A stretch of 43,917 bases of DNA from the NCBI GenBank assembly GCA_049967655.1, contig JBMFSH010000022.1:1-43917 (forward strand). The letters are read 5' to 3'. The notes beneath the pieces were generated by a model that saw only the letters and a list, made by a program, of their open reading frames with translations, was not told the origin of the DNA and made no database searches. Numbering within the stretch: the first letter of the stretch is position 1; each line of letters begins with the position of its first letter. Shown here piece after piece: positions 1 to 43,917 of this stretch. The translations under genes and the position numbers were made by a program. This DNA comes from Acidobacteriota bacterium. GTDB taxonomy: Bacteria; Acidobacteriota; UBA4820; DSQY01.

Positions 1-166
1 CCGCTCGGGTTCACCGGGGAAAGGCGTTGTCTCCTGGACGGGGAGGGCCATGGCCTTGCCGCCCCGAACCGCGAGCTTAGCCCGCCGGTTCGGGAGATTG
101 CCCTGCGGGGCCCCGCTCCACGGGCCAAGCCCGTGGAGCCTCACCCCACCCTTGGCGTCCTTTCGC
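1..166 (-). mobile_element. Partial copy of ~316-bp MITE-like element (family A), cut by window edge
   Basis: Reverse complement matches the internal part of 4753..5068 and 39554..39869 (e.g. GGGTGGGGTGAGGCTCCACGGGCTTGGCCCGTGG, CAGGGCAATCTCCCGAACCG, CCCTCCCCGTCCAGGAGACAA). Confidence 0.85.
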
Positions 167-247
167 GGTTGCATCGCCAAGCCCCTTTGGGGCAGACTGG
201 GCCGGCTAGGAGAGCTGCTCTTGCCGGTCGCGCCGCCTTCCAGTCAA

Positions 248-1285
248 ATGCCGCCTTGGCAGACCGCCTACGACCTGTTGCCCAAGGTGTCGCGGACCTT
301 CGCGCTGGGTATCGCCGGGCTGAAGGACCCGCTTCGCGGCTCGGTCTGCGTGGCCTATCTCCTCTGCCGCATCCTGGACACCGTGGAGGACGCCCCGGGC
401 CTGAGCGCCGCCGAGCGGTGGGCGCTGATGGAACCGCTCCTCTCGTGCCTGGAGAACGGAGGGACGCCTCCGCCGGCCTGGATCGCGCGGCTCATCGCCC
501 GGCTCGAAAGCCGCGCCGCGCCGGCCGACCTGACGCTGCTCAAGCACAGCGGCGACGTGCTCCTCTGCTACGCCGCTTGCGGAGAGATGGACCGCCTGAG
601 CATGACGCGCTGGGTCACGGAGATGGGCAAGGGGATGGTGGCCTGGAGCGAGCGCATGGGCGAGGAACCCGGCGCGGTCAAGACGCTCCCCTCCCCCGCC
701 GCGCTGGACCGCTATTGCTACTACATCGCCGGAACGGTGGGCTACCTCCTGACGGACCTCTTCTACATCCACGCGCCGGGGGTGGACAAGGCGCTCTTCT
801 TCCGGCTCGAACGGGACGCCGAATCCTTCGGCCTGGGGCTCCAAAAGGTCAACATCTTGAAGGACCTGGCGGACGACTACCACCGCGGGTGGTGCTTCCT
901 GCCGACCTCCCTGCTCAGGTCCGAGGGGCTGACCCCTTCCGACCTCGGCAACCCCTCCAGGGGCCCCGCCGTCTACCGGGCCGCCCTGCCCGTTTTGCTG
1001 AGCACCCGGGGGCACCTGGAGCGGGGCTGGCGGTACCTGACCCTGATACCCCTGGAGGAGCGGGAGATCCGGCTCTTCTTGGCGCAGAGTCTCTTCTTCG
1101 CGGTGCGGACTCTCGCCATGGTGGCTGAGGACCCCGCACGCCTGGCGGCGCCCGAGAAGCTGAAGATCTCGCGGATGGAGGTGGCCGCGCTGGTGGCCGC
1201 GCTGGCTCTCAAAATCTCACGGCCCGATGCACTGCGGGACTACTTTGCCGAGTGCGCCACCCCGCTGGCGAAGTTTGGACGGTGA
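248..1285 (+). CDS. Squalene/phytoene synthase family (head-to-head isoprenoid synthase)
   Basis: VSRTFALGI, AYLLCRILDTVED and GLQKVNILKD motifs. Start moved to ATG 248 because the upstream part of the ORF is repeat sequence. Confidence 0.88.
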   Translation: MPPWQTAYDLLPKVSRTFALGIAGLKDPLRGSVCVAYLLCRILDTVEDAPGLSAAERWALMEPLLSCLENGGTPPPAWIARLIARLESRAAPADLTLLKHSGDVLLCYAACGEMDRLSMTRWVTEMGKGMVAWSERMGEEPGAVKTLPSPAALDRYCYYIAGTVGYLLTDLFYIHAPGVDKALFFRLERDAESFGLGLQKVNILKDLADDYHRGWCFLPTSLLRSEGLTPSDLGNPSRGPAVYRAALPVLLSTRGHLERGWRYLTLIPLEEREIRLFLAQSLFFAVRTLAMVAEDPARLAAPEKLKISRMEVAALVAALALKISRPDALRDYFAECATPLAKFGR

Positions 1286-1430
1286 GTGAGGAGTGGAAGA
1301 ATCGGCCGCCAGTAGTCTTGAGATGGGATGAGGAGGCCGGCCTCATCATGGAAGACGCGCAGGAGGCCTCTCCAGGGGCCGATGCGCCGTGCCGCTTCCA
1401 CCCGTCGCGCTCTGGAGAGCGCTCCTGCGT
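1284..1430 (-). repeat. Dispersed intergenic repeat (family B), copy 1
   Basis: Reverse complement aligns with 31709..31870 (GGCCCCTGGAGAGGCCTCC core, TGGAAG(C/T)GGCA, TCCCATCTCA, CCACTCCTCAC). Confidence 0.65.
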
Positions 1431-1514
1431 TGGCCTTGGGTTGAGCGTGCGTGGACGGACGCGAAGAGGAAAGCGGAGAGCAGGCCGCCTGCCGAGTTTT
1501 CCCAAAATCCCGAA

Positions 1515-2330
1515 TCACCAATACTTTTCCAGGTGCACCTGGCCGGGCCGGGCCTTCGTATGCTCGGTGAAGCCCTGCTCCGACAGGAGCTTCAGCATGC
1601 CCTCGATCATGAGGGGGTTGCCGCACAGGAAGACGTGGGTGTCGGAGGGATCGGGCCGAAAGCCGAGGAATTCTCGCGGGTCCCCTCCAACCAGGTTCTC
1701 GTGGATGAAGCCCGTTCGCCCCCTCCAGGGCACCGACTCCTCCTCGGGATCGCTCACGATGGGCACGTAGGCGAAACGCGGGCAGAGGCGGCGCATGGTC
1801 TGAAGCTCGGCGTGGTAGCCGAGGTCCCAGGAGTGCCGGGCGCCGTGGACCACAGCCACTCTCGCCTGGTGGATCTCCGAGAGGTGGGTCCTGAGCATGC
1901 TCATGTAGGGGGCGATCCCCGTGCCGGTGGCGATGAGCAGGATGTTCTGCCCCTCGGGCACCTGGTCCATGGTGAACATCCCCACCACTTTGGGTGAGAG
2001 CCACAGGGCATCGCCCGGTCCCAGTGCGAAGAGGCGGGGCGTCAGGGCCCCGGAGCGCACCAGGGTGATGTAAAACTCCACGTACTCGTCCTCCACGGAG
2101 GAGGAGGCGATGGAGTAGGCCCTGCGGATGAGCTTCGCGGGGTCGGCCGGGGGCTCCTCGGGATCGGTGAAGGGAGCCCGCCGCGCCGCGCCCAGGAGGC
2201 CCAGGACGGTGTACTGGCCGGCCTTGAAGGAGGGCAGCGCCCACCCCGACGGTACCACCCTCAGGATCATGAGGCCGGAGGCCACGTCCACCCGCTGCGC
2301 CACCACCGCGTTATATTCCGTAATCGCCAT
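1515..2330 (-). CDS. fpr: Ferredoxin/flavodoxin-NADP+ reductase (bacterial Fpr type)
   Basis: RAYSIAS FAD motif, ATGTGIAPY, CGNPLM, C-terminal EKYW. Confidence 0.9.
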   Translation of the reverse strand: MAITEYNAVVAQRVDVASGLMILRVVPSGWALPSFKAGQYTVLGLLGAARRAPFTDPEEPPADPAKLIRRAYSIASSSVEDEYVEFYITLVRSGALTPRLFALGPGDALWLSPKVVGMFTMDQVPEGQNILLIATGTGIAPYMSMLRTHLSEIHQARVAVVHGARHSWDLGYHAELQTMRRLCPRFAYVPIVSDPEEESVPWRGRTGFIHENLVGGDPREFLGFRPDPSDTHVFLCGNPLMIEGMLKLLSEQGFTEHTKARPGQVHLEKYW

Positions 2331-2375
2331 CTGGATTCCCCCCGGCAGGTGCCCTCGGCTCCGTATCTGCCGCGA

Positions 2376-2897
2376 TCAGTGCCGCTTGGGCTTCCTCTTT
2401 TTCGGGCGCTCCCGCTTCTGGATGTAGCGGCGCGGCCGTTGCGTCTCCACCTCCACCTCCACCAGCTCCTCGGCCCGGACCGTGTGGAAGGAGAGGAGCA
2501 CGAGGTGCTCGTTCCCCACCTCGAAGGCGTGCGGCGTTCCTTCGGGGATCACCAGGACGGAGAGCTCCGGAAAGGCCGGATCGAAGGGCTGCAGGTAGAA
2601 GCTCTTGTCGCCCACGTGGCCCGTCCCGCCGCCCGCGATGACCGAGGTGTACTGCACCGAGTTGGGGTGCTGGTGGGCCGGCGTCACGGTCTGGGGCTTG
2701 AGGACGAAGACCCAGGCGCTCTCGACGCCGGGGGGGAGCCGGTCCGTCACCGTCTCCTCCGGGAGGGGCGCCCCTTCGAAGGCCGCGCTGCCCTTCGAGA
2801 GCTTCTCCGTGAGCTCGCGCACCAGGGCCTTGACGGGCGTCGTGTAGCGCCAGCCGTCCACCAGTGCCGCCAGCTTCGCGATGCGGAAGGAGGTCAT
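2376..2897 (-). CDS. Cupin-fold hypothetical protein (start uncertain)
   Basis: TPAHQHPNS ... IPEGTPHAF cupin metal-binding His pattern; basic C-terminal tail. Confidence 0.65.
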   Translation of the reverse strand: MTSFRIAKLAALVDGWRYTTPVKALVRELTEKLSKGSAAFEGAPLPEETVTDRLPPGVESAWVFVLKPQTVTPAHQHPNSVQYTSVIAGGGTGHVGDKSFYLQPFDPAFPELSVLVIPEGTPHAFEVGNEHLVLLSFHTVRAEELVEVEVETQRPRRYIQKRERPKKRKPKRH

Positions 2898-2974
2898 GAA
2901 TACGTGGCCCGCCGGTTTCAACGGTCCGGCGGGCATCCCCAGCGACGTAGTATACACGATTCACCGGGAGCTAA

Positions 2975-3155
2975 GGACCCGCGCAGGAATAGGCTAACGG
3001 AATTCGCGCCCAGATTCGTGTGAGATTGGCGCGATTGGAGGGAGCAAAACCGCAGGCGCAGTTGAAGACTACGTTGAGGATTTTGCGAGCGAGAATCGCG
3101 TCAAGATCGCGCGAAGATGGGATGCGAAAACGTTAAGTTATTTCTGCGCTGATCC
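2975..3155. mobile_element. 181-bp palindromic MITE (family C) with TAA target duplication
   Basis: Imperfect terminal inverted repeats GGACCCGCGCAGGAATAGGCTAACG / CGTTAAGTTATTTCTGCGCTGATCC; TAA on both sides (2972-2974, 3156-3158); interior self-complementary. Confidence 0.7.
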
Positions 3156-3180
3156 TAAGGCCGAAAGCGGAAAGAAGGAA

Positions 3181-3455
3181 TCACCACAGAGGCACAGAGA
3201 CACAGAGGGAGAGGAATTTTTGGAGAAGAGCGTCTACCCCATCTTCCCTCGTTCCCAATCTCCGGTTCAGCCCTCGCTTCATGCGCCCTGCGCCGCTGAG
3301 CGGCTAGTGCCGAGCAAAAAGAAGGAGAAGAGGAAAGGGAGCTGGTGACCGGGCACAGGGATGAGGTGATGAGGACATGAGGTGAGCTGGCACTTTTTCT
3401 TAATGTCTATCTTCGGATTCCAGATTTTCTCTGTGCCTCTGCGCCTCTGTGGTGA
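3181..3455. repeat. REP-like inverted repeat pair (27 bp, 2 mismatches)
   Basis: TCACCACAGAGGCACAGAGACACAGAG (3181-3207) vs CTCTGTGCCTCTGCGCCTCTGTGGTGA (3429-3455). Confidence 0.75.
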
Positions 3456-3456
3456 G

Positions 3457-4635
3457 TCATTTCCTATTTGGCCTCGTCCCTTCTACCTCCCTGTTTCCAT
3501 CCTTACGGCTTCCCTCGTAGAGTTCGAAGACGAGCAGGCGGCACTCCATAGGGCCGTTGAAGAGCGGGATCTTGCGCGAGGGGTGGAGGCCGACGCGCTT
3601 GGCGAGCGCCGTGTTTCCCGTCAGGACGGCGGCCCTCCAGCCGGCGAAGCGCTGCTTCAGCACGTCCCCGAGGCCCCGGTAGAGAGGCGCGAGCTCCTCG
3701 CCGGCCCCCGCGTGGTCGCCGTAGGGAGGGTTGGTGACCAGGAGGCCCGGCCCCGCCGGCGGACGGAACCCCGAGACGTCGGCCCGCCGAAACCGAACCC
3801 AGCGGCCCACGCCCGCGGCCTCGGCGTTGGCCTGAGCCGCCCGGATGGCCGAGGCGTCGGCATCGCCGCCCACGATGGGCGAGGGCGCGGGGCGGACGGA
3901 GGAACGGGCCTCCTCCACTTGCCGCTTCCAGATCCGCTCCTCGAAGCCGGCCCAGCGCTGGAAACCGAAGGGCCGCTTTCTCAGGAGCCCAGGGGCGGTC
4001 CGGGTGGCGATGAGGGCGGCCTCCACACAGATCGTCCCGGAGCCGCAGAAGGGATCAACGAAGGGAGCGCTCCCGTCGTAGCCCACGAGTAGCAGCATGC
4101 CGGCCGCGAGGGTCTCGTTGAGGGGGGCCGCCACCGAGCGCTCCCGGTAGCCGCGCTTGTGGAGCGGTCCGCCCGAGGAGTCTAGGCTGACGGTGCAGGT
4201 TCCGCCCGCCAGGTGGACCACGACCTGCACGTCGGGGTTCCGCCGGTCCACGTCGGGCCGGCTGCCGAGCCTCTCCCTCAGGGCGTCGGCCACGGCGTCC
4301 TTGACCTTGAGGGCCGCGTAGCCCGAATGGGTGATGGCCGAGTCCCGCACGCTGGCCTCCACGGCGAAGGTCCGCCCCGCCGAGAGGGCGCGATGCCACG
4401 GCAGGGCCAGCGCGCCCGAGTACAGATCCTCGCCGCTCTTCACCTCGAAGGAGCCCAGAGGCAGCAGCACCCGTCGCGCGGCCCTCAGCCAGAGGTTGGC
4501 CCGGTACGCGTCGGCCATGCTTCCGCTGAATCCAACCACCCCCGGTCCGGCCTCTTCGGGCTTCAGGCCCAATCCGCGCAGCTCCTCCCGCACCGCCCCT
4601 TCCAGCCCCTTGGCCACCGTCACCAGGATCTGCAT
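3457..4635 (-). CDS. rlmL: THUMP-domain class I SAM-dependent RNA methyltransferase (RlmL-like)
   Basis: LHKRGYR, APLNETLAA, DPFCGSGT, NPPYG motifs; GGAGG RBS ahead of ATG 4635. Confidence 0.85.
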   Translation of the reverse strand: MQILVTVAKGLEGAVREELRGLGLKPEEAGPGVVGFSGSMADAYRANLWLRAARRVLLPLGSFEVKSGEDLYSGALALPWHRALSAGRTFAVEASVRDSAITHSGYAALKVKDAVADALRERLGSRPDVDRRNPDVQVVVHLAGGTCTVSLDSSGGPLHKRGYRERSVAAPLNETLAAGMLLLVGYDGSAPFVDPFCGSGTICVEAALIATRTAPGLLRKRPFGFQRWAGFEERIWKRQVEEARSSVRPAPSPIVGGDADASAIRAAQANAEAAGVGRWVRFRRADVSGFRPPAGPGLLVTNPPYGDHAGAGEELAPLYRGLGDVLKQRFAGWRAAVLTGNTALAKRVGLHPSRKIPLFNGPMECRLLVFELYEGSRKDGNREVEGTRPNRK

Positions 4636-4752
4636 GGCGCCTCCTCCCGACATGGTACAGGCCAACGGTCGGCAAGAACAGGGAGGAGAAGGACCCCAAT
4701 CCCGCGATGGAGGAGGGGAATAGCCGTGGAAGGCGCGACAGATCACGTACGG

Positions 4753-5068
4753 TCCCAAATTCCGCGATGGAACGGGGGAAAGAGCATGAAAAGCAGGCGG
4801 AACAAGCCATTGAATGAAGAGGCCCTTGTCACCTATCAAGGGATTGGGGCGCCCTCGAGCCTAGCGCGAGAGGGCGCCACGGGTGGGGTGAGGCTCCACG
4901 GGCTTGGCCCGTGGGAAGGGGCCCCGCAGGGCAATCTCCCGAACCGGCGGGCTTAGCCTGCGGTTCGGGGGCAAGGCTATGGCCCTCCCCGTCCAGGAGA
5001 CAACGCCTTTCCCCGGTGAACCCGAGTGGTAGTCGGAGGCACCCGCGTTTCCATCGCGGAATTTGGGA
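4753..5068 (+). mobile_element. 316-bp MITE-like element (family A), full copy
   Basis: Perfect 20-bp terminal inverted repeat TCCCAAATTCCGCGATGGAA / TTCCATCGCGGAATTTGGGA; three copies in window; no transposase inside. A degenerate extra left end lies at ~4694-4731. Confidence 0.85.
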
Positions 5069-5223
5069 AAGAGCGCGAGGCATTGAAGGCCATGGTTCCC
5101 AAGGGCCAGACCGAAACGATCACCGTGGTCGACCCTGACGGCGTCTCCTCGCAGGGCTTCAGCTTCAGCTGGACCCCCTCGGGCGGTGCAGGCGGCGGCG
5201 GGGGTGGAGGAGGCGGCTACTGA
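5069..5223 (+). pseudogene. Probable 3' remnant of a gene, abutting the MITE
   Basis: Reads ALKAMVPKGQTETITVVDPDGVSSQGFSFSWTPSGG...Y-stop with coding-like GC3 bias; the only upstream start (5026) lies inside the MITE. Confidence 0.45.
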
Positions 5224-5264
5224 GATCGGGCATGGTGCCCCGCCGGTCGGGGCGGCAGGTTGAT

Positions 5265-5293
5265 AAAAAAAAGCCCCCGGACCGGCCGAGGGC
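5265..5293 (-). terminator. Intrinsic terminator ending the apr-qmo-dsr cluster
   Basis: Minus strand GCCCTCGG-CCGGT-CCGGGGGC followed by T8, about 110 bp downstream of dsrP. Confidence 0.8.
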
Positions 5294-5404
5294 ATCATGG
5301 AGAAAAAATGAACAAGGGGTCTAGCACGGCTCTCCCGGAGGGCCGGTGCCGGCACCCCTTCCTCGGCCGGCCGCCCTCCTCCGGGAGCTGGAACCGAAGC
5401 CGCC

Positions 5405-6565
5405 TCAGCCCAGCTGGTGCCGGACCGAGAGGGCGATCTTGTAGAACACCGTGATCATGAGCATGCCGATGGCCCAGATGGAGGCCACGATGGTCATCTC
5501 GGGCAGCGTCGGTACGTAGCTCGTGACCGTCTCCAGCGGCGAGGGGATAAATCCACCGATGATGAGCCCGATGCCCTTGTCAATCCAGAGCGACAGAAAC
5601 ACGATGACGCAGGTGAAGGCTAGCAGCTTCTCGTTCTTTCGGTAGCGCGGCACGATCAGCAAAACGAGAGAGAGGAGCGCGAAGGTCACGGAGGTCCACA
5701 TCCACGGCACCAACTCCGTGTTGCCGTCGAGGCCGACAAAGAGGAACTTCAGGTGGGCGGCGTCCTCGGGGATATTGCTGTAGAGCGAGGTGAAGACCTC
5801 CATCAGCACGAAGAAGACGTTGATGAGCATGGCGTAGGTCACGATGAGCGCCAGCTTCTGGATCGCCTCGGAGCCCGCGTCGAACTTGGTGAGCTTGCGA
5901 ATCACCATGGCCAGCAGGATGAGCAGCGAAGGGCCCGCCGCGAAGGCGGAGGCGAGAAAACGAGGGGCGAGGATGGCGGTCAGCCAGAAGGCGCGGCCGG
6001 GCAGGCCGTTGTAGAGGAAGGCCGTGACGGTGTGGATGGAGACCGCCCACGGGATCGAGAGGAGGATGATGGGCTTGATCCAGTGGGGAGGCGCCACCCC
6101 CTCCCGCTCCGATTCGAGCATGACGTAGGAGATGAGGGCGTTCAGAAACAGGTAGCCCGAGAGGGAGACCATGTCCCAAAACATCATGGAGTGAGGCGTC
6201 GGGTGGAGCATCACGTTGAGAACCCGCATGGGCTGGCCCATGTCCACGAAGATGAAGAGCATGCACATGGTCACCGCGGAGACCGCCAGGAACTCGCCCA
6301 GGATCGTGATCTTCCCGAAGGCCTTGTAGTTGTGGAGGTAGTAGGGCAGGACCACCATGACGGCGGAGGCCGCCACGCCCACGAAGAAGGTGAACTGGGC
6401 GATGTAGAGCCCCCAGCTCACGTCCCGGCTCATCCCCGTGATGCCGAGTCCCTCCTTGAGCTGTAACAGGTAACAGAGGAAGCCGGCGAGGATGACGGCG
6501 AGCAGGCACCCCACCCAGATCCAGTATCTCCGGCTTCCGACGACCGCTTTCTCGAGCATGAACAT
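5405..6565 (-). CDS. dsrP: DsrP, NrfD/PsrC-family membrane subunit
   Basis: GMSRDVSWGLYIAQFTFFVGVAASAV, PWAVSIHTVTAFLY; multi-TM; last gene of dsrMKJOP. Confidence 0.95.
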   Translation of the reverse strand: MFMLEKAVVGSRRYWIWVGCLLAVILAGFLCYLLQLKEGLGITGMSRDVSWGLYIAQFTFFVGVAASAVMVVLPYYLHNYKAFGKITILGEFLAVSAVTMCMLFIFVDMGQPMRVLNVMLHPTPHSMMFWDMVSLSGYLFLNALISYVMLESEREGVAPPHWIKPIILLSIPWAVSIHTVTAFLYNGLPGRAFWLTAILAPRFLASAFAAGPSLLILLAMVIRKLTKFDAGSEAIQKLALIVTYAMLINVFFVLMEVFTSLYSNIPEDAAHLKFLFVGLDGNTELVPWMWTSVTFALLSLVLLIVPRYRKNEKLLAFTCVIVFLSLWIDKGIGLIIGGFIPSPLETVTSYVPTLPEMTIVASIWAIGMLMITVFYKIALSVRHQLG

Positions 6566-6575
6566 AGCCGGCTCC

Positions 6576-7343
6576 TCACACCAGATAGTAGACTTCGGGC
6601 TGGGTGCCCAGCTCGGGGTTCCGCCGGATGCTGAAGCGGGCCTTGAGCAGCTGCCGGACCTCCGAGTCGGGATCGTCCAGGTTGCCGAACACCATGGCCT
6701 TGGCCTCGCAGGCCTCCACGCAGGCCGGCCCTTCGCCCCTGGCCAGCCGCTCCTCGCAGAAGGTGCACTTCTCCACCACGCCCTTGGTGCGCGTGGGGAA
6801 GTCGGTGTCGAGGTGGGCGATGTGGGGGCGCGGGTCGAGCCAGTTGAAGCTCCTGGAACCATAGGGGCAGGCGGCCATGCAGTAGCGGCAGCCGATGCAG
6901 CGGTGCCAGTCCATCATCACGATGCCGTCCTCCCGCCTGAAGGTCGCCTGGGTGGGGCATACCCGCACGCACGGGGGGTTGTTGCAGTGGTTGCACATGA
7001 GGATGAAGGGGCTGTCCTTGTATTGTTCGACGGTGTATTGGTCCTCCTGCCCAGGGAAGGCGTCCTTGAAGGGCTCCTTCCAAATCCACTTGACGGCGTG
7101 CTTGGGGTTCTTGAAGTCGGGAATGTTGTGCACCTTGTCGCACGCCGCGATGCAGGCGGTGCAGCCCTTGTCCTTGAGGCACTTGGCCGGATCAATGACC
7201 ATGGCCCACCGCGTGTTGGCCAGGGTTCCGCCCTGCTTGGGCTGGGAACCGCTGGCGAGGGCGTCTACGGAAGCCTTTCCGGCCAGGACCAGCGCAGAGG
7301 CGCCAGCGGCGACGCCGAGGAATTTTCTTCTGTCCATGCTCAT
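6576..7343 (-). CDS. dsrO: DsrO, periplasmic Fe-S subunit
   Basis: Tat motif DRRKFLG; CNHCNNPPCVRVCP, CIGCRYCMAACP, EKCTFC. Confidence 0.95.
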   Translation of the reverse strand: MSMDRRKFLGVAAGASALVLAGKASVDALASGSQPKQGGTLANTRWAMVIDPAKCLKDKGCTACIAACDKVHNIPDFKNPKHAVKWIWKEPFKDAFPGQEDQYTVEQYKDSPFILMCNHCNNPPCVRVCPTQATFRREDGIVMMDWHRCIGCRYCMAACPYGSRSFNWLDPRPHIAHLDTDFPTRTKGVVEKCTFCEERLARGEGPACVEACEAKAMVFGNLDDPDSEVRQLLKARFSIRRNPELGTQPEVYYLV

Positions 7344-7735
7344 CCTCTGCTCCTCTGGGCTAGCGCGGGGTCGATGTGGCACTCCCAGCAGTAGGGCGCG
7401 ACTCCCGCATAGGCGTGACAGCGGTCGCAGAACTCCTCCTTGTTGGTGTGGCACTTCAGGCAGGTCCCCGTGAGGCGCATGTCGTAGGTCTTGCCGTCGA
7501 AGGCCTTGTAGGTGAGCCGATCCTGCCGGACCACCTGGTCCCGCCAGGAGAGGAGCAGGTCCATGTGCGAGGTGCGCATGTACTCCAGGGGCGCCACGCA
7601 GTCCTTCTCCGCCGTGGGCAGCTTGGGATCGGGCCCCTTGCTCGTGGTCCCCGCCGCCAAGTCGTACCAGACGGGGAAGGTGATGAGCACCAGGAAGAAC
7701 ACGAGGCCCGCGAAGATCAAGCCCTTGTCACGCAT
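7340..7735 (-). CDS. dsrJ: DsrJ, triheme cytochrome c
   Basis: N-terminal TM; CV..YMRTSHM; three CxxCH (CLKCH, CDRCH, CWECH). Confidence 0.95.
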   Translation of the reverse strand: MRDKGLIFAGLVFFLVLITFPVWYDLAAGTTSKGPDPKLPTAEKDCVAPLEYMRTSHMDLLLSWRDQVVRQDRLTYKAFDGKTYDMRLTGTCLKCHTNKEEFCDRCHAYAGVAPYCWECHIDPALAQRSRG

Positions 7736-9347
7736 TGGCCTTCACCTCCTTCGCAGGGAAGGGCGTGCCCCTGAGGTCCGCCGTGCGCTCCTTCTCGCCC
7801 TTCATGACGAGGGCGTTGCCCACGAGCTCGTGGATGCCGCCCACCTCCACGCCGCCGACCCAGTAGTCCACCACCGCGGGCAGGGTCGCCTTGTCGATGG
7901 CGCAGATGGTGGTCAGGAGGTTGACGCCGTGCTTCTCCTTGACGTACTTGACGGCGTTGCCCCTCGGCAGGCCGCCGCGCATCCGCATCTCCATGTTCTC
8001 GTCGGTGCCCAGCCCGGCCCCCGAACCGCAGCAGAAGGTCTGCTCGCGGATGGTGTTCTCGGGCATGTCGTGGAAGTGGTTGCACACGCTGTTGATCACG
8101 TACCGCGGTTCCTCCAGCAGGCCCATGCCGCGGGCCACGTTGCAGGGGTCGTGGTGCGTCACCCTCCAGTGGTCGTTGCGGCTCTTGTCCAGCTTGAGCT
8201 TGCCGTGGTGGATGAGGTCCGCCGTAAACTCCATGATGTGGGTCATCTTCGTGGACTTGGCGTTCTCGAAGCGGGTGCCGGTGATGGGCGAGACCGGCAC
8301 CTCGAGGAAGTCGGGCGGTCCGTTGAGCGTGTTCATGTACTGGTGGGCGACGCGCCACATGTGGCCGCACTCTCCGCCGAGGATCCACTTGACCTTGAGC
8401 CGCTTGGCCTCCTCGTAGATCTTGGCGTTGAGCCGCTTCATCATCTCGTGCGAGGTGAAGAGGCCGAAGTTACCTCCCTCGCCCGCAAAGGCGCTCATGG
8501 TGTAATCCAGCCCGATCTCGTGGAAGAGCATGAGGTAGCCCAGGAGCGTGTAGTAGTGGGGCGAAGCGAAGTAGTCGGCGGAGGGCATGACGAAGAGGAC
8601 CTCAGCCCCCTTCTTCATGATGGGGGCCTCCACCCGGATGCCCGTGATGTCCTCGATCTCGTCCACGGCGAAGTCGATGGAATCCTTGAAGCCGTGGGGC
8701 TGGATACCCAGATGGTTGCCCGTTCGGAAACAGTTGGCCACGGGCTCGATCACCCAGTTGATGTTGCAGCCGATGAGGTTCAGGAGCTCCCGGCCGATGA
8801 TGGTGATCTCCGCCTGGTCGATGCCGTAGGGGCAGAAGACCGAGCACCGGCGGCACTCGGTGCACTGGTAGAAGTAGTAGAACCACTCCTTGATGACCTC
8901 TTCCGTGAGCTCCCGGCCGCCGGCCAGCGGCCCGAACATCTTTCCCGCCGGCGTGAAGTAGCGCCGGTAGATGGAGCGGATGAGCTCGGCCCTCAGGACG
9001 GGCATGTTCTTGGGATCGCCCGAGCCCACGTAGAAGTGGCATTTGTCGGCGCAGGCGCCGCAGCGCACGCAGATGTCCATAAAGAGCCGGAAGGAGCGGT
9101 ACTTCTCCAGGCGCTCCTTCATGCCGTCCAGGATGATCTGCTTCCAGTTGGGGGGCAGCTTCCAGTCCGCGTCAAAGGGCTGCCACTCGCGCGGGTTGGG
9201 CATGCCCAGGTATTCGATGTTCTTGGCCAGCGCGCTGTAGCAGAAGGTCCCCTTGCGGAATTCGACGTGGGGGTCCATCCAGCCCCTCTTCGGCGGATGG
9301 TAGTCAATCTTCGAGAGTTCTTCGGGCTTGGGTGTCTGTTCCGCCAT
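7728..9347 (-). CDS. dsrK: DsrK, HdrD-like Fe-S subunit
   Basis: CVRCGACADKC, CTECRRCSVFCP, GECGH, HDPC, TFCCGSG. Confidence 0.96.
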   Translation of the reverse strand: MAEQTPKPEELSKIDYHPPKRGWMDPHVEFRKGTFCYSALAKNIEYLGMPNPREWQPFDADWKLPPNWKQIILDGMKERLEKYRSFRLFMDICVRCGACADKCHFYVGSGDPKNMPVLRAELIRSIYRRYFTPAGKMFGPLAGGRELTEEVIKEWFYYFYQCTECRRCSVFCPYGIDQAEITIIGRELLNLIGCNINWVIEPVANCFRTGNHLGIQPHGFKDSIDFAVDEIEDITGIRVEAPIMKKGAEVLFVMPSADYFASPHYYTLLGYLMLFHEIGLDYTMSAFAGEGGNFGLFTSHEMMKRLNAKIYEEAKRLKVKWILGGECGHMWRVAHQYMNTLNGPPDFLEVPVSPITGTRFENAKSTKMTHIMEFTADLIHHGKLKLDKSRNDHWRVTHHDPCNVARGMGLLEEPRYVINSVCNHFHDMPENTIREQTFCCGSGAGLGTDENMEMRMRGGLPRGNAVKYVKEKHGVNLLTTICAIDKATLPAVVDYWVGGVEVGGIHELVGNALVMKGEKERTADLRGTPFPAKEVKANA

Positions 9348-9350
9348 GGC

Positions 9351-10346
9351 CTATTCCTTCTCCATCGGCAGCCCGGCCGCCTTGATCTTGTCGTGGAACT
9401 CCTCTTCCCACTCGGCGTAGGTGTGGACCTTGACGGGGTAGTCCCAGGGATTCACGTGTCGCTTCATGCGGTTGTTGTTGGCGAGGTTTCGGGTGGGGCT
9501 CAAAAAGACCCCAGAGAAGTGCATGAGCTTGCTGAAGGGGAAGTAGGCGAGCAGAAGGCTGAGCAGGAAGAGGTGCACGAAGAAGAGTCCCCCCACTTGG
9601 GGGGGCACCGTCGGCGTAAAGGTTACGAGCCCCAGGGCGAGCTCCTTGACGGCCACGATGTCGGGCCGGAAAAAGTAGCGCATGAGCACGCCCGACCCCG
9701 CCAGCCCGATCAGCACAAACAGGGCGAAGTAGTCGGTGAAGAGCGAGATGTACCGGACCTGCGGGTCGCGGAAGCGGCGCCAAAGCAGGTAGGCCAGCGC
9801 CACCAGGATCACCACGTCCGTGAGGTAGAGCACGGGCGCGCCGATCTGGAAGAAGCCGTCCGCGTCGCTCAGGAGGTTGACGAAGGCCGGTACGGGCTGC
9901 ATGAAGAAGCGCAGGTGGCGCAGGAAAATGATCAAGAATGACCAGTGGAACGCCAGAGCACCGAGCCAAAGGTACTTATTCTCCCCGTAGACGAGCTGCG
10001 GGCCGCTCCTCAGCTCCGCCTTGGTGTTGCGGAAGAGGGAGCGGAACAACAGGACTTCCAGTGCCATTCTCAGCGTCACGCCGAGGGTCGTGTAGGGGCT
10101 CTCCAGGTACCCGGCCTTCATCCACGGGAGCGTCTTCTGCTGCCCGCACGTCGTGGGGATGCGGAACGGCACGGGCGACAGCGCCCACCGCACCACCCGG
10201 TAGGCCACCCCGGCGAGGAAGGTGAGGATGGCCGCATAGGGAATGATGACCCCGAAGAGGGTCCGCAGGCCCTCCACGCTGCCCCCCACGTAGGCGAGCG
10301 CGCCGAGCACCAGAACCACGATGAGCGATAGGAGAGCGTTCATCAA
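9351..10346 (-). CDS. dsrM: DsrM, NarI-like diheme cytochrome b
   Basis: PVPFRIPTTCGQQKTL, FRSLFRNT, YFPFSKLMH, SPTRNLANNNR. Confidence 0.96.
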   Translation of the reverse strand: MMNALLSLIVVLVLGALAYVGGSVEGLRTLFGVIIPYAAILTFLAGVAYRVVRWALSPVPFRIPTTCGQQKTLPWMKAGYLESPYTTLGVTLRMALEVLLFRSLFRNTKAELRSGPQLVYGENKYLWLGALAFHWSFLIIFLRHLRFFMQPVPAFVNLLSDADGFFQIGAPVLYLTDVVILVALAYLLWRRFRDPQVRYISLFTDYFALFVLIGLAGSGVLMRYFFRPDIVAVKELALGLVTFTPTVPPQVGGLFFVHLFLLSLLLAYFPFSKLMHFSGVFLSPTRNLANNNRMKRHVNPWDYPVKVHTYAEWEEEFHDKIKAAGLPMEKE

Positions 10347-10930
10347 TCATCACCTCGCTTCCCGCCCTTGTCTGTACCTTTCTCTGTGTCCGGGGCCCCC
10401 TCGGCCTCGGACCCCTCGGCCCCGTCCCATTCCAGCGGGCCACAGGCCGGGTGGGTCCGCTCGAGCCAGTAGACCCTCCGTTTCATCTCGTCAAAGCGGA
10501 TTCGGTTGAGCTGTTCCTTGCAGGCGGCGTAACAGTCGAAGCCGAGGAGCACCGCTCGGTCGATCCGGGCGTCCAGCTCGGTCAGGGCCTCCGACAGGCC
10601 GGCGGCCCCCGACGCCCCCAGCTCCTCGCGGACGGCCCGCTTGAGCAGGAAGATGAACCCCACGGCCTGGCCGGCGCCGAAATCCTGGACGTTCCGGATC
10701 CGGATGACGGCGTCCAGGTGGGGGCGCAGGCGCTCCTCGTCCTCCCCCTCCAGGAGCACCTCGCAAAGGTTTCTGATCTCCGAGGAGATGGTCGCCCCCA
10801 CGGGGTTGCGGAAGGGATCGCGCTCCGCGTTCAGGAAGTGGACGGTCTGATCGGGGTAGGTTTCAAAAACCAGCTCGCACCATCGGCTGGCAATGGCTTC
10901 CCCCCTGGCTTTCAGAGAAGGGTGCGGCAC
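10343..10930 (-). CDS. dsrT: DsrT (RsbRD N-terminal domain protein)
   Basis: DPFRNPVGATI, IRIRNVQDF, FDCYAACKEQL; GTG start with GGAGG RBS; directly upstream of dsrM. Confidence 0.9.
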   Translation of the reverse strand: MPHPSLKARGEAIASRWCELVFETYPDQTVHFLNAERDPFRNPVGATISSEIRNLCEVLLEGEDEERLRPHLDAVIRIRNVQDFGAGQAVGFIFLLKRAVREELGASGAAGLSEALTELDARIDRAVLLGFDCYAACKEQLNRIRFDEMKRRVYWLERTHPACGPLEWDGAEGSEAEGAPDTEKGTDKGGKRGDD

Positions 10931-11117
10931 GGCCGCTGACCTCCAGTCATATTCCGCGATACCGAACGCGCGCCGCCCGGGTTCCGGCGGCTCTCCCCTT
11001 GCGGGCCCCGGGCGGCGGCGGTCGGAAGGACGAGGGAGGCGGGACGGGCGGCGCGCTGAATCGTCGTGAAGCGATCCGCCTCCGCCGCGAGTCCGCGCCT
11101 CCCCTCGCCGCTCTAGT

Positions 11118-11435
11118 TCACACGCACCCCGTGGGCTTCGGCAGGCCGGCGAGCTTGCAGGCTCCCTTGGCCGGTCCCGAAGGGAAGAGCTCGTAGACCT
11201 TGTTCAGCGGGAACCCGGTCTCCTTGCAGAGCTTGCGGATCATGGGTGCGATGCCGAACTGGAGGTAGTAGTTCCGGAGATAGTTGATCATCTTCCAGTG
11301 CTCCTCGGTCAGTTCGGTGACGCCCTCGGTGGTGGCGAAGTCCTTGGCCACCTCCTCGTTCCAGATGGAGGGGTCTTCCAGGAATCCGTCCTCGTCCACT
11401 TGGTAGGTGTGTCCGTTCAGTTCGATTGTAGGCAC
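11118..11435 (-). CDS. dsrC: DsrC sulfur carrier
   Basis: LFPSGPAKGACKLAGLPKPTGCV with both conserved C-terminal Cys. Confidence 0.97.
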   Translation of the reverse strand: MPTIELNGHTYQVDEDGFLEDPSIWNEEVAKDFATTEGVTELTEEHWKMINYLRNYYLQFGIAPMIRKLCKETGFPLNKVYELFPSGPAKGACKLAGLPKPTGCV

Positions 11436-11556
11436 CGTCTTGTCCTCCTGCCGGTTTTCCGGCGACTGTCAACCAAACAGCGGATGGCGGCATCGGCACC
11501 GGCGGCCCCCCCCGGGCGCGGCCCCGGCTCCCCGGCGCCGCCGCCATCCGCCCCCC

Positions 11557-13218
11557 CTAAACCATCTCGATGTACCCGCAGGGGCACTCCTCCGCGCACT
11601 TCTTGCAGCCGTTGCACACCTCGAGCTTCACCTTGTAGTGCTCGCCCTTGGGCAGCTTCACGAAGGCGCTGTTGGTGCAGTACATCCAGCAGGTCTCGCA
11701 GTCCATGCACATGCCGCAGGACATGCAGCGTTTGGCCTCGTCCAGGGCCTGCTGCTCGGTGAGCCCCTGCTCGATCTCCGTATCCATGCCACGCTGCTCG
11801 ACGGGCAGCTGCGAGCGCTCGTTGCGCGCCGCCTCCTTGTACCAGGAGAGCTTCATCTTGTCGGACTTGATGATGGGCGGCTGCTGGTGCTTCTCCAAGG
11901 TCTTTCCGCGGAAGCGGGCGTCGATGGCCTCGGCGGCGAAGCGCCCTTGGGAGATGGCGATGGTGGCCAGCCCCAGCTCCACGTCGTCGCCGCCCGAGTA
12001 GACGCCGTCCTGCTGCGTCGTCCCCCACTCGTCCACTACGATCCAGTCCTTGCCCTTCCGGAGCGATTCGAAGCCGTCGAAGGCCGGCTCCTGACTGATG
12101 GCAGCCACGATGGCCGTGGCCTCCAGCTCGAACTCCGAGCCCTCCTTGGGGACGGGCCGCCTGCGCCCGGAGGCGTCGGGCTCCCCGAGTTCCATGCGGG
12201 TGCACTTTATGCCCACGGCCACGCCGTCCTTCACGAGGATTTCCACGGGCGCCGCGAGGTATTCGATCTTCACCCCCTCCTCGAGGGCGCCATCGATCTC
12301 CGGCGCGATGGCCGGCATCTCGGTGCGCGTCCGGCGGTAGAGGATGGTCACGTCGGCGCCGAGGCGTTTGCTGATGCGGGCCGCGTCGATGGCTGTGTCG
12401 CCGCCCCCGATGACGATGACCTTGCCCCCCACCTTCACCTCTTCGCCGCTGTTGACCTTGTTGAGGAACTCGGTGCCGGTGAAGACGTTCGGAGCATCCT
12501 CGCCCGGCACGCGGAGCTTGATGCCCTTGTGCGCGCCAATCCCCACGAAGATGGCCTGGTACTGCTTGCGCAGGTCGTCGAGGGAGATCTCCTTGCCGAT
12601 GACATAGTTGGTCTTCAGCTCGACGCCCAGGTCGAGAATCCGCTTGATCTCAGCGTCGAGCACCTCGCGCGGCAGGCGGTACTTGGGGATGCCGTAGCGG
12701 AGCATGCCGCCCGCTTCGCTGAAGGCCTCGAAGACCGTCACCGAATAGCCGCGGCGGGCCAGGTGGTAGGCGCAGGAAAGCCCGGCCGGGCCGGCTCCCA
12801 CCACCGCCACCTTCTCGGGATGCTTCTCTTCGGTGAGCTTCGTGGGCTTGATTCCCTTCTCCAGAGCGAAGTCGCCGAGAAAGCGCTCGACGGCGTTGAT
12901 GGCCACAGGGCCGTCCTTGTCTTTTCGATTGCAGCCCGCCTCGCAGGGATGGGGGCACACCCGCCCGCAGGTCGCCGGAAAGGGGTTGTTCTCAAGGATC
13001 ATTCGCCAGGCGATCTCGTAGGCCTGCTCGTTGGTCCGTCCGTAGGCCTCGGCCTGGGCGATGGTGGTGAGAACCCCGCGGATGTTGGTGCCGCTCGGGC
13101 AGTTCCCGATGCAGGGAGGCGTCTTCTCGATGTACTTCGGCCGGAGGGGGCTGATCTCACCGCCGGAGGTCGGTCCCGCCTTGATGACCGGCTTCTTTTG
13201 CTCCTTGAATAGACCCAT
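11557..13218 (-). CDS. dsrL: DsrL, iron-sulfur flavoprotein (likely NADP(H)-type DsrL-2)
   Basis: GltD-like core (CGRVCPHPC, GAGPAG, GGGDTA, YRRT) plus C-terminal ferredoxin domain (CMSCGMCMDCETC, CNGCKKCAEECPCG); located in dsr operon. Confidence 0.92.
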   Translation of the reverse strand: MGLFKEQKKPVIKAGPTSGGEISPLRPKYIEKTPPCIGNCPSGTNIRGVLTTIAQAEAYGRTNEQAYEIAWRMILENNPFPATCGRVCPHPCEAGCNRKDKDGPVAINAVERFLGDFALEKGIKPTKLTEEKHPEKVAVVGAGPAGLSCAYHLARRGYSVTVFEAFSEAGGMLRYGIPKYRLPREVLDAEIKRILDLGVELKTNYVIGKEISLDDLRKQYQAIFVGIGAHKGIKLRVPGEDAPNVFTGTEFLNKVNSGEEVKVGGKVIVIGGGDTAIDAARISKRLGADVTILYRRTRTEMPAIAPEIDGALEEGVKIEYLAAPVEILVKDGVAVGIKCTRMELGEPDASGRRRPVPKEGSEFELEATAIVAAISQEPAFDGFESLRKGKDWIVVDEWGTTQQDGVYSGGDDVELGLATIAISQGRFAAEAIDARFRGKTLEKHQQPPIIKSDKMKLSWYKEAARNERSQLPVEQRGMDTEIEQGLTEQQALDEAKRCMSCGMCMDCETCWMYCTNSAFVKLPKGEHYKVKLEVCNGCKKCAEECPCGYIEMV

Positions 13219-13341
13219 GGCCTCGTCCTTTCATGGTGATCAGTGGGATGTGAGCAGTCTAAAAATACAGCAACACCTCGCTCCTTGACGCTCGCCCTCG
13301 TTCTTTCTCCTCACTCTCTCACTTCCCACTCCTCACCGTTT

Positions 13342-13776
13342 TTACGCGTACGGATAGATCTTCCGCTTGAAGTCCTCGAGCTGCGACAGAAGACGGTCAT
13401 GCTTCTGCTCGTCTTCGATGAGATAGGTCAGGAGGTGGCGCTGCACGAAGAGGCGGCAGTTGCGGCGCGCCTTTTCGGCCAGCTCGATGGTCTCCTTCTC
13501 CATCTTCGCGTGCTCTTCGATCATGTCCCACACGTCCGCCAGCTCTTCGGGCGACAGCGTGAAGGCCTCCTTCTCCAGGCTGTCGATGATCACCTGCTGG
13601 ACCCGCTTGTGCATCGCCGAGTCCTGCCGGATGATCTCCATCACCAGACGGATCAGGGAGTTCTTCGTCTTCTCCATGATGGCCGAGGTCTGGGAGACCG
13701 TCGCGGTCTCGATATCCTGCCATCGTTTGAGAATACTCAACAGTTCATCGAGGTTCTCTGCCGCTTTCTGGGTCAT
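13342..13776 (-). CDS. Ferritin-like four-helix-bundle hypothetical protein
   Basis: Helical protein with E...DSAMH...E...DEQKH pattern; AGGAGG RBS. Confidence 0.7.
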   Translation of the reverse strand: MTQKAAENLDELLSILKRWQDIETATVSQTSAIMEKTKNSLIRLVMEIIRQDSAMHKRVQQVIIDSLEKEAFTLSPEELADVWDMIEEHAKMEKETIELAEKARRNCRLFVQRHLLTYLIEDEQKHDRLLSQLEDFKRKIYPYA

Positions 13777-13818
13777 CCTGGCCTCCTATCTCGTTCCTTC
13801 CATCCATCCACCGAGGGA

Positions 13819-13843
13819 GGCGGCGGGGCCGGGCCCCGCCGCC
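13819..13843. other. GC-rich hairpin after dsrD
   Basis: GGCGGCGGGGC-CGG-GCCCCGCCGCC, perfect 11-bp stem, no U-tract. Confidence 0.6.
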
Positions 13844-13859
13844 CTCGCTCAAGCCGGCC

Positions 13860-14108
13860 TTATTCGGGCGCAGAGCCTTCCTTGTGGGGCAGGGTGATGA
13901 AACTGCCGCCGAAATAGCTGTAGACGCAGCGCCCCGAATCCATCAGCATGCGGATGGCGTGCTTGCAGTCGTCCTTGCTGACCTCGCCCTCGCCGTACTT
14001 GGCGATCATGGCCTTAGTGAGGTCTCCCGCCTTGAGGTTCTTCTTCCCCATGGTCTCTTTCACCATCTGGTACATCTCTTCGGCGAGCTGTTCCGTCGTA
14101 ACGGCCAT
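13860..14108 (-). CDS. dsrD: DsrD, DsrAB activator (winged-helix)
   Basis: 82 aa directly after dsrB; KKNLKAGDL ... KHAIRMLMDSGRCVYSYFGGSFI resembles the DsrD pattern. Confidence 0.85.
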   Translation of the reverse strand: MAVTTEQLAEEMYQMVKETMGKKNLKAGDLTKAMIAKYGEGEVSKDDCKHAIRMLMDSGRCVYSYFGGSFITLPHKEGSAPE

Positions 14109-14117
14109 GTCAGCCTC

Positions 14118-15200
14118 CTAGAAACGGATGTGCGTGGACCTGGCGTAGGTCGTCCCGGCCAGGCGGAAGTCGTCGATGTGGTACTTCGTGAAGGGGATGC
14201 CGGTCAACTCAAAGAACTTCGGCCAGCCGATCCTCTCGATCCACTCGCCCATGCGCTCGAACTTTTTGGCGTTCTTGGCATACACCTCGACGATGTTCAC
14301 AACCGCGTCCACCACCCCCGGCCACCGCGGCGGCTCGTTGGGGATGAAGGGTATGGCGAGCTTGGAGAACTTGGGCGTGCTGCGGGCGTTGCTCACCTTG
14401 CCGCCGACCCAGATGGAGATGCCGTCGTTCTCGGGGTCGTTGAGCGGCATGGCGGGGCAGACCGTGTAGCAGTTGGCGCAGAACATGCACTGCTCCTCCA
14501 CTACCTCGACCGACTGCTTGCCCTCCACCGTCGCCGGGCGGATGGCGCCCGTGGGGCAGGAGGCGATGAGGGTCGGGACCTCGCAGACCTTGGGAAGGAT
14601 GTCGTGCTTGATCTTCGGGGGCTTGCGGTGGACGCCTAGGATGGCGATGTCCGAACAGTGCACGGCGCCGCACATGTTGAGGCAGCAGGCCAGCGCGATG
14701 CGGAGCTTGGCCGGCAGGTCCTCGTGGGTGAAGCGGTCGCAGAGGGCGTCCATGACGCTCTTCACGATGCCCGAGGCATCCGTGGCGGAGGAGTGGCAGT
14801 GCACCCAGCCCTGCGTGTGGACGATGTTGCTGATGGCGTTGTTGGTGCCGCCCACGGGGAAGCCGAGGGCCAGGAGCTCCTTCTTCAGGGGCTCGATGCT
14901 CGCCTGGTTGTCCAGCAGGAACTCCACGTTGTTCCGGCTCGTCCAGCGAAGATACCCTCCGCAGTACTTCTCGGCCAGGTCGGCGAACTGCCGGATGGTG
15001 GTCGTGCTCAAAAGCCGCGGAGAAGCGGCGCGCACGGTGAAGATCTTTTCTCCCGACTCGGCCACGTGGCAGAGCACGCCGGGGGCCAGGTTCTCGTGGT
15101 ACTTCCACAGGCCGTAGTTCTTCTTGATGACCGGGTGGAGGAACTGTTCATAGTTCGGCGGCCCGATATCCGTAATCCTCTTAACAGGTTCTGCTGCCAT
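14118..15200 (-). CDS. dsrB: Dissimilatory sulfite reductase beta subunit
   Basis: [46 protein letters not shown]. Confidence 0.98.
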
Positions 15201-15263
15201 CGTTCGGCTCCTTATCTCAAGGCGCCCGCTCTCGTGGGGGCGCCATCTTCAACCACGGCCCGA

Positions 15264-16442
15264 TTACGCCTCGTCCTTGAAGTAGATGTACGGGTTGTCC
15301 CTTGGCGCCGTGATCATCTCGGGCACCGGGTCGAGCCCGATGGCATCCAGGAAGTTGCCCATACCGACGCGCTGGATGAGTTCGCCGACGCGCTCGCGGT
15401 TCTTGCCGTACTCGTCCCAAAAGTCCCACACGCGGGAGACCAGCTCCTTGATGGTGTCCATGAGCTCATCCGCGGGGACGAAGGGCACTAGCACGGAGGA
15501 GAGCAGGGCGCCCTGGACGATGGGGGCCTTGGCGCCGATGAGCAGGGTGGCGCCGCGCTCCTTGCCGGGAGCCAGGGCCTTGGGCATGGCGTTGATGCAG
15601 TGCATGCAGCGCACGCACTCGCGGTTGTTGATGGTCAGCTTCTTGCCGTCCCACTTCATGCACTTGGTCGGGCAGCGGCCGCAGACGTCCTCCTGGATGT
15701 CCAGGCCCTTGGCGGCGTAGGCGGCCACCTCGGCGTCGTTCTGCTGGATGTCGTCCTTCCACGTGCCGATCACCGACAGGTCGGCGCGGGCGATGGAGGC
15801 CACGCAGTCGTTGGGGCAGCCTGAGAACTTGAACTTGAACTTGTAGGGGAAGGGCGGGCGGTGCATTTCGTCCTGGTACTCGTGGGTGATGTCATTGCAC
15901 ATCTTCAGGGTGTCGTAGCAGGCCCACTCGCAGCGCGCCTTGCCCACGCACGCCGAGGGCGTGCGCATGCAGGAGCCCGATCCGCCCAGGTCGAAGCCGG
16001 CCTTCGTCAGCTCGGCAAAGGTGGGCTCGAGCTCGTCGGTCTTGGTGCCCAGGAAGACGATGTCGCCCGTGGAGCCGTGCATGTTGGTGAGGCCGGAGCC
16101 GTGGCGGTCCCAGATGTCGCAGAGGGTCCTGAGCGCGTTGCTCGTGTAGAACCAACCCGACGGCTGGTTCACGCGCATGGTGTGGAAGTGCGCCACGTTC
16201 GGGAACCTCTCGGGCAGGTCGCTGTAGCGGCCGATGACGCCGCCGCCGTATCCCATGACGCCGACGATGCCGCCGTGCTTCCAGTGGCCGACCTTCTCCT
16301 CGTAGGAGAGCTCGAGCTGCCCGAGGAGGTCGTCGCAGACGGGGGAAACCTTCCTGGCCTTCTTGATTTCCTTCACGAAACTCGGCCAGGGCCCCTTCTC
16401 GAGCTCGTCCAAGAGCTTGGTTTGAACCTTTTCATCCGCCAT
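15264..16442 (-). CDS. dsrA: Dissimilatory sulfite reductase alpha subunit
   Basis: [50 protein letters not shown]. Confidence 0.98.
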
Positions 16443-16583
16443 ATTCTGTCCTCCTGTTATGGCCTGCGGCGTCCGGCCCCCCTCATCGAGTCCTTGGCCT
16501 CGGCCCTTTCCCGTGACTTGGTTTCGTCCTCTCCCCGTTCCCTGCTCTGTCTCCCTGTTTCTCTGTTTCCTGTCTCTCTGTCT

Positions 16584-17690
16584 CTATCTCTTTCCCGTGG
16601 CCGCCATGGCCACCGTCCGGTAGAGGAGGTGCGCGAACTTGGAGTAGGGCGCGTAGACGAACAGCGCGAAGATCAGCACGAGGTGCACGAAATAGATGGT
16701 GTACATGGCTGTCACGGCCTCGCTGAGCCTGAGGACCTCGGAGAGGATGCCCGTGAAGACCACGCCCATGATGGTGAGCAGGAAGAACCAATCGAAGTAG
16801 GTGGTGGCCTTCCGCTTCTCCTCGTTCAGGACGCGGTCCCCCAGCAGGATCAGACCGCCCACCAGGATCACCGCCGCGCAGGCGTTGGCGAAGAGCTTCA
16901 GGATCGATTCCACGGGCATGGCGGGGTCCCAGAAGGGAAGCGGCGTGTGCATGATGCCCACCATGCTCCCGATGCCCACCACCGTGCCCATGAAGGCGAG
17001 GCCCGCGAAGCCCCAGAAAGTGAGCAGGTGCCCCCAGTAGCGGTTCTTCTCCTTGCCGCACTCCTTGAAGCGCTTGTGGGTCAGGATCTCCACGAAGGCC
17101 GGGAGGAGGCCCGCCAGGATGGGCCCGTCGGCCCCGGCCTGCCGCAGCGCCTTCACGAACCTCGCCAGGCCCACGGCGAAAGCCAGGAGCACCAGGCCCG
17201 AGATCAAGAAGAACAGGGGTTCGAGCACGTGCAGCGGAAAGACGTTGGCGAACTCCCGGGGCTCCGTGACCTCCTTCGGCGCCCAGAGGGCCAGCGCGCC
17301 GAAGACCAGGGCTCCGGGCACGAAGAGCAGGGGCCAGGTCTTGGGATTGGCCACGGCGCGGCCCAAAAACCTCGGCGCGGCGAAGTGCTGTATGGCCTGA
17401 TTGCGCAGAGCCCCCATCACCTCGCCGGGCTTGGCGCCCCGCGGACATCGGCTGGTGCAGTCTCCGCAGTTGTGGCAGAGCCAGATCGCGGGATCGGCGA
17501 GCAGCCGGTCCTTGAGCCCCCACTGGGCCTCGATCATCTGCTTGCGCGGGAAGGGCGACTGCTCCGGGGAAAGATTGCAGACCACGGAGCAGGTGGCGCA
17601 CTGGTAGCACTTCTTGAGGTCGCCGCCTCCCGACTTCATGACCTCTTTGATGAACCCCACGTCCGGTTGAACCGTCATTGCCTCAGCCAT
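16584..17690 (-). CDS. qmoC: QmoC, membrane heme b/Fe-S subunit
   Basis: CYQCATCSVVC, FPRKQMIEAQWGL, CHNCGDC, YSKFAHLLYR; AAGGAG RBS before ATG 17690. Confidence 0.95.
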   Translation of the reverse strand: MAEAMTVQPDVGFIKEVMKSGGGDLKKCYQCATCSVVCNLSPEQSPFPRKQMIEAQWGLKDRLLADPAIWLCHNCGDCTSRCPRGAKPGEVMGALRNQAIQHFAAPRFLGRAVANPKTWPLLFVPGALVFGALALWAPKEVTEPREFANVFPLHVLEPLFFLISGLVLLAFAVGLARFVKALRQAGADGPILAGLLPAFVEILTHKRFKECGKEKNRYWGHLLTFWGFAGLAFMGTVVGIGSMVGIMHTPLPFWDPAMPVESILKLFANACAAVILVGGLILLGDRVLNEEKRKATTYFDWFFLLTIMGVVFTGILSEVLRLSEAVTAMYTIYFVHLVLIFALFVYAPYSKFAHLLYRTVAMAATGKR

Positions 17691-17747
17691 GGACTTGGCT
17701 CCTTTTTTCCTGGCCCCCTGGTCACCTAGTCCCCGAGTCACGATTCC

Positions 17748-20003
17748 TCAGAATCCCTTGTACGGGTTCGGTCCCATCTCGCGGATCCGGTCCATGAAGT
17801 CGTTGATGAGCACGGGGAGCTTGCCGTACTCGTTGATGGCGAGCTGGGTCACCTGAATCCGCTCGGACTCCAGCTGGAGGCGCGTGAGGGTCTCCTTCAC
17901 GTTCTCCAGGCGCCGGTTGGCAAGCTCCGACCCCTTGGCAAAGTGGCACTGGTAGTCGTCTCCGTACTTGCAGCCGATGAGCATGATACCGTCGATGCCC
18001 CCTGAAAGGGCGTCGGCGATCCAGACGATGTTCATGGAGCCCAGACACCTGAGCGGGATGACCCTCACGCTCGGATCGTACTGGGCGTGGTTCATACCCG
18101 CGATGTCGAGGGCCGGGTAGGCGTCGTTCTCACACATGAAGACGAGCACCCGCGGCTTCTCCTCATCCTCCTCGGGCACCTCGACGGCCTTGATCATGGA
18201 GGCGATCATGTCCACCGAGTAGTTTTTGAAGGAGATGATGCGCTCCGGGCAGGCGCCCATGCAGATGCCGCAGCGCCGGCAGCGGTAGGGGTTGGGCTTG
18301 GGAGTTCCCTTGGCGTCCTCGTCGAGGGCGCCGAAGGGGCACTCCTCGGTGCACCGCTTGCATTGCGTGCAGCGCTGGAGGAAGAACTCGGGGAAGGAGA
18401 GGTCCCCGGCCCTGGGGTGGACGGCCTGGCCCTTGGAGGCAAGCTCCACCGACTGGATCGCCTTCATGGCGGCCCCCAGGGCGTCCTCCGCCGCGTGGGA
18501 GGAGTCCATCGGGGCCCGCACCGTACCCGCCGTGTAGATCCCCGTCCGCCGGGTCTCGTAGGGGAAGCAGACGAAGTGGGAGTCGGGGAAGCCGTAGCGC
18601 AGCACCGGAAGGTCGGGGCCCTGGCGGTAGGTCAGGTGGAGAATCTCCGTACCCTCGTGGTGCTTGAGCTCGGCGACCTTCTTCTCTGCTTCCTGGCGCT
18701 GCGTGTCCGATTCGTTGCGGAGCACCTTGGCCTCGGCGTCGTGCAGCTGCCGGATGGCCTCGCCGTCCGCCGAGTTGGGCACCATGCCCGTGGCCAGCAC
18801 CACCATGTCCACGGGGATCTGGACCCAGCCGCCGAGGAGGGTGTCCTTCACCTCGACGACGAGCCCGCCCTCGCCCTTGCGGACCGAGGCCACCTCTCCC
18901 TTGGTGAGGAAGGTGGCCGGGTGGTTCTGGGCCTTGGCGTAGTACTTCTCGTACTGACCCGGGGTGCGCATGTCCTTGTAAACGATGTAGGCCTTGGCGT
19001 CGGCGTTCTGCGCGTGCAGGTACTCAGCGTGCTTCAGGGTGGCCATGCAGCAGACCGAGGAGCAGTAGGGCAGGTGCTCCTTGTCCCGCGAGCCCGCGCA
19101 CTGGATGAAGAGCACGCTTTGGGGCGGCTTGCCGTCCGAGGGGCGGGTGATGGCTCCCGATGCCGCCATGCGCTCGAACTCCACGTTGGTCACCACGTCC
19201 GGGCTCAGCCCGTAGCCGAGGTGGCCGAGCTTGGTGGCGTCGTAAGGCTTCCAGCCCGTCGCCATGATGATGGAGCCGACCCGGAAGGACTTGGAGACGC
19301 CCTCCACCTCCACGGTCACGTCGAACATGCCCGGCTGGCCCTCCGTCTTGACGATGTTGGCGGAGGTCAGGACGGTGATCTTGGAGTGGTAGGTGACCGC
19401 CTGGATCTTCTCGGCCATGCCGTCGGTCGAGAGCTCCGTGTAGGGCGGCGTCTGCGGGAAGCGGCTCTTCAGCGTGCCCACAAAACCACCGAGCTGCGCC
19501 TGCTTCTCCACGAGGGTCACCTCGTAGCCCGCCGCCGCCGCCTCCAGGGCCGCCGTCATGCCCGCCACGCCGCCGCCCACCACCAGGATGGTCTTGGAGA
19601 TGGCCTCGGAGACCGGCGCCAGGGGTTCGCTCTTCTGGGCCTTGACGATACCCATGCGGAGGTAGTCCTCCGCCATCATCTGCGTGTCCTCGTCCTTGGG
19701 CTTCTGGCACCACGCCACGTGCTCGCGGAGATTGACGCGCTCCATGATGACGGCCGTGGGGTCGAAGGAGAAGGCCGCCGTCTTCACGCGGGGAGAGCAG
19801 GCGGCGATGACCGCCGTGTTGACCGTCCCCTCCTCCAGATCCTTGCGGATCTGCGCCACGCTTTCGGTGCCGCAGAGGAAGGGATGCACCCGGCAGACGG
19901 GCACCTTGTACTCCTTCTGGGCCACCTTGGCGAGCTTCTCCATGTCCAGCGATTCGCCGATGGAGCAACCGCTACAGAGGTAGACGCCGAGCTTCTTATC
20001 CAT
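17748..20003 (-). CDS. qmoB: QmoB, HdrA-like flavoprotein with MvhD domain
   Basis: GGGVAG FAD site, CAGSRD..LPYCSSVCC, CTQCKRCTEECP, CENDAYPA, GCKYGDDYQCHF. Confidence 0.96.
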   Translation of the reverse strand: MDKKLGVYLCSGCSIGESLDMEKLAKVAQKEYKVPVCRVHPFLCGTESVAQIRKDLEEGTVNTAVIAACSPRVKTAAFSFDPTAVIMERVNLREHVAWCQKPKDEDTQMMAEDYLRMGIVKAQKSEPLAPVSEAISKTILVVGGGVAGMTAALEAAAAGYEVTLVEKQAQLGGFVGTLKSRFPQTPPYTELSTDGMAEKIQAVTYHSKITVLTSANIVKTEGQPGMFDVTVEVEGVSKSFRVGSIIMATGWKPYDATKLGHLGYGLSPDVVTNVEFERMAASGAITRPSDGKPPQSVLFIQCAGSRDKEHLPYCSSVCCMATLKHAEYLHAQNADAKAYIVYKDMRTPGQYEKYYAKAQNHPATFLTKGEVASVRKGEGGLVVEVKDTLLGGWVQIPVDMVVLATGMVPNSADGEAIRQLHDAEAKVLRNESDTQRQEAEKKVAELKHHEGTEILHLTYRQGPDLPVLRYGFPDSHFVCFPYETRRTGIYTAGTVRAPMDSSHAAEDALGAAMKAIQSVELASKGQAVHPRAGDLSFPEFFLQRCTQCKRCTEECPFGALDEDAKGTPKPNPYRCRRCGICMGACPERIISFKNYSVDMIASMIKAVEVPEEDEEKPRVLVFMCENDAYPALDIAGMNHAQYDPSVRVIPLRCLGSMNIVWIADALSGGIDGIMLIGCKYGDDYQCHFAKGSELANRRLENVKETLTRLQLESERIQVTQLAINEYGKLPVLINDFMDRIREMGPNPYKGF

Positions 20004-21276
20004 GGTGGGCGCTCCTTACGACACACTGGTAAGCCTTCAAGGCGGCGCCGGTGGCGTCCTGGACCGTGGCGGAGACCTCCTCGGGGCGCCGCACGCACCC
20101 GGCCCCGTAGAGGCCCGTCTTGCCCTCGGGGACCGCGATGAAACGGAACTCGTCCAGGGTGAAGCCGGCGGGCAGGCCGTCGGTATTGGGGACGATGCCC
20201 GTGGCCAGGACCACCATGTTGAAGCGCCGGGTGATCTTTTTGCCACCCAGCACGTCCTCGGCGGTGACCAGTAGGTCGTGGGTCGCCGGGTCCTCTTCCA
20301 CCTTGGCGACCTTTCCCTTCAAGAGCTCCACCCCCCGTTCGTCGGTGGCCTTACGGTAGAAGTCCTCCAGCCGTCCTGGCGTGCGGATGTCGATGTAGAA
20401 CACGGTGGCCTCGATGGCCGGATCCTGGTCCTTCAGGTAGATGCTCTGCTTGAGCGAGGCCGAGCAGCAGACGGCTGAGCAGTAGGGCAGGTGGTTCTCG
20501 TCCCGGGAGCCCGCGCACTGCACGAAGGCCACGGACTTGGGCTGGGCCTGATCGGAGGGCCTGAGGATCTTTCCGGCGGTGGGCCCGTTGGGGGCGGCGA
20601 GCCGCTCCATGATGACGTTGGTCACCACGTTGGGGAAGCGGCCAAACCCGAGGTTGTCGATCTTGTTGGCGTCGTAGGGCGCCCAACCCGTGGCGGCCAC
20701 CACGCTGGCCACCTCGAAGACCTTCTCCTCCGGCTTCTGCGCCAGGTCCACGGCGCCGTAGGTGCAAGCCTCTGCGCAGGCGCTGCAGCCCTCCTTGCAG
20801 GCCGCCCGGTCGATGGCGTAGGCCGCCGGGAAGGCCATGGAGTGAGGAAGGTAGGCCGCCTTCGTGGTGCAGAGTCCCAGGTTGTAATCGTCGGCCCGCT
20901 CGGCCGGGCAGACCTCGGCGCACTTGCCGCAGAGGGTGCACGCGTCGGTTACGAACCTGGGTGATACCTTGACGGTCGCCCGGTAGTCCCCCGGCGTGCC
21001 CGTCACCTCGGCCACCTCGGCCTGGGTAAGCACCGTGATCCGGGCGTTGTTCTTGATGCGCTTGAAATTGATCTCCAGCCCGCAGGTCGGCGGACAGAGC
21101 TTGGGGAAGTACTGGTTGATCCGGGCGACGCGGCCCCCCAGGGTCGGAGCCTTCTCGACGAGGACGACGTCGCAGCCGGTCTCCGCCGCCTCGATGGCGG
21201 TAGTCATGCCCGCGATCCCCCCTCCGATCACCAGGATCCCTTTGCCGTTGGGACTCTCAGTCGCTGGTTGCATCAT
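19996..21276 (-). CDS. qmoA: QmoA, HdrA-like flavoprotein
   Basis: GGGIAG, YFPKLCPPTCGLEIN, CAGSRDENHLPYCSAVCC, QDATGAALKA. Confidence 0.96.
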   Translation of the reverse strand: MMQPATESPNGKGILVIGGGIAGMTTAIEAAETGCDVVLVEKAPTLGGRVARINQYFPKLCPPTCGLEINFKRIKNNARITVLTQAEVAEVTGTPGDYRATVKVSPRFVTDACTLCGKCAEVCPAERADDYNLGLCTTKAAYLPHSMAFPAAYAIDRAACKEGCSACAEACTYGAVDLAQKPEEKVFEVASVVAATGWAPYDANKIDNLGFGRFPNVVTNVIMERLAAPNGPTAGKILRPSDQAQPKSVAFVQCAGSRDENHLPYCSAVCCSASLKQSIYLKDQDPAIEATVFYIDIRTPGRLEDFYRKATDERGVELLKGKVAKVEEDPATHDLLVTAEDVLGGKKITRRFNMVVLATGIVPNTDGLPAGFTLDEFRFIAVPEGKTGLYGAGCVRRPEEVSATVQDATGAALKAYQCVVRSAHHG

Positions 21277-21300
21277 GCCTTTTCCTGCCTCTCCGAAGGC

Positions 21301-22137
21301 TCAACGGGCCGGGGAAACCGCCGGTTCTTCCGCGCCGGCCGCCCTCTGCCTGGCCTCCATGACCGAATGCCGGACCCTCATGGTCTTATCGCCGAACAGG
21401 CTGAACCGCAGCCACTGCATGGCGAAATCCAACAGCTCCTCGTCGTCTGTCCGCAGGGCCTCGACCCTCGCCTCATCCACGTCGAAGTACTCGAGGAACC
21501 GGCTCTCGAAGACGAAGCGACGGAACCGGTCCAGGTCGTAGCAGGCCATGTAGAGCATGTCCAGCTGGGCCGGCGTGAGCGCCTCGCCCTTCTTGGTCCA
21601 TTCCGGGTGGAGCATGAGCGCCTTGAAGGAGGCACCCATCATGTCGTACTCCTCGATGCCCTGGTCCAGGACCCACTCCCGAACGGACCAGCTCCGGCCT
21701 TCGCCGTGGCCCTTGCAGAGCTCCTCGCGAATCAGGAAGTGGAAGCCGTGCTCGTCGGGATTGGGGTTCTGCGGTTCGGCGGCGCCAAGGGGATACATGC
21801 GGCACGCCCACGGGCGGTTCCCGTAGACCGTGCATCCCCTCTCGCCCACGAAGGGGCACCGCTTCTCCTCTCCCTGCATCTTCAGGAGGACCACCGGAAA
21901 TCTTGGCTTCTCGGTGAAGCCGCTCAGCGTGTGCTTCTCAAGAAATTCTGAGGAATCCATGCGCAGGGCGCGCGTCAATCTAAGGACGTCGTAAGGGGTG
22001 AGCACGATGGAGACGTCCTGACAGCAACGGGTAAAGCAGGAGACGCCCGGCCGGCACTCGAAGGTGAACCGGTCGTCGGGTCCCATGCGGGGATAGTCTT
22101 TCAGGATCTTATCGCGGGTTACGCCGTTTTCACTCAT
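21301..22137 (-). CDS. YkgJ-like cysteine-cluster (Zn/Fe-chelating) protein
   Basis: [14 protein letters not shown] and [20 protein letters not shown] motifs. Confidence 0.85.
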
Positions 22138-22417
22138 GGGGGGTTCCCTCTTCGGTCAGGATACTGCTGCGCAGGGCCTCCCTCGACCAGACGGGAAGCG
22201 GGCCCGTCTCCCCTGTGCCGGGATCCAGGCGGTGGCGGTAGGAGGCCGATACGTTGTAGTGATCGCGCATCCAGTCCCAACCCCGCACGAAGTAGGGGCA
22301 CTCGTCGTTGAAGCAGACGAACTGGTACTCGCCGCTCCACGAGCCGAGGCTGGGGTTGGCCCATTTCTCCATGGGCTTCTGGCAGTGGGGGCACCGGACA
22401 TCCGATTCTGACTGCAT
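22130..22417 (-). CDS. Small zinc-finger-like protein (95 aa)
   Basis: CPHC ... [16 protein letters not shown] before ATG 22417; 8-nt overlap with the next gene. Confidence 0.75.
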
Positions 22418-22433
22418 GGCAGCATCCTCCTTG

Positions 22434-22473
22434 AAAAGTAGAGAGGTCCCCGCCCCCCCGCGGGGACCTCTCT
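22434..22473 (-). terminator. Strong hairpin / partial terminator after aprA
   Basis: Perfect 14-bp stem AGAGAGGTCCCCGC / GCGGGGACCTCTCT followed by ACTTTT on the minus strand. Confidence 0.65.
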
Positions 22474-22485
22474 TCGATGCCGATC

Positions 22486-24381
22486 CTAGAAGATGCGATG
22501 GATCGGGCGTTTGATCATTTCCCAATTGCCGTTCTTGGGATCGTACTTGCAGTTGGCGAAGCAGAGCCAGTTCTGTTCGTCGATCTTGGGCTTGTCGGCG
22601 CGGAAGTAGTAACCGGGCCAGCGGGTCTCTTCGCGGAACAGCATGGTGCGGACGTGGGCCTCGGCCTGCCACATGCGTTGGACGTTCTCCCAGCAGCGCA
22701 TGAGTTCATGCAGGTTGGACGCGCCCAGCTTGTCCGAGTCTTCCTTGAGGAGGGCGAGGAGCTCCAGAGCCCTTTCGAGCTGAGCCTTGTTGACGGTGAA
22801 GTTGGAGGTCACGCCGCCGGCGTACTCGTCCATGATCTTCTGGAGGCGGAACATGAACATCTTGGGTTTGATGTAGTTGGGGTTGACCTCGGAGTCCGTG
22901 GTGGCGTTCTTGAAGGCTTCGAAGGTGTCCATGGGCTTGAGGATCTCGGCCTTCATGGCATCCACCGTGGCCTGGTCCACCTTGGGCATGGTGTTGTTCT
23001 CGAGGATGAACTTCACGGCGGCCTTGGCGGCAATGCGGCCCTCGGCGTGCGACCCGGAGGAGAACTTGTGGCTGGAGGCGCCGGAGGCGTCGCCCGCGCA
23101 GAAGAGGCCCTTCACCGTCGACATGTTGTCGTAGCCCCAGAAGTAGTCGTTCTTGGTGCCGGCGGTCTGGAGGTCGGCGGGACCGCTGACCCAGGCGCCG
23201 GAGGCACCGGAGTGGGAGCCGATGAAGTAGGGCTCGGCCGCCGCGATCTCGGAGGACTTCTCCTCGGGCTGCACGTTGCTCGCCGCCCAGAGGATGGCCT
23301 GGGAGATGGTCATGTCGAGGAAGTCCTCCCACGCCTCGGACTCGAGCTCCTTCATCTTTTTCTTGTAGGCCTTCTCGTCGTCCTTGTACTGCTCGGCGAT
23401 CTTCTGGATGGCCTCCTCGGTGCGCATGAACAGGGGGCCCTTGCCTTCGGTGCAGTCAAGCATGCCGAGGTAGTTGCGCAGGTTGGCGGGGATGGGCTTC
23501 ACACGGCCGTACGGTCCCCAGTTCTCCAGCTCGGGCTTGCGCTCCACCATGTACTCACCGCCCATGGCGTTGGTCGCGCGGGACTTGAAGAGCAGGAACC
23601 AGGCACCCACGGGGCCGTAAGCGTCCTTGAAGCGGACCGGGATGAAGCGTACTTCCTGGCAGGTCATCTCGGCGCCGGCCTTCAGGGTGAAATAGGCGGA
23701 GGAGCCGGAGTTCCACGGCGGATACCAGGCGCGGCCGAGGCCTTCGCCGGCGCTCCTGGGCTTGAAGACGTGGACGGCACCGCCCATGGCGGTCAGGACG
23801 GCCTTCGCCTTGAAGGTGTAGAACTTGTTCTCGCGCACCGAGAAGCCCACGGCTCCGGCGATGCGGTCGCCGTCCATGATGGGCCCCACGATGAAGACGC
23901 GCTCGAAGATCTGGCCCACGCCGCTCTGAAGCAGCGCGTTCTTGGCGGCCTCGGCCACGATGACCTTGTAGGACTCGCCGTTGATCATGAGCTGCCAGCG
24001 GCCCTCGTGAACGTAGGCGCCCTTCTCGTCCTTCCAGATGGGCAGGCCCCACTTCTCGAAGAGGTGCACGGTGGAGTCCACGTGCCGGGCGATGTTGGCC
24101 ACCAGGTCCTCGCGGGTCACGCCCATGAGGTCGTTGCGGACGTAATCGACGTAGTCCTTGACGGTGTTGGCGCCGTCCTTCAGGCCCACGTACTGGTTGA
24201 TGGCGGAAAGGCCCATGGCCACGGCGCCGGAACGATCCATGGCGGCCTTGTCCACGAGGGTCACCTTCAGGCCGTTCTTTTTGGCCCAGTAGGCGGCCTC
24301 TACCGCGGCCCCGCAGGCGGACATCCCGCCCCCGAGGATCAGCAGATCAGTCTCGACGGTAACGTTTTCGAAGTTGGCCAT
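22486..24381 (-). CDS. aprA: Adenylylsulfate reductase alpha subunit
   Basis: [59 protein letters not shown]. Confidence 0.98.
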
Positions 24382-24396
24382 CTCTACTCTCCCCCT

Positions 24397-24837
24397 TTAC
24401 TTGTTCAGCGTGAATACTTCGGCCATGCCAGTCGAAGCGGGTTCGGTGAAGAGGGCCGGGCTGTTGATGTCCCCCTTGGATTCGAAGCCGCCGTCCGGAA
24501 CCGCGGAGCCCTCAGCCGTCGTCCGAATGGGGAACTTGAAGCGCTTGAGCATGCCGTTGCGGAATTTGACGGTCCACATGATGGAATCGGTGGAGCGCAG
24601 CGGCGTCACCTGGGCGCCCATGGGGACGAAGTCCGCGTAGCCGCGGATCTCGATGGCCTGGGTCGGGCAGATCTTGACGCAGTTGTAGCACTCCCAGCAC
24701 ATGGCCACGTCCCGGTTGAAGGCCTTCATCTTCTCTTTGTCCAGGACCATCAGGTCGTTGGGGCAAATGTACTGGCAAGCGGTCTTGTCCAGCGCTTTGC
24801 ACCCGTCGCACTTCTCGGGGTTCACATAACTTGGCAT
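24397..24837 (-). CDS. aprB: Adenylylsulfate reductase beta subunit
   Basis: MPSYV..CDGC..TACQYICP, CWECYNCVKICP, RGYADFVP, KRFKFPIRTT; GGAGG RBS before ATG 24837. Confidence 0.97.
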   Translation of the reverse strand: MPSYVNPEKCDGCKALDKTACQYICPNDLMVLDKEKMKAFNRDVAMCWECYNCVKICPTQAIEIRGYADFVPMGAQVTPLRSTDSIMWTVKFRNGMLKRFKFPIRTTAEGSAVPDGGFESKGDINSPALFTEPASTGMAEVFTLNK

Positions 24838-25076
24838 CAGGTCACCTCCTAGATACGACGTCCAAAAGGCCAATCCACGTTCCGCATTTCCGGTCCCGGC
24901 GGCCCTTGGCCCTTTCCGCCACCGGTTCCCCCACCTCTCAAAAGTGCGTACCTCTCCTCTGGGGGCGAGCCCCCTGTTTTTTGCCCCCCCGGGGACCACG
25001 TCCCGGCTGTTGGGGCCATCGTCCTGAATTACTTTGGGTTTTGAGCGTTGCCCAAAGCCCCGCCAGAGCCACACTC

Positions 25077-25106
25077 AATGTAGCCCCCCCCATTTTCGGG
25101 GGTCAA
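25077..25106 (-). promoter_or_regulatory. Putative sigma70 promoter of aprB operon
   Basis: Minus strand TTGACC-N18-TACATT. Confidence 0.55.
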
Positions 25107-25131
25107 CGAACGGGTGGCTCAGCGGGGTATC

Positions 25132-25149
25132 TTGGGTGATATGTCACAA
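25132..25149. promoter_or_regulatory. Rex- or CRP/FNR-like palindromic operator
   Basis: TTGGGTGATATGTCACAA matches 14/18 positions of TTGTGAAATATTTCACAA. Confidence 0.5.
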
Positions 25150-25388
25150 AGAGGGACTTCCCCGACGGTCTTTCCGTTCGAGTTCACCAATTTTATCCCT
25201 TATTAGTCAGGCAATTATGACACACCCTCGGGCCGTGGATTATAAGGCTCATGCACAGATCGATTCATTATGATACATCTCTGTTCAGATCGCCCTTCGG
25301 AACCGGCCCCGCTCCTTGACGGTCACGCTTTGCCTCCATACACTCGGTGCGGCCGCTGGGGCAGCGGCCGCACGAGGGGGGAAGGGGC

Positions 25389-26564
25389 GTGGTCACCCGG
25401 AAAAGCCTGGCACTCACCTTCTTCTTGATCGGATTGACCTCCTACGGGGGGCCGGCCATCGTCGCCCAGATCCGGCAGGTGGTCGTCTTGAAAAGACGCT
25501 GGCTCACCGAGGAGGAATTCCAAGAGTCCCTCGCCTTCTGCCAGACCATCCCAGGCCCCATCGCGGTCCAGACGGCCGCTCACATCGGATGGAGGATGTA
25601 CGGAGGGCTGGGCGAGGCGATCGCCCTAACGGCCTACGTGTTTCCCGCCTTCGGCCTCATGCTGGCCCTTTCCGCCGCCTACTTCCGCTTCGGCTCCGTT
25701 CCCCTCGTGGCGGCCGTCTTCAAGGGGCTGGGGGCCGTGGTCGTGGGCATCGTGGCCGAATCCATCCTCTCCATGACCCAGTCCGCCCTGAGGGATTGGA
25801 AGGGGTTGCTTATCGCCTCGGCGGCGGCGGCCGCCTTCTTCACGCGGCAGAGCACGCTGCTGGTCCTGTTCGGGTCGGCCGCGATTGGAGCGCTTTGGAT
25901 CGGCGGGCCGCCGTGGCGCTGGCGCGCGGGCCAGACGGAGGGGGTTGCGGCCACGGGGAACCGCACCCCCTGGCGGGAAACGGTGGCGTGGGCGTCGGGG
26001 GTGGGGCTCCTCTTCGCCGCCCTTGTGGCGGCATCGGGGTTCCTTCAGCCCCTCTTCCCGGCCCTGGGGCTGGTCATGGTAAAGGTCAACCTGCTGGCCT
26101 TCGGGGGGGGCTACACGGCAGTGGCCCTCATGTACGAGCAGGTCGTCGCCTCGCACGCCTGGCTCACGGCCAAGGAGTTCATCGATGGCCTAGCCCTCGG
26201 CCAAATCACACCGGGGCCGGTCATCGTCACGGCCACCTTCATCGGGTACAAGGTGGGCGGCGTGGGGGGAAGCTGCTTCGCCACCCTGTGCGTCTTCTTG
26301 CCCTCCTCTCTCCTGATGGCGGTTTTGGCTCCCCAATTCCAGCGGATCCGCCGATACGCCGTGGTGGGTGCGGCGGTGCGCGGCCTGCTCGCCGCCTTCA
26401 TCGCCATGCTCTTCCTGGTGCTCTGGCAGGTGGGCAAAGCCTCCCTCCTCGACTGGCCCACGGTGGTCATGGCGCTGGCCGCGCTGACCGCGCTTCGTCT
26501 CAAGGTGAACCCCGTGTGGGTGATCCTCGCGGCCCTGGGGGTGGCCGCGGTGTTCTTCCGGTGA
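25389..26564 (+). CDS. chrA: Chromate ion transporter (CHR family, two-domain)
   Basis: SYGGPA ... IPGPIA and AFGGGY ... ITPGPV duplicated motifs; multi-TM; GTG start chosen by RBS. Confidence 0.9.
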   Translation: MVTRKSLALTFFLIGLTSYGGPAIVAQIRQVVVLKRRWLTEEEFQESLAFCQTIPGPIAVQTAAHIGWRMYGGLGEAIALTAYVFPAFGLMLALSAAYFRFGSVPLVAAVFKGLGAVVVGIVAESILSMTQSALRDWKGLLIASAAAAAFFTRQSTLLVLFGSAAIGALWIGGPPWRWRAGQTEGVAATGNRTPWRETVAWASGVGLLFAALVAASGFLQPLFPALGLVMVKVNLLAFGGGYTAVALMYEQVVASHAWLTAKEFIDGLALGQITPGPVIVTATFIGYKVGGVGGSCFATLCVFLPSSLLMAVLAPQFQRIRRYAVVGAAVRGLLAAFIAMLFLVLWQVGKASLLDWPTVVMALAALTALRLKVNPVWVILAALGVAAVFFR

Positions 26565-26692
26565 GCCGAGGGCTGGCGGGCGCGAGAGGGGAGACGCCAG
26601 AGGCAGGAGACTTCGCCGAAACATCGGAGTGCTGCCGAGGCCTTGTGGTACTCCTCCGGCTCCTGCCCTCGCCTGCTCCGACCCCGCCGGCT

Positions 26693-27040
26693 TCAATGCC
26701 CGGAGTTTTCCAGCTCCTGCTGGCGCGTGATGTTCATGAGGCGCAGGGCGACGTGCACGCCGCCGCGGTCCCTGTACACGATCCGGACCTCGTCCCCTAC
26801 GGCCGGCTCGCTCCCGATCTCCGCCTGGGCCACATCGAAGGTGGCGGCGGGCTCTCCGGGCTGCGACTCGTTCTGAACGCTCACCTGTTTTCCGTCCGCG
26901 CTCACGGCCGTCACCTTCCCTTGCACCACGGGAGCCGTGGCCACACACGCCACGGCGAGCAACGCCACGAGCAGGAGGGCCACCGAACGGGCGGCCCGGA
27001 GGACCCCCTGGGGACCGCGGTTTCTCGTTCCGAAGCTCAT
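26693..27040 (-). CDS. Small secreted/lipoprotein (OB-fold-like, DUF4881-like)
   Basis: Hydrophobic signal ending LLAVAC; VVQGKVTAV ... MNITRQ; ATGA overlap with the TauE gene stop. Confidence 0.65.
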   Translation of the reverse strand: MSFGTRNRGPQGVLRAARSVALLLVALLAVACVATAPVVQGKVTAVSADGKQVSVQNESQPGEPAATFDVAQAEIGSEPAVGDEVRIVYRDRGGVHVALRLMNITRQQELENSGH

Positions 27041-28059
27041 GCCATCCCCCTCTTCGCCCGCAGCTCGCGGGCCGCTCCCTTGACCATGCCGACGATGACG
27101 ACGAGGGTCATGGTAGAAACCGCGGTCATGACCATCCACGAGGCCGCGTCGCTCAGTTTGAGCTGCTTCAGAATGACCGACACCATGGCGCAGGCCACCG
27201 TGAGCCCGAACATGAGGCGGATGCCGTAACCCCGGATGTACTTGGTGGCGATGGTGCCCACCTGGGCACCGGGCGCCGCGCCCAGGAGCATGATGATCAC
27301 GGCCAGCAGCTCGATCCTCCCCTTCATACCGTAGGTGAAGGCCCCGTAGAAGCCGGCGATCATCACGGTGAAGAGGTCCGTACCCACCGCCACGTAGGTG
27401 GGGCAGCCGATGAGGTAGACGAGCGCGGGCATCATCAGCAGGCCGCCGCCGATGCCCAGAAAACCGGCCAGAATTCCCACCATGAGTCCCACTCCCGCGG
27501 GGAGCCACATGGAGCAGCGGACTCCCGCCACCGGGAAACTCACGATGGGAGGGAGGCTGATCTTGTGCAGGGTCTCGTGCCACCGGACCCCCGAAGCCTC
27601 TTCGCCCCCTCCGGGCCCGCCCCGCTTCTCCATGGACCGCTTTTTGAAATAGTCGAAGAAGACCAGCGATCCGATCAGGAAGAGGAACACCACGTAGACC
27701 CAGCGGATGACCGGCCCGGCGAGGCCGAACCGTTCGAGGTGCATGACCAGCCGGGCTCCGATCTCGATGCCCACCACGTCGAAGAGGAGCATGGTGAGCC
27801 CCAGCTTGGCGTCCACGTTGCCGAACTTGGCGTGGCGCCTCGTGGAGATGATGGACTTCCCCGCCATGTGGCACAGGTCCGTGCCCACGGCGAAGGGCAT
27901 GGGGAAGCCGAAGATGTTGAGGGCGGGGGTTACCATCCAGGCCCCGCCCATGCCGAAGAAGCCCCCGAGCACCCCCACCGCCACGCCGAGCAGGACGAGC
28001 AGGAGCACGTTGATGGGGACACCGGAGATGGGCAGCGTGATCGTGAAGAGCTCCATCAT
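27037..28059 (-). CDS. TauE/SafE (TSUP) family permease
   Basis: Two repeats: GGFFGMGGAWMVTPAL...AVGTDL and AGFLGIGGGLLMMPAL...AVGTDL. Confidence 0.92.
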   Translation of the reverse strand: MMELFTITLPISGVPINVLLLVLLGVAVGVLGGFFGMGGAWMVTPALNIFGFPMPFAVGTDLCHMAGKSIISTRRHAKFGNVDAKLGLTMLLFDVVGIEIGARLVMHLERFGLAGPVIRWVYVVFLFLIGSLVFFDYFKKRSMEKRGGPGGGEEASGVRWHETLHKISLPPIVSFPVAGVRCSMWLPAGVGLMVGILAGFLGIGGGLLMMPALVYLIGCPTYVAVGTDLFTVMIAGFYGAFTYGMKGRIELLAVIIMLLGAAPGAQVGTIATKYIRGYGIRLMFGLTVACAMVSVILKQLKLSDAASWMVMTAVSTMTLVVIVGMVKGAARELRAKRGMA

Positions 28060-28068
28060 GGCGGCCAC

Positions 28069-28365
28069 CTACTCCTTCCCCTCGCGCTTGGAGAGGTCCA
28101 GGCCGATGAGGCCCACGATCCAATCCATGAGCAGCCCGAGCATGAGGCCCATGAGGGCCGTCAGGAGCACGGCCTCGAGGGTAAAGAGGAGGCGGTTGGT
28201 GTTGTAAAGGTTGGCGATGTAGAGATTGAAGCCGGCGAGGTTCCTGGTGTCCGCCACGTGCACCAGCTTGCCCTGCTTCTCGCCCCCGCTCGCCCACGCG
28301 GCTACGGGGGCCAGAAACATCAGCACCCCGCAGACCGTGGGACCCAAGGTCCCTATTCGTTTCAT
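28069..28365 (-). CDS. Small membrane protein resembling DVU0150 family
   Basis: Signal peptide, VADTRNL..ANLYN, one TM, IGLDL..RE C-terminus; directly upstream of TauE. Family assignment from recall. Confidence 0.7.
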   Translation of the reverse strand: MKRIGTLGPTVCGVLMFLAPVAAWASGGEKQGKLVHVADTRNLAGFNLYIANLYNTNRLLFTLEAVLLTALMGLMLGLLMDWIVGLIGLDLSKREGKE

Positions 28366-28492
28366 GCTTCCCCCCCCACTTTTCTTCAGGGCGGTACCCC
28401 CCCGCCGGCTGAAGTTCCTCCTCAATATGAAGAGCGCCCGATCCCGGAATCAAGGCCGGGCCGGGACCACCCCCTCCGATTGGTCAAAGGGC

Positions 28493-29830
28493 TCAAAAGA
28501 CCAGTTGGTACTGGAGCCGGAATTCGTAGGAGCGGTACTTGGAGGTGTCGTTGTCGAGCCGGCGGTAGTCCGCCTGGAGCTTGTTCGCCAACCCGTTGAA
28601 GTACCAGTTCACGCCGATACCGGTCTGCTTCTGGCTGTCGTTCAGCTTGTCGGTGTTGGGGTCGTAATCCCATCGCCCGACCACCAGCTCAAGCCGCTTC
28701 GGGATCAGCAGGAATCCAAGCTGGGCGTTGACTCCGGTCGAGTTCGTCCCCAGGTTCTTGAGGTCGTACGCCGTGCGGTTGAAGTACTCTCCGTAGGCCG
28801 TGAACCAGTGGTACTTGACCATGAGATCGCAGCCCTTGGTGGCGTATTCGGAGCCCGACTTGTAGAGGCGCGTCTTACCGTCCCTCACCCTTTGGTCGTT
28901 GTGTTCGTATTCGAAGCCCAGCGACAGCTTGGGGGAGGGCGTCCCGTTCGGGTTCGCCTCGTCGTAGCCCGTGCTACCCCAGGGGCTCACCACGAGACGG
29001 TAGTCGGTCTGGTAGTTGCCGTCGGGGTTCGCGTAGACGCTCCTTCCCCCGCCGTTGTAGACGCCCACGCTGTACTCGAAGAGGTCCTTCACCGCGCTCG
29101 GCCCGAACTGTCCCGTGGCCATGAGGCCCACATCCCGGATGGAGCAGAAGGTCGTGGTCACGAAGGAGCGGTCAGCAAACATGTCCGTCGCCGTGGAGGC
29201 GATACTCTGGCGGCCGAAGGGCGTCTTGCACTGACCGGCCCTCAGCATGAACCACTGGCGCCCGTGGGTGAAGTCGTATTGCACCCACGCGTCATCCAGA
29301 ACGCCGAGGGAGGTGTTGGCGTTGGCCCAGTCCACCTGGAGCCGGAAGGTCAGGTCCTCCGTGTAGGCCCATCCCGTGATCTGGGTCTTGAATCGGCGGA
29401 CCGCGAAGGCCCCGTTGGCCTGTTGATGGGGGTCGTCATAGGTGTCGTTCGTCCAGCGGTACTGCAGACGGTTAGAGAGGTTCACCTCCGCATTGGCGAA
29501 GCGAAAGGTCGCCTTCCCGTCCTTCCAAGACACCGAGAAGGGGGCCGGGGTTGAAGGGGGCGAGGAGACGGCGGCGTGCATCGGTGCCGGTTGCCCGGGT
29601 GCGGCGGCCTCGGTCCGGGCCCGTCCGGCCTCCAGATCGGCCACCCTCTTCTGGAGCGCCTCGATGATGGCCTGCTGGCTCTTGAGGACCTCCTGCGCCT
29701 GCCGAAGTTCGCGCTTCAACTCCTCCATATTTTCATTCACGGATTGCGCCCAGAGAGGCGAGGCTGACAGCGCCACGGCCGAGGCCGCCAGAAACCGCCC
29801 CACCCCGATCCACCTCGTCCAACGGCTCAT
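28493..29830 (-). CDS. OprO/OprP-like anion-selective outer membrane porin
   Basis: Signal peptide, coiled coil, RLQYRW, VRRFK, GQCKTPFG, RDVG; C-terminal beta-signal LQYQLVF. Confidence 0.8.
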   Translation of the reverse strand: MSRWTRWIGVGRFLAASAVALSASPLWAQSVNENMEELKRELRQAQEVLKSQQAIIEALQKRVADLEAGRARTEAAAPGQPAPMHAAVSSPPSTPAPFSVSWKDGKATFRFANAEVNLSNRLQYRWTNDTYDDPHQQANGAFAVRRFKTQITGWAYTEDLTFRLQVDWANANTSLGVLDDAWVQYDFTHGRQWFMLRAGQCKTPFGRQSIASTATDMFADRSFVTTTFCSIRDVGLMATGQFGPSAVKDLFEYSVGVYNGGGRSVYANPDGNYQTDYRLVVSPWGSTGYDEANPNGTPSPKLSLGFEYEHNDQRVRDGKTRLYKSGSEYATKGCDLMVKYHWFTAYGEYFNRTAYDLKNLGTNSTGVNAQLGFLLIPKRLELVVGRWDYDPNTDKLNDSQKQTGIGVNWYFNGLANKLQADYRRLDNDTSKYRSYEFRLQYQLVF

Positions 29831-30190
29831 CTCCGCCCCCTCCTTCCCCCTCGCGCTTCCTGCCGAGGCTGGGTTGCCCGCCAGACGCCGCGCACCTCCG
29901 GCTCAGGCGATAGAGGCACACGTCCAGAACCTCCAGCCAGCGCACCGGCTCCCGAATTGAGTTCGAATCCCCCTGGAAGGCCCCTGCCCCCGACCGCGGG
30001 GACGTTCCTCCTCCGCCCTCATCTTGGGAATCGACGGTGGTCAGGCGTCAACGGCCCCTCACGGACGCACCCCCGCCTGGGTTAAATGGCTCATGAACTG
30101 GTGCATCCGCACGACTCCGTCGCCCCAAGAAGCGGTGCCTCCCCTCATCGTCCGGCCGCCGTGCTACATTGCCTATAAGGGGGCTGGGCC

Positions 30191-31225
30191 ATGGGAGGGC
30201 GAGGGGAGATCAAGGCCATCGCGCCGGTGGGGGGCCGGTCCCTACGGACCGCGCTGCTCGCGCTCGCCGCCCTGCCGACCCTCGTGCTGCTGGCCTTCGC
30301 GCTCCTTCTCGCGCTCACGGGGGCCCGCCGGCCGGGCGCGCTGGCCGGCCTCCTGCTCCTCGCCCTCTGCGCCGCGCTCCTCGCCTCCATTCCCCTGGTC
30401 CTCCACCTCCTCCACCGCCTCTCCGCCCTTCAGCGCGAGAGCGCGGCCTTCTACCACGAGCTGACGCGGCTCGCCAAAGTGGCCTCCCTCGGCGAGGTCT
30501 CCTCCAGCATCGCTCACGACCTCAACAACCCGCTGGCCATCATGAACGAGGAGGCGGGCTGGGCCATGGATCTCCTCCAGGGGGCGGGTGGCGACGACCG
30601 GGCCGCGCGCGAGGAGATCCGCCATTCGGTGGAACAGATCCAGATCCAGATCCGGCGCTCCCGTGAGATCACCCAGCGCATCCTCAATTGGGCCCGGGAC
30701 ACCGACCAATCCGCCGCGGCCGTGGACCTGAACCTCCTCCTGAGCAAGACGCTCTACCTCCTGGAGAGCGACCTCCAGACCGTACAGGTGCGGGTGGTCA
30801 AACGGCTCGCGAGCGTTCCGCCGGTGGCCGCGGGCAGCGTGGCGGAACTGAGGCAGGTCTTCCTGAACCTCATGAAGAACGCCCTGGACGCCATGGGCGA
30901 GACGGGCGGGACGCTGACCATCGCCACGAGCTCGTCGCCCGGCGAGGTTCGTGCCTCCATCGGCGACACGGGGGCGGGAATTCCCCCGGAGGCGCTGCCC
31001 CGCCTCTTCGAGCCCTTCTTCACCACCAAGGAGGAGGGCAAGGGGACCGGGCTGGGGCTGGCCATCAGCTCCTGGATCGTGGGCAGGCTGGGCGGGCGCA
31101 TCGAGGTGGAGAGCACGCCGGGCCAGGGCGCGGTCTTCACGGTCGTTCTCCCGGCCCGGACTCTCGAAGCGATGGAACTCTGTAACGGAGGGTCGCATGC
31201 GGGTCATCCGACTGTTGCTGGTTGA
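30191..31225 (+). CDS. Histidine kinase with two closely spaced TMs and no periplasmic sensor
   Basis: IAHDLNNPL H-box, QVFLNLMKNA, DTGAG, FFTTK, GTGLGL. Confidence 0.93.
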   Translation: MGGRGEIKAIAPVGGRSLRTALLALAALPTLVLLAFALLLALTGARRPGALAGLLLLALCAALLASIPLVLHLLHRLSALQRESAAFYHELTRLAKVASLGEVSSSIAHDLNNPLAIMNEEAGWAMDLLQGAGGDDRAAREEIRHSVEQIQIQIRRSREITQRILNWARDTDQSAAAVDLNLLLSKTLYLLESDLQTVQVRVVKRLASVPPVAAGSVAELRQVFLNLMKNALDAMGETGGTLTIATSSSPGEVRASIGDTGAGIPPEALPRLFEPFFTTKEEGKGTGLGLAISSWIVGRLGGRIEVESTPGQGAVFTVVLPARTLEAMELCNGGSHAGHPTVAG

Positions 31226-31580
31226 CGACGAAGAGCGATTCGTGGAGACGCTCTGCAAACGGCTCACGGCGCGAGGGCTTTACGTCGAGGGGACCCACTC
31301 GGGAGAGGCCGCGCTCGCCCTGCTCCAGGCGCGCCCCTTCGACGTGGTGCTCCTGGACGTCCGGATGCCCGGGATGGACGGCATCCAGACCCTGCGGGAG
31401 ATCAAGAAGGTCCAGCCCCTGGTGCAGGTGATCCTCCTCTCGGGGAACGCCTCCATCAACACGGCCGTGGAGGGCATGCGCCTCGGGGCGGCGGACTACC
31501 TGCTCAAGCCCGCCGAGATCGAGGAGGTCATGGCCAAGGTGGAAGAGGCCTTCGAGAGGAAACGGCTGGAGGAGGGGTGA
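31197..31580 (+). CDS. Single-domain response regulator
   Basis: LVDDE, LLDVRMPG, LSG, LKP; 127 aa; no output domain. Confidence 0.92.
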   Translation: MRVIRLLLVDDEERFVETLCKRLTARGLYVEGTHSGEAALALLQARPFDVVLLDVRMPGMDGIQTLREIKKVQPLVQVILLSGNASINTAVEGMRLGAADYLLKPAEIEEVMAKVEEAFERKRLEEG

Positions 31581-31708
31581 ATTCTCCATTCGGAGTTCGG
31601 GGAGGAAAAGAAAATGATCACCAAGACACCAGGACACCAAGGGTGGGGATTGGGAATGGCGAAGGGCTATAGGCGAATCGAAAGACCATCGTTCGTACGA
31701 AACCAGGG

Positions 31709-31870
31709 CGTAGAAGCGCTCGCCAGAAGGCGCTCTCTGGAAGTGGCAAGGCACATTGGCCCCTGGAGAGGCCTCCCGCGGGCCGTCGCTTCCCGCGTCT
31801 CGCCTCTTTGCGTCTCACGTCTGACGTCTCGCCTCTTTGCGTCCCATCTCACTTCCCACTCCTCACTTCC
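31709..31870 (+). repeat. Dispersed intergenic repeat (family B), copy 2, with short tandem units
   Basis: Aligns to reverse complement of 1284..1430; CGTCTCGCCTCTTTGCGTC occurs twice; TCTCACTTCCCACTCCTCAC also at 13317-13336. Confidence 0.65.
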
Positions 31871-31879
31871 CCAGGAGCC

Positions 31880-34513
31880 ATGCCTAATGGGGTGACGCGG
31901 CTGCTTCGCAAGCTCTTCGGCCTGGATCACTGGCGTCCGGTGGTGGCCCGCCCGGACCGGCGGACGGCGCTCTCGCTCCAATACCGCCTCTTCAAGGAGC
32001 TGATCACCTCCAACGACGAGATCCTGGAGCTCATCGCGGACGTGGAGCAGAAGCTCCAGGGCGACAAGCTCTTCGGCATGACCTACGTGCGCTCCCGGTG
32101 CGTCAACGCCGCGACGCACGCCTATCGGATGATCCAGACCATCAACAAGCTGAGCTGCCGGCGCTACCAGGAGCTCTACGGCGTCTTCAACGGAATCCAG
32201 GCCCGGCTGGAGCGCCAGCTCGACAGGAGGCCGCACGCGATCGGGGCTCCCGCGGTCTACCCGCTGAGCGAAGTGGACCTGGGCCTGGCCGAGCGGGTGG
32301 GCACCAAGAGCGCCAACCTGGGAGAGCTGCGCAACAGGGCCAAGCTCCCGGTTCCGGACGGATTTGCCATCTCCACCGACGCCTTTCTCGCCCTGTTGCA
32401 AACCGGCCAGCTCCGGGAGGAGATCCGCGCCATGGAGATGGGGGTGGAGCTGGAAGATCAGGCGAGCCTGGCGGCGGCCAGCGCGTCCATCCGCGGCGCC
32501 ATCCTCCGGGCGCCCCTTCCGGAGGGGCTGGAGGCGGCCATCCTGGGGGCCTACCTGCGGCTGGGGGAGCGGCTGAAGTGCGCGCCCAGGGTCTCCCTCC
32601 GCTCCAGCGCCGTGGGAGAGGACACCCAGACCTCCTTCGCCGGCCAGTACGTGAGCGTGCTCAACGTCTCGAGCGGGGAGATCCTCGGCGCCTACCGGGA
32701 GGTCCTCGCCGGGCTCTATACCCCGAGGGCCATCTACTACCGCGCCGTAAACGGAATCCTGGAAGAGGACGTGCCCATGGGCGTGGCCTGCGTGGCCATG
32801 GTGGACGCCCTCGCCAGCGGGGTGGCCGCCAGCGCGGACCCCGGCCGGCCCCACTCCGGAGCGCTGCTGATCAACGGCTCGTGGGGGCTGGGCGTGGGCA
32901 CCGTGAGCGGTTCCGTGAGCCCCGATTTCTGGGAGGTCGAGAAGGGAGCCGAGCCCCGCGTCCTGAGCTTCCGCCTGGGCACCAAGGAGATCCGCGTGGA
33001 TCCCCTTCCCCAGGGCGGGGTGGGGCCGAGCCCCGTGGAGCCGGCCCTGCGGGAACGACCCTGCCTGGAGGAGAAGCAGGTGCGGGAGCTCGCCCGCCTG
33101 GTGATGGCGGCGGAGGAGCACTACGGGGCTGCCCTGGAGCTGGAGTGGGCCCTCGACGGGATGGGCCGGTTCCAGCTCCTCCAGTGCCGTCCCCTGCGCC
33201 TCTCCGCGAGCCACGGAACCCTCCGGCGGGAGGCCCCCGAGGAGGTGGAGGGCCACCCCCGGCTTCTGACGGGCGCCGGCGCTTCCGGCGGCTGCCGGTC
33301 GGGCCCCGTGGTCCTGGCCAACAGCCCCGAGGAGCTGGGCCTCTTCCCCGAAGGCGGCGTGCTGGTGGCGCGCCACTCCTCCCCGCAGTTCGTGAAGGTC
33401 CTGGACCGCGCCGCCGCCGTCGTGACGGACGTGGGCGGTGCCACGGGGCACATGGCCTCCCTGGCCAGGGAGTTCGGGGTGCCGGCCGTACTGGACGCCC
33501 AGAAGGCCACGGCGGTCCTGAAGCCCGGCCAGGTGGTGACCGTGGACGCGGACCGCGGCGCCGTTTACGAGGGTCGAGTGGAGGGGCTCCTGGTCGGCCA
33601 GGCCCCGAGCGGGATCCGGCGCAGCATCCGGGGAACGCCCATCTACCAGGTGCTTCAGGAGGCGGCCCAGTTCATCGTCCCCCTCAACCTTACGGACCCC
33701 CGATCGCCCGACTTCCAGCCCTCATCCTGCCAGAGCTTCCACGATATCGCCCGCTTCATCCACGAGAAGGCCTTCGAGGAGATGTTCCGCGTGAGCGACC
33801 AGGTGGCCGATGGAGAGGCCCGCGCCGTGAGGCTGGAGGCGCGCCTGCCCTTCGAGGTCTACCTCATCGATCTGGGCGGCGGGCTGGCTCCGACCGCGGA
33901 GGGCGGCGCGGTATCCGCCGAGGAGATCGCCTCCGGGCCCATGCGAGCCCTCCTGGCGGGCATGACGAACCCCGAGCTGCGGTGGTGGGAGCCCCGCGGC
34001 ATCAGCGTGACCGGTTTCGTCTCCGTGGCTACCGAGTCGCTCTTCTCCCCCCGCCACGACCTCGGCCAGCGGCGGCTGGGCGACCGCAGCTACGCCATCG
34101 TGGCCGAAGCCTACTGCAACTTCAGCTCCCGGATCGGCTACCACTTCGCCGCCGTGGACGCCTATTGCTCCGACTCCCTGCACCGCAACTACGTGAGCTT
34201 CCGCTTCAAGGGCGGCGCCGCGGACCCGGAGCGCAGGGCCCGGCGGTGCGCCTTCATCGCGGAGGTGCTCTCCCGGCTGGACTTCCAGGTGGAGAGGCAG
34301 GGGGACCTGGTGAACGGCCGCCTCCGCAAGTTCGGCAAGGAGACCCTGCTGGACCGGCTGGACCAGGTGGGACGCCTGATCATCGCCACCCGGCAGCTCG
34401 ACATGCGGATGGGGCCCGGCAGTTCGGTGGAGTGGCACGCGTCGGCCTTCCTCTCGGGGAACTACCTCTTCGACCCCGCCATCCGGCCCGAAGGGGCCGG
34501 GCGTGAGGGATGA
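31880..34513 (+). CDS. PEP synthase/PPDK-like protein 1 (ATP-grasp + phospho-His swivel + unknown C-domain)
   Basis: VGTKSANL, RSSAVGED, SFAGQY, ELEWA, LQCRP, GGATGHMASLAREFGVPA; AGGAG RBS before ATG 31880. Confidence 0.88.
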   Translation: MPNGVTRLLRKLFGLDHWRPVVARPDRRTALSLQYRLFKELITSNDEILELIADVEQKLQGDKLFGMTYVRSRCVNAATHAYRMIQTINKLSCRRYQELYGVFNGIQARLERQLDRRPHAIGAPAVYPLSEVDLGLAERVGTKSANLGELRNRAKLPVPDGFAISTDAFLALLQTGQLREEIRAMEMGVELEDQASLAAASASIRGAILRAPLPEGLEAAILGAYLRLGERLKCAPRVSLRSSAVGEDTQTSFAGQYVSVLNVSSGEILGAYREVLAGLYTPRAIYYRAVNGILEEDVPMGVACVAMVDALASGVAASADPGRPHSGALLINGSWGLGVGTVSGSVSPDFWEVEKGAEPRVLSFRLGTKEIRVDPLPQGGVGPSPVEPALRERPCLEEKQVRELARLVMAAEEHYGAALELEWALDGMGRFQLLQCRPLRLSASHGTLRREAPEEVEGHPRLLTGAGASGGCRSGPVVLANSPEELGLFPEGGVLVARHSSPQFVKVLDRAAAVVTDVGGATGHMASLAREFGVPAVLDAQKATAVLKPGQVVTVDADRGAVYEGRVEGLLVGQAPSGIRRSIRGTPIYQVLQEAAQFIVPLNLTDPRSPDFQPSSCQSFHDIARFIHEKAFEEMFRVSDQVADGEARAVRLEARLPFEVYLIDLGGGLAPTAEGGAVSAEEIASGPMRALLAGMTNPELRWWEPRGISVTGFVSVATESLFSPRHDLGQRRLGDRSYAIVAEAYCNFSSRIGYHFAAVDAYCSDSLHRNYVSFRFKGGAADPERRARRCAFIAEVLSRLDFQVERQGDLVNGRLRKFGKETLLDRLDQVGRLIIATRQLDMRMGPGSSVEWHASAFLSGNYLFDPAIRPEGAGREG

Positions 34514-37110
34514 CGATGGACTGGGAGGGGTGGGTCCGGGGGCTGAGGGAGCGGCTGGCGAGGGGGGCCGGCGAGGACCCGAGCCGGGCGCTCCAGCGCA
34601 AATACGAGGCCTTCAAACGCCTGGTCGCGGCCAACAACGCCGCCCTCGATCTCATGGCGGATCTCCAGGCCAAGGCCTCCGGCGAGTACCTCTTCGACAT
34701 GGCCTACGTTCGGCAGGCCGTGGGCCGGCTGATGGAGGAGGGCCGGGCTTCCGTCGCGGCTCTGGACGAGCTCTCCGACGGGCGCTACCGGGGGCTCCGG
34801 CCGGCGCTGGCGCGCGTGGAGGAGGCGGTGAGCGGCTCCATGGCCCAGGCCGCCGGCCCGCCTCCCGGGCCGCCGGTGCTGGACCTGTCGGCCATCCCGG
34901 AGGTGCCCGTGGAGCTCGTGGGGAACAAGAACCTCCGCCTGGCCGAGATCCGCTCGAAGGTGGGGCTGCCCGTGCCCGACGGCTTCGTGGTCACCAGCCG
35001 GGCCTGCCGCGACTTTCTGGAGGCCGGCGCGCTGCTGGGAACCCTCTCGGAGACGGTCCAGGGGCTGGTGCTGGCGGACCAGGCGGCCCTCGTCCGGATC
35101 AGCGCCCTCATCGCCCGGGAGATCGCCGCCGTCCCCTGGCCCGCCGACCGAGCCCACGCCATCCTCGATAGCTACGACGGCCTCGCCCGGCGCCTGGGGC
35201 GCTCCTCCCCCCTGGTCTCGGTCCGCTCGAGCGCCGTGGGGGAGGACGGGGAGTTCAGCTTCGCGGGCCAGTACGCGACCCTCCTCAACGTGGGCCGGGA
35301 CCGCCTCCTGGAGGCCTGCAAGGAGGTCATAGCGAGCCAGTTCAGCCCGCGGGCCCTGGTCTACTACAAGGCCAGGGGGCTCTCCGATGCGCTGCTACCC
35401 ATGGCCGTGGGCGTCATCGCCATGGTGGACGGCCGGGCCAGCGGCGTCCTCTACACGCGGGATCCGCAGGAGCCGGACTCGGACGCCATGCTCGTGGCGG
35501 GCCACTGGGGGCTCGGCCCAACCACCGTGGACGGCCGCAGCACGCCCGATCTCTTCCGGGTGTCGAGGGAGGAGGGCCACGCCGTGCTGGGAAGCACCGT
35601 GGCCCGGAAGGAGACGATGCTCCTGTGCCGCGAGGGCGAGGGCCTCGTGGAGACCGCCGTGCCCGGCTGGATGCGGGAGCAGCCCTGTCTAACACGGGAC
35701 CAGCTCGCCCTCCTGGGCGAATACGGCCTCCGGCTCGAGGAGCACTACGGGCGGGCCCAGGACGTGGAGTGGGCGGTGGACGCCGAGGAGCGCGTGCTCA
35801 TCCTCCAGTCCAGGCCCCTGAGGCTGGCCTCCCGGGCGACGCCCGGGCCCGGGGTGGCGGCCCTGCGCCAGGGGCTGGAGCCGATCCTCTCCGAGGGGGT
35901 GATCGCTTCGCGCGGCGTGGGCGCCGGCCCCGTGGCCCTCCTCGCCAGCGAGGAGGAGTTGGGCGCGGTGCCCGCCGGGGCCGTCCTCGTCGCCCGAGCC
36001 GCCTCGCCGCAGCTGGCCGAGGCGGTGCACCGCGTGGCCGCCGTCGTCACGGAGGCGGGCTCGGCAGCCAGCCACCTGGCCACCGTGGCGCGCGAGTTCC
36101 GGGTCCCCGCCATCGTCGGTGTCCGGGGAGCCATGGAGCGCCTGCACCCCGGCCAGGTCGTGACGGTGGACGCGGAGATGGGCAACATCTACGAGGGGCG
36201 CCAGGAGTCCCTGCTCGCGGCGGCGGCCGCGTCGCGCGCGCAGGAGTCGGCCGACTCTCCCCTCTTCCGGCGTCTACGAGAGGTTCTCTCCCACCTCACG
36301 CCGCTGAACCTCACCGATCCCAGGGCTCGCCAGTTCAAGCCCTCGGGCTGCCGCACCCTGCACGACCTGCTCCGCTTCTCCCACGAGATGGCGGTCCAGG
36401 AGATGTTCCTGGCGGGCGGACGCGCCACGGCCGGCGCGCGCGGGGCGCTGAAACTCCGGAGCCCCATCCCCCTCGACTTCACCTTCATCGACCTGGGGGG
36501 CGGGCTGGAGGTGCCCGAGGGGAGCCGCACGGTGGCCCCCGAACAGTTCCGGTGCGAGCCGCTCCTGGCGGTGTGGCGGGGGGTGGCCGAGGTTCCGTGG
36601 GACACCGGCTCCGCCGTGGACGCCCGCGCCGCGGCCTCCACCATCGCCTCTACGCTGTCCTCGGGCGACCTCCTCCAGCGGATGGCCGAGCCGAACTTCG
36701 CGGTGGTCTCCCGCTCCTACCTGAACCTCTGCTTCCGCCTCGGCTTCCACTTCTCCCGCGTGGACGCCTCGCTCTCCGACGACGATGCCTCCAACTACGC
36801 CGCCTTTCTCTTCCACGGCGGGGCGGCGGACGCGGCGGGCAAGACGCGCCGCGTGGCCTTCATGGCCAAGGTCCTGGAGCAGGCGGGGTTCTCGGTCTCA
36901 GCCCGGGAGGACGCCCTCTTCGCCCGCCTCGACAGGTCTGGCCGGGCGGGGCTGGAGGCGGCGCTGAGGCTGCTGGGGCGGCTCCTGGTGGTGACGCGGC
37001 AGGCGGACACCCTCATGACCGACGAGGGGGCCGCGGAGAGGGCGACCCGCGCCTTTCTCGCGGGTGACTTCACGCTCGGGCTTCGGCCCGGCACCAGAGA
37101 AGGGAGGTAG
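34510..37110 (+). CDS. PEP synthase/PPDK-like protein 2 (paralog)
   Basis: RSSAVGED, SFAGQY, DVEWA, LQSRP, GSAASHLATVAREFRVPA; ATGA overlap with paralog 1. Confidence 0.88.
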   Translation: MTMDWEGWVRGLRERLARGAGEDPSRALQRKYEAFKRLVAANNAALDLMADLQAKASGEYLFDMAYVRQAVGRLMEEGRASVAALDELSDGRYRGLRPALARVEEAVSGSMAQAAGPPPGPPVLDLSAIPEVPVELVGNKNLRLAEIRSKVGLPVPDGFVVTSRACRDFLEAGALLGTLSETVQGLVLADQAALVRISALIAREIAAVPWPADRAHAILDSYDGLARRLGRSSPLVSVRSSAVGEDGEFSFAGQYATLLNVGRDRLLEACKEVIASQFSPRALVYYKARGLSDALLPMAVGVIAMVDGRASGVLYTRDPQEPDSDAMLVAGHWGLGPTTVDGRSTPDLFRVSREEGHAVLGSTVARKETMLLCREGEGLVETAVPGWMREQPCLTRDQLALLGEYGLRLEEHYGRAQDVEWAVDAEERVLILQSRPLRLASRATPGPGVAALRQGLEPILSEGVIASRGVGAGPVALLASEEELGAVPAGAVLVARAASPQLAEAVHRVAAVVTEAGSAASHLATVAREFRVPAIVGVRGAMERLHPGQVVTVDAEMGNIYEGRQESLLAAAAASRAQESADSPLFRRLREVLSHLTPLNLTDPRARQFKPSGCRTLHDLLRFSHEMAVQEMFLAGGRATAGARGALKLRSPIPLDFTFIDLGGGLEVPEGSRTVAPEQFRCEPLLAVWRGVAEVPWDTGSAVDARAAASTIASTLSSGDLLQRMAEPNFAVVSRSYLNLCFRLGFHFSRVDASLSDDDASNYAAFLFHGGAADAAGKTRRVAFMAKVLEQAGFSVSAREDALFARLDRSGRAGLEAALRLLGRLLVVTRQADTLMTDEGAAERATRAFLAGDFTLGLRPGTREGR

Positions 37111-37112
37111 CC

Positions 37113-38921
37113 GTGCGCTGGTACCAAAACCGAAGGGTCGTGCCCCTCGTCGGCATGGTCGCCGCGGCGGCCCTGCTCGTGGCGGCCTTCATCCTGGGGC
37201 TGGTCTCCTTCGGCAAGATGCGGCAGGTGGTGTCCCAGGAGTTCAACCAGCAGCAGCTCGTGCTGGCCGAGAACCTGGCCGTCCTGATCCACCAGGACCT
37301 GGATTTTCTGCGGCGCGAGCTGCTGGTCCTCAACGAGTCTCCCAGCCTGAGCCAGCCCGGGAGCAAGGACTGGAAGAGCCGCCTTCAGGTGACCCTCCGC
37401 TCGGTCCAGAGCGACGAGCTCCTGGAGATCCGGTACGTGGACGCCTCGGGCGAGACGTGCGAGGTGTGCGATGCGCGGGGGCGCGTCCGGCTGGAGCGGG
37501 GCACCTACGCCGAGGAGCCCTACTTCCGGTGGGCCCAGAGGCCCGAGAACCGCGGCCGCGTCTACCTGGGGGACCGGCTGCCGGTGGAGGAGGCCCGCCT
37601 CGGCGGCCGTCCGCTCCTCCTGCTGGCCACGCCCCACTACCCCGCCTCCCGCGGTGGGCTCGGGCCTCACCCGCCGCACGTCTTCTCGGGGGTACTCCTC
37701 TTCGTGGTGGACGCCTCCGCCCTCGCCACGCGCTTCACCGAGGACGCCCGGTCGGGCACCTCGGGCTACGCCTGGGTGATCAACGAGAAGGGGACCTTCC
37801 TGGCCCACCCCATGCGGGATTTCATCGGCCAGAACGCCTTCACCGCCCGCCAGAGAAAGGACCCCAGGATGGGCTTCGAGGGGATCAACGTGATCATGCG
37901 CGAGCGGATGCTCAAGGGCCAGTCGGGCACCGGCGAGTACGTCTCGGGCTGGCACCGGCAGATCCGGGGGCCCGTCCGGAAGCTCATCGGATTCGCCCCC
38001 GTGATCCTGGACCACGACCGGCGGGAGGTGCTCTGGTCGGTGGCCGTCGTGGCCCCGGTGAGCGAGGTCCAGGGCATGGTGCGCGCCCTCTTCCTGCGGC
38101 AGTTCTTCGTGCAGACCGCCATCTTCCTGGCCATCCTGGCGGGCCTCCTCTCGCTAATCCGCCTGGAGCGCTACTGGGGCCAGATCAAGAAGCAGAAGGA
38201 GCAGCAGATCAACCTCAGCGCCCGCCTGGCGGCCCTCGGCACCCTGGCCGCCGGCGTGGCGCACGAGATCAACAATCCCATCGCCATCATCCTCGGCTTC
38301 ACGGACCTGCTCCTCGAAGGGGAGAAGCCGGGCACCAAGGTCTACGAACAGCTCAAGATCATCGAGAGGCAGGGGCTGGCCTGCAAGAAGATCGTGGAGA
38401 ACCTGAACCGCTTCGCGCGGGTGCCCGAGCAGGCCGCCGAGACCGCCGACGTCAACGAGGAGCTCCAGCGCATGGTGGAGATGGTTCAGAACACCCTGCT
38501 CACAGAAAAGGTGCGGGTCGTGACGGAGCTGGAGCCCGGACTCCCTCGCGTCATCGGGGAGCCGCACGGACTCCAGCAGGTGCTCCTCAACCTCGTGACC
38601 AACGCCAGGGCCGCCATGCGCGACGGGGGCGTGCTCACGCTCCGCACGCGGCGCACCGGCGAGTGGGTGGAGATCGCCGTGAGCGATACGGGCCAAGGGA
38701 TACGACAAGACGATCTGGAGAGGATCTTCGACCCTTTCTTCACCACGAAGGCTCCGGGCGAGGGGACGGGCCTTGGGCTCTCCATCAGCCACGGCATCAT
38801 CGAAAACGCGGGCGGCACCATCACCGTGACGAGCGTCCACGAGTCCGAGGCGGGCGGCCAGCCGTCGGGGAGCACCTTCGTGATCCGCCTCCGGACGGCG
38901 CCCCCGGAGGAGGAGGCGTGA
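37113..38921 (+). CDS. Sensor histidine kinase with large periplasmic Cache-like domain
   Basis: Two TMs flanking ~300 aa (GYAWVINEKGTFLAHP); VAHEINNPI, FFTTK, GTGLGL. Confidence 0.93.
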   Translation: MRWYQNRRVVPLVGMVAAAALLVAAFILGLVSFGKMRQVVSQEFNQQQLVLAENLAVLIHQDLDFLRRELLVLNESPSLSQPGSKDWKSRLQVTLRSVQSDELLEIRYVDASGETCEVCDARGRVRLERGTYAEEPYFRWAQRPENRGRVYLGDRLPVEEARLGGRPLLLLATPHYPASRGGLGPHPPHVFSGVLLFVVDASALATRFTEDARSGTSGYAWVINEKGTFLAHPMRDFIGQNAFTARQRKDPRMGFEGINVIMRERMLKGQSGTGEYVSGWHRQIRGPVRKLIGFAPVILDHDRREVLWSVAVVAPVSEVQGMVRALFLRQFFVQTAIFLAILAGLLSLIRLERYWGQIKKQKEQQINLSARLAALGTLAAGVAHEINNPIAIILGFTDLLLEGEKPGTKVYEQLKIIERQGLACKKIVENLNRFARVPEQAAETADVNEELQRMVEMVQNTLLTEKVRVVTELEPGLPRVIGEPHGLQQVLLNLVTNARAAMRDGGVLTLRTRRTGEWVEIAVSDTGQGIRQDDLERIFDPFFTTKAPGEGTGLGLSISHGIIENAGGTITVTSVHESEAGGQPSGSTFVIRLRTAPPEEEA

Positions 38922-39070
38922 TACCATTTCCAAGACGAGATCCGGCTAAGGAGCACACGAGGGGCACGGGGTTCTGCAATGAAGGAACGCATTTCCCTGC
39001 GCCCTCTTTGTGCTCCGCGGCGCCGATCTCATGGGCCTTCGGCGCGGGGGGCCGCGAGAGGAGATAGGCC

Positions 39071-39475
39071 ATGGCGGAGAGAATTCTGATCCTGGATGAC
39101 GAAGTGGACATGCTCCTGCTGCTGGAGACCATCATCACCTCCAAGACCGACCACGAGGTCGTCACCACTAATAACCCGCTGGAGCTGGAGGAGCTCCTGA
39201 GGACCCACTCCTTCGGAATGGTGATCTCGGACCTGAAGATGCTCGGCCGGGACGGCCTGGAGGTCATCGGCGTGGTCCACGCCCACGACCCCGCCCTCCC
39301 GGTGGTCATCATCACGGCCTACGGAAGCCTGGAGTCGGCTCAGGAGGCCGTCCGGCGGGGCGCCTACGACTACATCACCAAGCCCTTCCGCAAGGAGCAG
39401 GTGCTCATCGCCATCGAGCGCGCCCTCGAATGGCGCCGTATCACCCGGGAGAACGAGCAGCTCAAGGGCCGGTGA
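39071..39475 (+). CDS. Single-domain response regulator (NtrC-receiver-like)
   Basis: ILDDE, ISDLKM, ITAYG, ITKP; ends after a short helical tail. Confidence 0.92.
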   Translation: MAERILILDDEVDMLLLLETIITSKTDHEVVTTNNPLELEELLRTHSFGMVISDLKMLGRDGLEVIGVVHAHDPALPVVIITAYGSLESAQEAVRRGAYDYITKPFRKEQVLIAIERALEWRRITRENEQLKGR

Positions 39476-39553
39476 GGTCGGGAACGCCGTGGAGCGACCA
39501 TGGCCATGGACGGGTTCCTGAAGGACCGGCCCGAGATGCACCTGGGCCAGGAA

Positions 39554-39869
39554 CCCCAACCCCGCGATGGAACGGGGGAAAGAGCATGGAAATCAGGTGG
39601 AACAAGCCATTGAAGAAGAGGCCCTTGTCCCTTATCAAGGGATTGGGGCGCCCTCGATCCAAGGGCGAGAAGGGCACCAAGGGTGGGGTGAGGCTCCACG
39701 GGCTTGGCCCGTGGAGCTGGGCTCCGCAGGGCAATCTCCCGAACCGTCGGGCTTGGCTCGCGGTTCGGGGGGCAAGGCCATGGCCCTCCCCGTCCAGGAG
39801 ACAATGCCTTTCTCCCATGAACCCGAGCGATAGCCGAAGGCGCCCGCGTTTCCATCGCGGGATTTGGGG
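39554..39869 (+). mobile_element. MITE-like element (family A), full copy
   Basis: Co-linear with 4753..5068; ends CCCCAACCCCGCGATGGAA / TTCCATCGCGGGATTTGGGG. Confidence 0.85.
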
Positions 39870-40321
39870 GGAGGCCGGATTGCCGATTGAAGAGTGCAGT
39901 TCACAGATTGAAGACAGCAAAGGATCGGAGGGAGATCTTCGCAGCGGCCGCCAATCCTTGCGGCCGTTCGGCCGACGGCAGCATCGGCCGCTACGGGCGG
40001 GCGGCGGACTTGGAGGGAGCGCGACCTGGAGGCCGCTCCCACGGCGGGCACGGGCCACTGGCGCGAGGCAACTCAAGAGGCCGCCGCGCCGTCCTCGCAC
40101 CATCCATCACGCCCCGGTCAATCTCCCCACCCCAAATTCCTAGTGCCTTCGTGCCTTGGTGTCTTGCTGGTAAATCTCCTTTCCCTTTCCGAATCCCGCC
40201 TTCCCTCTCGCCCGTTTGTCCCCGATCCCGGCGGGCCGTATACTACTGGTGAAGCCTGCACAGGGGCGCGGCGGGATCTCGCGGGAGGGGACTCGGCGGC
40301 CGCCGCCTGAGGGGGGGGACC

Positions 40322-41872
40322 ATGAGCGATTCGCCGGTGGCCAACCGCCGCACCAGCCACAGCCTACCCCTTCAGCGGGAGCTGGAAGAGGCCCAGCGGG
40401 TGATCCTCTCGCGCCCCTCCATTCCCATCCGCCATCGCCTGATCCTCAGCCTGATGCTCTGCTTCATCCTCTGCGGCCTCTTCGGCCTGGTGGCGCTCAC
40501 CCGCATCCGCCAGGTGCGCGGCCAGCTCGACCTCCTGGAGGCCCTGGAGATGCTCTACAGCCGGTCCCTCCGTGTCCAGCTCCTGGAGCGCCAGGAGGGA
40601 AGCTCGGTGGAGGCCCTGCGCGATGCGAGGGCGCGGGTCGAGGAGGCCGAGGCGCTCCTCATGGCGGACAAGGGACAGCAGCGCAGCCCGAGCGAGGCCG
40701 AGGCCTACTCCAAGCTGCTCTCCAGGCTGGCCGAGTACCGCAGCCTCCTGGGGCGGCTGGAATCCACCGCCAACGCAGAGGAGCGCGGCCGGGAGATGGC
40801 CGCCGCCCAGGCCCTGGAGGCCGAGATCGCCTTCCGGGGGCGCGAGCTCGTCCACCGGGAGCGCAGTTCCGTGGCGCGTCTCCTGCACAGCTCCGAGATG
40901 CTCTTCGGCACCATGCTGGCCGTCCTGCTGGGATTCTTCCTCCTCATCACCTTCTTCTTCACGCGGGCCCTGATGGACCCCATCCGGCGCTTCCAGGCCT
41001 ACACTCGGCGCATCGCCCAGGGCGACTTCAGCCTCATCCGGCCCGCCCGGGCTTACCGCGACGAGTTCTCCGAGCTCGCCCTGGCCGTCAACCAGATGCT
41101 GGCCGAGTTCCAGGCCAACCAGGAGAAGCTCATCCAGGCCGGCAAGCTTACGGCCATGGGCACCATCACCTCGGGCATCGCCCACGAGCTCAACAACCCT
41201 CTGAACAACGTCGCCATCACCGCCGAGGCCCTCATGGAGGACTTCAAGGCCCTCAGCGACGAGGAGAAGTGGAGGCTGCTGCAGGACATCTACTTCGAGA
41301 CCGAGCGGGCGGGCGAGATCGTCAAGAGCCTCCTGGACTTCACCCGGGACGAGCGGCCCGAACTGGTGCCCGTGGACCTCCTGGAGGTGATCGAAGCCAC
41401 CCGCCGCATCGCCCAGAACGAGATGGTCCTCAACGGCGTCCGCTTCGAGCTGAGGGCGCCGCCCGGACTGCCGCGCGTTCGCGGCGCCGCCAACCAGTTG
41501 CGGCAGGTCTTCCTCAACCTCTTCCTGAACGCCGTCCAGGCCATGCCGGGGGGCGGGCCCCTGACGGTGGAGGTCGCGGTGGAGAAGGGCTCGGACCGCG
41601 TCTGCGTGGAGGTCCGCGACGAGGGCACCGGCATCCCGCCCGAGCACATGCCCCACGTCTTCGACCCCTTCTTCACGACCAAGGAGCCGGGCAAGGGGAC
41701 GGGGCTCGGCCTCTCCATCTGCTACAGCATCATCCAGAAACACGGCGGAACGATCGAAGCGACCAGCGAGCGGGGGCGGGGCACCACCTTCCACGTCTGC
41801 CTGCCCCTCGCAAACGGCGAGAAGACGGGAACAGCCGGCCCGCGCCTTGACCGCGGGCCGGCGAAAGCCTAA
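40322..41872 (+). CDS. HAMP-domain sensor histidine kinase with helical periplasmic domain
   Basis: Two TMs, HAMP (PIRRF..IAQGDF..DEFSELA), IAHELNNPL, FFTTK, GTGLGL. Confidence 0.93.
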   Translation: MSDSPVANRRTSHSLPLQRELEEAQRVILSRPSIPIRHRLILSLMLCFILCGLFGLVALTRIRQVRGQLDLLEALEMLYSRSLRVQLLERQEGSSVEALRDARARVEEAEALLMADKGQQRSPSEAEAYSKLLSRLAEYRSLLGRLESTANAEERGREMAAAQALEAEIAFRGRELVHRERSSVARLLHSSEMLFGTMLAVLLGFFLLITFFFTRALMDPIRRFQAYTRRIAQGDFSLIRPARAYRDEFSELALAVNQMLAEFQANQEKLIQAGKLTAMGTITSGIAHELNNPLNNVAITAEALMEDFKALSDEEKWRLLQDIYFETERAGEIVKSLLDFTRDERPELVPVDLLEVIEATRRIAQNEMVLNGVRFELRAPPGLPRVRGAANQLRQVFLNLFLNAVQAMPGGGPLTVEVAVEKGSDRVCVEVRDEGTGIPPEHMPHVFDPFFTTKEPGKGTGLGLSICYSIIQKHGGTIEATSERGRGTTFHVCLPLANGEKTGTAGPRLDRGPAKA

Positions 41873-41898
41873 GAGTAGGACCATAGGGGGGGTGAACC

Positions 41899-42267
41899 AT
41901 GGCCGAGAAGAGTGTGATGGTGCTGGACGACGAACCGATCGTGGGGGACCGGCTCAAGCCCGTGCTGGAGCGCGAGGGGTTCGAGGTGGAGGTCTTCACG
42001 GAGAGCGAGAGGGCCCTGGAGCGCCTCAAGGAGCGAAGCTTCCACGTCCTCGTGACGGACATGAAGATGAAGGGCCCCTCGGGCATGGACCTGCTCCGCT
42101 TCATCAAGGAGAAGGCCCCCTCCACCCAGGTCATCGTCATCACCGGCTACGCCACCATCGAGACCAGCCACGAGGCCCAGGCCCTTGGCGCCTTCCAGTT
42201 CATCGCCAAGCCCTTCAAGATGAAGGAGCTCGCCAAGCTCGTCAGCAAGGCCGCGCGCGGGGGTTGA
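41899..42267 (+). CDS. Single-domain response regulator
   Basis: VLDDE, VTDMKM, ITGY, IAKP; 122 aa. Confidence 0.92.
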   Translation: MAEKSVMVLDDEPIVGDRLKPVLEREGFEVEVFTESERALERLKERSFHVLVTDMKMKGPSGMDLLRFIKEKAPSTQVIVITGYATIETSHEAQALGAFQFIAKPFKMKELAKLVSKAARGG

Positions 42268-42534
42268 GGGCTCCACTCAGGCTGGACACGGTGCCTGCCC
42301 AACGCTCCGCCTCGTCATTCTGGCGAGCGGGGCGAGTCCAGAATCCAATTCGGGGCAGGCCCGACCGGCGGGGTCGGGAATTCCAGCGAAGAGGGAGCTT
42401 TCCCGATATCCGCGCGTCACTTGTCTTCCGGCTCCATCTGCCGGATCGCTGGAAGCTTCCAACGCCACCCATGAACAGAGGAGGATTGCCGAGGATAAAC
42501 ACCGGCACGGCGTCCCCTCGGCACCTTCCCTCGA

Positions 42535-42786
42535 TCAGGACATGATCTTCCGGAGAATGTGGTAGGCGACCAGGAGGATGACGGCGCCCACCACGGCGCC
42601 GATGAACCCCGCGCCCTGTCCCGCCTTGTACCAGCCGATCATCTGGCCGAGGTAGGTGGCCAGAAACGCCCCCGCGATGCCCAGGAGCATGGTGACGATG
42701 CACCCACCGGGATCCTTGCCCGGCGTGATGATCTTCGCCACGATTCCCGCCAGAAGGCCGATCACCAGTGTCCACAGGATGTGCAT
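42535..42786 (-). CDS. GlsB/YeaQ/YmgE (transglycosylase-associated) membrane protein
   Basis: IGLLAGIVAKIITPGKDPGG..LGIAGA..GFIGAVVGAVILL; GGAGG RBS. Confidence 0.92.
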   Translation of the reverse strand: MHILWTLVIGLLAGIVAKIITPGKDPGGCIVTMLLGIAGAFLATYLGQMIGWYKAGQGAGFIGAVVGAVILLVAYHILRKIMS

Positions 42787-43284
42787 GCGTTCCTCCACGA
42801 TAAACCGAAGCCCCCAGGGCGTCCTCTTTCCCGTCGCTCCGGCAAGCGCGGCGCGTCCGGAGTCCTTCTTTCCGCCGTTCCCCAGCCCCCTTCCGCCTCC
42901 GTATCCTCTCCGCGGGAGCCGGGTTCAGCCCGCGATTCTCAGCCCGGCCGCGGCCTGCACGTCCACGTGCACCGCCGTCAGGAGCGCCGCCTCCAGCGAC
43001 TACCGGACCGCCGCAGACTCCAGTGCGAACCCTTCACGCCTGCCTCCAGGCTCCGGCTCCGCCGCCCGTGCTTCGGAATCACGCTTTGAGCTTGGGCCCG
43101 AACACTATCCGAAGTCAAGAAGAGGAAGGGCCTTGAGGAGGGTTGAACCGCGGAACTCCGCTATTCCGCTTATCCCCCGCACGGTGAACCAGGGATGGCG
43201 TCTCCGGGTTGGGCCCATGCGGCATTCCGGGCTCTGAGCCCGCTTCCCGCGCTGGGTCAGCGAGTCGAGGCGCGAACCGCCTGC

Positions 43285-43584
43285 TCACAGGAAGAACTCC
43301 GGCGCACGCCTCTGGAGGCAGCGCCTCTCCAGCCAGCGCTTCAAGGTGAGGTAGCCGCCATCGGCGAAATACTTGGCCTCCGAGGGGCAGGTCTTGACGC
43401 AGGCGTTGCACCGGATGCACTCGCCGACGATGGCCGAGACGTCGTCGGGATCAATGGCGCTCATGGGGCAGACCTCGACGCACTTCCCGCACTGTTGGCA
43501 GGCCGGCGACGTTTGGGGCTTGGCGCGGCTGAGGTCGATCACCTCCCCCCTCTCGTTCCTCGGCACGGGCAGCTCCCGGTAGGG
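43285..43584 (-). pseudogene. C-terminal 2x[4Fe-4S] fragment of an EFR1-like flavodoxin-ferredoxin
   Basis: PYREL ... CQQCGKCVEVCP ... CIRCNACVKTCP ... PEFFL; no convincing start or RBS; abuts the transposase end. Confidence 0.6.
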
Positions 43585-43589
43585 AATAA

Positions 43590-43917
43590 TTAGGGACAGC
43601 CACCTATTTTCCCTCTTCTTTTCTCGGCCGGCCGATGGGGAGCGGCCTGATGCGGTGTCCCACGAGCGCCTCCATCTTGGCCACGAACTTGTCGCTCCCG
43701 AGAGGGCGGCCCCGACGCGTGTGGAAGCGCATTTCGTCCATCCCCTCCTCCGTGCCCTTCCTGAGTTCCGCCTTCCAATGGCGGATATCCACCCAGCGCG
43801 ACCATCGCTTCATCTCCAGCCACGGCGGCGGCGAGTCGAGCCCGGCGTGGAAGCGCGCGCTTGACCATTCATAGTCCCACGCCATCCGGACCATCTTGGC
43901 CCGGACCGGGTTACGCT
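43590..43917 (-). mobile_element. 3' part of REP-associated tyrosine transposase (RAYT, Y1/IS200-like; stop at 43604) plus downstream end sequence
   Basis: RNPVRAKMV..AWDYEWSSA, GRPLGS..F, GRPRK; 5' part lies beyond the window. Confidence 0.8.

What the first reader, a model, noticed from the sequence alone, without database searches (positions are those of the whole stretch)
26693..29830. Envelope-spanning anion transport operon: porin, DVU0150-like protein, TauE permease, lipoprotein
Seen: four co-oriented genes, the last three abutting or overlapping, covering outer membrane, inner membrane and periplasm. Established: TSUP permeases carry sulfur oxyanions or organosulfonates; OprO/P porins are anion selective; sulfate uptake in sulfate reducers is poorly resolved. 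From recall, the inner three genes resemble D. vulgaris DVU0148-0150. Inference: a multi-subunit sulfate/sulfite/thiosulfate transport complex serving the adjacent pathway.
Basis: partly seen in the sequence, partly recalled or inferred. Interest (0 to 1): 0.7.

Follow-up and report, generated by a model that had tools for sequence, protein, structure and literature searches.

The report
Three-part permease tied to sulfate respiration
Beside the sulfate-respiration genes of an acidobacterium lies a conserved three-protein membrane transporter, here with its own outer-membrane anion pore, that occurs almost only in microbes carrying that pathway and is a testable candidate for their unidentified sulfur-anion carrier.

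Summary
The four minus-strand genes are real and sit where stated. They are an OprO/P-fold porin, a DVU0150-family single-pass membrane protein, a TauE/TSUP permease and a small lipoprotein with a CusF-like OB fold.

The conserved unit is the last three genes, not all four. The DVU0150 gene precedes this TauE clade in 80 of 82 loci, and the OB protein follows it in 79 of 82. The porin is an add-on of one acidobacterial subclade.

The trio usually travels with sensor kinases, receivers and PEP-synthase-like enzymes. That is the gene set of the syntrophy-induced D. vulgaris DVU0145-0150 cluster.

DsrA is present in 44 of 50 genomes holding the locus and AprA in 45 of 50, across several phyla. 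Among 401 Acidobacteriota the marker occurs only in genomes with dsr or apr.

The host genome (99.3% complete) has no SulP, DASS or SulT sulfate carrier.

The substrate is not shown. My best reading is uptake of a sulfur oxyanion: sulfate most likely, thiosulfate or sulfite possible. A TauE-DVU0150 complex prediction gave weak support only.

This is a new variant of a known kind, and earlier reports of this scan already noted the module elsewhere.

The parts
28493..29830 (-). Outer-membrane porin of the OprO/OprP (Porin_O_P) superfamily, 445 aa. It has a signal peptide, a periplasmic coiled-coil helix (about residues 32-75) and a beta-barrel (about residues 98-445).
   Evidence: The AF2 model has mean pLDDT 83.9. 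The top Foldseek hit is OprP 2o4v (E 3.3e-17, TM 0.59/0.63). The family profile hits OprO 4rjx at 4.3e-12. Of 24 homologues, 21 match PF07396. The protein itself has no Pfam match at E<=0.01.
28069..28365 (-). DVU0150-family protein, 98 aa. It has a signal peptide, a conserved periplasmic stretch (KLVHVADTR...LYN), one transmembrane helix and a short cytoplasmic tail.
   Evidence: NF040783 scores 87.6 bits against a cut-off of 70. This is the single copy in the genome. The gene is found upstream of the TauE clade in 80 of 82 loci.
27037..28068 (-). TSUP/TauE-family permease of the DVU0149 clade, 343 aa (340 aa if the ATG at 28059 is the start).
   Evidence: PF01925 scores 147.8 bits. Relatives in other phyla are 51-62% identical. 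There are 92 invariant columns in 79 sequences, including D64, H67, R78, H79, E102, E112, C185 and K276.
26693..27040 (-). Small periplasmic lipoprotein with an OB fold (CusF-like barrel), 115 aa, lipobox Cys32. It is translationally coupled to TauE by an ATGA overlap.
   Evidence: The AF2 model has mean pLDDT 92.4. The top PDB hits are CusF (3e6z, E 6.1e-5, TMt 0.68). It lies downstream of TauE in 79 of 82 loci and is in frame with TauE in L080.
30191..31225 (+). Divergently transcribed histidine kinase. It has two N-terminal membrane helices and no recognised sensor domain. It is an associated regulator, not part of the finding's coordinates.
   Evidence: The divergent position is conserved in the acidobacterial loci.
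31197..31580 (+). Stand-alone receiver-domain response regulator, 127 aa.
31880..37110 (+). Two tandem PEP-synthase-like proteins. Each has an ATP-grasp PPDK_N domain, a mobile His domain and a C-terminal region of about 300 aa with no known family. Neither has a PEP/pyruvate-binding domain. The second gene starts at 34510.
   Evidence: A gene of this kind lies in 60 of 82 loci, and in 40 of the 48 loci with at least 6 kb on both sides.
37113..39475 (+). dCache-type sensor histidine kinase (37113-38921) and a second stand-alone receiver (39071-39475).
   Evidence: The same pair lies in the Desulfovibrio MAG locus L071.

Best explanation
The core is a three-subunit inner-membrane anion transporter. 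Its parts are a TSUP/TauE permease of the DVU0149 clade, a single-pass DVU0150-family subunit encoded just upstream, and a small periplasmic OB-fold (lipo)protein encoded just downstream.

In this acidobacterial subclade an OprO/P-type anion porin gene has been placed in front. The gene string therefore covers the outer membrane, the periplasm and the inner membrane.

My reading is that the system takes up a sulfur oxyanion for the neighbouring APS-reductase/Dsr pathway. Sulfate is the most likely substrate in this organism, and thiosulfate or sulfite are alternatives.

Its expression or activity is probably governed by the adjacent kinases, receivers and PEP-synthase-like enzymes.

Shown: the families, the folds, the conserved gene order, the co-occurrence with dsr/apr, and the lack of classical sulfate carriers in the host genome.

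Inferred: the direction of transport, the substrate, the physical complex, and the role of the OB protein as a periplasmic substrate-handling or gating subunit.
For: 1. Obligate gene trio. The DVU0150 gene lies upstream of this TauE clade in 80 of 82 loci, and the 2 misses are cut by contig ends. The OB protein lies downstream in 79 of 82. In L080 it is in frame with TauE without a stop.

2. Translational coupling in the window.

3. Complex prediction for TauE with mature DVU0150 gave weak support: score 0.54, best of 3 controls 0.00.
- The mark was reached by 116 of 157 solved complexes and 2 of 215 mismatched pairs.
- At 0.60 or under it was reached by only 18 of those 157, and by both mismatches that passed.
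- The runs agree in at least 74% of contacts, and the partner pLDDT is at least 58.

4. Tie to the pathway across phyla.
- DsrA is in 44 of 50 and AprA in 45 of 50 of those genomes. Three have neither.
- The set includes Planctomycetota, Zixibacteria, Polyangiaceae and Acidithiobacillales MAGs.

5. Tie to the pathway within Acidobacteriota.
- The marker is in 21 of 401 genomes.
- Of those, 19 have strong DsrA.
- The other two, 73% and 64% complete, have AprA.
- Among the 41 DsrA-positive genomes it is in 18 of the 34 with AprA.
- It is in 0 of 6 dsr-only genomes. One further carrier lacks an AprA match but is only 67% complete.

6. Physical linkage. aprBA lies directly downstream in 7 of 26 loci. 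In the window only a ChrA gene lies between. In G401, aprA and dsrA are on the same contig within 12-20 kb.

7. Carrier census of the host genome, 99.32% complete.
- SulP: 0. DASS: 0. No CysT over cut-off.
- One PiT, paired with a PhoU_div gene. One Sat. Nine TauE matches.

8. Published data, read as passages only.
- DVU0145-0150 is induced in sulfate-free syntrophic growth and repressed on return to sulfate (PMC4265775, which cites Walker 2009 and Plugge 2010; I did not see those two). This fits a starvation-induced uptake system.
- In the paralogous cluster DVU0251-0245, mutants in the TauE, receiver and PPDK-like genes all become nitrate-resistant. The authors propose a leaky thiosulfate importer (PMC4001038).

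9. The porin has an OprP/OprO fold and 12 conserved basic residues.
Against: - No transport assay exists for any member, so the substrate is inferred from context only.
- The family's namesake, TauE, is an exporter of sulfite or sulfoacetate. Direction is therefore not settled.
- Three of 50 locus-holding genomes showed neither DsrA nor AprA. G693 has the trio with a PEP-synthase-like gene but no DsrA or AprA. The completeness of these MAGs is unknown.
- About half of the apr- and dsr-positive Acidobacteriota lack the module (16 of 34), so it is not essential to the pathway.
- The genome has 8 other TauE paralogues and a ChrA gene next to aprBA. Any of these could be the sulfate carrier instead. 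Marietou et al. (PMC5840216) single out a different TSUP clade, that of DVU2958.
- The porin is only loosely linked to the module, and its ion preference is untested.
- Related genomes are not independent samples, so the counts overstate the statistical weight.
- The complex prediction is weak support only.
Confidence: 0.5

Rival explanations
1. The trio is an exporter. Like the TauE proteins that gave the family its name, it would remove sulfite, or another toxic sulfur intermediate such as thiosulfate or trithionate, from the cytoplasm of cells that run the Dsr pathway.
For: - The Pfam family is named for sulfite and sulfoacetate export.
- Association with dsr/apr would be expected for a safety valve as well.
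- The OB protein resembles CusF, the periplasmic partner of an efflux system.
Against: - In D. vulgaris the cluster is induced when no sulfate is respired and repressed when sulfate returns (PMC4265775, passages). That is the opposite of what a sulfite valve should do.
- In the paralogous DVU0251 cluster, loss of the permease protects against external nitrate. This indicates inward flow (PMC4001038, passages).
- The module was found in 0 of 6 dsr-only (sulfite-reducer type) Acidobacteriota.
Confidence: 0.12
2. The trio carries a non-sulfur solute, and its tie to dsr/apr reflects shared lifestyle or shared descent. Candidates are another inorganic anion, a metal ion handed over by the CusF-like protein, or a metabolite exchanged in syntrophy.
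For: - The cluster was first noticed as syntrophy-induced (PMC4265775).
- TSUP substrates are largely unknown (PMC5840216).
- The OB protein's nearest folds are the Cu/Ag chaperones CusF and SilF.
- Three of 50 carriers lack DsrA and AprA matches, and G693 does too.
- ChrA, a chromate-family carrier, lies next door.
Against: - The module appears in several phyla, and nearly always in members that carry dsr/apr.
- It is often physically next to aprBA.
- No His, Cys or paired-Met metal site is conserved in 77 OB proteins. Only V38, G41, R86 and M102 are invariant.
Confidence: 0.2
3. The trio is mainly a sensor (a transceptor). It would report the presence or flux of an anion to the adjacent membrane-embedded kinase, the receivers and the PEP-synthase-like enzymes, rather than carry bulk substrate.
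For: - The divergent kinase has two membrane helices and no sensor domain. Kinases of that kind often read a partner transporter; this is recalled general knowledge.
- Kinase, receiver and PEP-synthase-like genes accompany the trio in most loci.
- In the paralogous nitrate cluster, receiver and PPDK-like mutants share the permease's phenotype (PMC4001038).
Against: - The permease core is strongly conserved like a working carrier, with 92 invariant columns.
- Eight of 48 well-flanked loci lack a PEP-synthase-like gene nearby, and 20 of 48 lack the kinase.
- A dedicated porin in front of a mere sensor would be odd.
Confidence: 0.13

Closest known systems
Desulfovibrio vulgaris Hildenborough DVU0145-DVU0150 cluster, with DVU0151 as its sigma-54 activator. 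Function unknown; induced in syntrophic, sulfate-free growth.
   Same: - The core is the same: a DVU0150-family protein (NCBIfam over cut-off), a TauE permease and a small exported protein with the C-terminal part of DUF4881.
- A receiver, a PEP-synthase-like enzyme and a dCache kinase lie alongside. I saw this in Desulfovibrio MAG locus L071 and it matches the descriptions in PMC4265775 and PMC4641369 (passages).
   Different: - The window has no sigma-54 activator or sigma-54-like promoter nearby.
- The regulators are divergent rather than downstream.
- There are two PEP-synthase-like genes.
- The OB protein is a lipoprotein here, whereas Desulfobacterota copies have a plain signal peptide.
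- A porin gene has been added.
- The locus sits beside aprBA.
- The D. vulgaris sequence itself was not examined.
Desulfovibrio 'nitrate cluster' DVU0251-DVU0245 / Dde_0597-0605 (Korte et al. 2014, PMC4001038)
   Same: - It has the same architecture: a TauE permease, a small conserved hypothetical protein, a kinase, a receiver and a PPDK-like enzyme (Table 3 rows read).
- It is the only relative with genetics. Permease, receiver and PPDK-like mutants share one phenotype.
- The authors propose anion import, specifically a leaky thiosulfate carrier.
   Different: - It is a paralogous TauE clade.
- Its partners differ: a PtxB-like binding protein and a phosphatase.
- It has no DVU0150-family or OB protein on record.
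- I made no direct sequence comparison with it.
OprP / OprO phosphate and pyrophosphate porins of Pseudomonas aeruginosa
   Same: - They are the best fold match (2o4v, E 3.3e-17).
- The family profile aligns to OprO over the barrel.
- The barrel has many conserved Arg/Lys residues.
   Different: - Identity is only 16-17%.
- The window protein itself does not reach the Pfam model at E<=0.01.
- It has an N-terminal coiled coil.
- No pst or phoBR genes lie beside it.
- The arginine ladder and lysine cluster could not be mapped reliably.
ExtI porin and ExtJ small protein of the Geobacter sulfurreducens extHIJKL... cluster (selenite/tellurite reduction, PMC5877670)
   Same: - It also pairs a Porin_O_P-type porin with a small exported protein of about 100 aa in a chalcogen-oxyanion setting.
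- Weak hits exist to both NCBIfam models. ExtI matches 19 of 24 porin homologues (best 2.1e-13), and ExtJ matches 16 of 77 OB proteins (best 8.3e-5).
   Different: - All scores are far below the curated cut-offs (31.9 against 150, and 22.9 against 52.5).
- No rhodanese or cytochromes lie nearby.
- Here the OB protein's constant partner is the TauE permease, not the porin.
CusF, the periplasmic Cu(I)/Ag(I) chaperone of the CusCFBA efflux system
   Same: - It has the same small five-stranded OB barrel (3e6z, E 6.1e-5, TMt 0.68).
- It is likewise a periplasmic accessory protein of a membrane transporter.
   Different: - No conserved metal ligands are present. The identity of CusF's His/Met/Met/Trp site is recalled, not taken from a call.
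- Identity is 17-18%.
- The partner is a TSUP secondary carrier, not an RND pump.

Membership tests
TSUP / TauE-SafE (Pfam PF01925) | Match to the family model over its gathering score across the whole permease core | tested here: met
   147.8 bits against 32.6, covering residues 24-296 on model positions 1-235 of 237.
TSUP / TauE-SafE (Pfam PF01925) | Polytopic membrane protein built of two repeated halves with Gly-rich motifs | tested here: met
   Hydropathy shows helices throughout residues 5-333. GGFFGxGGAW is invariant in the first half and GxGGG...MP in the second. No structure was predicted for it.
TSUP / TauE-SafE (Pfam PF01925) | Transport of sulfite, sulfoacetate or another sulfur-containing anion | not testable with these tools
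   This needs a transport assay.
DVU0150 family (NCBIfam NF040783) | Score over the curated cut-off of the equivalog model | tested here: met
   87.6 bits against 70; 87.7 bits in the whole-genome scan, where it is the single copy.
DVU0150 family (NCBIfam NF040783) | Encoded directly upstream of a DVU0149-type TauE gene | tested here: met
   Abutting in the window; 80 of 82 related loci.
DUF4881 (Pfam PF16222, Desulfovibrio lipoproteins such as DVU0148) | Match over the gathering score | tested here: not met
   23.7 bits against 27, and only model positions 98-169 of 174. The window protein carries just the C-terminal OB part. G693's copy is 214 aa long.
Phosphate-selective porin O/P (Pfam PF07396) | Match to the family model | tested here: inconclusive
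   The window protein has no match at E<=0.01. However, 21 of 24 homologues match, and the family profile hits OprO at 4.3e-12.
Phosphate-selective porin O/P (Pfam PF07396) | OprP-like beta-barrel fold | tested here: met
   OprP 2o4v and OprO 4rjw/4rjx are the top three Foldseek hits, with TM 0.59-0.63. Model mean pLDDT is 83.9.
Phosphate-selective porin O/P (Pfam PF07396) | Arginine ladder, lysine cluster and central phosphate site (residues as listed in PMC5877670) | tested here: inconclusive
   Twelve basic residues are invariant or nearly so in 24 homologues. The barrel has 23 Arg and 16 Lys. The profile alignment to OprO is too gapped to map single residues.
Phosphate-selective porin O/P (Pfam PF07396) | Pho-regulon context (pst, phoBR nearby) | tested here: not met
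   No pst or phoBR genes lie in the window. The neighbours are the TauE trio and a kinase without a PhoR-level score.
ExtI / ExtJ (NCBIfam NF040900, NF040942) | Scores over the curated cut-offs, and the ext cytochrome/rhodanese context | tested here: not met
   31.9 against 150 and 22.9 against 52.5. No cytochrome or rhodanese genes lie beside them.
CusF-type metallochaperone | Conserved metal-binding side chains in the OB barrel | tested here: not met
   The fold is matched. However, the 77-sequence alignment has no invariant His or Cys and only one invariant Met. The ligand set of CusF is recalled.
DVU0145-0150-type locus | Trio accompanied by receiver, PEP-synthase-like enzyme and sensor kinase | tested here: met
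   Window 30191-39475. The same set is in Desulfovibrio MAG L071. A PEP-synthase-like gene lies in 40 of 48 well-flanked loci.
DVU0145-0150-type locus | Sigma-54 control through a DVU0151-type activator | tested here: not met
   No activator gene lies next to the window's trio. None of the 13 loose sigma-54-like sites lies in the two upstream gaps.

The most novel reading that the evidence does not exclude
This trio is the long-sought dedicated sulfate importer of dissimilatory sulfate reducers, or possibly their thiosulfate importer. It would be a three-subunit TSUP carrier switched on under sulfate scarcity, and licensed by PEP-synthase-like dikinases together with a membrane-embedded kinase. 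In this acidobacterium, which lacks SulP, DASS and SulT carriers, it would be the main entry route for the electron acceptor, with its own outer-membrane sulfate pore in front.
Probability: 0.27. Interest if true: 0.85.

Novelty: new variant of a known kind. Interest (0 to 1): 0.6.

Why it matters
How sulfate and related anions enter sulfate-reducing cells is still unsettled. Marietou et al. (PMC5840216) list only candidate families and note genomes in which TSUP proteins are the only candidates.

This locus offers a concrete target with three useful properties:
- it is a conserved multi-subunit TSUP carrier;
- it is nearly confined to genomes with apr/dsr across several phyla;
- it is present in the model organism D. 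vulgaris, where knock-outs and uptake assays are routine.

If the reading holds, it would also give the first function for three things: the DVU0150 family, DUF4881-type OB proteins, and the syntrophy-induced DVU0145-0150 cluster known since 2009.

It would further help to predict sulfate-reducing capacity in uncultured Acidobacteriota of peat, mine drainage and sediments.

The same module was already flagged in other genomes by earlier reports of this scan. The news here is the porin add-on, the apr-versus-dsr-only split, and the carrier census of the host genome.

Tried and rejected
- **Pattern scan with the DVU0150 alignment.** It found only the acidobacterial loci already in hand, so I used the TauE alignment instead.
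- **Phylum-wide scan around G401.** Only 3 of 401 genomes had the marker. That phylum is evidently not the one holding Desulfovibrio, and the call told little about Desulfobacterota.
- **Single-sequence PDB search with the porin.** It found nothing relevant; the profile search was needed.
- **PEP-synthase-like C-terminal domains.** Pfam at E<=1 gave no family. The Atlas feature search gave only unnamed or 'PEP-utilizing enzyme family' clusters.
- **Atlas search with the OB protein.** It gave leads only (DUF4881 and CusF clusters at 0.80), which I then tested by fold search.
- **Promoter and terminator scans.** Nothing above chance, so operon structure rests on spacing and synteny alone.
- **Sequencing runs.** No RNA holder was listed and the best DNA holder has 0.21 of the words. 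I laid no reads, so nothing can be said on expression.
- **Walker 2009 by DOI and PMC id.** Not held. Its content is quoted only through PMC4265775.
- **Literature searches.** Searches for DVU0145-0150, Dde_0694-0700, DUF4881/PF16222/PF28216/'DVU0150 family', and TauE with dsrAB, Acidobacteria or 'sulfate transporter' found no paper in the held library that assigns a function or reports the dsr/apr association.
  - The peatland Acidobacteria paper (PMC6018796) has no occurrence of TauE, permease or porin in its main text.
  - PMC10504309 has no occurrence of TauE, transporter or TSUP.
  - Supplements of these papers were not read and might list the genes.
- **CusF-like metal chaperone reading for the OB protein.** Considered and set aside, because no ligand residues are conserved.
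- **Genuine phosphate porin reading.** Considered and set aside for lack of Pho context. More distant relatives (30-45% identity) often have a kinase just upstream and may well be phosphate porins.

Full report
**What is in the sequence**

The window comes from a 99.3%-complete genome. Its nearest public relatives are Acidobacteriota MAGs.

On the minus strand, from 29830 down to 26693, lie four ORFs with coding-type base composition:
- a 445-aa porin (28493-29830);
- a small membrane protein (28069-28365, if the ATG behind a G-rich ribosome-binding stretch is used; the ORF list gives a TTG at 28425);
- a 343-aa permease (27037-28068);
- a 115-aa lipoprotein (26693-27040).

The permease start follows the stop of the small protein by 0-12 nt. 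The lipoprotein ATG overlaps the permease stop as ATGA. The porin stop is 127 nt from the next start.

Simple promoter, sigma-54 and terminator scans gave nothing above chance.

**The wider neighbourhood**

Downstream of a convergent ChrA-type gene (25347-26564) come aprBA, a CxxCxxCC protein, qmoABC, dsrAB, a DsrL-like flavoprotein, dsrC and dsrMKJOP.

Upstream of the porin, and divergent from it, lie:
- a histidine kinase with two membrane helices and no sensor domain;
- a stand-alone receiver;
- two PEP-synthase-like proteins that lack the PEP/pyruvate-binding domain;
- a dCache kinase;
- a second receiver.

**The four proteins**

*Permease.* It is a clear TSUP/TauE member: PF01925, 147.8 bits.

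*Small membrane protein.* It passes the curated cut-off of NCBIfam's DVU0150 family, 87.6 against 70. Alignments show a signal peptide, a conserved periplasmic stretch, one membrane helix and a short cytoplasmic tail.

*Lipoprotein.*
- It has only sub-threshold hits to DUF4881 and to ExtJ.
- Its AF2 model (pLDDT 92.4) is a small OB barrel.
- The best solved look-alikes are the periplasmic chaperone CusF (E 6.1e-5, TMt 0.68).
- The 77-sequence alignment keeps no metal-ligand set. Only V38, G41, R86 and M102 are invariant.
- In Desulfobacterota the same protein has a plain signal peptide rather than a lipobox.

*Porin.*
- It matches no Pfam model by itself and no PDB chain by sequence.
- Its homologues do match: 21 of 24 match Porin_O_P, and their profile finds OprO at 4.3e-12.
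- The AF2 model (pLDDT 83.9) has OprP and OprO as its top three fold matches.
- It carries an N-terminal coiled coil and 12 conserved basic residues.
- I could not map the OprP arginine ladder reliably.

**What is conserved: the trio, not the quartet**

In 26 loci found with the permease, 22 hold the full trio. Two are cut by contig ends, and two are unrelated archaeal TauE genes.

A wider scan with a permease alignment found at least 564 relatives. I examined its 79 new loci together with L003, L023 and L048, 82 loci in all. They span:
- Acidobacteriota;
- many Desulfobacterota genera;
- Zixibacteria;
- Planctomycetota;
- a Polyangiaceae MAG;
- a Chitinivibrionia MAG;
- an Acidithiobacillales MAG.

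Within those 82 loci:
- The DVU0150 gene is upstream in 80. The 2 misses start inside the permease gene.
- The OB protein is downstream in 79.
- In L080 (Pirellulales) the OB protein is in frame with the permease with no stop between. It keeps its own signal-like helix, which would serve as an extra membrane span.
- L113 is cut by a contig end. L110 has no OB protein.

By contrast, the porin lies next to the trio in only 7 of the 22 complete loci and in 3 of 82.

Of the 16 closest porin relatives (52-76% identity), 8 are next to the module. One (L137) lies between an SBP_bac_11 ABC transporter and ChrA-aprBA. The rest are elsewhere. None of 64 more distant relatives is next to the module.

**The regulators belong to the neighbourhood**

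A PEP-synthase-like gene lies in 60 of 82 loci, and in 40 of the 48 with at least 6 kb on both sides. A kinase of the window's type lies in 42 of 82.

A Desulfovibrio MAG (L071) shows this order: sigma-54 activator (divergent), DVU0150, TauE, OB protein, an unassigned 366-aa protein, receiver, PEP-synthase-like enzyme, dCache kinase.

This fits what the literature says of D. vulgaris (passages read):
- a sigma-54 operon DVU0150-DVU0146 under DVU0151 (PMC4641369);
- a cluster DVU0145-0150 of lipoproteins and membrane proteins, induced in syntrophic sulfate-free growth and repressed on return to sulfate (PMC4265775, citing Walker 2009 and Plugge 2010, which I could not read).

**The tie to dissimilatory sulfur metabolism**

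*Acidobacteriota sample of 401 genomes.*
- The DVU0150 marker occurs in 21 (17 over cut-off).
- DsrA is strong in 41 (39 over cut-off plus two fragments).
- Nineteen of the 21 carriers have strong DsrA.
- The other two carriers are 73% and 64% complete and have AprA.
- The carriers fall in five families.
- Among the 41 DsrA-positive genomes, AprA is found in 34.
- The module is in 18 of those 34.
- It is in one genome without an AprA match that is only 67% complete.
- It is in none of the six other dsr-only genomes (83-100% complete).

*Outside that phylum.*
- I tested 50 of the 71 candidate loci. The tool takes 50, and I chose them before any result.
- DsrA is present in 44 of the 50 genomes and AprA in 45. 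Three have neither.
- G401 carries the trio, aprA and dsrA on one contig within 20 kb.
- G693 is a counter-example. It has the trio and a PEP-synthase-like gene but no DsrA or AprA.

Related genomes are not independent, and MAG completeness outside the first sample is unknown. These counts show a strong association, not a law. The 401-genome tallies include one genome flagged as unpublished (G049), which counts among the negatives.

**Carrier census of the host genome**

| Carrier or enzyme | Result in G000 |
|---|---|
| SulP | none |
| DASS | none |
| CysT-type ABC permease | none over cut-off |
| PiT | one, paired with a PhoU_div gene as phosphate carriers usually are |
| ATP sulfurylase | one, with no carrier beside it |
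| TauE matches | nine |

This organism has a complete sat-apr-qmo-dsr set. The electron acceptor must therefore enter through a TSUP, the ChrA-type protein, the PiT, or something unknown.

Marietou et al. (PMC5840216, passages) reached the same impasse for some cultured sulfate reducers. They pointed to a different TSUP clade, that of DVU2958.

**Mechanism proposed**

The permease carries the anion across the inner membrane.

The DVU0150 subunit packs against it with its single helix. The complex prediction gave weak support:
- score 0.54, best of 3 controls 0.00;
- the mark was reached by 116 of 157 solved complexes and 2 of 215 mismatches;
- at 0.60 or under it was reached by only 18 of those 157, and by both mismatches that passed;
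- the runs agree in at least 74% of contacts, and the partner pLDDT is at least 58.

The OB protein works in the periplasm as a substrate-handling or gating partner, much as CusF serves its pump.

In this subclade an OprP-fold anion pore supplies the periplasm.

Inward direction and a sulfur oxyanion are inferred from:
- the apr linkage;
- the apr-versus-dsr-only split;
- induction without sulfate in D. vulgaris;
- the only genetics on a look-alike system.

That look-alike is the paralogous DVU0251-0245 cluster, made of TauE, a small protein, PtxB-like protein, kinase, receiver, PPDK-like enzyme and phosphatase. Loss of the permease, the receiver or the PPDK-like gene makes cells nitrate-resistant. 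G20 mutants grow slightly worse on thiosulfate. The authors suggest a leaky thiosulfate importer (PMC4001038, passages and Table 3 rows). This also argues that the PEP-synthase-like enzymes act in the same pathway as the permease.

I put about 0.5 on 'sulfur-oxyanion importer serving the dissimilatory pathway'. Within that, sulfate ranks ahead of thiosulfate or sulfite.

**Rivals**

The rivals are an exporter of sulfite or other intermediates, a carrier of a non-sulfur solute, and a sensor complex. Each is set out with evidence in its own section. None is excluded.

**Comparison with the known, and novelty**

By gene content this is a member of the DVU0145-0150-type locus. That locus has been known as an expression phenomenon since 2009 and is catalogued by NCBIfam and Pfam as families of unknown function.

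It is not an ExtI/ExtJ pair, a CusF chaperone or a Pho-regulon porin, because defining features of each were tested and not met.

New relative to what I could find in print (searches; supplements not read):
- the obligate three-gene architecture around a TSUP permease;
- its near-restriction to apr/dsr genomes across phyla;
- the porin add-on.

Earlier reports of this scan had already described the same trio in other genomes and reached similar readings. They are not independent evidence, but one of them pointed me to the Korte paper, which I then read.

**Verdict**

The finding is a new variant of a known kind, and interest is 0.6.

Noticed in passing
window 25347-26564 (+): A ChrA/CHR-family transporter (PF02417, 254.8 bits) lies convergent between the trio and aprBA. 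The same gene sits there in the closest relatives (L001, L002). In L137 it lies directly between the porin and aprBA, without the trio. It is a second candidate oxyanion carrier next to the pathway.
   Followed up: partly
window 31880-37110 (+): Two tandem PEP-synthase-like proteins have an ATP-grasp domain and a mobile His domain, but their C-terminal region of about 300 aa matches no family. They are conserved next to the trio in many phyla.
   Followed up: partly
window 30191-31225 (+): A histidine kinase with only two membrane helices and no sensor domain is divergent from the transporter genes. Its overlapping partner (31197-31580) is a receiver without an output domain.
   Followed up: no
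window 11557-13218 (-): A DsrL/GltD-like NAD(P)-binding iron-sulfur flavoprotein (NF009410, 622.9 bits) lies between dsrC and dsrB. The direction in which this acidobacterium runs the Dsr pathway is therefore not self-evident.
   Followed up: no
window 13342-13776 and 13860-14108 (-): Two small ORFs directly after dsrB have no Pfam match at 1e-5. One may be a divergent DsrD.
   Followed up: no
L080:8995-10350 (Pirellulales MAG): The TauE permease and the OB protein are in one reading frame with no stop between them. The OB part keeps a signal-peptide-like helix and a lipobox. This is either a true fusion or an internal start.
   Followed up: partly
L015, L016, L019, L021, L022 (about 400-900 nt downstream of the OB gene): Several acidobacterial loci carry a second, distant TauE paralogue (31-34% identity) right after the trio. 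In L019 and L022 it lies between the trio and aprBA.
   Followed up: no
G000 whole genome: The genome has no SulP, DASS or CysT-type sulfate carrier despite a full sat-apr-qmo-dsr set. It has nine TauE-family matches and one PiT paired with a PhoU_div gene.
   Followed up: yes
L143:3195-4763 (-): In one genome where the close porin relative is unlinked from the trio, it sits divergent to a PF03601 (YeiH-like) membrane protein. From recall, transporter classifications list that family as a putative sulfate exporter.
   Followed up: no
window 21301-22137 (-): A CxxCxxCC (PF03692) protein is encoded between qmoA and aprA.
   Followed up: no
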